Counted from the stretch's first letter, positions 1 through 64,000 are shown. The stretch is 64,000 bases of DNA from Prorocentrum cordatum (GCA_963575745.1 CAUYUJ010000001.1:2294001-2358000); one strand, 5' to 3'. The notes: generated by a model from the sequence alone, not told the origin. Program-made: numbers and translations.

Positions 1-2
1 AT

Positions 3-125
3 GTTTTTCCCAACCATCCTGTGGTGTTGGGTCCTCGTTTTGAAGAGACGGTGCCCCGCGTTCCTCCTTCCTTCCTCCCGCTGCCCCCTCCCTCCCCCTT
101 GCCTCTGCCCTCCGCATGTCTCTGT
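3..125. repeat. Hairpin leader (TTTTT-CCCAACC..GTTGGG-TCCTCGTTTTGAA) plus pyrimidine tract preceding a satellite array
   Basis: Closely similar sequence recurs at 39737-39782 and 41323-41365, each followed by a pyrimidine tract and a tandem array. Confidence 0.75.
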
Positions 126-127
126 TT

Positions 128-1045
128 CGGCACATCCCTCACGCGTTCCGTGGCCCCATAGGGAGCTCCACCGAAGGCCCCAGTGGCAGGGTCCGCATGG
201 CGGCCCCGCATTTTGGCGCACCCCTCACACGGTTCGTGGCCTCATAGGGAGCTCCACCGAAGGCCCCAATGGCAGGGTCCGCATGGCGGCCCCGCATGTT
301 GGCGCACCCCTCACACGGTTCGTGGCCCCGCAGGGAGCTCCACCGAAGGCCCCAGTAGCAGGGTCCGCATGGCGGCCCCGCATTTTGGCGCACCCTTCAC
401 ACGGTTCGTGGCCCCATAGGGAGCTCCACCGAAGGCCCCAATGGCAGGGTCCGCATGGCGGCCCCGCATGTTGGCTTGCCCCTCACACGGTTCGCGGCCC
501 CATAGGGAGCTCCACCGAAGGCCCCAGTGGCAGGGTCCGCATGGCGGCCCCGCATTGGGGCGCACCCCTCACACGGTTCGTGGCCCCATAGGGAGCTCCA
601 CCGAAGGCCCCAGTGGCAGGGTCCGCATGGCGGCCCCGCATTTTGGCGCACCCCTCACACGGTTCGTGGCCCCATAGGGAGCTCCACCGAAGGCCCCAGT
701 GGCAGGGTCCGCATGGCGGCCCCGCATTTTGGCGCACCCCTCACACGGTTCGTGGCCCCATAGGGAGCTCCACCGAAGGCCCCAGTGGCAGGGTCCGCAT
801 GGCGGCCCCGCCCCATGTTGGCGCACCCCTCACGCGGTTCGTGGCCCCATAGGGAGCTCCACCGAAGGCCCTAGTGGCAGGGTCCGCATGGCGGCCCCGC
901 CCCATTTTGGCGCACCCCTCACACGGCTCGTGGCCCCATAGGGAGCTCCACCGAATGCCCCAGTGGCAGGGTCCGCATGGCGGCCCCGCCCCATTTTGGC
1001 GCACCCCTCACACGGCTCGTGGCCCCATAGGGAGCTCCACCGAAG
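128..1045 (+). repeat. Tandem satellite, 86-bp unit (89 bp in the last copies), about 10.5 copies
   Basis: Unit GCACCCCTCACACGGTTCGTGGCCCCATAGGGAGCTCCACCGAAGGCCCCAGTGGCAGGGTCCGCATGGCGGCCCCGCATTTTGGC; spurious ORFs recur every 86 bp. Confidence 0.97.
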
Positions 1046-1694
1046 ATGATGCCCACAATTGCGGTATTAACAATTACTTATGGTTGGGTCTTTCGCCAGG
1101 CTAATTTGAAGTCGGAATGTTCGTGTGGGCACGCATTGCATAACAGCTAGTGAATACGGAAGGGATTATGGAATGTACAGTATTGGGAGTTGCACTTTCG
1201 CAGTATTCTCAAATGCGTTTGGGTACGTCGGGGCTCCCGATTCCTCACCTGCGGGACCCCATGTGCGCCCCGACCGATCAGACACTGCAGAATGACTTAC
1301 GATTGGTGATCTTCGTCCTCCTCCTCCCCCATCACCCCCTCCTCCTCCATACCTGCTATCCTTCTTTAGTCCTCCCTCCTCCGTCCCCCACCGTCCGTCA
1401 TCCAGGTATCAGTGGTACCAGTTACTAGGAGTTGGAGACATGTGGCGTGACCGGCCAGAGCGAGAGCTTGAATGACATGTGTCCTTCCAGCGTTCGGCCC
1501 GTGTATGTCCAGGCGCAGTGATCCTCCACATTTGTAGCCTCCGTACGCTCCTCATGTGAATCCAGCCGTTTGTGTGCTTCCAGCTTCCCGGTAGACGCCC
1601 CTTTGCATACGCAGGCATGGTTGGCACGATGCGCAGAATTATCCTGGCGAAGGACACAACCATAAGGTAGTTGTGAGTACCGCCGTTGCGAGAA

Positions 1695-3180
1695 CCGGCT
1701 TCGGTAGAGCTCCCTACGGAGCCACGGAACGCGTGAAGGGAGCGCACAAATGGGGCGGGGCCGCCATGCGGGCGCTGCCGTTGGGGCCGCCCGCAGGGGG
1801 CGCGGAGGTCAGACGAAACAGGTTACATGCTGATGTAACCCGTTGCGGCTGACAGGCATCAGGAGAAGTGGGAGAAGACATGTGGGCGCATCCACCGGAG
1901 CTTTACGTGGAGCTTCCGTTGTGGCCACGAAGCGCTGGAGGGGTGTGCCAACGTGGTGGGTGTGTGGCGGCATGCGAACGCACCCATTGGGGCCTCAGGT
2001 AGAGCTCCAAATGGGGCCACGAAACGTTTGAGGGGTTTGCCAAACTGAGGGGGGGGGGCGACATGCCAACGCAGCCGCTGAGGCCTTCGGTGGAGCCCCC
2101 TATGGGGCCACGAAGCTTGTGATGGGTGTGCCAAAGTGAAGGGGGGCGGCATACCAGCGCAGCCACTGAGTCCTTAGGTGTAGCTCCCTACTGGGCCACG
2201 AAACGTGTGAGGGGTGTGCCAAAATGACGAGGTGGCGGCATGCGAACGCAGCCACCTGGGAGCTTAGGTGGAGATCCTTTAAGGCCACGAAGCGTGTGAG
2301 GGGTATGCCAAAATTGAGGGGGGGGGGGGGGGGGCGAACGCAGCCACTGGGGCCTTCGGTGAGCTCCCTGTTGGGCCACGCACGAAACGCGTGCGGGGTG
2401 TGCCAAAGTGAGGGGGTTGGCGGCATGCGAACGCAGCCACTGGGGTCTTCGGTGGAGCTCGCTATAGGGCCACGAAACGTGTGAGAGGGGTGCCAAAGTG
2501 AGGGGGGTGGGGCGGCCTGCGAACGCAGCCACCTGGGCCTTCGGTGGAGTTTCCTATGGGGGGCACGAAACGCGTGAGGGGTGTGCCAAAGTGAGGGTGG
2601 TGGCGGCATGCGAACGCAGCCACTGGCGCCTTCGACTGAGCTCCCCATGGGGCCACGAAACGTCTCAGGGGTGTGCCAAAGGGTCGGGGGTGTCGGCATG
2701 CGAACGCACCCAATGGCGCCTTCGGCTGAGCTCCCTGTGGGGCCACAGAACGTGTGAGGAGTGTCCGATGGTGGTGGCGGCATGCGAACGCGGCCACTGA
2801 GGTCTTAGATGGAGCTCCCTATGGGGGCCTCGAAACGTGTGAGGGGTGCGCCAAACTGAGGGGGGTGGCGACATGCCAACGCAGCTTCTGGGGCCTTAGG
2901 TGGAGCTCCCAATGGGGCCACGAAACGTGTGAGGGGCGTGCCCAAGTGATGGGGGTGTCGGCATGCGAACGCAGCCACTGGCGCCTTAGGAAGAGCTCCC
3001 ACTGGAGCCAAGGAACGTGTGAAGGGTGTGCCACAGTGACGGGGTGGCGGCATACCAGCGCAGCCATTGAGTCCTTGGGTGTAGCTCCCTATGGGGCCAC
3101 GAAACATGTGAGGGGTGTGCCAAAGTGAAGGGCGTGGCTGCGGACCAACGCAGCCACTGGGGCCTTAGGTGGAGCTCCAG
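1695..3180 (-). repeat. Diverged, inverted array of the same satellite family (units about 88-90 bp)
   Basis: GAGCTCCCTATGGGGCCACGAAACGTGTGAGGGGTGTGCCAAA is essentially the reverse complement of the core of the 128-1045 unit and recurs about 15 times. Confidence 0.9.
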
Positions 3181-3276
3181 GAGGAGGAGGAAGAGGAGGA
3201 GGAGGAGGACCAGTGCAAACCCGGGATGCATTAACGATGTTGAAATACACCCTCCCTCCAAGATCACTCTTCACAG

Positions 3277-3386
3277 GCCCCTACAAGAGGTCATTTCCGC
3301 TGAAGGAATTGCCCCTTTGGGGGACAACCGTGAGAACATTTTGCAGCGTGCCCAAAACACCAGTTCCAGGACTTCAACGCCACGAG
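3277..3386 (+). CDS. Candidate upstream exon of the PLC-like phosphodiesterase gene (PYKRSFPLKELPLWGTTVRTFCSVPKTPVPGLQRHE)
   Basis: CTCTTCACAG acceptor, GAG|GC donor, phase 0 compatible with the exon at 5227; no homology evidence. Confidence 0.3.
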
Positions 3387-3559
3387 GCAACCTGACTGTT
3401 ACGTCGTGGTGCTCCTGAGTCGTGCCAGGACACCGCTCCTGGAACTTCAACACCGCGAAGCCACGTAACTGCTGCACCCTGGCAACCTTGAGCCGCTCCA
3501 AAACATCATGTCTGGTACGTTAACCATGAGGATAGATAAATCGGCTGCAAATGTCTAAA

Positions 3560-3945
3560 ACGAAGATGCGCGGCGCTAAGGCGAGAGCCACAGTTTGGAA
3601 AGGAACCGCCCTCAATCCGTGAAGCTCTTGCACCCTTTTAAAACGAATGTGCGCAGCGCTCTGGCGAGAGTCACATTTTCAAAACCACCCGTCTTCAATC
3701 CGTTAAATGTTTGTAATTTGCTTCTACGAACGTGCGCAGCGCCAGGGCGAGAGCTACAGTTTGAAAACCACAGGTCTTCAATCCGTGAAGCCCTTGCATT
3801 TGTTCCATGAATGTGCGCAGCGCTAAGGTGACAGCTACATTTTGAAAACCACCCGCCCTCAACGCGTGAAACCATTGCAAATGTGTAGGACGAATGCGCG
3901 CGGCGCCAAGGCGAAAGCCACATTTTGAAAAACACCCGCCCTCCA
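3560..3945. repeat. Degenerate tandem repeat, about 83-bp unit, about 5 copies
   Basis: Recurring GAATGTGCGCAGCGC..GGCGAGAGCTACAGTTTGAAAACCACCCG..TCAATCCGTGAA. Confidence 0.85.
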
Positions 3946-4593
3946 TATTTGAAGCTGTTGTCATTGTTTAAGCATCCGCATTATAAATAGTGAGGAAACT
4001 CTGGCGAATCGCCCGGCCGCCCTTTCGACCAGCCTCGGGGTGCGACAGACGAGTTATCTGTAAGGAAAAGAGATGGAGGGGGCTGCGCGCGATGGCCTCG
4101 CGGGGCTGTGGATGGAGGACGGGGAGGAGGAGGAGGAGGAGGAGCAGGAGGAGAAAGAGCAGGAGAAGAAGGAGGAGGAGAGCACTCGACACGCGGACCC
4201 TACTGAGTACCCCATACTGGGGCTTCATCCGCGGCCTCAGTGGGTATGTTTGCATGTTCTGGCAGACTTTTCCCGTGGACCGCACCCAACAGGGGGCTGC
4301 ACCCACGGCCTCGGTGGGTGTTTTTGTACGTGGTCCCCCCCGCCAATTTCGGCATACTCTTCACGCGGACCGCACCCCACAGGGGGCTCCACCTACGGCC
4401 TCGGCGGGTGTGTTCGCATGTGGTCCCCCCGCCCATGCCTGCCGCTGCCACCACGTCACCACCTGGGCGGTGCGCGGACGCGGCCCTTGTTTCAACCCAG
4501 CATGCCGTTCATATGTCTCGTGCCCCATGGGGAGGGCACAAGATACGGCCCAAACGAGGGCGCGCGCACATGCGGTCCATTCGCTGAATCGGG

Positions 4594-4597
4594 CACG

Positions 4598-4629
<32 letters not shown>

Positions 4630-4679
4630 CACGTTGAGCGCACGGACGAGACGGGCTCCAACCTCTTCGAGGTCGAAGG

Positions 4680-4734
<55 letters not shown>

Positions 4735-4846
4735 TCACTTTTTGGCGCCGGGGCCCCGCGCGTAGCGACGAGGCGTGGAAAGTCAAGAGGCTAGAGATCA
4801 TAATGGCGGACGCACGCGGCCGGGCCCTCAAAGGAAGCGGCAGGGA

Positions 4847-4886
<40 letters not shown>

Positions 4887-4915
4887 TCGCGCGTGCGCAC
4901 GCACGCGCACGCGCA
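4594..4915. repeat. Cluster of three (CA)n microsatellites
   Basis: Direct reading: (AC)n runs near 4598, 4685 and 4849. Confidence 0.95.
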
Positions 4916-5226
4916 AGCATCACACGTTTCGCGCCCCACAGGGAGCCCCAGCTATTACCTCAGCGGGGCTGCGCGCGGGGTCTCGCGCAATTCGGCGCAC
5001 CTCTTGCACGTTTCGTGCTAGAGACACGGATGTGGCGAGCAAGAGAAGTAGCACATCGAAAGATAAGAGGACCCGAGAGGGTGAGAAGAGAGGAGGGAGG
5101 AATCGGGAGGAAGGAGCAGTTCGTGTTTAATCTAAACCGAGAACCAAACACTGGATGGGTGAGGCAAAACTACCCTATGCCCCCCTAGTGTTGGTCTTCC
5201 ATGGCGCAGCACGTCCCCTCCTCCAG

Positions 5227-5949
5227 GGTTTGTCACAACTTGTGGGGCGAATCTACGATTTTAATGTGCCGTCAGGTGAGTGCGCTATTGACAAGATGCT
5301 GCATCGAGGCAAGCTTGTATTAGAGTCCACCATTTGCAGCACATCGCTTTTTATTTGTATAGTTTGTGGTTTGGGATTCTACTTTGCTCGTGCGTCGTTC
5401 ATCAGCGGCCACGACGAACGTGCAGTTATCGGGTTGATAAAGAAGGAGACCAAGTTCGCTTCAGATGAAGCGGCTCACGACGGTGAGCTCGCAAGAAAGG
5501 ACATGAAAGCATGCGAGAGGTTCGCCAGAAGTTGGAAAGCCATTCCAGTGTATCTTCTGTTGGCAGCTCTTGTAGCTTTATTTGTCGTGTGGGTGAGCAA
5601 CCCTTCGTCCGTAGAGGTTGCCGACAGTGTTGACGATGATGCGGACGGGATTGCGAAGAGGGAGTTCTCTTGGTGCTACGAGTCTAATTGTTGCAATGGC
5701 CTGTCGTCGCTATGTTCGCGTCGCTACGACCAGGTCGTTCACGCCACGAGTCATAATTCTTACAGCAGCACTGCAGACGGGTTCAACTTGGCGAACCACG
5801 AACAGTCGTTCAAGGACTCGCTCGAGGCAGGCGTTCGCGGTCTCAACTTCGATTTGGTAACAGAAGTCACTGGCGTAACAAAATGGTGCCATAAGTTTTG
5901 CACGCTGGGCCAGATGGATCTTGCCGTGGCGTTTACAATTAGTCAAGAG
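5227..5949 (+). CDS. PLC-like phosphodiesterase (PI-PLC X domain-containing protein), exon with TM segments and N-terminal part of the catalytic domain
   Basis: CNGLSSLCSRRYDQVVHATSHNSYS...NHEQSFKDSLEAGVRGLNFD...WCH matches the CNG..LC...Y..V....HNS...L..GVR...D...CH signature of this family; CTCCAG acceptor at 5226, GAG|GC donor at 5950. Confidence 0.88.
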
Positions 5950-6089
5950 GCTTGCGCGATTCCGCTGGACCCAAGGCGAGGAGAGGAGATGTGCGCCCTC
6001 CGGGTTCGTATGTAGTGTTTGCCATTTCCCGTCGTGCTGCTTGCGTGTAGTTGTCACCGGTTCGTCCTCTTTCCTCCTCGTCTGTTGCG

Positions 6090-6482
6090 GGGCGTTTTGG
6101 GGGCCTCTCGGAGGGCTGGGGGATGGCCTCCTGGAGTTGTTGTTCAAGGCTCCCGAATCTGCGTGGGCCCTCTGGGGGCTTTTTGGGGGCCTCTTGGGGG
6201 TAAGTTGGGGGTCTTGGGGGCCATCTCGTGGGGGAGGCCTGCCAGGGCCCCTGTCTCTTGGGGCCTGCCTGAGGCGTTTATGCAGTCTCGGGGGCACCTC
6301 GGGCCGCCTTGGGGCCCTCTTGGGCCGCCTCCGGGCCCTCTGGGTGGCCTCTTGGGCCGTCTTGGGCCAGTCTGCGATGTCTTCGTCGTCCTCCTCCTCC
6401 TTCTGCTCCTCCTCCTCCTCCTCCTCCTCCTCCTCCTCCTCCTCCTGCTCCTCCTTCTCCTCCTCCTCCTTCTCCTCCTCCT
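6090..6482. repeat. Interspersed GGGCCTCTTGGG-rich repeat with (CCT)n tract, left part, split by the LINE insertion
   Basis: Same motif family resumes at 11522-11900 and occurs uninterrupted at 18110-18790. Confidence 0.7.
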
Positions 6483-6519
6483 TCCGTAGCCATTTTGGCT
6501 CAAGCCATTTTGGCTCAAG
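6483..6519 (+). other. Dinoflagellate spliced leader (22 nt) followed by a 15-nt relict SL
   Basis: TCCGTAGCCATTTTGGCTCAAG (6483-6504) matches DCCGTAGCCATTTTGGCTCAAG exactly; CCATTTTGGCTCAAG (6505-6519) is the canonical truncated relict. Confidence 0.97.
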
Positions 6520-6674
6520 TTGCCATATCCTCAAGGCAGCTGGCCAGGTCAGAGCAGGGCTGCTCCCGACTCGGCCCGCGACACAGGGGTCGGGGGTTGA
6601 CCCTTTTCGCGCACTGAGGCATTTTGCCACCCAAATTCTCTCTCCAGATTCGCGTCTCGCTTCCTGGCAGTGCA

Positions 6675-7760
6675 ATGGCCGCTGCCGAGGTATCCAATGC
6701 TCAGTTGCTCCAGGTTCTCGAAGGAATGAACGGCGACATGAACGCCATGAGGGACGACATCAAAGATGTCAAAGAGCGTCTCGCCGTTGCAGAAGGACTT
6801 GAGGAGAAGATTTCCGATCTCGAGCTCGCCATGGAGGGCAAGTTCGAAGAGGCCAAGAATGCTCACCAAGCCCTCGTTCTCGACATGGACCTACGAGTTT
6901 CTCGACTCGAGCATGCCCATCAAGAAGCCGCCACCAACGCCGCCTTCTTTGGCACCGAGGACGGCAACCCCACCGCCAAAAACGCAGGGCTCGAGATTCA
7001 ACGTCAGATGAATGAGAAAATGGCCAGACTCGAAGCGTCTCTTGCCGAACTCCAACGAGCTCCGTCCGATGCAGGCTCCGCTTCAACTCGGCCGCCATCC
7101 AAGTCTCGTCGCTTGGGAAGGGGCACCAGCGCTGGCTCCAGCGCTTCCGAGATCCCCGTGATCGACTTCGCCAACGACGAGCACAACCAGATCGACCCGA
7201 CCAGACGGTGGATCAGCGGTTTTCCTCGCCCAGTCACCGAGCCGTATAGGCGCACAGTCTTCAACCAGATGAAAAGCCGACTTCTTGCCGCCATCAGCGA
7301 AGGGATGACAGGACATTTCCACAAAGTATCACAAGCGTTCGCCGTCACCTTCAATTTCGAGCAGAAGGCCCGCGACTTCCACGACTGGTTCCTCGCGAAT
7401 CCCGTGACGTGGCAGGACTATCGCAACACCTCCCTTCATCCACTGCGCTGCCGCAGAGATATGCCGCTGCAGGCCCGCCAGAAGAACCGCGTCCTGAGCG
7501 CCCTCTGGCCGCTCGTCCGCAAGCACCTCGAGAACGCAGGCAAGTGGAGCCCGTCAATCAAGATCGGCACCAACCCGTTCAAAAGCGTGTTCAGTATCAC
7601 CACCGAGAATGACCATTGGGAGATCTTCAAGCTGTCCGACGCCCCTGGAGGCATGTACGAGCTGAAGCCGATTAGCGACCAGCTCTCCGAGTGGAGCATC
7701 ACCGAGACGACCGCCAACTGGATGGTCGAGCAGGCCCAGGTGTCCGTCCAGCAGTACTGA
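6675..7760 (+). CDS. LINE ORF1 protein (N-terminal coiled coil), intact, 361 aa
   Basis: Heptad-rich LLQVLEGMNGDMNAMRDDIKDVKERLAVAEGLEEKISDLE; lies directly upstream of the APE-RT ORF. Confidence 0.8.
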   Translation: MAAAEVSNAQLLQVLEGMNGDMNAMRDDIKDVKERLAVAEGLEEKISDLELAMEGKFEEAKNAHQALVLDMDLRVSRLEHAHQEAATNAAFFGTEDGNPTAKNAGLEIQRQMNEKMARLEASLAELQRAPSDAGSASTRPPSKSRRLGRGTSAGSSASEIPVIDFANDEHNQIDPTRRWISGFPRPVTEPYRRTVFNQMKSRLLAAISEGMTGHFHKVSQAFAVTFNFEQKARDFHDWFLANPVTWQDYRNTSLHPLRCRRDMPLQARQKNRVLSALWPLVRKHLENAGKWSPSIKIGTNPFKSVFSITTENDHWEIFKLSDAPGGMYELKPISDQLSEWSITETTANWMVEQAQVSVQQY

Positions 7761-7899
7761 AGTGACGCCAGCCTAGTATCGTGTGCAAATTTTCTGTATT
7801 TTCTCGCTTCTTCGCTGCCTCTGTCGCCCGAGTCTTCTGCTCATTGTTCGCCTTCTCTGTCGAATGCTGTTTTTGGAGCCCAGCCGCCTTCGCCTGAGA

Positions 7900-10800
7900 A
7901 CCCGGCCAGTTCTCGCCTCTCTTTTCCGCCGTCCCTGGCCAACGGTCGAGGTATTCGGATTGCTACATGGAACTGTCACACCCTGTTCGGCGCGGTCTCT
8001 GGGGACCACGACACTCAGGTCAAGACCTTCGATCGACTTACTAACCGAACTAGAGCAAACAATATCATTTGCTTACAAGAAACGCACGGCCATGAAGGGG
8101 ATCGCGAGTCGTTGCGTACCGAGTTCCCTGGCTATGAATATTTATGTACGTTCTGCCCCGACAGTCACGCTGGCGGGAACGCGATCATGCTTGCTCGCTC
8201 TCTTCTCGTTCTGCTTCCTCAACATCAACATAATGTGATTATTCCTGGGCGTCTCCACGCCGTCACCATCCAGTCCGACTCTTTCTCGCTCACCATCTTG
8301 AACCTCCATCTCGACCCGAGATGCCGCCACAGAGAGAAAATAGGGGTCCTTCGCCTGTGCGCCGATTTTTTTGCACACTGCCCAGGGCCTCTTCTTCTTT
8401 GTTTGAGACTTCAACTTTTGCGAGCTGGGCGAGGGTACCCAGCGAGTAGACGGCTCTGTGCAGATCAACAGCCACGACTCCCTCGCCCACAAGTTCTGGT
8501 CGCTATTGCCTAACGTTATGGAATGCTACCAAGAGAATCCGACCCACCACACCACTCGGAATGGGAATGTGATTAGTGCATCCAGGATCGACCGTATTTA
8601 TACCAATATGTTCACTGGGGATCTCTTGGATTTGAAACCGACCCCTGGGACCTCCTGGAATATTGGCAAAGCCGGCCTCCCGAGTGACCACGCCCCGGCG
8701 CACCTGCATCTGAACGGAGGCGGAGACAACCGCGCTCGGACCGTCGCCTCGTGGGTCTCTCGTCACCCTCTGTATCCGATCCTGCTCGAAAAGCTGATCA
8801 ACGAGCACGGGGTATGCGAAGATAATCCGCCGCTGATGGTTGAAGAGCTCACGCGCCTTATGCACGAAGCAGGCCGTCTCGTCCAGCATCGCCTTTCCGA
8901 GCTTCCGCCCAGCTCCGCCGAGCAGCATTTGCAGTGGCTGTTCGCGGTGAATCGCGCCATGCGGAGCCACAAGATAAGCACGCTGAAGAAGGCTGTCAAG
9001 GCCATCCCCGCGTTGCTCAACTTTCTCGACCCTGACAGTGGCACGCGGCACAACCAGTCAGCCTTTCAAGAGTATATGGCCAAGATTGCTGCCGCTCGGT
9101 ACCAAAAAGAATATGAGGAAATCATCGGACATACCACGGAATCCCCCCAGTTTCGCGAGCACCGAGCTGCGCGTCTTCAGAGATTGGCATCGGCCAGGTC
9201 TCCGAAGAATCGGAGAATATTCCTCGCGGGCATCACGGGTGCCGAGGGGAACGCTTTTCCGACTGCTGAGGCCGGGGCCCATGCTCTCGCCGCTCACTGG
9301 AGCCAAGTTCACGCCTCTGTTTCATCTCAGATTGCCGCGAGGGACCAGCTGGAGGAACATATTCAAAAAGTGAAGGGGGGCTCAGATTTGGAGTCTCTCT
9401 TAAGAACAGTTTTGCGGAGTTTTGGATCGGCTTCGCGATTCCGCCCCTGGCCCTGACGGGCTATGTTACCCTGCCTGGCCCAATGGGAACTTATTTGCTA
9501 GGTGGGCCGCCTACGCCATGTACCAGCACATCATGGATTTCGGCCAGGTTTCGGACGATTTCTACCTCAGCAACTCGGTCTTCCTCCCCAAAAGGTTCCC
9601 TGGACCGCGACGGATTCGAGCTCTGGAGGGCCCCTGAAATGACCCGTCCCATCTCCCTCTCCAACTCGATCAACAAAATTGTCGCTGTCGCGATCAACTG
9701 CCGCCTGAAAGAGGTTTGCGTGGACACCACTATTGGGACCCAAAGGGACTTCGTCAAACACCGTAACATGCTTGACACTCTGATTGAGTTCGAGACGCAC
9801 ATGGTCCTAGGAGCAGGTCTTTTGCGGCGACAGACTGCAGGCGCTATCCTGCTGGACATTAAGGCCGCCTTCCCCAGTTTATGCCATGATTGGATATTTT
9901 TCGTATTCGAGAAAATGAACTTTCCCGATTTGTACTGAATGCAATAAGGACGCTCTATGCCAAGGTTACCACCACCATTCTCCTGGGCGGGGTGTCTCAC
10001 TGCTCTTGTCGGATCCTCCGCGGGATAAAGCAAGGATGTCCACTCTCGGGAAGCGTATTCGCCTTGGGGTTCGATCCGATTTTACGATTGCTCTGTCTTC
10101 GGCTGCCCCGACCTGTCCATTTGCACGGTGCCTTCGCCGACGACGTTGCCTCCGCCGCCTTTGACATCTACATGGCCGTGCCCATTTTCATGAAAGTTAT
10201 GATGCTTGCGGGGCTCGCCGCTGGCCTCATCCCGAACCCCCAAAAAAAACGGTGATATTATTTTACCGCGACTTTAACACAGAGGAGGAGGAGAGGAAGT
10301 TCCAACGGCAGGGGATCAGAGTTCGGAGCTTCGGGATGTCCAAGTGTGCCAAGTATATTGGTGTGATGTGCGGGATCAGGGCCCAAGAGGAATATCGGGC
10401 CGCCCCGCTGGTCAAGTTTCGCGACCGCTGCCGCTTCATTAAGTCTTTGAAGTTAGGCCTGTCGATGTCTCTCGTGGCGTACAACCAGATTGCAGTCACT
10501 GTGCCCATGTACATCGCCCAGTTCTTTCCGCCCACGGCCGATTGCAGCTGGCAGGTGCATCTCGGGCTGCAGTCGTTGACATGTGCTCCTCGGCATGCCC
10601 TGTCTGATCACATGCTGGTGGGAATGAAGTCTCTCGGGGGAAAACTATCTCGGGCCAGGTCTCTCACGCGCGAAGCTCGGGCCGCTGCATATCGTGCTTC
10701 CCACGCCTCGTCGGTCTTTTTCGCCTGCATCGAGAAAATTGAGGACGCGTTCGATGACCCCGAATGCCATCTGGACGCTCATCTTCATCCCGCTTATACC

Positions 10801-11479
10801 AAGTTTTTCGTTTTAATGATGGCCCAGAACTATCGTGAGTTATCCAGAATCCCGTCCGCCCCCCACCGTCTTCGAGCGCGGGCTTCAGAAGAAAATGACC
10901 AAGCTTGTGCTCTCACATCAACCCCGGGTTCCGTTTCCAGAGCTCATCCTGAGGCGTCTCCAGTATTGGGCCTCGAGGTTTCCTGAAGTTGGCCAAGTTG
11001 GGGCTCCTGAAGCCCAACTGTGTTTCTCTCGGCAAAAAGTGGTCGGCCAGCATATTGCTCCCTTCGTTCAACTCAGTCTGCTGCGCGGTATATGTAACGC
11101 TTGGAATACCTCACGGAGATACCGCCAGGCCACTCTAGGATGCAGGTTCGGATGCCCATGTATTGCTGGTGACCAGATCGTGCATTACCTTGTCTGTCCA
11201 GCTCTTCTCGGAGTGATGCGTGCCAATCTGCCTAGGCTCCCACCGCGGTGGGGGGCGGAGGTGTTTGCTGGGCTCCTTCTTTTTTCTATGCCTCTCTCGT
11301 GCGATGAAATCGTCTCCATTGCCATAGCACACGACGTTCTTTTTAACACGTTTAACCAGCTCAGGTCCGAGGGGGCCCAAAGCACATCGCGAGCCATTCG
11401 GCTTGCTGCAGGCCGGTTCCGCCTTATGTGCCGACGGGGTGCCAGGGCGCGGTCTCTGGCGCGGCGATTGGGCATCTAG
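7900..11479 (+). pseudogene. LINE ORF2 (APE endonuclease, reverse transcriptase, CCHC), multiply frameshifted
   Basis: IATWNC, ICLQETHG, SRIDRIY, PSDH (APE); SAPGPDG, RPISLSN, LLDIKAAFPSL, GIKQGCPLSG, AFADDV (RT); CRFGC..DQIVHYLVC; spread over several frames. Confidence 0.92.
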
Positions 11480-11521
11480 CGATGTGGGCGCCTCGGATGA
11501 CCTGCCAGGTGGGATCGGGTA

Positions 11522-11900
11522 TCCTTCTCCTCCTCCTCCTCCCCTTCCTCCTCCTCTTCCCTCTCCTCCTCAACATCTTCCTCCTCGTCCTCTTCCTCCT
11601 CCTCCTGGGGGCACTCTCGTGCCATCTTGGGCTTGCAGACGCCCGAAAGGCGAGAGCGCGAGCATCAGTCAAAAACCCATCGGACATCAATGATTGATGC
11701 CTCCTGATGCCCTCCTGAGGGTCCTCTTGGGGCCTCTTTGAGCGCATTGGGGTCGTCTTGGGCCGTTCTGAGGCCATCTTAGGTGCTCTTGAGGCCTCCC
11801 CGGCGTGTCGGAGCCCTTCTGGAGCAGTCTCAGAAAGCATTTGGGGGCATCCTGGCGGCCGCGGAGCGTGGGTTTTAGGCTCCGAGGGCCCAGGATGTGC
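11522..11900. repeat. Right part of the GGGCCTCTTGGG-rich interspersed repeat interrupted by the LINE
   Basis: (CCT)n tract resumes, followed by the same motif family as 6090-6390. Confidence 0.65.
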
Positions 11901-12035
11901 GTTGATAAGCTCGCGGCCATCTCACCACCCTGTGCGTGCGACGCGGTTCTGGACCTCAGGGGACCGGGTAAAGGGAGAGGGGAGGCAGCCAATCTTCCCA
12001 CACGCCTTTTCAATCCCGACAAGCAGGGTCGACAG

Positions 12036-12185
12036 GTCAACGCGTTCTTGGGGCAGAGACCGAACGAAGTGATCACCCTCATCTTCGAACAGCTCATATC
12101 AGTGGGTCGAACAAAAGCCGAGCAGTTTCAACACGTGCAGGATGCGCTGGTCTCAAGTGGTTTGGTGAACAAGTTGCATACGCAG
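12036..12185 (+). CDS. PLC-like phosphodiesterase exon (VNAFLGQRPNEVITLIFEQ...)
   Basis: FL...PNEV.T..FE family motif; CAG acceptor at 12035, CAG|GC donor; in phase with the exon ending at 5949. Confidence 0.88.
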
Positions 12186-12284
12186 GCCTCTTCCTGCTTC
12201 CTTCGTATCCTCAGTTATCTTTCCTCCCACTCATCCTCGATCTTCATCCCTCATCACTTCTCTTTCTTCCGCCTTCTCCTTCAG

Positions 12285-12471
12285 GCCCACGGACATCCAT
12301 GGCCAACGCTTGATCAAATGAAGGGGAAAGTCGTGATCTTCAACTACTTGCATGACCCTTTGCACGAGTCGAATCCAGTGAGTTCAGGCATCGACGATGA
12401 CAGCCGACGGTGGAACCACCACGCATTCTCGTTCATGGTTTCAAACAACTTCCAATATCCAGCTGCGTGTG
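12285..12471 (+). CDS. PLC-like phosphodiesterase exon (AHGHPWPTLDQMKGKVVIF...NNFQYPAAC)
   Basis: WPTL..M....V.F family motif; polypyrimidine tract + CAG acceptor; G|GCAAGT donor, phase 1. Confidence 0.85.
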
Positions 12472-13945
12472 GCAAGTCCGGCCACTGTGCCAGCCCAGCA
12501 TTTTGGATGGCGATTTGTCGGGGGGGCGCACAGGAGACTGTAACGAGGGGCACGTTTTGCCCCCAGGCTTAATAGAGCCGCTAATATGTGTCATTATAGT
12601 TCGCGTCGTTTCGTTATTTATGTTTTCGTCCTCAGCGTCGGCCTCATCCACTCATAATGTTGAAGTGCATCCCTGTTCCTCATTCGTCACTTCCTCGTCT
12701 TCTTATTGTTATTAGTTGTTCTGTTATTGTTATTCGTTGTTTGCTCTCCCTTTTGCCTCATCCCCTGTTCGGCGACGATTGTAGCAACGACCAGATGGTT
12801 GTCACATGTGGCCGTCGGCCAGCCTGAGACTATCTTGAGTTACTGCGCGGCCGCTTTGAGGCGGTGTAGGAAGATGATGGGAATGATGATCGTGATGACG
12901 ATGAGGATGAGCATGTTGAGGTGGAGGATAGTACATTACTTAGTGCGAGGGGCTTAATTTGCAAGCGGTGATTTCTCGAGCCATAGAACAGTTCGAAGAA
13001 GCACCCGCTTTCGAACCAATGATAAACTATATGCGGGGAGGGTTCACACCCGAGGCATTTAATTTCTATTATTGGAGGGGCTCTTCTGTGGTTGCCATTG
13101 CCAGATTGGGCTCTTCACTGGGAATTCTGACGACCGCAGCGCCGAGTTCGTACATCTGTGTAGGCAGGGATTGCATGCGGGACCGCAAACACGAATGCCG
13201 TGCTTCTTGATGCGCGTGGCCAAGTCCTGCACGCGGGACCGTTGGCACAAATCTGCATGAGATTCGTGTCGGCAGGGCCTGCGCGCGAGACCGTTGACAC
13301 AAGTCTACATTGGGGCGTTTACGAATCTCGATTGCGCATGGCCTGCTTGCGGGACGCCGTTTTCAGATTCCGCATGCGTCTCTTAGGCAGGGCTTGTTCG
13401 CAGGACCCCCGAAGAGACGCACGGGGGCGAGAAAGACCCGGTTGATGTTGGAGCAAATTCTGGGCGCTGCGTCGACATGGGCCATGCGCGAAGTCTAGGA
13501 GCGTTGCGATGCTCACTCAACGCGGATCGTTTGTGGCTTTGTGGTTTACGACGGCTATAGCCCTGGGGGCGCCGACCGGATGCATTTGCCGGCAGGTGCC
13601 GTTGACGAGAGCTCTCGGACACGTGCTGCTAGCAGCGAGGCCAGGGCACGGCCTGCCCAGTGCCGTCCCGAGCCGTCCGGGGTACCTCTCGGGTCTGTCC
13701 TCCGAGCGTCGACGCTGCGAGCGTCGCCCAGACGGCCGTCACATGCGACACGCCGGGGAGCCGTCGGGCCGCCCAGGGAGCCTCGGCAGGGACGGCGACG
13801 CACGCAGGGAAGCATGCTGAGGGGGGAGGCCTCCCCAGAGGGTAGCAGGGACTCTGCCGGGCAGCCCTGGGCGTGCTACCACGCCTCGGCGTGCCGGGGG
13901 GCACTGCGGCGGACGCTGGCAGGAGCGATCTCCTCGGGGCGTCAG

Positions 13946-14137
13946 GGTGCACCCGCTACAATGGTCACCCAGACAGCGCGCTGCTCCTCGTGAACCACTT
14001 CATCACGGCGCCCGCGGCGAGTGCCGCCTGGGCGTCTGCGGTCAATTACTATTCGGACTTGAAGGGGCACGCGGAGAAGTGCCAGAACGAATACAGCAAG
14101 GTACCGAATTTCTTGTTGGTTGACTTTTGGTCCATAG
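13946..14137 (+). CDS. PLC-like phosphodiesterase exon (CTRYNG...LLLVNHF...KVPNFLLVDFWSIG)
   Basis: L.L.NHF...N...L..H...C...PNF..VDF family motif; TCAG acceptor, AG|GC donor; phases match both neighbours. Confidence 0.9.
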
Positions 14138-15904
14138 GCGATTCGCTCCCAATGCTGCGGCGTATCTTGCATGATCCGCTTATCCGCGCTGCTCCTCCTC
14201 GTTTGTCTTTATCTGGCCTTGCACGGCTATGGCCCCCCCAAAGCCCATCCAAATCCAAACAGTATTGTTCACAGTAGTTGGTATAGTAGCATCGATCGCA
14301 GCAATCCCACCACACAGAGATCACGGCCGCGTGGCCCACTGTTGCTCGCAGTAGAGCCGCTATACTGTTCAGAGTGGTGTTGTTCGCAGCGGGCTGGCTC
14401 ATAAGAGTGCAGCTCGCGCTCACTTGGCTCGCGGCGGCCCTCTTCATGTGGATGTGTTGGCGCATGCGCAGAGACACATGATAGGCAGGGCTCTGGCCGA
14501 TAAGGCGTTCGGCGTTCGGGATAGATTAAGCGTGCTCACCCCCACTCTTTGCCAATGGTCATGGCGCTCGTGAACATTTGTCCTTCAACCCTGAGGCATC
14601 AAAAACGTTCTGACGTCGTGGCGCTTGCACGCCTCAACGGCAACGGTGCACCACGAGACCACAGGGGCACCATGGCGGAGGTATTTGTTCTGCACGTATC
14701 GTGGTTCCCGCCCAAGCGCATCCAGAAGCGAGCTGGCGTGAGAAGAGGGAGAGAGCAATCAACCTAAGCAGCCCTCCAACAATTGCCAACGTGGGACGCT
14801 CAGGGAACATCTTAGAGGCTCCTTGGATCCATCTTCTTGAACTCTTGGGTATTGTTGCTCACGCAGCTTGCCGAACAGGGTGCTGTTGAGGTAGAAGCTA
14901 GGTCCGGCCGAGGGAGACCGAAGAAGAGACATCCTCAAACAGGTTGTTTCGCTTGAGACATCCTCGCGAAACTCGTTTCCGAGATGGCCGAAATCAGGCG
15001 TCTCGTCTAAGACATCCTCGCAATTCTGGTCTTCGAGATGCCGCGCGAGAAGGGGGCCAGCGCGTTTCGCCCGAGATATCATAGGAATTCTGATGTCCGA
15101 GATGCCGCGCGCGTGAGGTGATCTTCGCGTGTCGCCTGAAACATCCTCACAACTCTGGGCTCCGAGGTGCTGCGCGCGAGGTGGTCCGGCGCGTTTCGTT
15201 TGAGACATCCTCGCAGTTGTGGGCCCTAAGGTGCTGCGCGCGAGATGGTCTGGCCCGTTTTGCCTGAGACATCCTCGCAGTTGTGGGCGCTAGGATGCTG
15301 CGCGCGAGGTGCTTCATTCTGCTTCGGTGGACGCATCTTCGCGGATCTCGGTTCCGAGATGTCACGCGCGAGGTGGTCCAGCCCGTTTCGCTTGAGACAT
15401 ATTCGCAACTTTGGGCTCCAAGATGTCGCGCGCGGGGTGGTCTGGGGCGTTTCGCCTGAGACATCCTTGCAGTTATTGGCTCCAAGATACCGCGCGAGAG
15501 GTAGCCTGGCCCGTGTCGCCTGCGACATCGTCGCAACTCTGGGCTCTGAGAAGGTGTGCGCGAGGTGGCCCGATGCGTTTCGGCCGAGACATCCTCGCAA
15601 CTAGGGGCTCCGACATGCTGCGCGCGAGGTGGTCCGGCGCGTTTCGCGCGAGACAGCCTAGAACTTCTGGGCTCCGAGAGGGAGGAGGGAGGAGGGGTCA
15701 GGCCCAAGCGAACCTTTTGATTACGTTTCTGTTGTCCGATTATGCTTCTGGGAGGTGTCTGGGCGCCGCCTGATCCTCGCAACTCTGAGCTCCAAGACGT
15801 CGCGCGCGAGGTGGTCCTGTCCGTTCCGTCTGAGATATTCTCGCAGCTGGTCTCTGCGACGCCGCGCGCGTGGTGGTCTGGCCCGTTTCGCCAGAGACGT
15901 CCTA

Positions 15905-16092
15905 CGGTAGGTTTGCGTCGTGTCGACCAGCGGCGACCCCAGCGCGGGCGTTCAAGGTTGAACGCCGCCGGCGACCCAGAATCGATCGATGTTGAACGAT
16001 CGGACGTTGCGGAGACGGCCGATCGTTCAAGGTTGAACGATCCCCGCGGTGTCAGGAACCAACGCCGGGGTCGACACGACACGAACCTACCG
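15905..16092. mobile_element. 188-bp MITE with about 24-bp TIRs and TA target duplication (Tc1/mariner type)
   Basis: TA|CGGTAGGTTTGCGTCGTGTCGACC ... GGTCGACACGACACGAACCTACCG|TA; removal restores a satellite unit. Confidence 0.88.
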
Positions 16093-16175
16093 TAGCAGTT
16101 CTGGGCCCCGACGTGCTGCGAGCGAGGTCCAGCGCGTGTCGCCTGGTACAGCCTCGAACGACTGGGCTCCGAGAG

Positions 16176-16339
16176 CAAGGGCTCCCACGAGGGCGCGAAG
16201 TTATTCGCGCTTCGCGCTTCGCGGTCCTCGTTCCTCCTCCTCGTCCTCCTTTTCTCCCTTTGGGGGGGCGGCGCGAGGGCGCGAAGTTATTCGCGCTTCG
16301 CGCTTCGCGCAGCGCGAAGCGCGAAGTTGGGAGCCCTTG
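16176..16339. mobile_element. 164-bp MITE with perfect 12-bp TIRs and 5-bp TSD
   Basis: GAGAG|CAAGGGCTCCCA ... TGGGAGCCCTTG|GAGAG; empty-site version GGCTCCGAGAGGGAGG near 15670. Confidence 0.85.
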
Positions 16340-17134
16340 GAGAGGGAGGAAGGAGCAGGGAGGAGGGGTCAGACCCAAGCGAACGATGCGATGCCATTTC
16401 TGTTGTCGAATTATGCTCTGGGAGGTGTCTGGGCGCTGCCTGATCCTGGCAACTCGGAGCTCCCAGATGTCGCGCGGGAGGTAATCCAGCCCGTTTGCTT
16501 CGTCTGAGACATGTTCGCAACTCTGGGCTGCGAGATGCTGCGCGAGAGGTGGTCCGGCCTGCTTCGCACGAGACAGCATCGCAAGTCGGAGCTCCGAGAT
16601 GCTGCGCGCGAGGTGGCCTGGGCCCGTTTCGCCTGAGACACCCCCCAGATCTCGGGCCCCGAGAGGGAGGGGGGAGGAGGAGGGGGGGGAGGAGGGGGGA
16701 GGGGAGGGAGGGGGAGGGGAGGGAGAGGGGGGGGAGGGGGAGGAGAGGGGGGGGAGGAGGAGGGGAGAGGGAGGGGGGGGGAGGAGGGGGGAGGGGTCAG
16801 ATACAAACGAACCACTTGATTCCTCTTGTGTTGTCGGCTTGTGCTTTGGGAGGGGCCTGGGCGCCCCTGGCCCGGCGGAGGAGGCAGCTAGCGCTGACGC
16901 GCGGCCGCGATGCACTGGTCAGCTCCAAAGAGCCACGCTTGAGCAAGTCGTGGAGGTGCTTCGAGCGAGAGCGCGGTGAGCATGGAGGGAGCAGGATGGG
17001 GCAGGAGACAGGGAGGATGAAGCAGACAGTGAACGATGGATACGGGACCAGGCCCAAACGATTTGTTTGCGGGCATCCATCATCCATGGGGAGGACGCCC
17101 CTTGGAAGCGGAATCGAGAGTGCGAAGGCATCCT

Positions 17135-17840
17135 AGCATGGCGGAGGAAGCGGAGACGAGGATAGACGAGGGGGAAAAGGAGAAGGAAGAGAAGGGCAAT
17201 GATTTAAAATGACGGGGAGGACGAGGAGAAGGGGGAGGAGGAGGTATGCGAGGACGAGGAGGAGGAGAGGAAGAGGGGGAGCAGTGAGAGGAGGATGAGG
17301 ATGAGGAGGAGCAGGAGCAGGAGAAGCAAGAGGACCACTGCGAAGAGGAGGAGGAGGAGGAGGAGGAGGACGCGGAACACGAGAAGGAGTACGAGGCATA
17401 CAAGGAGGAACACGGCGAGCAGATGGAGGAGCAGGAGGACGAGCAGATGGAGTGCGATGAGGAGGTAGAGGATTAGGAGGAGAATAAGGATGACGAGGGA
17501 AACGCCGAGGAGGAATAGCACCAGGAGAATGAGGAGGATTCGTCTGAGGAGGGGGGCGAAGGAGGAGTGAGATGAGGAGGTATAGAAGGAGGAGGAGGAG
17601 GAAGACCAGGAGGATCAGGATGAGGAGGACGACGATGATGAGGAGGAGGAGGATGAGGAGGAGCGGGAGAAAGGGAGGAGGTGGATGATGAGGAGGAGGT
17701 GTAGTGGAATAGTGGAGGGCGAGAAGCATAATGACGTAGATGCGGAGGAGGACGACGACGACGATGACGAAAAGCTCGACGACGACGCCGAGAGCGCAAG
17801 CGGATCAGGAGCAGGAGGACGCGCGAACACAGAGGAGCCA
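17135..17840. repeat. Purine-rich (GAG)n low-complexity tract
   Basis: Direct reading. Confidence 0.9.
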
Positions 17841-18109
17841 CCTTGACTCAACAATTGCTGGTTTCGGATGCTGGACCCTGGCTAAATTTGGAAGACAATG
17901 TGTTGTCTTTGGGGCCTTTTTGGGACCATGCTGGAGACCATCGGCCGAAGAAGAGATTAGCGAAGGGCCCAACTGTGTGTAGCGCATGGGGGCGGTCTTC
18001 TTTTACATGTACGTATGCACGCATGTTTCTATACGCTTGTATGCAAATATCACATGGCCGTCGGCCCCATCCCGCCACAGTGCCCAGGTAGTGGATGTAA
18101 GCCCTATTG

Positions 18110-18790
18110 GATGTTCGTTGGAGGCCTCTCGGGGGCCTCTTGGAGGCAGTATGGAAGCCTCATAAGGGGGGCGTTTCGGAGCCTTCTTGAGCCTTTGGGG
18201 GTGCCTCTTGGGGGCCTCTTGGGGCTTTTGGGGGGCCCCTTGTGGGCCTGTTGAGGCCTCCTGGGCGCCTCTTGGGGCCTCCTGGACGCTTCTTGGAGCG
18301 GAAGGCTTGATTTTCGGTTCGCGTTCCCTCTCTTGGGTCCCTTTTGGGGCCGTCTTGGGCGCCTCTTGGGCCGTCTTGGGGCGCTCTGAGGCCGTTTCGG
18401 GCCTCTCTTGGAGGCCTCTTGGGCAGTTTTGGGATGGTCTTGGGGGCCTCTTGGTTGCTTGGAGCGTAGGAAAGCCGAAAAGGCAAACCCATGGAAATCA
18501 GTGATTTGTGCCTCCTCGGGGCTCTCTTGGGAGGCCTCTGGAATGCCTCTTGGGGCGTTTTGGGGGCCTCTTGGGCCGTTGCGAGGCCGTCTTGGACGTC
18601 TTGGGCCGATCTTTGTGCGTCTCGGGGCCCCTCTGGACCGTCTTGGAGGCCGCTCGGGGCCCCATTGTGCCCGTCTTGGGGCCCTCTCGTGCCCGAAGAC
18701 GTCGTGCGACAAGATGCCGGCTACCCACAGGGGGCACGCGGGCAGCCCCAAGAGGTTTCTGGATTCGGGGTCCGGGCCTTTGAAAGACTG
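18110..18790. repeat. GGGCCTCTTGGG-rich interspersed repeat
   Basis: Same motif family as 6090-6390 and 11600-11900. Confidence 0.75.
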
Positions 18791-18831
18791 TTCAGTACTG
18801 CCGAATCGCTCGCTGAATCGATTCTGACTCT

Positions 18832-19057
18832 CAGAGCCCCGAATCATCAGGGGTAACTCGGGTCAGGGATAACTCGGGTTCGTTTTTCGGGAATCCAAAC
18901 CCGAGTTACCCCGGACCCGAGTTACCCCGGATAACTCGGGCGTCCAGAGCCCCGAATCATCAGGGGTAACTCGGGTCAGGGGTAACTCGGGTTTCTTTTT
19001 CGGGAGTCCAAACCCGAGTTACCCCGGACCCGAGTTACCCCGGATAACTCGGGCGCC
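18832..19057. repeat. Tandem duplication of a 113-bp internally palindromic unit
   Basis: CAGAGCCCCGAATCATC at 18832 and 18945; each unit has two GGG(G/A)TAACTCGGGT facing two ACCCGAGTTACCCC. Confidence 0.93.
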
Positions 19058-19129
19058 CAAGACTCGCGCTGGCTTCGGGTCCCCACTCGCCTTCGCCCCC
19101 AGCATTGCCCCTCGTGGAAACTGCGACAG

Positions 19130-19317
19130 GCGATGTCATCGCGGTCGCACTGCAGCTGAACGAGGACATCAATCCCAGCAGCTATCCCGCGATACCAGCC
19201 TCTTCGTATATTACTGGCGACGGCGGTGCCGGGGCCATTGAGGTGGACAATGCTGGGATCACGAGGTACGTGGGATACGTGCCGGTGAACCTCAACGGAG
19301 GTGGATTTATTTGCCAG
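19130..19317 (+). CDS. PLC-like phosphodiesterase exon (GDVIAVALQLNEDIN...GGGFICQ)
   Basis: Completes the family end motif VDFW.IGDV......LN; ACAG acceptor phase 1; CAG|GC candidate donor (otherwise reads on to the stop at 19365). Confidence 0.8.
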
Positions 19318-20679
19318 GCATCCAGCCTCCAGCCAGGGGCGCAGGAGGAGGAAGAGGAGCGATAAATGGAGGGAGGGGGAGATGACAGAGGAGGATGGCT
19401 TGGAGGGGAGGGAGAGGAGGGAGAAGGGGGCGAAATGAAAAATGTGTGGAGGGCAGAGGGAATGAGGAGCAGGGGGCGGAAGAAGGGGGGAAGGTCCTCC
19501 TGTCCTAGGTCCTTCCTTCAGAATTCAGAGCGAGATAATCCGGCGGCATGAAAACCCGCACGAGATCTCGATTTTAAGAAGAGCTGTCTTCCATGACTGT
19601 ATTTGTCGGAGCTTGAAGTTCATGGACCCCACGACGTAGGGGAGTCATGGGCGAAAGAGTTGAAAATGGACCGCCCACCAATCGTAGGAAAACCCGGAAA
19701 TTTTACATTTGGGGGCAACGAAAAAGAAAACGTTGCGAATACGCGAGCAATAGGCGCCCCATCCGTGCACCCATGGAAAAAACAACAAGCAAAAACGATT
19801 CGACCTGTATTGACACAATGTGTGGTGACGTCTCGGCCCAAACGCCCAGGCTGCCCTATGGGCACGTCTTGTGGTCCAACAAGCAGGAAATCAACGCAAG
19901 GAAGGGTATGAAATAAGAGAGGGGGAAGGTAGGAGGAGAAGGAGGAGGAAGAGGAGGAGGAGGAGGAGGAGGAGGAGCAGGAACATCGGCAGCAAGAAAC
20001 GGGAGGAGGAGAAGGAAGAGACAAGTGGAGGTGGAGGGGGAGAGGAGGAGGAGGAGGAGGAGGAGGAGGAGGAGAGGAGGAAGAGAGATAGAGAGGCGGA
20101 CAGGGGGGGGGGGGGGGGGGGGGGAGAAAAGAAGAGCACGAGAGCTCGCCCGCGAGGCCTCCAGCCTGGCCGACGTCTGGCAGCCTGGGCCGACCGCGCT
20201 CCTCTCGAGCTGCGGCGCTGTCTGGACCACGGGCGCGCCCGCTCCGCCAGCCAAGTGCGTTCCCCTCCCGCCCTCCTCCTGCTCGCCGCCCCCCCCCCCA
20301 TCCCCCCCCCCCTTCCCTCCGGGTTTTCCCCCCCCCCTCCCCCAGTATCCGCCCTGCCTTGCCCACTTGGCATCGCTCGGCCGCGTGCCCCCTTTTCTTT
20401 TCTTGGCGAGGACGATCGAGGAGCATCACCAGGCAAAACAACAAAAACAAACACGCATGACATCGACAAATGCACGATGAGTGGACGTCCGAGCGATGGC
20501 AAGACCCTGCCCTGCCCACCGTCCCCCATCTCGCAATCGCCGCTTCCACGCTTCCCCCCCCCCCCCCCCCAGCCTTTCGGAGGCCCACGCCTTTGCTATC
20601 GCGAACTGTTCGGAAAGGCCGTGCGATAGCGAGCCATTCCCCAAAGGCACGGAACCATTCCCCGTCTTCTGGTGCCGCC

Positions 20680-21874
20680 ATGGCTGGCCGCAGTGGTGTT
20701 CCTTCTGACGGGCTTGTCAACCGCTGGAATCGCTCCCGTCGCCCCAAATCGGTGCCTCCTCTTCAACCTGGTCTTCAGCCTGCTGGTGGAACAGGAAAGG
20801 GTTTTTCCAAAGGAGGTGGTGGCCAGCAGCAGCAGCAGCAGCAGCAGCTGGTACAGGAGCGATGCGTTTGCTGCCAGTGTGGGTGCAAGAAGAATTTGGC
20901 GACGTGGTCGTGGTGTAAGCATTGTAAGTCGCCATGGTCACCGGCATGCGAATGGACATATTCTCCCACCAAGGATGGCACACCAGCCAAAGACAAGTCT
21001 TCTCTTGCGTTGGATGGGTTGTTTCCAGATGGAATTGATAAACTTGCTGTGCTCCCCGGGCAAGGAGGGGATGCCGAGGGAGGTGCCAAGTATCCAGCCG
21101 CGGCACAGGTTCGACGTTCGCCCTCCCCCACGCAGTCCCTGCAGTTCCAGGCCAACTCTGCGCACAGCAAGCTCAGACCGACGGAGAAGCGGCTTCAAGC
21201 TGCCCTCATCAAGTACGAGGAGCAGGATAGCACTTTCAGACGTCAACGGGCAGAGACCGCCTCCTTGCGAAAGGAGTTCCAGACGGCTGAAGACATTCAC
21301 AAAACTCTCATTGGTAAGCTTGCTCGTGAGCACTCCTCTGGTTGCGCAGTGCTTGGACGGGAAGGCCGGCGACGTGCTCACTATCGACGTGGGCTTCCTC
21401 AACGTCGACGACGCGGAGTACGAAGTCTCGCCTCAAGATCGCGAGGAGCTTGACCGTCGCTCCAAGCAGCTGGCCGACGGAGTCAAGCACCTTTGCTCTA
21501 CTCTGTTCAAGCAGGCCAGCGACCAAGCCAAGAAAGCACGCGAAGATCATGAGAAACATCTGCGGCGCCTCGCGGCCAAGACACGCCGCCAGGGCGACGT
21601 TCATGCGGCAGCCCAACCAGCAACACCTGCAGCAGAGGCCGACGGCGCAACTGGCGCTGGCGACGGAGCTGCAGCAGCCGCAGCAGCAGCATCGGCGACG
21701 CCTAGTGGTGGAGCAGCTCCGGCAGGAGGAGCTGCTGTACCAGCGAAGGCACCTGAGGCCCAGAGCCCGCCGCCAGAGCCTGTGCGTGAGTTTTCCACGG
21801 CAGAGCGCAAGGCTCGCGCCGACGCCGCGCTCGCAGCCACAGCAGATTCAGATGGTGATCTCCCCCCTGCATAG
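20680..21874 (+). pseudogene. LINE ORF1 with RanBP2-like Cys4 finger and coiled coil, frameshift near 21340
   Basis: CVCCQCGCKKNLATWSWCKHC; helical EKRLQAALIKYEEQ..; continues in the 20672..21874 frame. Confidence 0.65.
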
Positions 21875-21969
21875 GCCACCGCCTAGATGCAGGGGGGGCG
21901 ACTCTAATCACACGTTTCGCACATTTCCCACGGCCTGTCGGCCTTATTTCCGTCGTTCCCTCCGCGCTC

Positions 21970-24900
21970 ATGATGTCCGTTACCAAGGCCGAGGGTGCCG
22001 TCGGAATGCGGTGCGTCACTCTTTGTGGAGGTCGCAACGAGTTTGTCGGAAGGTTGCCCAGGTCTTGGCTTGCTGCAGCCACGAAGCCTGCCAGTTTTGT
22101 CTGCCCTCTGACGGCCTATCCTGCCCTGGCCTCTCCTGGGCCTGATTCTCCGGTGGTTATGGTGCCTGGTCCTAGGATTTCCACTGCCCCCCTTTCCTCG
22201 CCTGTGACCCCAGGTCCCACGCGCGGCCCCGCGGTGTCCGACGGGCTGAGCTCGATTGAGCTAGTTGTTCGCAGTATCAACTGCAACAGCTGGATCACTC
22301 TCAAGAAGATGTTTCCTGACACGCCTGCTACGGTTCTCCTGGTTCAGGGGCACAGGCTCGCCTCCAGTGAAGGAGTACACGTCGCTTCTCAGTGGCGCGC
22401 TCGCAACGGTTGGGAGAGATTGTGGGCCCCTGCCGTTTCGACGGATGGAGACACGTCAGGAGGTGCTGCGGCGCTCGCCAAATCCTTTTCTCGGACTGTT
22501 CCCCCCTTCGGATGGGGCATAGCATTGCCAAGGGCCACCTCTCTCAAGCGAAGGCGCAAATCCCAGGAGGTTTCACCTTCGACGCTTTCTCGGTTTACTT
22601 GTGCGACAGCGAAGGCACATCGGATCGCAACTTGGATCTTCTCTGTCAGTTAGGCGCGCGCAGGCCGCTCCCGCCTCTTTTGTCATAGGAGGAGACCGGA
22701 ACATGTCTCCCGACATGCTCCGCTCTACTAAGTTTGCGTCGAAGCTCCAGGGCCAGCTGATTCGCGCCCCTGGCCGCGCCCACTTTGGAACATGCGACCC
22801 TTCCACCCTTGATTTCTGTGCGCAGTGGGGGCCTCGGCAAGGCCTTCCGTAAGTGTTCGGTTCTTCACAGCGCGGTTTTGAGTCCGCATCGCCCTGTGGA
22901 CTTAGCCTTCCACAAGTCCTCTGCGTCTTTGGAGGCACTATGTTTCAGGAAGCCCCCCCCCCCCTCCGAAGGAGCCCGTTTTCGGTCCGAGGCCTGAGCT
23001 CCCAAACTAGATTCATGTTACCACTCGTGCCCAGGCCGGCATCGATGCTGTCGCCGCGGGCGACGCCGCCGCTGCTTTCAGTCATTTGCCCCCAGGCTAC
23101 GCGGCATGGGCCCATGGTGCCGAGGCCGAGCTGGCGCAGATAACGGGGGCGGAGCTGGCGGTCAAGGGCGCCAGAAGCAAGGGGCCGCAGCCCATGTGGG
23201 AAATTGCTGTGGGAAGGGACGGACAACCCAGGTATCCTGAGCATCGTGCCATCCTGTGGCTGGTGCCTCAGTTTCGCGCCTGTCTTAGTCTGCGCTGTTC
23301 GGGCCAAGGTTCAGGCCCTTTGGTTTCGAGGATAGGCGCCCTGCTCTGTGCCCCGCCTGCCCAAGTCAAGCGTCATTATTCCATGTCCCCTGGCTCCTTC
23401 GAACGCGCGCGCGCCTTCATTGCGGCGTCGGAAGGTAGGCAGACGTCTTCGGAGCAGATTGTTTCCGCCCAAGTTCTCCTGGAAGTCATTTCAGGTGCTG
23501 CTGCCCAGGCGGATGCTACCGTCAAGACGAGTGCCCAGGCTGATCGGCGCGCGTGGCCCACTAAGGGTATCGATCAGGGTGCTCGACATGTCCATGCCAT
23601 TGCGATGGGCCCCACTCCTTGGGTCCCCACTACCACTTTGTCCAGGGATGTCGTGACCGACCCCCTTGGCTCGTTGGCCAGTGAAGGGGGCGAGTTTTCT
23701 TCGTTTTGTGGGTCTGGCGTCGGCAACCTGGACCCCCCTTCTTCGATTTCCTCTCTCCCTCGGGCTACGCCAGACGAGCTCAGAGAGGCCCCTAAAACAT
23801 ATAAAAAGACTTCGGCCGTCACCCACGACGGAATTGGCTGCAGGCATTTCCAGTTCTTGTGTGACGATGGCCTCGTTGCTCGGGGCATGCTATCTGAGTT
23901 AATGGAGTCGCTCGGCCAGCTGCCCAGACAGATCAGCGCCGTGCTTCTCGCCATGCTCACGAAACCCACTGGCGGCTACAGGCCGGTAGGGGTGGTCTGC
24001 GCCCGGTACAGGGTGCGGGGCCGTCCCCGACGGCCTCATGCCCTGTCCCGGGAGCAGCAACGCCCTCGTCGGCACTGGGCCGCTGGCGCGTTTCGCGGAG
24101 CACCGGGCGCGGCCTGGAGGCAGCTGGTTCGCGCCGAAGCTGGCACCTCCAGGAAGGAAGTTAGCGCCAATGTTTTTTTATGATACGCGCAAGCATTCTG
24201 CAATTATCCACTTGGGCACCCTCGCTGCGCGTCGCGTGCTAGTTGTCGTTCCTCAGGTGCTCACTCGGCTCACTCTTCTCGCTTATCGACGCGGCGGGGT
24301 TGCGTCGATAGCTGGGCTCTTGGATGGCCCATACTTCGTGGACAACGGAGGTATAGCAGGGCGCTGTATGGCGACCACCCATATCAGAGTGCACGCCACG
24401 TCTCCCTTTAATACCATCCCCATCCATCCCCCCCGCGAGTTCGACGTGTATCTTGATGGCACGAGCATCTCATGCACTGGCACTTCCAAACATGTCATTT
24501 CGTGTCTTGTGTCCTCTACTGCTGCGCTCCATCATGCGATCACTGCCCAGTTCTCGCTAGATACAATATGCACGGTTGCCTCGTGCAAAGCACTTGGCCA
24601 TGATCTTTTATCTGCGCTTGGCCAGCTAGGAGGCAGAGTCAGCGACGCTACGGTTGTCCTCGGAGTGGGTTACACCGCGGGAGCTGCGGTGCGCGTCTCT
24701 GGGCGACGCCCCAAGCTTAAAGCCCGAGTCGCTCTGGCCGGGCGGAAGGCTCGCCGTCTCAAGCGGCAATCGGGAAACTTCGGTCGCCGAGCCCTGAGAG
24801 AGCACGCGCGCGGTCCTCTCCCTGGAGGGACGCACGGCGCAGACATTCTTGGAGTCAGCGACCAAGTTCTGTTTACGATGAGAAGGCAAGCGTTCTCTAC

Positions 24901-26740
24901 TGTCAAGCCTTCATCGAAATGGCGTTCTCTCACTGCTGCCAGCATTCTGACCCATGCTGGCGCGCTGCTTTGCGCTCCGCTGCCGAGGTGGGGCGAAGAG
25001 ATATGGCTGGCTCAGATTCGTGTTCATCCCTTCTCTATCCAGCTCCCTGACTTAAGAAGCAGCTGGCAGTCCGTCTTTGCTCTCCCGTATGTTGCTTGGT
25101 CCTCTTTTCGTGGCCCCCTCTCTGCGCTTCGGCTCACTCTCGTGCGCTTAGGCTGGGTCATGAACAACTACATTATGATTGCGGACGATCGCGGTGATAC
25201 CTTCAGTTTAGACCTGACCCCCCCCCCCCCCCAGCCTCATGGAGACCCGTTGCAAGGGCGCTTTTCGCAGGAGCCTCGAGAGGGACTTGGGGGGGGAATT
25301 GGCTTAGGGCAGCAGGTCGTGCCTTGATGCCCCCAAAGCTGCCATTGACAACAAAAAATATCCCCCGCTCAGAGTGGGTGGATTAGGGCCTGCTCGCGCG
25401 ATGCTATCTGCACTGCGGACAAAGCTCATGCTTGAGGGTATCCGGTTGGCGAGCTCTGTCCTCTTCGTCGGCAGGCACCAGACTGCATCTTCCACCGCTT
25501 GCGGCAGTGCTCTTTCAGCGCAGTGGAGCAGTTGCGAGCTCAGCTGGCCCCTGCCTCGGCAATCTCGGACTCCGCGCTAGTCTGGGCAGCTGAGGCCGAC
25601 AGCCACGTGGTCGCCCTCTATACTCGCGGGGCTTTTGCTCATCCCGCCGATGTCCTGCCGCGCCCTGCCGTGGAGGGCGCCTTGCTGCGCGCTTGGCACG
25701 TCGATGAGCTTCAGAGCCCCGAAGGTCCCGTGGTTCCCGCGAATGGGAGGACGTGGGGTCACCTCTTCCTTGATGGGTCCTGCCAGCGCCACATTGTGCG
25801 TGAGCGGTCTCGTGCTGCGTGGTGTATCATTATGAATTCGGGTGACGGGAAGTGTCTTGGAGAGGTTCGAGGACCTGTATGGGCCCACTTCCCGCAGACA
25901 CCGCAGGCCGCAGAATGCTCGGCTCGCTGCGTTGTTTCCCAGCTTGTGTGTGTGTGTGTTCCTTCGGTTCTTTACACCGATTGTGCCAACGTGGCGTACC
26001 ACTCGTTACTTCCGCTGCCTGAGCGCTACTCAGGCAAGCGATCGTATTCTGGGATGCTTTAAAACGCTGGCAACGTAGAGGGTGACCTGATTGAGTCCAC
26101 CGCCAAGGTCAAGGCTCACCGTGAAGTGGACGAGGAAGATATTTCTGCCCAGGAAAGACTTTTGCGTTTAAGCAATCGCGATGCAGACGCCGGGGCCAAG
26201 CACGGCCTACAGCTTCACCCAACAGGTGCCACCAGCAATCTAGAGGTTCATGCTCTGGTCGCTGTAGCTCGTGCTCACTGTATCTTAGCTACCAACTTAG
26301 TGCCGCTTTGGCTTCAGTTGTCGCTTGATGTCCCACATGTGCCTGTGCCTGCCGCCTCTAGCCAGGCCAAGATCTCGCGCGCCTGGAAAAGATGGTCGGG
26401 TAGTTGGAGGTGCTCTCAGTGCTTGCACGGCAAAAGGCCCCCGCGCGAGCCCCCTCCAGGCAGGTGCAGCAATAGGTCCACATTAGACGACAATGTCCTC
26501 CAGAGTTTAGGGCATAGTGTCATTGCATTTCATTATTCCGACAGCTTAGTATTATTCAGGTGTGTCAGATGTAAATGCCACTCGACGGGCAGCAGGGCCA
26601 AAGGCCTTGGCGAGCGTTGCGAAGGCAGGCCATCCATACATGCGAGTACTGGATGGAACTGCCTTTGCCGCGGCTTACACCCCCACGAGAAACGTCGAGC
26701 TGTTACAGTTTCCACTGGTGATGTGCTTGGGTTAGTTTAA
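21970..26740 (+). pseudogene. LINE ORF2 remnant: APE, RT, RNase H, Cys-rich C-terminus
   Basis: SINCNSW..LLVQ(G)HRL, VIGGD (APE); LTKPTGGYRPVG, YLD(G) (RT); FLDGSC, QTPQAAE, YTDCANV, KVKAH, NRDADAGAK (RNase H). Confidence 0.85.
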
Positions 26741-26799
26741 GCATTTCTTTGCCACGAGAGGGCTCACGTGGTGGGTTCGATTTGTTTTGTTTGTGACGT

Positions 26800-28260
26800 C
26801 CTGTTCGGCGGTGCTGGTTACGCTGCCAGCCCTGGAACTCGGGCGTTGGAGTTCCGTCGAGCAGGCGTTGCTAGCCGTTCTTTTCACTACCTAGCGTTGC
26901 CCTCGTCCCCCCTGTAGCACGGCCGTGGGGCGAGTCTCCCTCGCGGTGACCGCTGCTCAAGGGGTCTGCCTGTCAGAGTCCGCGCCTGGGCACGGGGGGC
27001 AAATCTCGTCCTCCCTGACTGTTCGCCCAGCTATGAGTTGCACTGTCTTTTCTTGCCTGGCGTGCTTTGGGCTCACGTGGCAGGATCGATATGGGTTTTT
27101 GCTGCGCCCTGCCTGGCGGCGCTGGCAACGTTGCCAGTCCTGGAACTCGGGCTTTGGAGTTCCGTCGCGCAGGCGCTGCTGGCCGCCCTTTTTCATTGCC
27201 TCGCGCCGCCCGCGCCCCTTTGTTGCGCGGCCGTGGGGCGATGTCCCCCCTGCGGTGGCAGCTGTTCGGGGGCCGCCTCCAGTGTCAAGTGCGTGCGCCA
27301 GGGCACGGGGTAGACATTAGTCGTCCCCGACCGTCGCCCTCTGAGGAACTGGTAATTTGCCGCCGGCTCTCGGCGTGAGATGGGATCACGGGGCTCTTTG
27401 CTGCGCCCTGATCGGCGGTGCAGGTTACGCTGCCAGTCTCGGAGCTCGGGCGTTGGAGTTCCGTCGAGCAGGCGTTGCTAGCCGTCCTTTTCACTACCTA
27501 GCGTTGCCCTCGTCCCCCCTGTAGCACGGCCGTGGGGCGAGTCCCCCTCGCGGTGACCGCTGCTCAAGGGGTCTGTCTGTCAGAGTTCGCGCTTAAGCAC
27601 GGGGGGGGGGTCTCGCCCTCCCTGACCGTTCGCCCAGCTATGAGTTGCACTGTCTTTTCTTGCCTGGCGTGTTCTGGGCTCACGTGGCAGAATCGATCTG
27701 GGGTTTCTGCTGCGCCCTGTTCGGCGGTGCTGGTTACACTGTCAGCCCTGGAACCCGGGCTTTGGAGTTCCGCCGCGCAGGCGCTGCTGGCCGCCATTTT
27801 CACTGCCTCGTGCCGCCCACGCCCCTTTGTTGCACGGCCGCGGGGTGATGCCTCCCCTGCGGTGACTGCTGCTCGGGGGCCGCCACCAGTGTCAAGTGCG
27901 CGCGTCAGGGCACGGGGGAGACATTCGTCCTCCCCGACCGTCGCCCTCTGAGGAACTGGTAATTAGCATTCGGCTCTCGGCGTGAGATGGGCTCACGCGG
28001 CAGGCTCGATCCGGGTTTTTTGCTGGGCCCTGCTCGGCGGCGCTGGTTACGCTGCCAGCCTTGGAACTCGGGCTCCGGAGTTTCGTTGCGCAGGCGCAGC
28101 TGGCCGTCCTTTTCACTGCCTCGTGCTGTCCTCGCCCCCCTGTCGCACGGCCGCGGGGTGGCTTCCCCCCTGCGGTGACAGCTGCTCAGGGGGCCGCCAC
28201 TTCTTTCATCTTTGCCCAGAGTGTGCGTCAGGGCACGGGGGAGGAACCCCCTCGACCGCA
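26800..28260. repeat. Five about 305-bp units in a 607-bp higher-order repeat
   Basis: CTG.TCGGCGG.GCTGGTTACGCTGCCAG recurs near 26801, 27107, 27408, 27717, 28030; ORF pairs offset by 607 bp (26925/27532, 26957/27564). Confidence 0.88.
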
Positions 28261-29158
28261 CGCCTTGCCGCGGCCTTCAGGACTCGGGGCAGCTTCGTGC
28301 ACAGCCGATGCTACCCAGCCGCTCTCGCCTTAGGCGTGTGGTGGGCGGTCCTCTTCAAGGGTCAGTGCTGCTGTGCTGGATGGCTTGGGCCCTTGTCCAG
28401 GTGTAGCTCGTTCCCCTTGGTTCGAGCGCGCCTGTGAGGGGCCACTCTGCGTCGGGTCTCTGGGCCAAGTCTCGCGCTCGCGCCTTGTCACACCCGTCGC
28501 TCTCGTGCGCGTTGCTGCAGAGATTCTCTAGCCTCTCTGTTCGGCTGTACTCGGTTTTCACTCGTGCACTGTCTCCGGCGCGTAGGCCAGACAGTGCGTC
28601 AACGTTTTCAACAGTGGCCATGTCTTACGCAGCTGACGGAGGCCCTGTCGTTGGCGTGTGGGCCGACGGTCGATCCGTGAGGGGAGGAGGCCATAGCGGG
28701 CGCCCCAAAAAGAACTCGCGAAGCCCCCTCCCCGTAGCGGCCCTCGCCGAGGCGAGGCCGCCCCTTTCTTGCACCTGCTGCTCGGTGCATGTTGCTTACA
28801 GCATGGCCCACAGTTGCTGTAAGGAGCCGCCTCTCTTTTGGCTTATGTGGCGAAGCCGCTGATGGCCAAAAAAACCACGCCCCCCCCCCCCACCGACCTC
28901 CCCCCGCCGACAACAAATGAATGCAACATCCCACGTCCCAACTATTGCAACTGAGCATGTCCTTGGACTTGCGCTCGTAGTCTGGCGACTACAGACCAGA
29001 GGATAGATTACATTCAGTGTTTGTGGCTGCGAGAAGATGCGTTTGCATGGGAAGAATCCCCCCCCCTGCCTGCCCCCCCCCTCCCTCGGCGCAGGAAGGC
29101 CGCGGCCCCTGCCCCTCTACTTGCACGCAGTGAGCGGCGCGCGCCCTCGCCCAACAGA

Positions 29159-29198
<40 letters not shown>

Positions 29199-30429
29199 TC
29201 TCCATGAGTCGCCCCCTGGACAGTTTTTTGCATTGCCAGTGGCACGGGCGCTTCGCAGCATCGCCATCGGCTGCCAACTATTGCTGCAACTGGCCCGCTG
29301 CAAAAAAAAATCGGAGACGGTCTCCATGCGTCGCCCCCCCTGGTTCAAGTTCAACGCCGTTCTGCCCCGACCGCCCAGGCGCTCTCGCCGCAGCGCCAAA
29401 GGAGGTCCAGCGAGCAGAGGGGCGCCTCTAACAGTGCCCGTTCCCTGCCGAACCGGCGGCTCTGGAGCGCCGCGGCCCTGGCAGCGCCCGCGCGGAGTGC
29501 GCGGGCAGCTGGCGCTGTGCCCCAGGCAGGCCGCCGCGTCGTGGAGGCGGAGGGCCCCCGTTTGCTGCGCGACCAGAGCGCGGGCCACGGAGAGGGAAGC
29601 GGCGGCCCCCACTGGCGGGGCGAGGCCTGGCCCACAGCCGCACCACGTTGCCTACGGGCTCGCTGGGCGTTGACGCCAGATGGCAGGGCGGCCTGGCCGG
29701 CTGCAATCCAGACCTTCGTTTGGGCGAAGCTGGCCGGCAGGAGAGGCGAGTGCGTCATGCGGGGGCCAGCCGCGTCACAACAGAAGCATGCTCTGGCGGG
29801 GCGGGGAGCACGACCCCCGTCCAAATAGGAGAGAACCACGAAATATGAACGAGAGCTGTCAAAGGCGCTTGTTGTTTTCGTCTGTGGTTTCGTCCCTGGT
29901 GTTCGCGGCGCCGCGTCGCCGGCACGCGACAGAGGGCATCCTTGGTGCACCCCGCTGCTTGCCAGATGGATTTGGCGCGGCTGGCTATTGCTGCCCCAGC
30001 ACATGCGTCGCCCCGCTTCCACGCTGGCAGCGCGCAGTCCGGGGGGTCGCGGTCGAATCGCCCCCTGCGAAATCGATGATTTCATTACCCCCCCCCTTCT
30101 CTACGCTTCGCGTTCCGATTCCTTTCTCTCCTCTATCCCTCTCCTTCTCCCTCTCTCGTTCGCTCTTTCTCTCTCTCTCTCTCTCTCTCTCTTTCTGATT
30201 ATGTCCTCGTGGGTTCGCGGATACGCCAGTGAATGTGTTCTTCTCGGCTTGGGCGATTCGGCGGGGCCTTCTAGTACTCCCGCAGTCGCAGTCCAATGCT
30301 GTTGGTGGTTTTGGGGCGCGTGTGGGGTGCAAGACCACGTGACAAAAAAACATCCAATCAGGCTTGAGCAAGATGCTCTTACTTGATTAAAGGTTAGCGC
30401 CTCGGGAGGCTACTGTGCCCATTCTTCGG

Positions 30430-30700
30430 AGGCCCCCAGGGCTCCTCGGATTCCCCGGGTTCCTCGGGTTCCTCGGAATTCCAGCCCCCCGTGCTTTCCA
30501 TTGTTGCGTTGCCCGTTGCCCGGAGATTCCTCGGGTTCCCTTGGGTTCCTCAGGTTCCCCAGGTTTTCCAGGTTCCCCGGGTTCCCCGGGTTCCTTGGGG
30601 CCCTCGGGTCGCCCCCGGAGCCTCGTATTCTCGCTGCGCCCGTTACAAGCAATGCCAAGCAATGCCAAGCAAAGCCCAGCAATGCCAAGCAAGTCAAGCA
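30430..30700. repeat. Short-period repeats: TTCCCCGGG/TTCCTCGGG 9-mers and AAGCAATGCC 10-mers
   Basis: Direct reading. Confidence 0.8.
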
Positions 30701-30829
30701 CTGCGCCCGTGCATTAGGAAGCTTTTCCCAAATCGGGGTGGCGCCGCATTGATGTTTTGGCCGCACCACCACCAACCACCACAACCATTGTACTGGGATT
30801 GGGCTGCCGCCCCCCGAGCTCGAGAATGA

Positions 30830-32077
30830 TTTGGAAGGCTCGAGTGATCTGGACGGCTTTACATGCTACTGCAATGCATTGGAATGTCTAGTGGGTTCTA
30901 GACTGCTCAAGGGGGGGATGAGGACATGTTTGGTTGGGGGACAGGGGGCCCAATGGGGTTTTAGAAGAATGACCAGGGAGGGTCAAGAAGGCTCTAGGCA
31001 GTTCCTCGGGGCAACCAAATGTTTTACAGTTCGCCCTAGAGGGGTCTGGGCGGCTCTGTAGTGTTCAAAGAGGTCCTAGAAAGCTCCAGAGGGCCCTAAA
31101 GTCTTCTAGATGCTCTGCACGGTTCTCGAAGGCTCTAGCGGCGGGCTCCGGAGGGTTCCAGAAGGTTTGCGAGTGCTGCAGGTGGCACTAGAGAGCTCCA
31201 CAGGGAACTAGAAGGTTCGAGTCTGTTCGAGAGCTCTAGCAGGCACCGGAAGGCTTTCAATGACCTTGAAGGTTCTAGGCAGCTGTAGGCGCTTTTACAA
31301 TGACCAGGCGGCTCCACAGGAATCCTAGAATGGTCTCGCTAGACCGTTCTAGAGGGCATTCGAGTGCTCTCAAAGGCTCCAGGTTGCCCTAAAAGGCTTT
31401 GAAGGTTTCTTGTGCGCTTCAGAGGCCTTCAGAATCCAATGGGAGGTTTGTAGAGGGATTCAGCAGACTCTCGAGTGCTTTCGGGTGCCCTCGGGAGCTC
31501 CAGAGATTGTAATGAGCTGCAGAAGGAAATGGACAGACCGAGTGTAATTGATGGCTCGAGAGAGCACCGCAATGTTTTCGCAAACCTTGAGTGGTCTCGG
31601 TAGGTCCAGAGAGTGCAGCGGATTGTAGAAGGAACTAGGAGGCTCGAGCGTTCTTTGCTGGCTTTAGAAAGCACCGAAATGCTGCCGAAAGCCTTCTTGG
31701 TATTCTAGAGAGCTTCAGAGGGCTCCCAGACTGACCTCTTCCTCCTCCTCTTCTTCCTCCTCCTCCTCCTTTTCCTCCTCCTCCTCCTTGTCATCCTCCT
31801 CCTCGTACTCTTCCTCGGTCCTCCAGCTTCCTGGTCTGGCCCAGGATGTCCAGGATAGTCTCGGTGCCTTGAGACGGACCCCGAGGGCACTCGAGTGTTA
31901 TCGAGGGCCTTGGTGGCTCCAGGGAGCTTTGAAGGCTTGCGGTATGCATCGGAAGGCTCCAGAATCCAGGGAGAAGGCTCTAAAGGGATCTGACGGCTCT
32001 CCTTTTCTCCTCTAGAGCTTCAGAGGGTTGAGGGATTGCTCTAGGGGGCGCCAGGGAAAGGAGAGGAGGAGAGAGTG

Positions 32078-32114
<37 letters not shown>

Positions 32115-32160
32115 CATATATAGATATATACATATATATAGCGAGAGAGAGAGAGAGAGA
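30830..32160. repeat. Degenerate CTAGA/GGCTCCAGA-rich repeat region ending in (TA)n and (GA)n microsatellites
   Basis: Recurring TCTAGAG, GGCTCCAGA motifs; (TA)n at about 32079-32140. Confidence 0.7.
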
Positions 32161-34844
32161 AATAAACAAATTGAAGAGGGAGAGGAAGAGAGAGAGAGAG
32201 GGAGAAGAGAAAGGGGGGCGGGTACAGACACAGATGCAGACAGAGGGGATAAAGAAACCGAAGCGAACAGCGTACAAGAAAATTGCGAGGAATGGATTGG
32301 TGAGTTCTGCATGAGGCGATTCGACCCCTGACCCGCAGTCGTGAGCTGCGCAGTCACCCGAGAACTCAGACTGCCGAGGTGGTAATGCGCTGATGATATA
32401 TAGTGTGCGGCCAGGCACCCCGACCGCGCAATGGCGCGACCCGCGCGTGGTCTTCATGTCCTCATCGAAGACCCCACCGTCGGTTTTTCTTCGGCGAGGC
32501 GATCTGGGCCCCCCCCTGCGTTTGCTGAAGGCGCACAGGCTGTCGCCGAGGCCAGCGCGGTTTCTGCAGTGAGCACGCCGTCCAGTCCAAGAACCGCCTC
32601 CTTACGACCACGTTGAGAACGGGTAATCCCCTCAAGATCGCGCGCCGGTGTTCGAATCGGCCTCGGTTGGGTCTGGCCCAGAATTGCGCGGGTCCCGTGC
32701 GAGTTGGCGACTTACCGCTACGACCGTGTCGCCGGTAGTGCCCGTGCCCAGGACAAGGTCGGCAGCGGGAGACGGGACGGCGCCCGCGGGTAAGAGCAAT
32801 TGGAGGCCAGCGCGCACCACAACTGCCGAGGCCACCCTGGCCAACGTGCACACCCCGCCGCGGCGCGTGTTTCTCTCCAGGATGCTCCTATTGCTTCAGC
32901 GAGGCGAAGATGCCACATGAACGTCGTTACGCGACCTCCCCAACTCAATCCTGCCTGCGGCCCCCATGCTCTTGCCGCGCATGAGCCAAAGGGCGGAGCC
33001 GATGAGTGTGAATGCTCTTTCTGCGCATCGGAGCGCAGCCGCGCCCCCGACGCGGGAAGGCGGCAGTAGTCGTTGCGACAATTGCCCGCCGAGCTGCGCG
33101 CGGCATGCACCTCGTCCGCGTCGTGGGGGCCCGTGGCGACGCGGCGCCAGTTGTGGTCGCAGTCCATGATAGGTGATGGCCCATGTTGCCCTATCAGGCT
33201 AGTTTTCTGAGATGTTCTCCATCCTCCACGGGCGGCCCTGGCAGTTTGGCTGGCCTCCCCCCGTATGCATTGCAGGGGGAAGGGCGCCCAGTGCTGCATC
33301 CTGCTGATGCTGCTCGTGGTATGTTCTTTTGCGTTTTGCCTAGTGCGGCGCGCGGCCGGGTTGGTCGCAGTACTCGCGGACGGTGTCCGCGTCGTCTGCC
33401 GCGAGCATGCAGGCGCCTTTCCGATGTTCAAAGGGATCCAGGCTGCCCTCGACGCAGAGCAGTTAGTTCGCCTAGTTTGGGCTGAGTACGCGCAGTTCGC
33501 CCTTCTCCAGCGCTTTTCGCTGCGCAGGCGCGCCCGCTGCGACCGCGGAGCGTCCGCGGTCCAGGCGGCGAGCGAAAGGGCACCGCTCTTCTGCGACGGG
33601 ACTTTCTCGAATGGCAGGTGCGCTGCTATCTCTGCGTCAAGACGCAAGCCATCTTCGCTGGCACCGCCTGTCTAGGCTGCGAGAGCGGGCCCGGCGCGGC
33701 GGCGGTGGCCTCGGCGCGCCGTCGGGGAGGGCTGGCCACCGGCAGGCGGCCACGAGGAGCAGGCCAGAGGCGCCGGCACCGAGGGCGCAGCCTCCCGCCG
33801 CGAGAGGCCGGCCAAGTTCCGCGGAGGGGCGCGGGCGCCGCCGGCGAGTGGCGAGGCCGAGGGCCGCGCGCCCCCCGCAGGGGACGGCCCGCGAGGGCAT
33901 CTCTTCGGCGCGGTCACTGCAGGAGGCCAGCGCCCCGAGCTGAGGCGCGGCGGCCCGCCCGCCCCAGGGGGCACGGCAGCACGCAGCCGCGGCAGGCGGG
34001 AGGGGCCGCGCGCTGGGGCGCCCCCGGAGGCAAAGGCGTGACAGGCTGCACCCGGCGGGCACGGCGGGCTGGCGGGGTCGGGCGCCATCGAGGGGAGAGC
34101 TCTCTGGTGCACGGCCCCTGCTGCGGAAGCCCGTCTGGCGCGGCTGGGGCTGCAATCGAGACGCCGAGATAGAGACCCTTTGGGGGTTCGGGAGGGGCTC
34201 CGGTGTTCGGCCCGCTCCTGACTGAGGTCCGGGTCGGGGATTCTGTTCGTGGGCTCGACGTGGGCAGACAGGGCCCATCGTTTTTGTTTGCGTTCGTTCC
34301 TCGTCTTAGCACGGCGACTGTATCAGGCTGCTTTGGGATTGGCCTTACTCTGCCCTGCAGGCAGCGGCGGCGCACGACCGCTGGTGGCTCAGATAGAATA
34401 TTGGGCGATGTTGGGGCGGTGCCCTCGTTTGGGCGGCTCGGCAAAGGACTCCCGTGGAGTTGCCCGTCCTGGACATTGGGGGGTCTGCGGGCTCTGCCAT
34501 CCTGCTGCTGGTCCCGCTGCACTGGCCCGCGCCGCTTCTCCATCTCCGCTTTCCCCGCGCCTCCTATGCTATCTCATGTCTCTTACCATCCCCCGCTCAC
34601 TCCTCTCCTGTCCTCCTTTCCTCTTTCCCCCTGTCCTCCCCTCCTCCCTACCCATCGTTCCTCCCTCTCCCCGTTCTCTCCCCTCTCCTCCCTCCTCCAC
34701 CCGCCCGCCCTCCTGCCGCCTCCCCCCGCCCCCCCGCGACGTCCCGTCTCCCCCCTGTTCCCTGACGCCCCTGGAGGAAAGCGGCACCAATGCCAAGCCC
34801 AAGCCGAGTGGGGAGGAGTGAGGAAGGGAAGAGACGGGAAGCAG

Positions 34845-34946
34845 GAGATGGTGACGACGGGGACTCCCAGGACCGCAAACTGCTCGGCCTGCGCCGACAC
34901 CGGCCTGTGCGTCTTCGACACGCAGGCCGCGTTCTGCACCGGCTAG
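34845..34946 (+). CDS. Candidate terminal exon of the PLC-like gene (EMVTTGTPRTANCSACADTGLCVFDTQAAFCTG*)
   Basis: GCAG acceptor, phase 0 matching the 19317 donor, G/C-ending codons, Cys-rich, TAG stop; no homology evidence. Confidence 0.4.
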   Translation, partial: EMVTTGTPRTANCSACADTGLCVFDTQAAFCTG

Positions 34947-35639
34947 ACCCATTGAGGAGACGGGAAGTGGAGGGGGAGGTCAGGAGTGCCGCGGACTTTT
35001 TTGGATGGCGCACCTGATTCCACCGCTGGCCTGTCCGGTGACAGGTCGGCACGCAGCCCGCCACGGCAAAGCAGGGACGGATGCCCTGAACTTGCATCGG
35101 CTCGGGCGCCAAGGCTGCGGGTAATCTCGGCTGCCGGTCGCAGTTTCAAGCAGACAGTGCAGCATAGTACGAAAACAGCACACACCCACACATTGCAGAA
35201 CAGAAGACAGTGAGGCAGGCGGTCGTGGACTGTCTCGGAAAGAAGGACGCAACCCTCGGCCACTCGTCACGTAGTAGAGGCGGGAAGAAATCTTCGGCCC
35301 CCAGACGGCACGAGAACGAGACCGGGGAGAAAACAGCGCTGGCTTTCGCACTAAGACTCAGGAAAAAAAGACTGCAACACTATATCTTCTGCCAGCCAAA
35401 GTGGCCTGCCTTAATTGGGTGGCGCCATCCTAGCCCGAGCATGCGTACTGCCGTCATCCCTGGCCAGGACGAATAAGATTCTCCCTTCACCGGCGCGAGC
35501 GACAGACGGCGGAGGACAACACACTCGGGTATCTGTACGCCATGCAGCCCTCAACATCCCATGCAGCGCCGAGCGGAGGCACGCGGGCGGAGGGACGAGA
35601 ACCTGCGGGTGCGGCATCCCAGGTCGCTCGAAACAAGGG

Positions 35640-35895
35640 GGTCTCGCACGTGTGGTGCGCTGTCGGGTGCAACAGTGCCACCAGCTGCGGTCACGTGGGT
35701 CCTTGGCAAGTGAGCATGAGAGAGGCATGCGGCAGGCTGGCAGCTGCGGTAGAGCTGCTGAACCAGGCGCTGGGTGTTAACTCGGAATTGCGCAGGTGTG
35801 GCCTCGCACGTGTGGTGCGCTTTCGGGTGCACCATTCGCCCTGGCTGGGCTCAAGTGGGCTCCTGGCAAGTGAGCAGTAGAGAGGCGCGCGTCTG
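35640..35895. repeat. Imperfect direct repeat, 160-bp period
   Basis: CTCGCACGTGTGGTGCGCT.TCGGGTGCA ... GGCAAGTGAGCA..AGAGAGGC near 35643 and 35803. Confidence 0.75.
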
Positions 35896-37574
35896 ACTGG
35901 GCGGGATGCTAGCGGGTCTTCGGAACCTGTATATACACGTGGGTCCACCAACATCGGCGCAGCAGCAAGGGAAGGCAGGGGGGCGAAGCGGTGGCGGCAA
36001 AGTAGAAGGTGGAAAACGCGAAATGCCCACATAACTTCGCTGCCGACTCGCTAGCTTGCTCAATCGAACAGAGGAAAAGGAGGAGGAGGAGGAAGAGGAG
36101 GGCGAGGAGGAGGAGGAGGAGGGGGGCTCCTGGGTGCCGAGCCTGGGGTTCCCCACAGTGGCTCGCCCAAGAGGAATTCGGCATCAACGTGTTCCTGCTC
36201 CTCGTCCGCCTTAGGTGGCGCGGGCGGCCCTGGCGTGGCAGGCAAGTGGGTCTAAACTCCTACTACTCCTCCTCCTCCTCCACGTCCTCCTCCCTGGGTC
36301 AAAACTAATTATTTCGGGATCGGTCCGTCGGGTCCGAGCCCTGCGCGACATAAAATCTGGGCCCCATTCCTCGCACTGGCCCTGATACGGATCCTGCCAG
36401 GGAGGGGGCCGCCGATGGAGCCGAGCGACCCAGGGCTGCTGTACGCCGCAAGGAGAGGGCCCAGAAATCGCAATCGTTTCTTGTGATTGTCGCGTGTGTG
36501 TGTGTGTTCTTGGTTGGCCGTGAGCCCAATCTGCTTCTCCCACCTTCCTACTTCATGTTTCTGCCCATTTCCTCCGACCGCTGCTCGAGTATTTAGTGTC
36601 GTGGCAGTGCCGCCCAAGGCAGCAGCGCCTTTCACGCAGCAGTTTCCAGCGAGCTGCCGCCGAACGTGGCTCATGTACAACGCTGGCCGCTGTTGTGTGG
36701 GATGTTTAATGCTCGAGTAGTTGCGTCGCGTTGCCGCCCGAGGGAGCAGCGGCGCAAAATCTTACCATCTGGGCGGCAGTCTCCGCGCCGGTGCGCGTGG
36801 TAGTCTCCGCGCCGTTGCGCGCCATGCTGTGGCCTTCGCCTGTGGCCCGCAGGGGCTCCAACAAGGCGTCCCTGCGCCTCCAGTTGCTCAGGGCGGCACG
36901 CCGGAAAATGTTGCTTGCGACCGCGTATGCTCGACGGTGCGGGCGCACGGGTCCACGGTGTGCCGGTAATGATGGTATGCACGCGTTCGCCTACCCTGGG
37001 GGCCCGTCCACTTCGACGAATAATGTTGCGTAGATCTGTTATTCCAAAAGCCCTTATCGAAGGCATTTACGTGGTGCGAAGACGCCGAAGTTTGTTTCCA
37101 TCATTTTCGTCGCATGCAAGCGCCCTTGCAGAACAAGATTGAGCGTTCACTTCATACTGAAACTGCAATGCCGAGATATGCTCACCGACGCTGTATGGGG
37201 ATATGCCGAGATATTGAATGTTACAGCAGGGTTGACTCGGACGTGAGGTAGTACCCCCCTCGGCGTACGTACTTTGCAAATATGCTACAACATCTGATGC
37301 CATTCCGTCTGAGCTGAACCACAATGTTTGGGGATTATTGCAAATGTCTGAATTTCATCGTCACGCGCGCTTCTCATACCGTACTCCGAATTTCATAACG
37401 CATGCTGCACATGGAAATGCTCAAATGCTTTGCGTCCCCCACCACCACACAGAGCCAGGGCAGTCCAGGTCCGACATTCGCCTTGGGCGAGGCGGGTAGA
37501 CGCGGCGGCCCAAACCCTCTATGTCATGACTTTTCCAGGACGTCGACCCCCAGAGGTCTGGACGAATTCCCCTA

Positions 37575-37784
37575 CGGTAGGTTTGTGCGGCGTCGGCACC
37601 CGCAAGGCTTTTGGCACTGCGTGGATCGTTCAACCTTGAATCGATCGCGGCCCCGATCGTTCAATATTGAATTTCGTCAGGTACAGTGAGCCCAACGTGT
37701 CCTTTGGTGTTTCCGCGTCGCAAAATGCAGCCTTGAACGCCTTCGCCAACGTCGCCGGCGCGCCAACGCCGCATGAACCTACAA
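37575..37784. mobile_element. Second, diverged member of the TA-flanked MITE family
   Basis: TA|CGGTAGGTTTGTGCGGCGTCGGC ... GCCAACGCCGCATGAACCTACAA|TA; shares internal GATCGTTCAA..TTGAA motifs with 15905-16092. Confidence 0.8.
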
Positions 37785-38009
37785 TAGACCAGCATTGCAT
37801 ATTGAGTCACTTTTGGACGGCCCCTGGGCTCGGCGATGGCCCCCCGAGCCCGAAACAAAAACAGATGTTGTCACGACGCCAGGCGGTCTGGGCCTGTGGT
37901 GGTGATGGGAAACATGGCTGGGGGACGTGTGCGCCCTGCGCGGCGTTCGAGACCTTTGGCGCCCGTGCGACACGCATGACCTGTGGGACCTGTGGGGCCT
38001 ACGGGGCAG

Positions 38010-38425
38010 GCCTTTCGGAAGCCTCTCACAAGCCTCTCACAAGCATCTCACAAGCCTCGCAGAAGCCTCGCAGAAGCCTCGCAGAAGACTCTCACAAACC
38101 TCTCCGAAGCCTCTCAGAAGCTTCTCAGAAGCCTCGCAGAAGCCTGTCATAAGCCCCTCAGAAGCCTCTCAGAAGCTTCTCAGGAGCCTCGCAGAAGCCT
38201 CTCAGAAGCCTCCCACAAGCCTCTCAGAAGCCTGCCACAAGCCTCTCAGAAGCCTCTCATAAGCTTGCAACAAGCCTCTCAGAAGCCTCCCACAAGCCTC
38301 TCACAAGCTTCCCACAAGCCTCGCAGAGGCCTCAGAGAAGCCATTCGGAGGCCTCAGACAATCGTTTCAGAGCCATCAGAGAAGCCTTGCAGAGACGCCA
38401 GAGAAGCTTTGCAGAGGCCTCAGCA
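38010..38425. repeat. 11-bp minisatellite (AGAAGCCTCTC)n
   Basis: Direct reading. Confidence 0.93.
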
Positions 38426-38589
38426 GGAGCTCTTGGATCGGTTGCAATCCGGTGTTCTCCTGACAGGTTTGTATAGAAATGAATCCTTTAGGTTGCGATC
38501 ACTCCGTTTCCACTGGTTGCAATCCGACCGAAGTAGTTCCGGAACAGTCCGAACAGGTTGTGATCGGTCTTATCCCCTCCCCGAAGAGG

Positions 38590-39622
38590 AGGACACTACC
38601 GGTTCTAACCCTTCCCCCCTTTCCTCCAGAAAACCGAGGGGAGGTCACTACCAGTTCGAACCCCCCCCCTCCTCCGGAAAACCGGGGAGGGGCATTACCG
38701 GTTCGAACCCTTTCCCCCCCCCTCCCCACGCTCACCGCCAGCAAACGACTCCCGGTCCCTACCACCGTCCGCGCCACATCCCCACTGTTGTCCCCAGCAC
38801 CACTGTCTTCACCACCACCGTTCCCACCACCGCCGTCCCCACTGTCCCCACCGCTGATTCCAGCACAGTCTTATTTTCGCCCTTTTCCAATTGTCCTTTC
38901 GCCGTCCTCGCCACCGCCGTCACCATTGTCCCGAGCATCACCGTCCGCACCACTGTCCCATTGTTCCAACCACAATCCCATTGTCCCCACCACCACCACC
39001 ATCCCCACCTTTGTCCCGCATCCTTCACCATGGTCCCACTGTCCCCACTGTTCTTACCATCGTCCCCGCTGTTCCCACCAGTGCCCCCACCAATGTCTCA
39101 CTGTCTCCATTTTCCCCACCATTTGCCCACCACGGTCCGACTCTTTTCTTTTTTGTCCACGGTCCCCACCACTGTCCTATAGTGTTGCCATTACACTGTC
39201 CCGTTGCGCCCGCCGCTGTCCCATTGCGCTGTCCCGCTGTCTCCACCACCATTCTCGCACTGTCGCCACCACTCTCCTCCTCACGACCTTTCACCACTGT
39301 CCCACCGCAACCGTCCCCATCCACCACCGTCCCACTGTCCCTACTACTGTCCCGTTGCCCCCTCCCCTCATCACTAATTGTCCCCACTACTGCCGTTCCC
39401 ACCACTGTCCGCACCACAGATCACGCACCACTGTCCCCACCACCACCGTTCTCACCAGTTTCGGTGTACGATATATCCCCACAACTGTCCAAAACTGTCT
39501 CGGAGCGGGAATCGTTCGATGGCGGCGAGGGGTGGGAGATGAGTTCGAACCGGCAGTGATCACCCTTTGGTTTTCAAGTGCGGCGGCGGGGGTTCGCACC
39601 TGTATTGACTCCCCTTCTTTTG
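38590..39622. mobile_element. Foldback-like element: modular inverted arms flanking a CCACTGTCC-rich simple repeat
   Basis: Left modules ..TACCGGTTCGAACCC.. (38590-38720) align with the reverse complement of 39530-39622. Confidence 0.55.
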
Positions 39623-39838
39623 CACAATGGATTATTAGGAGGGAGGCAGACAGAGAGAAATTCGCATTGATAGTGACCCCTTTGCCGTTGTCGAGGAGAA
39701 AAGGGGAAGGGAAACGGGGTGGGAATCCCCAGTGTCTTTTTTCCCAACCCTCCTGCGTTGGGTTCTCGTTTTGAATAGAGCACTGCTCGCGCGAACCTTC
39801 CTTCCTTCCTTCCCGTCCCTCTCTTCCCCCCTGCCTTT

Positions 39839-41038
39839 GACCTCGCCATCCCTGGGGGGCTGCGATCTGTGAAACTGTCGCCACTTTCGAGGGCTGCTGA
39901 GGGGCACAGCACAATGGGTACCCACCGCAGACTCAGATTAGACCTCACCATCCCTGGGGGGCTGCGATCTGTGAAACTGTCGCCACTTTCGAGGGCTGCT
40001 GAGGGGCACAGCACAGTGGGTACCCACCGCAGACTCAAATTAGACCTCGCCATCCCGGGGGGGCTGCGATCTGTGAAACTGTCGCCACTTTCGAGGGCTG
40101 CTGAGGGGCACAGCACAGTGGGTACCCACCGCAGACTCAAATTAGACCTCGCCATCCCTGGGGGGCTGCGATCTGTGAAATTGTCGCCACTTTCGAGGGC
40201 TGCTGAGGGGCACAGCACAGTGGGTACCCACCGCAGACGCACATTAGACCTCGCCATCCCTGGGGGGCTGCGATCTGTGAAACTGTCGCCACTTTCGAGG
40301 GCTGCTGGGGGCCAGCACAGTGGGTACCCACCGCAGACTCAAATTAGACCTCGCCATCCCTGGGGGGCTGCGATCTGTGAAACTGTCGCCACTTTCGAGG
40401 GCTGCTGGGGGGCCAGCACAGTGGGTACCCACCGCAGACTCAAATTAGACCTCGCCATCCCTGGGGGGCTGCGATCTGTGAAACTGTCGCCACTTTCGAG
40501 GGCTGCTTGGGGCAGCAGCACTCTCAGACCTCGCCATCCCTGGGGGGCTGCGATCTGTGAAACTGTCGCCACTTTCGAGGGCTGCTGAGGGGCACAGCAC
40601 AGTGGGTACCCACCGCAGATTCAAATTAGACCTCGCCATCCCTGGGGGGCTGCGATCTGTGAAACTGTCGCCACTTTCGAGGGCTGTTGATGGGCACAGC
40701 ACAGTGGGTACCCACCGCAGACTCAAATTAGACCTCGCCATCCCTGGGGGGCTGCGATCTGTGAAGCTGTCGCCACTTTCGAGGGCTGCTGAGGGGCACA
40801 GTACAGTGGGTTCCCACCGCAGACTCAAATTAGACCTCGCCATCCCTGGGGGCTGCGATCTGTGAAACTGTCGCCACTTTCGAGGGCTGCTGAGGGGCAC
40901 AGCACAGTGGGTACCCACCGCAGACTCAAATTAGACCTCGCCGTCCCTGGGGGGCTGCGATCTGTGAAACTGTCGCCACGTTCGAGGGCTGCTGAGTGGC
41001 ACAGCACAGTGGGTACCCACCGCAGACTCAAATTAGAC
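39839..41038. repeat. Homogeneous 102-bp satellite, about 12 copies
   Basis: GACCTCGCCATCCCTGGGGGGCTGCGATCTGTGAAACTGTCGCCACTTTCGAGG.. at 39839, 39941, 40043, 40145, 40247. Confidence 0.97.
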
Positions 41039-41439
41039 GCCGCTGTCGTCCTTGTTCTCCTCCTGCAGTCACCTTCCCTCTGCTGCTGCCGTGCTGATGG
41101 TTCGGCTTCCCGCACGTTTTTCTCTTGCTCTGCGATCCCGACTCCCCCCCATGTCCTCTTCGAGCTTGTAGTTGTCGCCCCTCGTTCTTGTATGGTTCTC
41201 CTGCGCATCATGCCATAGGCGCGTGTCCCAAGTAGCTTACACATCAAGTTGATTGTCCATGCAAGTTTCGGCCAACTCCTCGTTTCCAATGATACAAATG
41301 GGTTGGGTACGTCACAGGGTACTTCCCAACCCTCCTTGGTTGGGTATTCGTTTTGAATAGAGCAGTGTGGTCTCCACTTCCTCCTTTCCTCCCTCCTGCC
41401 TCCCGTCCCGCCTCCCTCTTGCCTCCTCCTGTCTTGCCC

Positions 41440-42972
41440 GCGGGGGGCTGCGATCTGTGAAATTGTCGTCACTTTCGAGGCTTGCTGGGGGGCCCAGCAC
41501 AGTGACGCCACGGGCAGACCCAAATTAGACCTCGCCGTCCCTGGGGGGGCTGCGATCTGTGAAACTGTCGCCACTTTCGAGGCCTGCTGGGGGGCCCAGC
41601 ACAGTGACGCCACGGGCAGACCCAAATTAGACCTCGCCATCTCTGGAGGGCTGCGATCTGTGAAACTGTCGCCACGTTCGAGGCCTGCTGGGGGGCCCAG
41701 CACAGTGACGCCACGCGCGGACCAAAATTTGACCTCGCCATCCCTGGGGGGGCTGCGATTTGTGAAACTGTCGCCACTTTCGAGGCCTGCTGGGGGGGCC
41801 CAGCACAGTGACGCCACGGGCAGACCTAAATTAGAGCTCGCCATCCTTGGGGGGGCTGCGATCTGTGAAACTGTTGCCACTTTCGAGGCCTGCTGGGGGG
41901 CCCAGCACAGTGACAAATTAGACCTCGTCACGCAGACCCAAATTAGACCTCGCCATCCCTGGGGGGCTGCGATCTGTGAAACTGTCGCCACTTTCGAGGC
42001 CTGCTGGGGGGCCCAGCACAGTGACGCCACGGGGACCCAAATTAGACCTCGCCATCCCTGGGGGGCTGCGATCTGTGAAACTGTCGCCACTTTCGAGGCC
42101 TGCTGGGGGGCCCAGCACAGTGACGCCACGGGCGGACCCAAATTAGACCTCGCCATCCCTGGGGGGCTGCGATCTGTGAAACTGTCGCCACTTTCGAGGC
42201 CTGCTGGGGGGCCCAGCACAGTGACGCCACGGGCAGACCCAAATTAGACCTCGCCATCCCTGGGGGGCTGCGATCTGTGAAACTGTCGCCACTTTCGAGG
42301 CCTGCTGGGGGGCCCAGCACAGTGACGCCACGGCGGACCCAAATTAGACCTCGCCATTGGGGGGCTGCGATCTGTGAAACTGTCGCCACTTTCGAGGCCT
42401 GCTGGGGGGCCCAGCACAGTGACGCCACGCGCGGACCCAAATTATACCTCGCCGTCCCTGGGGGGCTGCGATCTGCGAATCTGTCGCCACTTTCGAGGGC
42501 TGCTGGTGGGTTCTGCGGGGTGAGGCACCGCGCGGACCTGAGCGGGACATCGCCGCCCTTGGAGGGTTGCGATCTGCGAAGCTGTCGCCACTTTCGAGGC
42601 CTGCTGGGGTGCCCAGCACAGTGACGCCACGGGCAGACTCAAATTAGACCTCGCCATCGCTGGGAGGCTGCGATCTGCGAAGCTGTCGCCACTTTCGAGG
42701 CTTGCTGGGGGGCCCAGCACAGTGACGCCACGCGCGGACCCAAACTAACCCTCGCCATCCCTGGGGGGCTGCGATCTGCGAATCTGTCGCCACTTTCGAT
42801 GCCTGCTGGGGAGGGCCCAGCACAGTGACGCCACGCGCGGGCCCAAATTAGACCTCGCCATCGCTGGGGGGCTGCGATCTGTGAAACTGTCGCCTCTTTC
42901 GAGGCCTGCTGGGGGGTCCTGCAGGGTGAGGCACCGCGCGGACCTGAGCGGGACCTCGCCATCCTTGGGGGA
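41440..42972. repeat. Variant (about 100-bp) array of the same satellite, about 15 copies
   Basis: Same first half; second half GGCCCAGCACAGTGACGCCACGGGCAGACCCAAATTA replaces GGCACAGCACAGTGGGTACCCACCGCAGACTCAAATTA. Confidence 0.97.
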
Positions 42973-43153
42973 GCTACAGACCGAGCGCAACTATTACGAC
43001 GACCACGGTTGCTGTCAATGATTTGTCTCTGACTGGTTTTCCTGTGATTGAAGGGCCTCGACAGTTTCCGAGCGCATGACCGCTCCGCCTGCGCTCTCTG
43101 TCTCGCCGGAACCGTTCTGGCTTAAAGCTCTGATCGTGGGGCCCGGGGAGCGC

Positions 43154-43555
43154 ATGGGCCTCCCGTGGCTCGCGGCCGGGCCGTGGGCTGCCTCGGTGGC
43201 AACCGCTTGGCTGACGCAGTGCCCGGCGTGCCCGGAGGCGCGCGTCACCTGCGGCAGCTGCCCGACCTGCCCTCCGCCGCGGGCGGTCAGCTGCGGGACG
43301 TGCCCGAGCTGCCCGACGTGCAGCCTGACCTGCGGCAGCGGGCTGGGCTGGTGGGCCGAGGGTGCTGCCCTAGCCGCGGGCCTCCTGCTGGGCGGAGGCG
43401 GCCGCGCGGTGTTCGACGCGGTGTCCTGGGTCGCGGAGCTCCTCGTGGGTCTGGCGACGCCTCGTCCTGGGCAGGGCGAGGACTCCCTCGTGAACGACGA
43501 CGGGCTGCCGGCCACGCCGGCAGGGCGGCGCGGGTTTCGCGCCGTGCGCGCCTGA
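43154..43555 (+). CDS. Small Cys-rich putative membrane protein (first ORF of the YR element), 133 aa
   Basis: Hydrophobic N-terminus, CPACP..CGSCPTCP..CGTCPSCPTC..C, then GAALAAGLLLGGG hydrophobic stretch; G/C-ending codons; stops 14 bp before the gag-like ATG. Confidence 0.6.
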   Translation: MGLPWLAAGPWAASVATAWLTQCPACPEARVTCGSCPTCPPPRAVSCGTCPSCPTCSLTCGSGLGWWAEGAALAAGLLLGGGGRAVFDAVSWVAELLVGLATPRPGQGEDSLVNDDGLPATPAGRRGFRAVRA

Positions 43556-43569
43556 GCGACCGAGTCTGG

Positions 43570-44550
43570 ATGGCGGGTCTTCGTGCTCTCGACGGGCCGG
43601 AGTCGCAGGAGGGTGTCAACTTCGACGACGACGGCAGCTTCAGACGGCACCATCGGCTGCCGCTAGTGCAGCTCAGTCCAGGTGCCTGGGTCGCAGCCAG
43701 CCCAGACGGGGAGGTGCTCTTCCTGGACTCGAGCGGGCGTTCGGTCGTGGCCCTCCGCCGCGACTTGGCCTTCCCGGAGAGGGTGCGCGGGCAGGAGAAC
43801 GCGCTCGGGGGAACGTTCCCGGACGGCCTCGAGGCGCTCCGCGTCGTGGCGCGGGCTCTGGCGGTGGTGATGGGCGTGACCATGCCGACAGCGGCGCCTG
43901 GCGCTCTGTTGGCGCGCTGGGTCGGCCCGGACCCTGGGTCGCCAGACTTCGGCATGGATCTGGACGTCGACGCCGCCGGGAACCCGGAGAGGCTGATCTT
44001 CAGGGATGCAGTCGGCGCTGCTCGGCGCAGCGTAGGGGAGGGCTGGGACTCGGTCGAGAACGTCCAGGAGCGCGACGAGGAGGCCTGGCGCGCCGTGAAG
44101 CGCCGTGGCCCGGGGCGAGATCCCAGGATCTCGTCGCTGTCGAGGCGCGCCCCTGGCCAGCCCGTGATGCTCGCAGAGGCCCTGGCGGTGATGAGCGCGA
44201 TCATGATCGACGACTGGCCCTTTCGAGGGCCGCGGGCCTTGGCCAAGCTGCTCAGCGCTGTGCTCGCCTCGGGGCTCGCCCTCGCCTCGTACGGGGGCTT
44301 CCGGGTGTCGGAGTCCGGGGTCTCGATGAACGCGGCGGTGGCCATGGACGTGCTGCACCTGGTGATCGATGCGTTCGTCGCCGAGGAGCAGAAGGCACAG
44401 GGCGTGATCCTGAAGCAGAAGAGGCTGTTCGGGGAGGAGCAGCAGTCGGAACCGAGGAAGTTCGAGAGGGCCGACGACGGCAGGCCGCCGAAGAAGCCGA
44501 CGCCCAACGAGGAGGCGGAGGCGAAGGCGGGTTCCAAGGATCAGGGTTGA
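43570..44550 (+). CDS. gag-like ORF of the YR retrotransposon (possibly internally deleted)
   Basis: Open 326-codon frame directly upstream of pol; DWPFRGPR motif and charged C-terminus. Confidence 0.65.
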   Translation: MAGLRALDGPESQEGVNFDDDGSFRRHHRLPLVQLSPGAWVAASPDGEVLFLDSSGRSVVALRRDLAFPERVRGQENALGGTFPDGLEALRVVARALAVVMGVTMPTAAPGALLARWVGPDPGSPDFGMDLDVDAAGNPERLIFRDAVGAARRSVGEGWDSVENVQERDEEAWRAVKRRGPGRDPRISSLSRRAPGQPVMLAEALAVMSAIMIDDWPFRGPRALAKLLSAVLASGLALASYGGFRVSESGVSMNAAVAMDVLHLVIDAFVAEEQKAQGVILKQKRLFGEEQQSEPRKFERADDGRPPKKPTPNEEAEAKAGSKDQG

Positions 44551-44569
44551 CGGCGCCGGGGAGGCGCCG

Positions 44570-47500
44570 ATGTGGCTGGGCTCGCCGCCTGGCCTTCCAC
44601 CGCCCACCCCTGGCGGCGCGACTGCCGACGTGCGCCAGGGGTGGCATCCCTCCGAGGGGGTCTCCTCCGAGGGCAGGACTTCGCCCGCTGTTTTGTTTCC
44701 TCTGCCTCGGGGTGATGACTTTTATCGCCACGCCCGTCGTGGAGAACGTGCCGCTCTGCCTCGGTACTTGGCCCGGCGCGCCGCTCGCGCTGGCGACCGC
44801 GACCGTCGTTCTCTCGAGGCGACGGGGGCGCTCAACGGGTTGGCGGCCGCTCGGGCTGGAGGGCGCCTCGAGCCTCGTGCGCCTGGCAAGCAGAGGCCGA
44901 CTACCGCGCAGGGGTCGGTCATCAAGCGAGCCCGACGTCGCGTCCGCAGCTTCGGGGACCGCCCGAAGGACATGGACTCTGCTGGAGCCCTTCAGGAGCT
45001 CCTCAAGTGCAAGGACCTGTACTCGGCCATGGGCGAGAGCTCTACGCGCCGTGATTATGATGCCAGTAAGCTTAACGTGCTGCGGCGCCCCGTCAGCGAC
45101 CAGCCGCGGCAGCTTCGCGGAGTGGCGCCTCGCCGCTTTTCCGAGGTCCTCGACAACTTCAACGTGGACGTGGCGCGGCCAGCAGCTAACATCCCCGACG
45201 ACGAGGAGATCGCGGAGCCGTACTGGGACCCGCTGCTCAACCCTCGTGACCCGCGGAACCGTCCGAGGCTCATGGACTTCTTGCGGCGCCTGGCCGAGCG
45301 GGGACTGGTCGACGGCCGCCGAAGACGGAAGGCTTGCGTCAGTACGTTCTTCGTGGCCAAGAAGAATGGCGACATCCGCATGGTGGTGGACGCCCGCCAG
45401 CCGAACCAGCTCCACAAGTTGCCGCCTCGGACGGTGCTCGCGTCGGGCGAGGCACTGGGTGCGATCATTTGCTGGACGCCATCGACGCCTCGCCGGAGGA
45501 CTTGGCCGACTTTGACGGCTGCTTCGAGTCGCTCTGTGCGGGCTCGGTGGACCTCATGGATGGCTTCTACCAGTTTGCCGACCCCGCATGGGGCAGCTGG
45601 ATGTGTTTCGACATCGAGGTCACCGCCGGCGAGCTGGGGGTGGACTCTATCTTCGACGACCAGCTGGGCCGCAGGGTGGGCGTCTCCCCCGACGAGGTCA
45701 TCTGGCCGTGCTTCGCCGCGCTGCCGATGGGCTGGAGCTGGGCGCTCTGGATCTGCCACGAGGTGCTGGTCGACGCGATGGACGCGGTTGGGCCCCCCGG
45801 CGATGGCTGGTGTCTTGACAAGGCCAAGGCCCCGACGCTTGTCGGTCGCTCGGTCGCCAGGGCCCCATACGTCGACAACGGGAACCTGGTCTCGCTCAGC
45901 GCGCCGGCCCTCGACGACCGCCTGGACAGGCTCACGGCCGAGCTGGATAGGCGGGGCTTGCGCTGGCACGAGCTGGAGAGCGCCCAGCCTGGGCTCGTCG
46001 TCCTCGGGATGGTGCTGGATGGGCGCGAGGGGCGCCTCCGGCACACGCCGAAGCGGGCCTGGCGGCTTTACTTGGCGCTGCACCACGTACTTCGACATCC
46101 CTGGCTGGCGCGCTGGCAGCTTCGGCGGATCGTGGGCCACATCGCGCACTACTTCTCAGTGCTGCGACCTGGCCTCAGTGTCCTGGGCGCCAGCTACGCG
46201 CCCATCTCCAGCGGCGACTTGGCCGAAGCGGCGCGCTTGCCCCCCGACGTGCTGGGCGAGCTGGCGACTACAGCCGGCCTGGTCTTCCTGGGCGAGGTCG
46301 ACATGTGCAGGGTGCCGTCGGACATCGCCTTCACCACCGACAGCTCAATGCAGGGCTACGCCGCGTGTGAAGCACGCCTGGAGCCGTGGGAGATCCCGGC
46401 TACCACTCGATGGCGGGAACGCCAGCGCTTCGTACCTTCGGAGGTGGAGATCGCGCCCGACACGGATGCGCATGAAGGGCGCGTGGCGGGGCTGCTCGAC
46501 GCCTCCGAGCCGCTGCCTCTGGATGCCCCGCCAAGGCTCAGACACGCCGTCGCTCGGCGGCGCCGAGTCGAGCTTGAGATCGGGGTGCCGCCCGAGCCCT
46601 TGGCGGAGGCGCTGCTGGATCCCGCGCGCTGGACGGAGCGGCGCCGCGGTGCGCGGCGCTGCCCAGGGCGAACTCACGCCTTGGAGGCGCGGGCCGCAGT
46701 CGCTCCCCTATGGCGGGCGGCGGGCGATGTGCGGTTCCACGGCACCGAGATCCTCAGCTTGTGTGACAACATGTCGTCGGCCCTCGCCTTTGAGAAGGGC
46801 AGGGCCACCAATTTTGAGCTGCTGGCGCAGTGTCGCCGCGCTGCTGCAGTGTGCCTGGGCTGCGAGATCCGCCGGCGCCCAAGGCATGTCCCGGGCATCC
46901 AGAACGTCGCGGACCACGGCAGCAGGGCGGCAGATCGCGGAGAGCTACGAGCTGGGCGCTACCGGGGGCGAGGGGCCCTCTCGGCCCCCACGCGGCGCAG
47001 CAGCCGCGAGCCCGTGGTTCGGCCCGCTCGGGCGCAGGTCCATCAGATCGACGGGAGAGAGGCCGTGTCTCTGCGGCCTGAAAATACGGAGAGTCAGACT
47101 GATCAGATTGTTTTGCCATCTCAGACGCTGTACGCTCATACTTTGTCTCGTTCCCTACCTACAGAAGTGGCGTTGCCAACCAGCTGGGCCGAGAGACGCT
47201 CTGACACCTCCTCTCCAAATCAGCATGATGGCTCCCGTGGTCAACATTGCGAGTGTCACGAGAAGCCTCAGGACGACCCTCACGGGACTCATAACGCACA
47301 AGATGCTGCACGCGAAGGGCCTGGCGATCGACCCGTTCTACCCGTGGGGCCCCGAGAGGACCCTGAGGGAGCTCGCCAACGACGGGGCGATCGTCTTGGG
47401 GATGCTCGACGTCTTGGGGTTGGGCCTCCTGAACTTCCCCGGGCTGGCCGTGGTCGTAAGGCGTTCTTGGAGATCTTTGCCGGCACTGCTAACCTCGCTG

Positions 47501-48258
47501 GAGCCCTGCATGAAAGAGGCCTTCGAGTTCTGCCCCCGGTGGACATCAAGATGGGCCCCCACTGTGATCTCACACTTCGGAGAGTCCAGCGTCTGGTGCT
47601 ACATTGGCTCGAGAGTGGCGAAGTTTGGTGGGTCCACCTCGGACCCCCCTGCACTCGCTGGGTGCCCGTGGGAGGCAAACGCGACCCCTTGCCTGTGGAC
47701 CGCGTCCTGGTCTCGTTCACTGTCCGCGTCCTACGGCTGTGCAGGCGGCGTGGGATCTTCGCGACCTTCGAGAATCCCCCCGCTAGCCGCGTCTGGCGCT
47801 GGCCCGCGCTCGAGCGGGAGCTCCAGCGCCTCGAGTATCCCAAGGTGCTGTTCGACTCGCGCAGGTTCGGGGCCCCGTTCAAGAAGCCGGGCGCGATCGC
47901 AGGCAGCTTGCCAGGCTTGGAGGCCTTGGGGTTTCGCTGCTGCTGTGCCGGTCGGCATCGCGTTGAGCTTCAGGGAAAAGTCCGGCATCCTACTCGTGGC
48001 TGGGTGTGGCGGACGACCCTGGCGAGCGCCTACCTGCCGAGCTGGTGCCGGCTGCTGGTGCCCCTGGCGGGCCCCCATGCGCCGCGCGGCGCCTTCGGCC
48101 GAGCCACGGCGGCGGAGCTCCAGGGCAGGGCTCACGCGCTGGCGAGCGCGGCAGGCCGCCGAGAGCCCCGAGCCATCTCCGCGCCGGTCTGCCCGCAGCG
48201 CTTTCGGCTCCCCTGGCGGCCAGGGCGGGCCTCCGCGCTCGACCCGAGGCCGCGGTAG
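44570..48258 (+). pseudogene. pol: reverse transcriptase, RNase H and C5 cytosine methyltransferase; one frameshift near 45470
   Basis: FFVAKKNGDIRMVVDAR, DLMDGFYQ, LPMGWSWA, YVDN (RT); TDSS, LEARA, LCDN, NVAD..SR (RNase H); FLEIFAG, GPPC, FENP (MTase motifs I, IV, VI). Confidence 0.9.
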
Positions 48259-48299
48259 CGCTGAGGGATTTTCGGCGCCCTCGCCAGCTCGCTTGCCGA

Positions 48300-49307
48300 C
48301 CTGGACGCCGAGAACATCGGGCGTGGCGGCGGCCGCAGCTTCTCGGGGCATGGCAGCTGCTGGGCGCGCCGGGGAGTCCGACGGACGTTTGGCGCCGGTG
48401 CCGAGACCGCCGGCCAGGGCACAGAGGCAGCGGCGCGCTGCCGCCGCCGCCCGCGGCGATGCCGCGGCCGCCGGGCGCGGGGTTGGGCCCGGAGACGACC
48501 TTCGGCTGGCCAGCTGACGTCCTGCGACGCTCGCCAGCTATCGCAATGCAGCTGAGGCATTCGAAGTGATTGCGCAAGAGCGTGGTCTCCCCTATGGCCT
48601 CACCGCCTGAGGCCGACTCGGCCCTGAATCTCTACTTCGAGGAACTGTTCTTTGCAGGCGTGCCGCAGTACGTGGGCCGCCTGGGCCTGTCTGGCCTGTG
48701 TGAAGGCCGTTCAGCCTGTCTGCTCTGTCCTAGACACGGCCTTGACCTTTTGGTCGCGCTGAGCGCGTTGGTCCAGTTTGACATGTACTTTCGGCCGACC
48801 AATCCTGCCTTTGGCCCTCGATGCTCTGGCCCCTCTGCCAATATCACGGTAGCGGTTGCCCCATTGAGCGAGGACAAACCAGCAAAGAATCGTGACTCGA
48901 CTGCGCTGTGACGGCAGGCGTTGACCTGCCCCTCCACCGCTTAGTGCCTGAGATTATGTCTCGACTCCGTGCCAGGGCGCGCGGGGGCAATGCCTCCCCA
49001 CCCCCTTTTTGCCCCTCTCTTCCTCGCACAGTACGACAAAGATTTGAAGGCCGCGGCTGACGCCGCGGGAGTGGTAGAACTTCTGGCTTCGCCAAGGGGG
49101 CCTTCGCATGAAGCTCTGCACGATGGGGGACCCATCTCGAGCATTCAGGCTAGAGGGCGCTGGTGCGCCCGTGAAAGTGTCAGGGTCCATGATAAACACG
49201 GCTACGCGCTTCGGCAACGTTCAAACCTCTCAACCTCGCCGCTTGCCTACGCTCGAAGGCTCTCAGAGGCGCGTGCTCGTGACATGCTTCGTCAGGTATG
49301 TGCCTGA
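48300..49307 (+). pseudogene. Degraded tyrosine recombinase
   Basis: QFDMYFRP (Arg box I) and GPSHE..IQARGRW..ESVRVHDKHG (box II/III remnant); deletions and frameshifts. Confidence 0.7.
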
Positions 49308-50184
49308 CCGCGTTGCTTGCCGGTGGCGCCAATTGTGTCCCCCTGGCCTCGGCTTGCGCTCGACGCACTAGGCTGTTCTTCTGTTTCCCGCCCGCCCTCC
49401 CTAGGGCATTTTGCATGGGGATGGGACTGGACACTTGGTGTGTGGCTCTCTGGAGGTACGATTTTGAATTGCACGCTGGCCTTGCGGCCATTTCCTCTTG
49501 AGAACCATCCGTGGATGTCACCACGGCGCTTGCCTTCCTGTTGCCGTCTGAAAAAAAAAAAAGCGAAAGATGGAATCCAGAGTGCTGTCGCATGTTTCCG
49601 CGACCCCATTGGGGGAGGCCCTGCCGTGAGACAGGAATGATTTGTCTCTGACTGGTTTGGAGGTACGATTTTGAATTGCACGCTGGCCTTGCGGCCATTT
49701 CCTCTTGAGAACCATCCGTGGATGTCACCACGGCGCTTGCCTTCCTGTTGCCGTCTGAAAAAAAAAAAAGCGAAAGATGGAATCCAGAGTGCTGTCGCAT
49801 GTTTCCGCGACCCCATTGGGGGAGGCCCTGCCGTGAGACAGGAATGATTTGTCTCTGACTGGTTTTCCTGTGATTGAAGGGCCTCGACAGTTTCCGAGTG
49901 CACGACCGCTCCGCCTGCGCTCTCTGTCTCGCCGGAACCGTTCTGGCTTAAAGCTCCCACCCGCCTCCCCCAGACACCTGGACACTTGGTGCGCGGCTCT
50001 CTGGAGGTACGATTTTGAATTGCACGCTGGCCTTGCGGCCATTTCCTCTTGAGAACCATCCATGGATGTCACCACGGCGATTGCCTTCTTGTTGCCGTCT
50101 GAAAAAAGAGCGAAAGATGGAATCCAGAGTGCTGTCGCATGTTTCCGCGACGCCATTGGGGGAGGCCCTGCCGTAAGACAGGAA

Positions 50185-53100
50185 ATAATGCGTTGTTCAT
50201 TCCTCGGTGCAAATTTTGGTCATTGCTCACTCTTGTTGTTGGCATGGGCTATGCTATTGATGAAGCCTTTGGAGGTCCTCTGAAGAACAAGCGGGCCAAG
50301 ACCCCCACAACAATGACCCGGGGCAACGTTCTGACTCTGCATTGCACCCCTCTGGGCCCTCGGGGTCTCGACCGGGCGGCTCGAATCCCGGAGCTAACGA
50401 AGGCAATGGCAAGTCTAAAACCAATATCGCACATGCAATCGTATCGGTTGTCTCCGACAATGGGGATCTGCATGGGTGAGGCCAGCAACCCAGGACCGCC
50501 GATCACACGAGAGCAAGCCATGGCAAGTTTGAGGAACTTAGGTCTCTTAGGGCTTCCAGCTGGAGGGGTCACTACCGGAACGGGCTCTACAGCGGCATCG
50601 GCAACAGCAGCTTAACCTACAGCGCCACCGACTCCGACCCCAGTTCCAATTACGGTAACTCCCGTTGCGTTGGCTTTCCCTTTGCCCTCCCACGCCCATG
50701 TCGAACCATTATTACCAGGACGAGCCGAATACGATCCCCCACCTATGGTTTCCCGCCAGGCGGCCCGTTCTTGCCCTCCTACTCCGGGCCCACCGCCTCA
50801 AGCTCCTCCGTCAGCAGCCCCGCCCCCGATCCCCCCTCCGATTTCGACGATGTCTCGGGGCGATGCTGTCTTGGCTTTACGATCGCTGCAGATTTTACCA
50901 GAACTTGCAGGACTATCCCCCGCCGCCCAAGCAAGACCTACGGCCGAGCCTGCCCAAGAAGCTGCTCGGGCAGACGACCATGGATCCAGGACCGACTTAC
51001 CAACTTCGGCACCCCTTCAGGTACCAGCGCGACCGACGGCAGCATCCCCAACAACGGCTCGGTTGCCTAACCCGTCCCTGCCCCAACGTATCCCCACTCA
51101 AGCTCCTTTCCTTGCCCCTCCACCCTTACCTGTTCCTCCGGCTTCCGCTGGAGCTCCAGGAGGAGGTCCGGGTGACCCAAGTGTTGGGCAAGCAACTGAA
51201 GGGGAGCCAGGCCTTGGCGACCCAGGCGGAGAACAAGACAGAGGCGAGCTATTGTCTGAAGAACGCCGCGAATCTGATCCACCACCAAGAATGCCTACTC
51301 CGGGAACTCCAATTGGCCCAAGAGCGCTCGATAGCCCACCCCACCCGTCAGGCACACCAAGATCTCTGGGACCCCCGGCTTCAGACTTCGGGGAGGATGG
51401 GGCCCAACTAACCGAGCCATCATATCGCCACGGTGACGACCATTCCAGGCCGGAGGGATATCCGACGCCACCCCAATCCCCAACCACCCACCTCCCTAAT
51501 CCTCCTCTTCACTTCCGGACCCTGCCATCTGTGGGTGTGGTTGATGTGGGAGATTGCGACGACCACGCAGAAGTACCACCAGCGCACGGCACTACGGGGC
51601 GCCACGACGCGTTACATACAGCAGTGGATACGCAATCTGCTATAGATGCTCTTATCCAGCTAGTCCGGAGGATACCGAATGGGGCGAATAATTCTGCGAT
51701 TATCGATCACATTCGGAGTAATCGATGGTCTCGCTTCAACGTCCCTCTGATTTGGGCGGCGGCTGGCACGTCCGACGAGCTTCACCCTTTAATGGATTGG
51801 CTATGCACGCTTATTGCGAACAGTCCTCAACATTGTGGGTTCTTGCCCGACACCGTCACGGCGGAGGCATTACGTGAAGGATTTTGGGACTTACGCATTG
51901 CTTTCCGATCGCTCGGCATCATTAACGACGCGGACCTCCGTACGTGGATGGTAAACAACGGCCGGCTTGCGAACGCAGCGACGGTCGGGTGCTACATCAA
52001 CGCACACGCTCAAGAACAAATTATGGACATGGCAATGCGTGAATACCCCATGGTGCGACGCTTGGAAACGGCCCTTTGCATGGCGACTGTATGCTCATAT
52101 CGGGATCCACCTCTACTCGAATGGCTTCTACAACACCGACCAGCCCCGACACGACGGCCGGCTCTCCGACACCGTGTGCCGGGCGGAAGCGGAGGAGCAC
52201 CAGCACGGTCTAATATGGGACTTGAGGCTGCTCTTGCAACCCAGCATGGTGGCGGCAGCTCGTTCGCAGCAGACCTTGCCAGAGATTTGCGGCATGGCGA
52301 GGCTACTCCGAATGCCAACTTTACGATACCCGCCCACGCCTGGAGATTCCTAGAATCCTTGGATTCGGAAGCGGAACTCCAGAGGCCCACTCGTACGGTG
52401 CAAGAGCCCCCCCGTTGGTTTCGAGGGTCGCTCCGCAAAGCGTTAGGTCTTTCCCTCAGAGAATGGCGGAGGCGGCCGACAGCTGCAACATGGAAGTTGT
52501 TTCTCCTTACCCCTCAGATGCTCCACGGAGCGACCGAGGAAATGGAAGAAAAAGGGAAGGCAATATTTTTCGAACGACTCCGCCAGTTCCAGCGTGGAGG
52601 ATGGGATACGTTGCTTCGACACGCCACGATCCCCACACCTACGCCGCCTTCCGGCCGCTCCCAGCCTGACGTAGCAGCGATGGCGCGAAACGACGAGCAC
52701 AAACTGATGCGAAGATACGACAACGAGAAATCACTCGCGCTCGCATTCTCCTGACTTCCAACGGGCTAGCACCAGGTGATGAATCCACCCTCAATGAGCT
52801 GCGGGATCCTGCCCTTCGACCTTCCGAGTTGACCGAACCTATCCCCGCAGAGATCTTCAGCCACCAGCCCCAGGAACGCATAGCACTTGACCCAGCGCAA
52901 TTACTAACAGCATTGCATTCGGCAGGGCGGGGATCCGCTCCAGATCTCGCTGGAATGCGTTACGAACACCTCCGGGTGCTATTGGAGGAGGAGGACATGT
53001 GGGATCTATTCGCAGTCGTGGCGCAATCCTACGCTGGTGCGGAATTGCCTGACGATATCGCAGCAGCATTGCATCTTGGAAGGCTTACCGCAGTGAAATA

Positions 53101-55270
53101 GGACAGTGGCCGTGTTCGTGGGATCGTGGTCGGATCAATTATACGAAGAGTGGCATGTAAGGCGGTGGCGAAACAGTTCAAATATACATTGGAACATGCA
53201 ACCGCTCCGCACCAATTCGCGTTGCAAACAAAAGCTGGCACGGAAGCCTTGGCCCATCTACTACGATATGCAACCGATTCCGACGACGAAGTGGTAGTTT
53301 TAGCTTCGGACGGGGTTTGGGCCTTCGACCGCGTCAAACGCGCGGCCTTCCTACAAGCTACGGGGCGACGCGAATCTGAAATCATTATTGCCTCTGGCCA
53401 GGATGCTGTACAGTTCGCAGTATCGATTTCTCTGGACCGATGCGCACGGAACCGCCCACACCATCGTGCAAGGGGAGGGCGGAGAACAAGGATGCCCATT
53501 TATGCCAGCGATGCGCGCGCTGGCTCAGCACGAAGCTTTGGTGGCCGTAGACCGGCGCATCGTCAGCTTTTTTGATGACCTCTACATTATCACGAGCAGG
53601 GCACGAGCGGCAACAGCGTTCCGCGAGTTGGCCACAGAAATCGAACGGCAAGCAGGGGTACGCTCGCTTTTGGGCAAACTGCGAGCCTGGAGCCGGGGTG
53701 GCGGATTGGCCCCGCCAGACCTCGCGGCCCTCGGCCCCAACGCGTGGACATCTGACAAACCACCGGAAGAAAACGGCATAGTGGTATTGGAAATCCCGCT
53801 GGAGTCAGATGCATTCGTGGCCGCGCATGCGCAAGAGAGAATGACAAGAGAGCAGCGCTTGCTCAACGAAATTGCATTGCTCGAAAATGTTCAGTGCGCA
53901 TGGGTGATGCTATTGTGGTCGGCGGTCCCGAAGGCGAATCATACGATGCGAATTCTACCGCCAATCTTGTCCCATGTGTACGCGGTGGCCCACGACGCAG
54001 CTATTTGGGACACATTCTGCAACATTTTAGGGGCACAGCAGCTACGAAGCGACAACATGGGATATTATATTGCTACTCTGCCTGCTCGCTTGGGTGGTTT
54101 GGGTTTACGGTCCGCTGAACGAAATGCTCCAGGGGCCTTCTGGGCTTCATGGGTCAATGCGCTGCCCGTTCTTCAACAGAAGGCGCCTAGGGAAGCGATG
54201 CACATTCTAGCAGACCTTAACCGCGAAGCCGGGCCTCAAACGAGATGCCTCCAAATGGTGGCAGAATGCAAATCACAATTGGAAAATGCTGGCAAAGTGG
54301 GCCTTCCGACATGGGATGCTGCGACTGCTGGGGTGGAGCCGCCACAACCGAATTACGACGGGGTTACTGCGGAGTTCGACTACGGATGGCAATCGCACGT
54401 CTGTTCCTATTCAGAAAACCACCATTTGGAACATCACGTGCTACCTGCCAGCGATGCCGCTCGCCGTGCTATGCTGTCATCACAATCCGGAGGGGCTGCC
54501 GGCGCCTGGCTCCGAGCTATCCCCTCAGACCCGGCGTGCACAATGGACATCGTGCACTTCCAAGTGGCGGTGCGTCGACGGTTACGGTGGCCCCTACCCT
54601 TGTCAGGAGGAAAATGCTGTCGGACATGCCAGTGCCGGTTGGACCCTCTAGGGGATCATGCAGCTTCCTGCCCGCGCTCAGGCCGTTTGAAACGACGCAG
54701 TACTCCTATCGAGCGCATGTGGGTGCGAATCATGCGGGAAACGGGGGCACGGGTGCGTGAAAGGGTTTACCTACGGGACACGGCGGCACTACAAATAGAT
54801 CCGGAGGACGGCCGGCACATCGAAGGGCGCCCCACTTGCAATCGATGCGACCATGGTCTCCCCACTGCATGCGGACTGTACTCCATGGGACTACGCAGAT
54901 TCAACGCCGGGGGTCGCTCTGGCCCGGGCGGGCCGGACCAAAAAGACCACTTACCCGGAGCTCGTTGACAATCCAGTGCTACTTTTGGTAATCGCGGCGA
55001 TGGAGACCGGTGGCAGGCTGCGCACCTCGGCGTCGGACGTGCTGGAGAAAGCTGGTTTCGCTCGAGCTCGTTCTGAACCGCGCCCCCTTCGGAAGTCGGC
55101 CGCTCGGGCGCGGCGGACCCGCTGGGTGACAATGATTTCTGCGGCGGGCCAAATTGCCTTGGCATCGACCTTGGTGGGCCACGGGGTGGGCCAGCTTGAC
55201 GCTCCGGACGGCAGTTAGCCCCTACCCGTCGATATCTGGCTCGACGGGCCGTCGGGGCAAGCTGGGTGAG
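50185..55270 (+). mobile_element. CRE-like non-LTR retrotransposon (single ORF: RT, CCHC, restriction-like endonuclease), inactivated
   Basis: SAPDLAGMRYEHL, RGIVVG..RR, QFALQTKAGTE, GEQGCP, FFDD, LPARLGGLGL, AWLRAIP, C..LDPLGDHAASC, KKTTYPEL..METGGR; stops and frameshifts; 5' end probably continues at 42973-43016. Confidence 0.88.
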
Positions 55271-55419
55271 TGAGGGTGCCCCTCCCCCCTCCCCCCTCCT
55301 CCTCCTCCTCCTCCTCCGTCTCCTTCGCTGCTTGCCCGCGCTCTGGTGGCTTCGCTAGGCAGGTGTTTCACCCTGTTCTGGTTTCCAAGATGGCGCTTTG
55401 AAATGGGCGTGCGCTGCGG

Positions 55420-55995
55420 GAAAAAATCGTTGTTTCTGAAACGACAGCGATTTTCCTGAAACATCTCTCGCTTTTTCTGAAACGGCAAACGTTTTTTTTC
55501 TGAAACGGTTGTTGCCTTTTGTGAAACGGCATTTTTCTGAAACTGCTGCGTGTTTTTTTCTGAAACGGCGGTCGCCCGCCCAAGGTCGGGCTTGGATCGG
55601 GGGGCCCGGGCGGCCAATCACGGGTGGGGCATTTTTTCCAACCGCGCGCATTTTTTCCTGAATCCTCGCACGTGTTTTTCTGAAACGACGCGTTTTTTCT
55701 CCTCTTGAAATTGCTAGGCTTTTTTCCTAATGCAACATCATTATCTTCTCTTCCGCCTCCTCCTTCCGCCTTCCCAGCGCGCACTTGGCGCGTCCAGGCC
55801 ACTTGGGCGCGCATTTGGCGTGCAATCGTATGTTCATAATGTTCCTCCTTCTTCTTCCTTCCGTCCGCTCGGCGCGCATTTGGCGCGCCCAGGCCAGGTT
55901 GCCGCGCATTTGGCACATTTGGTCTGTCGCTCTAGTTTTCCTGGCCCCGCACTTTTGGCATATGGCTGCTTCGTCGGTTTTTTTTCTGAAGCTGT
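55420..55995. repeat. Short-motif repeat region: TTTTTCTGAAACG and GCGCATTTGGCGC motifs
   Basis: Direct reading, about 8 and 6 copies respectively. Confidence 0.75.
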
Positions 55996-56039
55996 TGTGT
56001 GTGTGTGTGGGTGTGTGTGTGCGTGTGTGTCTTATGTTC

Positions 56040-56115
<76 letters not shown>

Positions 56116-56116
56116 G

Positions 56117-56182
<66 letters not shown>

Positions 56183-56183
56183 G

Positions 56184-56236
<53 letters not shown>

Positions 56237-56256
56237 GCTACTACTATTACGACTAC
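56040..56256. repeat. (CTA)n microsatellite, about 72 units
   Basis: Direct reading. Confidence 0.98.
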
Positions 56257-58776
56257 GGACCCCGCGCCTGCAGCTGAAACAAGCCGGGTCGCGTCGGCCG
56301 CCGACCCCGAGGGCGCGCCCGGCCCGAACGGCGGTTCCAACCCTGGAGGAGGCCAGAGAACGGCGCGCCCCGGAAACGCTGAGAACCCCGCCGCGGACTT
56401 GGGAGGGAACTGATCGGGCCAGTGATCAGTCGACGAATCGGCGACGCCCGTGGTGGCGCAGGCTGACCCCGTTGCGCCCGCCTCGCTTCGCGGCGGGTCC
56501 CACAGAGCCAAAGGAAGGACGGCGCCGCTCGCAGGCGGCCCCCCCGGAGGCGGGGGCAGGGTGCGCAGCGGCGGGGGTGGGCGGCCAAACCGGCCGAAGG
56601 GGGGCGGCGGGCCTTGCCGCGACGAACGACAATCGCGCTGGAGGAGCGAACTTCCCCACGCGGCGGCGCGCCCTCGCCGGGAAAACGTATTCCCACCGTC
56701 GCGACCGCGCTCGGCCCGGGCTCGCCTGGCAACGGCGGAGCTGGCACTGGCGGCCGAAGGTCGAGGCAAGGTGCCTCGCGCGCCGCCCGCAATGGGGTCG
56801 GGCGGCGCCGTCGAGGCGGCTTCGCGCTCACCTGAGTCGCAGTCCTCGCGGCGCAACGATGCCAGCAAGGACATATAGGTGGGCCCCCGCTCGGCCGGAG
56901 CGATTGCGAGAGGTCGCGAGAACTCGAGTGGGCGACGCCGCTCGCGGGCGGCTCATCTGGAGGCGGGGGCGGGGTCCACGTGAGCGGGGGCAGGGCGTGC
57001 CCCGACAGCGTGGCCCACCGCTGGCTCCTGCTGCCAAGCGCGGGAACCAACCGCGGCGACAGTCGCGCGCGGATGATATGCCAGCGGCATGGCCGAAGGC
57101 GGCACGCGTTCACCAACCTCCAACGCAGCGGGACCTTGAGGAGGTCCCACCTGCCTTACGACTGGAGAAGGCAACGCGCAGGCGGAATCGAAAGGCAACA
57201 ACCCGCCAAACGCGCGCGCCCGGATCGCGCAGGTGTCAGCGCGCAAGCCCGCGTCAGCAGACGGGCGCTGGGAGGTCTGGTCCTGATGTGGGACACCTCT
57301 CCAGGCAGTAGCGCTGGGCCACTGTGGAAGAACGAGGTTGGGAGAAGGAGCGAAGGACGAATCAGTTGAGTCCTCCTGCCCCTCCCAACTTTGGGAAATC
57401 TCGTTCCGGGTCCTCGAGTTCCATCAGCGGTGCCTGCGGGTTGTCTGCGAACGCTGCCGGCTGCAACGTCTCCGCAAGTCGCGCCGTCCATGTTGCCGCG
57501 CTCTGATGCCGCGACCTGTTTGCGAGCGCGTGGCTGCGTCTTCTCCGTGCGCCGTTTTTCCAGCATTGCACCATTCAGAAACCTCGGCCAGCACTCCGCC
57601 ACTGTGCTCGGCGTAGCGCCTCGGCGTGTGAGTTCCTCGCCTTCCTCCTTGTCCTCCAATGAAAGCTTCCAGCTCCGCCGTCCCGAGAGAGAGCGGGGGA
57701 GAGGGCGGGAGAAAAACGAAAAAAGGGCGGCCCCCCCGGGTCAAAAACAACCGTCCGCCAGGGGGGGCAGCCGATCCCACCGCAGGCTCAAGACGGGCAG
57801 GGTGGAGCGACTCCCGCCCGAACCTGAGCCCGCGTGGGTCTTCGAAAGTTACGGCCGCCGCGAACGTGTCCAGGAAGACTTGCGCGTCGCGGGCTGGATC
57901 GCACCCCCCTGGTGTGCGGGCCGCGCCGGCCGCGAACGAGCGGAGGGGTCGCGCGCCGACGCGCTACGGCCGAAATAATCGCAGAGACTGCGCGGTGGGA
58001 GTCGCAGAGAGCAAGAGGAGCATGTTCGAGGTTTCTTTTGGGCCGGGGCTCGTTTGATTTTCGATTTTTTTTTTGGGGGGGGGGCGAGGGGGGGGAAGGG
58101 GGCGAGATAGAATGCAAGAGGAAAGCAGGGGAGAGGGGAAGAGGGAAAAAAACAACTGGAACAAAAGGCAGGGAGGGGGGATAATGAGGACCGAGGAAGG
58201 ATGGAAAAAGGATAGAAAGAGGGAGGAGGGAACGAGGACACAACGGGATATGAAAACTTGTAAGGATTTGATTTATATGGACTACAGCATGACAACAGTT
58301 GCGGGGAGATGTTGACGGGAAGGCTCAGTTCGCAAAGGGAGCCCAAGTGGTGGCATGAACGGGAGCACGAAGCAATGATGCATAAGAGAACGCTGAAACC
58401 GTCACCGAACGGGTCGAATAATTTGGCAATCAGACGGGGCAGATCGGTAGCTGCTCCTTCTCCTCCTCCTCCTCCTCCTCTTCCTCCTCCTCCTTCTCCT
58501 CTTACTGAACACTTTGATGCCCAATCTTCCTCGGGCAATCCATTGTCGGGGACCCCGGGCTCCTCACCCGCGACCCCCCGTGTCCTCCTTTTCCTCCTCC
58601 TCTTCCTCCTCCTCTTCCTGCTCCTGCTCCTGCTTTTGTTCCTGCTTTTCCTCATCCTTTTCCATTTCTTCCCCTCCTCTTATTTATTTTGCATCTGTCA
58701 GGCGTTGTTGCCGCCGCGTTTGTCGGCTGGCGGGCCAATAGCTGGGGGTTCTCAAAAGTTAAGCATTTCGGATGAG

Positions 58777-58824
<48 letters not shown>

Positions 58825-58972
58825 CTAGGACCGTAGGTAAAACATTGAAAAAGAAAAAAAAAAATATTCATGAGGACGAGAGGAGAAATCACCTGCCATG
58901 AATACTCGTGCAAGAGAGCGGGAAGCAACATGACGCGGGCAGAACTTTCGTTGCCGTGCAGGTCGTCGCCAA

Positions 58973-59072
58973 NNNNNNNNNNNNNNNNNNNNNNNNNNNN
59001 NNNNNNNNNNNNNNNNNNNNNNNNNNNNNNNNNNNNNNNNNNNNNNNNNNNNNNNNNNNNNNNNNNNNNNNN
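58973..59072. other. Assembly gap (100 N, true size unknown)
   Basis: Run of exactly 100 N. Confidence 0.99.
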
Positions 59073-61140
59073 TTTGAGGACCGTAATCTAGGAAACTGCC
59101 ATCGCATTCCGGATTACTCTCGGAACCTTTGCTTTAGGTAGCCGTTGTGCCATGTTGCATAACGCTTCCAGTGCCACATCGTCGCCCAAAGTAACTTTAT
59201 AGTACTCGTACCTGGCCCCCAAGATGCCAGCGCTGAAGCCCCTCCTGCACTGCCGCAGTAATGTAGCAAAATTGTTGCGGTTCAACACAATCGGCACATC
59301 TGGCACAAAATTCAATGCATCTTCTGGCAGTGGTTCGGCTGGGTCAAATGGGCGGAGGCGTGTGTCTGACAACTCATCCAAGGTAGTTTGGGTCCCTGGG
59401 GCAAGTCCTGGAGAGCTAAGGTACTTAGCAGCATGGCTGAGTTCACCTGCTTCTACCAATTTCGTTGCCGCATCCATTCTTGTTGTCTCAGTGGTTGTTC
59501 CTGTCATTCGTGGCCTGGCAGGTTGGCGCCGCATGGATTCGATTAATTTGTCCCATCGTCCTTCGTCGAACCACGCAATCCGCCTCTTAAGTTCGCGTTC
59601 GCCAGCTTTGCCCCCATGCGAAGTATGGTGGAGGAGAAGGCGTGGTAGGAGTAAGAAGAATGTCCAAACTTGAGTGCACGGTGCCTCCACCCCTCCCTGC
59701 CTGTCCCATGCGACGTGTGCCGATTCCACAGTAGCCGAACATTGGGTAAGAATACGAACGAAGTGGTTCCGTATACAGTGCGGCACCCTTTTGATCGTCG
59801 GTATATCTCCCGTAAGGGTCGTTGCCACATGTATGGTATCCAAATGCACCCATCCGTTCGGGAGCCGTGCGATTGGTGACCCATATGAACCCCACATCGG
59901 CCCTGGAGGTGCTCGTGATTGCGTCACGTTGGCTTCCGCGGCTGCTGGTTACGGAGGGGGTGGGTGCCCTTCCGGTCGCATGCTGATGCGTTGGTGGGGT
60001 GTTCATAAGCTAAGAAGTAGCGGGCCGGGGGGGTTGTCATACAGCCCCATGGCCACTGCGACGAAAGCGGTTTCGAAGACCAGTGAGCGAGGAAATGCGT
60101 TTGATGCTTGTTGCAGAATGTATTCCTGAGCAGTCCGTCCCATGTAGCGGCCGATGCTGTAATTCTGCGCTGGCACGCTGACTGATTCAAGCCATTGCAA
60201 AACGTCGTTTTGCGAGCGTACTCCCCACGTCGTAAACGCATACCGTAAATCGTGATAACCTTGTCGTAATAAAGCAGACGATACTTGCTCGTCCGCTAGC
60301 GTGTATGCCGTGCCAAAGGTGTCCAGAAATGTTGCAATCCACTCGAGAAGAGGATGGGTGGCTTGTTGGGCTGCCGCTGCCCAGATAATGGGTTCGATGA
60401 GGTTCGACCACCGTTGGCCCAGGAGGACTCTCTGCACGTCGTCGCGGTCTGCAGTAACAGGGCACCTGTCTAATAACCCTAACACAAATACAATTGCAAC
60501 TCGTATGTTTGGCACTGGCAAGAGAAATCTAAGGTCCACAGGATCTTGTCCTGGCTCAGAAAACCAATTCAGACCCGCCGTTGTGGTTGGATGTCGTTGT
60601 TCTGTTGGAGCCGGTGGTCAACCGGTGGCGGTGGTTCGTATTCCCTCCTCCCCGGGGAACGTGGTTCGTCGTCTTCCAAATCGCTCATGCCACCGGTTCC
60701 GTCCACGTGCATGCTTGAAGGGTCGTCGTCGGAGTTGGGTCGGGCAATAGTCTGAGGATCGGGGCGCGGTCCTAAGCTGGATGGGGCATGCGTCGGAGTC
60801 GTTGGCATTTGCGGTCGTGGGCCGAGGTCCAAAACATTCAGAGCTCTGTCGATTTGGGATCCCCTTGGAACCTCGTGGGTTCCGGCGTTCTGCCCTTCCG
60901 CGCAAACCAATGGAAGTGTGCGTAATCTAACGGTGAGAATGCGCCGGAACCAAGCCACCTGCAGCTCGCCAGAACCAGTGTCATCCGCCGCTCGAATTCT
61001 GCAAAACAAGCGCTTCGCTCGAGACATCCTCGAAATTCCAGGACGCAGAGGAAGCCTTCGAGACGCCCCAACAAGCCCCACCTCCCAAAACCGAGGGGCA
61101 AATCTGGCCCTTCAGATAAGTCGAGGAGAATCGGAAGAGG
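59073..61140 (-). mobile_element. 5' half of a second CRE-like retrotransposon, cut by the gap
   Basis: WTFFLLLPRLLLH, GELSHAAKYLSSPGLAPGTQTTLDEL, SAGILGARYEY parallel the + strand element (WKLFLLTPQMLH, GLAPGDESTLNEL, SAPDLAGMRYEH). Confidence 0.85.
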
Positions 61141-61147
61141 TTATTTC

Positions 61148-61181
<34 letters not shown>

Positions 61182-61254
61182 TAAAAAAAAAAAAAAAAAA
61201 GGGGGGGAGGGGAACATGTAACGCTCCGCGCCGCGCGAGCAGCCTGGGCTGGGG

Positions 61255-61435
61255 CGGCCGCGCGGCCTCCTGGGAACTCCTGGGAAGCTGCTGGGCACTC
61301 CTGGGAACCTCTTGGGGGCTCTTGGACTGTTTTCTCCCTTGGAGTCTCTCGGAGGGCCTCCGGCGGAGCTCTCGGGCGTTTCGGGGGGGCTCTTGGAAAA
61401 GCGGGGGTCTTTTGAACATTTTTGGGCCTCCCCGA
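61255..61435. repeat. CTCCTGGGAA/CTCTTGG-rich low-complexity repeat
   Basis: Direct reading. Confidence 0.65.
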
Positions 61436-63452
61436 GTGATCCAGCAGCAGCAGCAGCGGCGGCATCAGCGGCGGCGGCAGCAGCAGCAGCTGCAGCAGCA
61501 CGCAGCAGCACGAAGCAATCATCTTATGAGGAGTAGGCGGTGTTGGTACTCATCCTGTGGTCTCGAATGCTCTCGCGATCGTCGCGCGCTGATTGGGGGC
61601 CCCGGCAATCCAAGTCAAACGAGCTGCCCCGCCCGCGAAAGACCATTCCCAGCGCGCCGTCGCACTAGGGGCCCATGGGGGGAGGGGGGAAGAGGGGGGG
61701 GGAGAATGATCAGGGGGAGGAGAGACAGGACGAGGAAAAAGAGTGGGGATGTTGAGCAGACTGCTCGCAGGACGCTCCGCGGGGCGCCGCCCCTGAGTCT
61801 GGTTTAAAAACCTAGTCACTCCTGGAACCTCTCGATCAGTGCCCCCGCCAGCTCCGCCCGCCGGTTCCGCGCGAACGGGGCCGCGAAGTCGCCCTCGCCG
61901 ACGTGGCGCTTCAACTGGGTCTCGACGGAATGCGCGGCCCAATGCCCTCAGAACGTTGCGTCCTGCTGGTTGGCGGCGTTCCTTCTCGCCTTCCTCAGCT
62001 CCTCCGCCGCCGCGGGGCTCTGCGCCCCTGCGGACTGACTGGGTCGCGCCCAGCAGAGCCGCCGCGCAGCGGGCGCGCGCATGGGCGTCGCCTGAGGCTG
62101 TCGTAATAGCGAATGTCCCACCACGCGGCCTCGGACAACGGGGGCAGGAGCGATCGAGGTCAAAGAACTTGTCCTCGGCGCTCAAGCAAGCCCTCCACCT
62201 GGCCGCGTTCTCGGGGGCGCAATGCATGCAGCCTGCGGTGCCGCACTTCGGGCGCCCTCTGTCCTGTCCATCATGCCCTCATCCGTCGGCTTCTTGCCGT
62301 CGTAGCTTGTCGGCCTCTGTGGGGCCAGGGGGGTCCATTGCCCGGAGCAGATGATGGGCAGGCAAAGGAGGACCGCCCGCTGCGCGTAGGCCACAAGCTC
62401 GCCAACCAGCACTTCCCCTTCCTTGTTCACGTCGCGCCCGGCGTCGTGGTCCATCGCGTGGTGGGCGACCAAGCCGCGGGGGTAAGGGGGCGCAGAGGTA
62501 AGAGGGGGCCGCCGGGCAGCGGGGAAGCAGGATGCGCGCGCGCACCACCGCGGCGAGCTGGGATGCGCTGAGCAATTAACGTCTTCTCGCCCGGCACCCC
62601 CGCGCCGTTCTCGAGTCGCCGAGTCTCAAGGTGCGAGCCCTTTGATCTGCCCCGAACCATCCAGCACGTCTCTTCCCGGGGCGCGGCTGCGCGGGCGGCG
62701 ATGCGATTTGCGCTGGGCACGCAGTTGGAACCACCTTCCGATTCGCGCGTGCAGCTGTGGCCTTTGTGGCGAATGGGTGAATCCATGCCGAAGTGCTCTT
62801 CGTCGACTCCAAGAGGCCCCGCAATCTGCGAAGGTGCCGCGTGGCGAGCTTCACGTCAAAAGCGACAGCCTTGCCGCAATCCTGCCGCGCCAATCCCGTC
62901 AAAACGGCTGCTGGGGCGCTTCCGCGCGGAAAAACGGTGGATGGATGCGCCGACTGCGCGGGTGGCGCTGCCGCCCCTGGGGCCCCAGCTGTTCCGCCGC
63001 GCGGGAAGCTCGGGCCGGCGCGGCTGCAGGGGCCCGCCCATCGGCGCCCCCCGCTCGTCACCGCGCGGGGAAGCGCTGGGATGCAGGGGCCCGCCCCAAA
63101 CGGAACAACTTCTTTTGCAATCCTCGTGGGAAGATGTTTTCTTATCCTCCCGCGTGCAGGGTGGGTAGCCCGCAGTGGATTAATCCGCTGTATAAATAAC
63201 CCTCGAACGTGATCCAGCCCGCCCGACAAAAGAGGGGCAATTCCCCCAGCCGCGACGCAGAGGTTTTCAGACCAGCCTGATTCACCACCCAGAATGCAGG
63301 TGGGGTCACATACGCCCTAAGGTTAACTGTCAACGCGGCTGGCGCTGTCTATGATGGTAACGAATACTGCGCAGCCAACTTCCGCATGATCTTCGCTGCA
63401 TTCAATTGGGCAGTAGAGCCGACCAAGCGACAGCATTGTAAGACCTCGGTCT

Positions 63453-64000
63453 TCAAGAAGAGACGATGGCTCGAACGACTACGACATTATGAACAGATGG
63501 TGCAAAACAGAGAACAGAACGCGCCGTTGTCCGCCGGGCTAGAAGGCCGGCGCGGGCGGGCCGGAGCCCCCAAATGTGGAGGTGAATGTTCTCGACCGTT
63601 GGTGCTGGGTGCCGCGTGTGCTGTAGAAGCGCTGCTTCCAGGCTGCTCCATTTATTGCTGTCTTGCGCTAGCGTGAACCACCGTTGGTTGTCTCGTTCGA
63701 AGTGCGTGGTTGCTTCGAGAAACTTCACGATATCATCCTCCCACTTTCTCCGCTGGCCTCCGTGTCTGCGTAGCGCTGGCCGGCGGTCGTGGATGTCCAG
63801 CTCCCATGACACAGCAAGCCGTGCCCACCTGTCGTATGGTAGTTCGGCTACTCTTTCTGCCCACCGCCACTTGGGTCTGAAATATGTCGTCGTCCACTCG
63901 TCCATGTTGGCCCTTTTCGCAATGACTGTTGCTATGTAGCTCTGCGTATGAAATGTTCCCACGGTTCTAGGTCGGTCTCGTCGTCGCCGTCTTCGAAGTC
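63453..64000 (-). mobile_element. 3' end of an RTE-clade-like LINE ORF (continues beyond the window)
   Basis: KWRWAERVA...DRW...SW...RRHGGQRRKWEDDI...WFTLAQD..KW matches the RTE-type C-terminal signature KW.WAGH.AR..DRW..W..R..GRP..RW.D..W...AQDR..W. Confidence 0.85.

Follow-up and report, generated by a model that had tools for sequence, protein, structure and literature searches.

The window analysed here is the whole stretch of 64,000 nt (64 kb) of DNA of the red-tide alga Prorocentrum cordatum. It holds, at positions 6483-11522 and flanked by (TCC)n on both sides (6389-6482 and 11522-11606), an element which by its sequence is a full-length LINE of L1-like architecture, lying between two exons of a predicted host gene. 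The features of the locus, with the basis of each in brackets, are the following:

5275..5946, + strand: upstream host exon, P0144 aa 225-448 (exact 12-mer peptide tiling; tblastn)
6389..6482, no strand: (TCC)31 microsatellite, upstream half of the putative target (TRF period 3, 31.3 copies, 90% matches)
6468..6482, + strand: candidate target-site duplication (TSD), left copy CCTTCTCCTCCTCCT (identical 15-mer at 11523-11537)
6483..6504, + strand: spliced leader (SL), 22 nt, D=T (exact match, shuffles)
6505..6519, + strand: relict leader, 15 nt (exact match, TRF)
6520..6535, + strand: possible third, decayed relict, TTG + CCATATCCTCAAG (fuzzy match)
6536..6674, + strand: 5' UTR, 139 nt (sequence)
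6675..7760, + strand: ORF1, 361 aa, intact, L1 ORF1p-like (ORF, AlphaFold2, Foldseek)
7761..11479, + strand: ORF2 region with six frameshifts (frames, Pfam, PDB matches)
about 7962-8700, + strand: endonuclease part of ORF2 (Pfam Exo_endo_phos)
about 9645-10159, + strand: Pfam-matched reverse transcriptase (RT) part of ORF2 (RVT_1)
10820-11476, + strand: Cys-rich C-terminal part of ORF2
11480..11522, + strand: short 3' UTR, ending in ...GGGTAT (sequence)
11522..11606, no strand: (TCC)n microsatellite, downstream half of the putative target (TRF period 3, 28.3 copies, 74% matches)
11523..11537, + strand: candidate TSD, right copy (identical to 6468-6482)
12038..12187, + strand: downstream host exon, P0144 aa 448-497 (exact 12-mer peptide tiling)

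The host gene model, P0144, is the NCBI entry 'unnamed protein product [Prorocentrum cordatum]' and spans the element; its upstream exon matches the protein at 99.6% over 225 aa by tblastn. Since the strand of both exons is also that of the element, the latter sits in sense within a ~6.1-kb intron of the predicted model, as an earlier note on this DNA had proposed. A direct repeat of 15 nt, possibly 16 nt, stands at both junctions, as expected of a target-site duplication, where 23 of the 6230 position pairs within the two (TCC)n tracts have a common 15-mer by chance. This repeat sets the bounds of the element and, because it brackets 6483-11522, makes the SL part of the insert. The (CCT)n tract which the same note had placed before the element is indeed present upstream, but it runs on downstream as well. 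No poly(A) tail was found in the sequence at the 3' end of the element, and the (TCC)n behind it may represent target, tail or both; from the flanks of this one copy, the microsatellite is most readily taken for the integration target.

The element opens with a perfect 22-nt DinoSL, the short leader which the cell joins to its mRNAs by trans-splicing (TCCGTAGCCATTTTGGCTCAAG, 0 mismatches), which is directly adjoined by an exact 15-nt relict (CCATTTTGGCTCAAG, SL positions 8-22). Each of the two patterns was found in the window at these sites only, none of 100 dinucleotide-preserving shuffles had two matches to the SL or the relict pattern, and TRF scored the block as a tandem repeat with a period of 15, 2.1 copies and 100% matches. 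A full genomic DinoSL at the 5' boundary of the copy, with a relict from SL position 8 right behind it, is what characterizes DinoSL-tagged retrocopies, and the exact match and uniqueness of both sites bear out this part of the earlier description. The perfect 37 nt of SL plus relict give no date for the insertion, since by our estimate 37 unchanged nucleotides are not improbable (~0.15) at a copy divergence of 5-15%. As to a further relict, CCATATCCTCAAG (6523-6535) lies 3 nt past the second unit and is relict-like with 4 errors; the same fuzzy pattern gave 113 matches in 600 random 260-nt windows of the metagenome loci described below, so that a chance match at exactly this position is unlikely by our estimate (order of 0.01). 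A weak third relict is thus possible from the sequence, though not proven.

ORF1 starts with an ATG at 6675, 139 nt past position 6535, and is open over its whole length, in agreement with the intact frame claimed about 140 bp past the relicts. No Pfam family matched it, and 141 relatives were found at E<=1e-3 among 1.84 billion representatives. Its AlphaFold2 model (mean pLDDT 86.5) has helices at residues 3-92 and 99-128 and an alpha/beta domain at 177-360, mostly at a pLDDT above 94; in Foldseek searches the human LINE-1 ORF1p trimer chains took ranks 1-9 (E 6e-4 to 4e-3), followed by RRMs, with low TM-scores (0.2-0.39). The predicted order of long N-terminal helices or coiled coil, RRM-like domain and C-terminal domain is that of an L1-like ORF1p. 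ORF2, in turn, did not prove intact, as six frame changes are needed to read it (near 8366, 9373, 9590, 9928, 10245 and 10859). Exo_endo_phos was matched in its N-terminal half only (E=2e-4, 21.6 bits, below the 24.5-bit cutoff), the domain being split by the frameshift near 8366, and RVT_1 was matched on two adjacent frameshift-split pieces (E 2.3e-6, 27.9 bits; E 1.9e-4, 21.6 bits), each below the 29.6-bit cutoff; PDB sequences of the RT regions of R2 and LINE-1 ORF2p were matched with E 0.006-0.06. An RT domain with an APE-type endonuclease N-terminal to it, the assignment being supported by the relatives L027 and L059 described below, identifies the element as a LINE. To judge by its frames, the window copy is dead, and with ORF2 broken in six places it cannot be autonomous.

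The element thus resembles human LINE-1 in its ORF1p domains, in its ORF2 with APE endonuclease and RT, in its TSD and in its many diverged or dead copies, but it differs in the lack of poly(A) and in an ORF2 that has no ATG of its own and continues in frame past the single ORF1 TGA. Furthermore, the 5' UTR of LINE-1 bears a promoter, whereas the window element has a host spliced leader instead.

The family is multi-copy. In three public runs, X1, X2 and X3, which consisted of contigs, 2750, 553 and 308 contigs, respectively, matched positions 6200-11800 at >=80% likeness, counts that take in the repetitive flanks of the element; the element pieces listed are about 83-96% alike to the window. 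One X2 contig (record 9, 411 nt) starts at 6492, is collinear to 6892 and carries two units in tandem ahead of the same 5' UTR; over 401 nt it differs from the window copy at 35 positions and by 1 gap (~91% alike). At positions 6530/6531, within the putative third relict, 1-nt deletions occur in other copies (6 contigs in X1, 1 in X2 and 1 in X3). A frame-restoring state was present in other copies at five of the six ORF2 frameshifts, all except 10245, and its direction fits every frame change; its share of the summed X1 contig depth was 62% at 8366, 33% at 9373, 23% at 9590, 47% at 9928 and 86% at 10859.

A start with SL plus relict is common to several dinoflagellate LINE families. Scanning of marine metagenome contigs for an exact SL(21)+relict(15) yielded at least 119 loci, and 60 of the loci listed had >=900 nt downstream; this sample covers relict-bearing loci and, because a perfect SL+relict is required, favours young, high-copy sequences. 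Among these 60, 13-15 loci hold LINEs from other families, with their start at the SL: eight have a Pfam endonuclease (EN) and/or RT downstream (L019, L023, L027, L040, L044, L046, L055 and L059, with L044 and L046 being one sequence), five more are tied to those eight by BLASTP at E<=5e-9 (L014, L016, L036, L054 and L065) and two match an ORF1-family HMM (L038, 2e-7; L011, 4e-4). Cellular Pfam domains were seen in only 6 of the 60. Pieces of the window element match L059 (ORF1 26%, EN 30% identity) and L027 (EN and RT about 24-31%), whose Pfam-matched pieces score 42 bits (L059 endonuclease) and 47.6 bits (L027 RT). Two pairs of near-identical loci are informative as to the relicts: L053 and L097 (99.3% alike) each have an upstream flank of their own and are one 5' relict apart; between L023 and L036 (99.7% alike over 3046 nt) the difference is an internal unit of 16 nt, made up of a relict and a G. 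In L059 a full SL in decayed form lies 69 nt downstream of the leading SL, behind a non-SL spacer, as would be expected of an earlier round spliced upstream of the old 5' end. The L023 LINE ends in an A10 tail.

An SL followed by a relict that begins right after the AG of CCGTAG is, in the excerpts of three reports (PMC7245778, PMC12014239, PMC6050394), the signature of an integrated SL that was spliced again, and it indicates that rounds of trans-splicing and retrotransposition occurred at least twice. The earlier note had assigned two such rounds or more to this lineage; together with the ~91%-alike second copy with two units and the other LINE families built alike, we regard this conclusion, drawn from sequence, as well supported. 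The explanation which best accounts for the locus as a whole, and to which we give a probability of about 0.7, is that of a dead L1-like LINE copy made from an SL-capped template, whose parent had been re-spliced at its integrated SL. As the relict shows, the parent copy would already have opened with an integrated SL and would have been transcribed from a site that lay upstream of its 5' end, and its RNA would have been trans-spliced at the AG within the old SL (CCGTAG, cut before CC). The resulting template would have had a trans-spliced DinoSL at its 5' end, and reverse transcription to the end of this RNA would have turned the leader into the opening 22 nt of the DNA copy, which was presumably inserted by target-primed reverse transcription into (TCC)n, with a 15-16-nt duplication, in an intron of a same-strand gene. 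Both here and in several further LINE families of dinoflagellates, the transposition intermediate would owe its 5' end and its cap to processing of a longer RNA and not to an internal promoter that sets the start precisely. Transcription may come from the host gene by read-through, and an internal promoter may be dispensable; however, TTT(G) in the integrated DinoSL has been proposed as a promoter (PMC6050394, in the part at hand), which would amount to a sort of internal promoter and counts against a promoter-free element.

This last proposal leads to a different view of the SL-relict block, namely as a fixed, inherited 5' UTR module taken up by an ancestor on one or two occasions and copied passively since, in which the T-rich core of the integrated DinoSL would recruit a TBP-like factor and give the element its own promoter. 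A promoter role for DinoSL relicts is put forward in parts of two published papers (PMC5585692, PMC6050394); the ~91%-alike X2 copy has the same two units, so that the pair may predate the split of the copies, and the decayed third stretch with its 1-nt indels in other copies looks inherited like any ordinary 5' UTR. Nevertheless, in our judgement transcripts from a promoter within the SL would begin at the SL itself or downstream, and the next copy would then drop the old SL and not keep positions 8-22, so that each relict would rather record a transcript begun upstream. In addition, unrelated LINE families (23-31% aa identity) have a perfect SL+relict before different 5' UTRs, which argues for repeated acquisition and not for one inheritance, and L053 and L097 are one relict apart at different sites. 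We therefore consider a fixed module unlikely.

Still less probable, in our opinion, is a single trans-splicing and retroposition event, with extra units that arose later in the 15/16-nt array, through slippage in replication or unequal exchange, and relicts that count nothing, even though the block is a 15-nt tandem repeat for TRF and the unit by which L023 and L036 differ is internal and not beside the SL. The relict starts exactly past the AG of CCGTAG, as splicing predicts, a register which slippage of a 22-nt unit does not predict, since TCCGTAG would recur as well if the entire SL were duplicated. The 15-nt register of the relict holds in the at least 119 metagenome loci (by construction of the scan) and is the norm in the published material available (PMC7245778, PMC12014239). 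The different insertion sites of L053 and L097 also speak against a single event. Finally, the SL might not belong to the LINE at all, as a result of insertion of a 5'-complete LINE beside an older SL-tagged retrocopy at the latter's 5' end, of an RT template switch onto another SL-bearing RNA, which is known at the 5' ends of other LINEs, or of a chimeric assembly. This is already disfavoured and very improbable, as the two 15-nt TSD copies immediately flank the SL and the 3' end, (TCC)n runs on at both sides, the units and the same 5' UTR are contiguous in the independent X2 metagenome contig and the 13-15 other LINE loci among those listed begin at the SL.

Returning to the re-spliced parent copy, the use of relicts as a counter of generations, put forward in the earlier note, stood for L053 and L097, which differ by one 5' relict as predicted, but not for L023 and L036, where slippage or parallel histories would fit the internal unit better and one extra round is no explanation. 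Relict arrays are short (1-3 relicts), and since the LINE lineage has, in our judgement, cycled far more than 2-3 times, the count must be reset; most rounds may use a downstream AG, reset the array or bypass the first AG, and the number of relicts can at most serve as a minimum for the rounds passed through.

That dinoflagellates recycle processed cDNAs was reportedly described by Slamovits and Keeling in 2008. Those cDNAs and the window element are alike in the full genomic DinoSL, in relicts from after the AG of CCGTAG and in their reading as repeated trans-splicing, reverse transcription and integration. However, cellular genes are mobilised in trans in that case, while here a retrotransposon's own mRNA would be recycled, and the window element is TSD-bracketed in a microsatellite and lacks poly(A). 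DinoSL-tagged retrogenes are treated in the accessible parts of Song et al. 2017 (PMC5585692) and Stephens et al. 2020 (PMC7245778), and the GO term 'RNA-dependent DNA replication' is enriched among the relict-bearing genes in the former, implying that retrotransposon cases of this kind occur. No description of LINE 5' termini built of SL plus relicts was found in the portions of the DinoSL-relict literature covered; to that extent, recycling via DinoSL is already known and the retrotransposon's own SL+relict 5' end is what is new. R2 and L1Tc of Trypanosoma cruzi, the latter in another host with universal SL trans-splicing, are freed from co-transcripts by an HDV-like ribozyme at the 5' end, and for L1Tc, transcripts that are not spliced and that depend on the Pr77 promoter are described (PMC3185411, PMC1874656, both in part). 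By analogy, the 5' end of the element RNA may here too be made by processing a longer transcript, but the host trans-spliceosome would do so and would also supply the cap. No Rfam family, ribozymes included, was found above chance at E<=1 in 6200-7000, where the only match was to a lncRNA (E=0.25); a divergent ribozyme may escape such a scan.

More tentatively, and doubtful as it is, dinoflagellate L1-like LINEs in general could be promoter-less parasites transcribed only within longer host pre-mRNAs (introns or read-through), for which the integrated SL may serve as a portable 3' splice site for the trans-spliceosome, and this cut may free and cap a full-length element RNA in each generation. 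If so, these same LINEs, on landing in microsatellites, would be the long-sought engine behind the thousands of DinoSL-tagged retrogenes.

Other LINEs are also joined physically to spliced-leader sequence, such as SLACS, CZAR, CRE and NeSL-1, which insert into SL RNA genes via a restriction-like endonuclease. An SL-gene-specific LINE is ruled out here by the (TCC)n flanks, the Exo_endo_phos-type endonuclease and the presence of a relict, not an SL-gene intron, behind the SL. The microsatellite-targeting LINEs, e.g. elements of the Tx1/R1 group in repeats such as (TC)n and (TAA)n, share with this one copy of the window family an insertion inside a simple repeat that continues on both sides. The (TCC)n of the window copy places about 100 nt of pyrimidines before the AG of the SL, and the earlier note had such sites supply a pyrimidine tract. 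This is not general, as only 2 of the 97 SL-tagged loci listed have >=80% pyrimidines in the 24 nt upstream (mean 0.50). Unlike in the microsatellite-targeting LINEs, the repeat before the SL varies in the metagenome sample (ATC, AT, GT, ACAT, ACAG, CTGT, AATGT and TC), a variety that would fit target-site choice better than the supply of pyrimidines.

The LINE of this stretch begins, as the earlier note had claimed, with a spliced leader followed by a relict of one. A perfect copy of DinoSL, the dinoflagellate spliced leader (SL), stands at its first nucleotide, and directly behind it lie SL positions 8-22, the 15 nt left behind an SL after re-splicing. Both units are exact and are the sole such sites in the 64 kb, and two matches to the SL or relict pattern were found in none of 100 dinucleotide-preserving shuffles. 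The features of the element and its surroundings are as follows.

5275-5946, +, host exon, residues 225-448 of the public protein P0144
6389-6482 and 11522-11606, no strand, (TCC)n microsatellite on both sides of the element
6468-6482 (before the SL) and 11523-11537 (after the 3' end), 15-nt exact direct repeat, target-site duplication
6483-6504, +, DinoSL, 22 nt, D = T, reads TCCGTAGCCATTTTGGCTCAAG
6505-6519, +, relict, SL positions 8-22, reads CCATTTTGGCTCAAG
6520-6535, +, possible third relict, TTG plus CCATATCCTCAAG, a 4-error match to the relict directly behind the second unit
between the third relict-like stretch and ORF1, +, 5' UTR, 139 nt
6675-7760, +, ORF1, 361 aa, intact
12038-12187, +, host exon, P0144 residues 448-497

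The fuzzy relict pattern gave 113 matches in 600 random 260-nt windows taken from the fetched metagenome loci, and at this background a match exactly at 6520-6535 is unlikely to have arisen by chance, although this is not proven. Other copies of the element in public sequencing contigs carry 1-nt deletions at 6530/6531. As the 15-nt repeat lies at both junctions, the element extends from 6483 to 11522 and the SL is inside the insert; the two (TCC)n tracts share 15-mers at 23 of 6230 position pairs. Judged from these flanks, the insertion target is a microsatellite. No poly(A) was found at the 3' end of the element, and neither blastn nor tblastn detected a second copy in the 64-kb window.

The sense orientation of the LINE within a host intron was borne out by P0144 (505 aa; NCBI name "unnamed protein product [Prorocentrum cordatum]"), which was found with the open frame upstream of the element and is 100% identical over the queried part. 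Its two exons, both on the forward strand, place the LINE in sense inside an intron of about 6.1 kb of this predicted gene. The splice sites of the model look non-canonical, with intron borders other than GT/GC/GA…AG. Stretch 12038-12187 reads …RVLGAETERSDHP… in the frame of the model, and another frame, open over 11793-12569 (+), is more protein-like (…NAFLGQRPNEVITLIFEQLISVG…); the model may thus have its downstream exon in the wrong frame and be wrong there. No Pfam family matched any of the 103 ORFs of 100 aa or more in the flanks (1-6400 and 11600-26000) or, under lenient settings, the two host-exon ORFs.

The element is an L1-like LINE. ORF1 matches no Pfam family. Its AlphaFold2 model (input alignment of 43 sequences; mean pLDDT 86.5) starts at the N-terminus with two long helices, which a disordered linker joins to an alpha/beta domain modelled with confidence. 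In a Foldseek search of the PDB the first nine ranks all went to chains of trimeric human LINE-1 ORF1p (E 6e-4 to 4e-3), with RRMs next. Among 1.84 billion representative proteins ORF1 has 141 relatives at E<=1e-3, mostly shorter than about 400 aa and many of them fragmentary; three are near-identical fragments and the rest are about 16-52% identical, most of them about 20-35%. A word-based search restricted to homologues of near-equal length returned none, and none of the 37 matches of an ORF1 pattern in JGI metagenome contigs was confirmed. ORF2 lies in frame with ORF1 beyond its TGA, has no ATG of its own and encodes the Pfam domains Exo_endo_phos (endonuclease, EN) and RVT_1 (reverse transcriptase, RT). 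The RT shows weak sequence similarity to the structures of R2 and LINE-1 ORF2p; a search with the RT piece among longer proteins, itself weak evidence, found nothing.

The copy at 6483-11522 is dead: six frame changes, near 8366, 9373, 9590, 9928, 10245 and 10859, are required to read its ORF2. Some of these indels, all of which lie at or near homopolymers, may be assembly errors, but several are common to other contigs. At five of the six places other copies in the run contigs carry single-base differences that restore the frame in exactly the matching direction, which indicates that the family once had one continuous ORF2. In the sequencing run X1 the frame-restoring state makes up 62, 33, 23, 47 and 86% of the summed contig depth at 8366, 9373, 9590, 9928 and 10859, and in the metagenome X2 every contig that covers 9590, 9928 or 10859 shows it. 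At a likeness of at least 80%, 2750 contigs of X1, 553 of X2 and 308 of a second metagenome, X3, fall on 6200-11800, repetitive flanks included, and a further run, X4, contributed none; the element pieces among the contigs listed are about 83-96% alike, and such contigs carry no information on RNA, transcript starts or strands. One X2 contig (record 9, 411 nt) starts at 6492 and stays collinear with the element as far as 6892, apart from 35 differences and a single length difference of 1 nt, so that a copy about 9% diverged likewise carries two leader units in tandem ahead of the same 5' UTR. The family-specific junction had no match in viral contigs.

The same arrangement was found at other LINEs. 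We searched contigs of metagenomes for perfect matches to the 36 nt formed by the SL without D plus the relict, and obtained at least 119 loci, at least 80 of them with flanks; 60 of the matches listed have 900 nt or more downstream of the SL. Eight of these 60 (L019, L023, L027, L040, L044, L046, L055 and L059, of which L044 and L046 are one sequence) carry Pfam EN and/or RT domains downstream of the SL, five more (L014, L016, L036, L054 and L065) match those eight by BLASTP at E<=5e-9, and the HMM of the ORF1 family adds L038 (2e-7) and L011 (4e-4). LINEs thus account for 13-15 of the 60 SL+relict loci among the matches listed, a quarter, and cellular Pfam domains appear in only six (kelch twice, tubulin, radical SAM, Mg chelatase and PLD), the remaining loci being unassigned; since a perfect 36-mer was demanded, the sample leans to young, high-copy sequences. 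The window element is 26% identical to L059 in ORF1 and 30% in EN, and about 24-31% identical to L027 in EN and RT, which means that LINE families only about 25-30% identical in protein each start with a perfect SL+relict. The 5' UTRs behind this block differ between those families.

In PMC7245778, PMC12014239 and PMC6050394, a relict whose first base directly follows the AG in CCGTAG is treated as the signature of an integrated SL that was re-spliced. The relict of the element begins at exactly this point, in support of the proposal that its lineage went through at least two rounds of trans-splicing and retroposition. The pre-mRNA of the parent copy would then have included the SL integrated in that copy, at least from position 6-7 onward, together with upstream sequence for a 3' splice site, and transcription would have started in the flank, outside the element. 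We infer that such LINEs can rely on external transcription for their expression, their 5' end being made and capped by trans-splicing; promoter independence of the element would follow by the same reasoning. Relict number, proposed as a generation counter, holds as a lower bound only. Two loci that are 99.3% alike with differing upstream flanks (L053 and L097) are set apart by a single relict adjacent to the SL, as would be predicted for one extra round, but in the LINEs L023 and L036, 99.7% alike over 3046 nt, the difference is an internal unit of 16 nt, made up of a relict and a G, which would fit slippage or parallel histories better. In our judgement any LINE lineage will have cycled far more often than the one to three relicts seen, so that most rounds would use a downstream AG or be reset by truncation; a downstream AG, for instance the one ending each unit, would keep or lower the relict count. 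L059 shows a similar trace, a full but decayed SL that is separated by a non-SL spacer from its perfect SL and lies 69 nt downstream of it; this would fit an earlier round in which splicing used an AG of the flank.

The proposal that (CCT)n sites supply a pyrimidine tract fits the window copy but not the loci in general. About 100 nt of C/T precede the SL AG in the window, and would make a strong 3' splice site. Across the 97 loci that have 24 nt or more of upstream sequence, however, the pyrimidine fraction averages 0.50 and reaches 0.8 in only two (among the matches listed). The repeats before the SL are instead of many types (ATC, AT, GT, ACAT, ACAG, CTGT, AATGT and TC). Among the matches listed, a near-perfect repeat lies directly upstream of the SL in 15 of 97 loci against 0 of 550 internal control windows, or, with a fairer control, within 60 nt upstream in 19 of 62 against 3 of 84 other contig ends; for LINE-like loci with enough flank the count is 5 of 12. 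One retrocopy of about 1.8 kb (L022) has (TA)n on both sides, the only such case in 30 loci examined, because contigs end too early. Microsatellites of any kind upstream of the SL are better explained by how the integration machinery chooses its targets, or by annealing of RNA 3' ends that carry repeats, than by a splicing signal, and suggest that SL-tagged retrocopies integrate into simple repeats. Altogether, the earlier interpretation of the element is partly supported.

A LINE has to carry its own promoter or remake its 5' end in some other way. Internal promoters and ribozymes at the 5' end are the known solutions, and trans-splicing of the host SL at an integrated leader would be a third. 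The mechanism would be that of dinoflagellate cDNA recycling, except that the recycled RNA is the retrotransposon's own. It would also work like R2 and L1Tc, whose 5' ends are cut from co-transcripts by HDV-like ribozymes, whereas the cap would here come from the host trans-spliceosome; a search of the element's 5' end against Rfam gave nothing above chance and no detectable ribozyme family. The element differs from spliced-leader-gene-specific LINEs in its APE-type endonuclease, its (TCC)n flanks and the lack of an SL-gene intron behind the SL. As to the machinery behind dinoflagellate retrogenes, the relevant text of PMC5585692 (Song et al. 2017) calls the mechanism unknown and that of PMC6050394 favours Ty1/copia. 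L1-like LINEs with the same SL/relict signature, which share the microsatellite-flank habit with SL-tagged loci generally, bear on this question, and it is directly testable in existing assemblies and long-read cDNA. PMC5585692 also reports "RNA-dependent DNA replication" as enriched among relict-bearing genes, so RT-bearing cases have been counted already. In the main-text passages covered by our literature search, neither LINE 5' termini built from DinoSL and relicts nor the microsatellite flanks are described; the gene lists in the supplements to PMC5585692 and PMC12014239 may include RT-bearing "retrogenes".

Several further observations concern the flanks, the reading frames and the leader block. 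A degenerate 10-11-nt satellite (GGGGCCTCTTG / GGGCCGTCTT; GGGCC..TCTTGG) lies outside the microsatellite on both sides, at 6100-6373 and 11690-11800. Its summed contig depth in X1 is about 21,000 vs about 70-200 over the element, and this satellite explains both the very high depth of contigs and the spurious joints across the element; joints at 6322-6342/11747-11756 were rejected as an empty site, their sides being at most 25 nt long and within the satellite common to both flanks. ORF1 and ORF2 share a frame with a single stop between them, a TGA in the window (7758-7760), in L059 (1531-1533) and in L038 (1468-1470) and a TAG in L040 (1186-1188), the locus positions being oriented coordinates; in L016, L055, L065 and L054 ORF2 is in a different, overlapping frame. 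The single in-frame stop and the lack of a start codon for ORF2 in the window suggest stop-codon readthrough or reinitiation.

Five loci that clustered with L023 by BLAST (L012, L015, L049, L050 and L062) were rejected as LINEs and not counted, their links to L023 and L036 being 15-57-aa matches of translated SL/relict repeats. L012, L015 and L062 share an ORF family of 490-710 aa that starts shortly after the SL+relict and has no Pfam domain (L012/L062 36% identical over 402 aa, L012/L015 28% over 159 aa); this family may belong to a further mobile element. In many cases, among them L023, L036, L003, L034, L007, L013 and L069, the relict has an additional G in front of it (…CTCAAG G CCATTTT…), which makes the units 16 nt long; these may be relicts of a 23-nt leader from a donor site one base further on; in the window, TTG precedes the third unit. 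At SL position 1, the base before CCGTAG, the 118 loci among the matches listed have T (86), C (14), A (11) or G (7), C being outside the published D (T, A or G).
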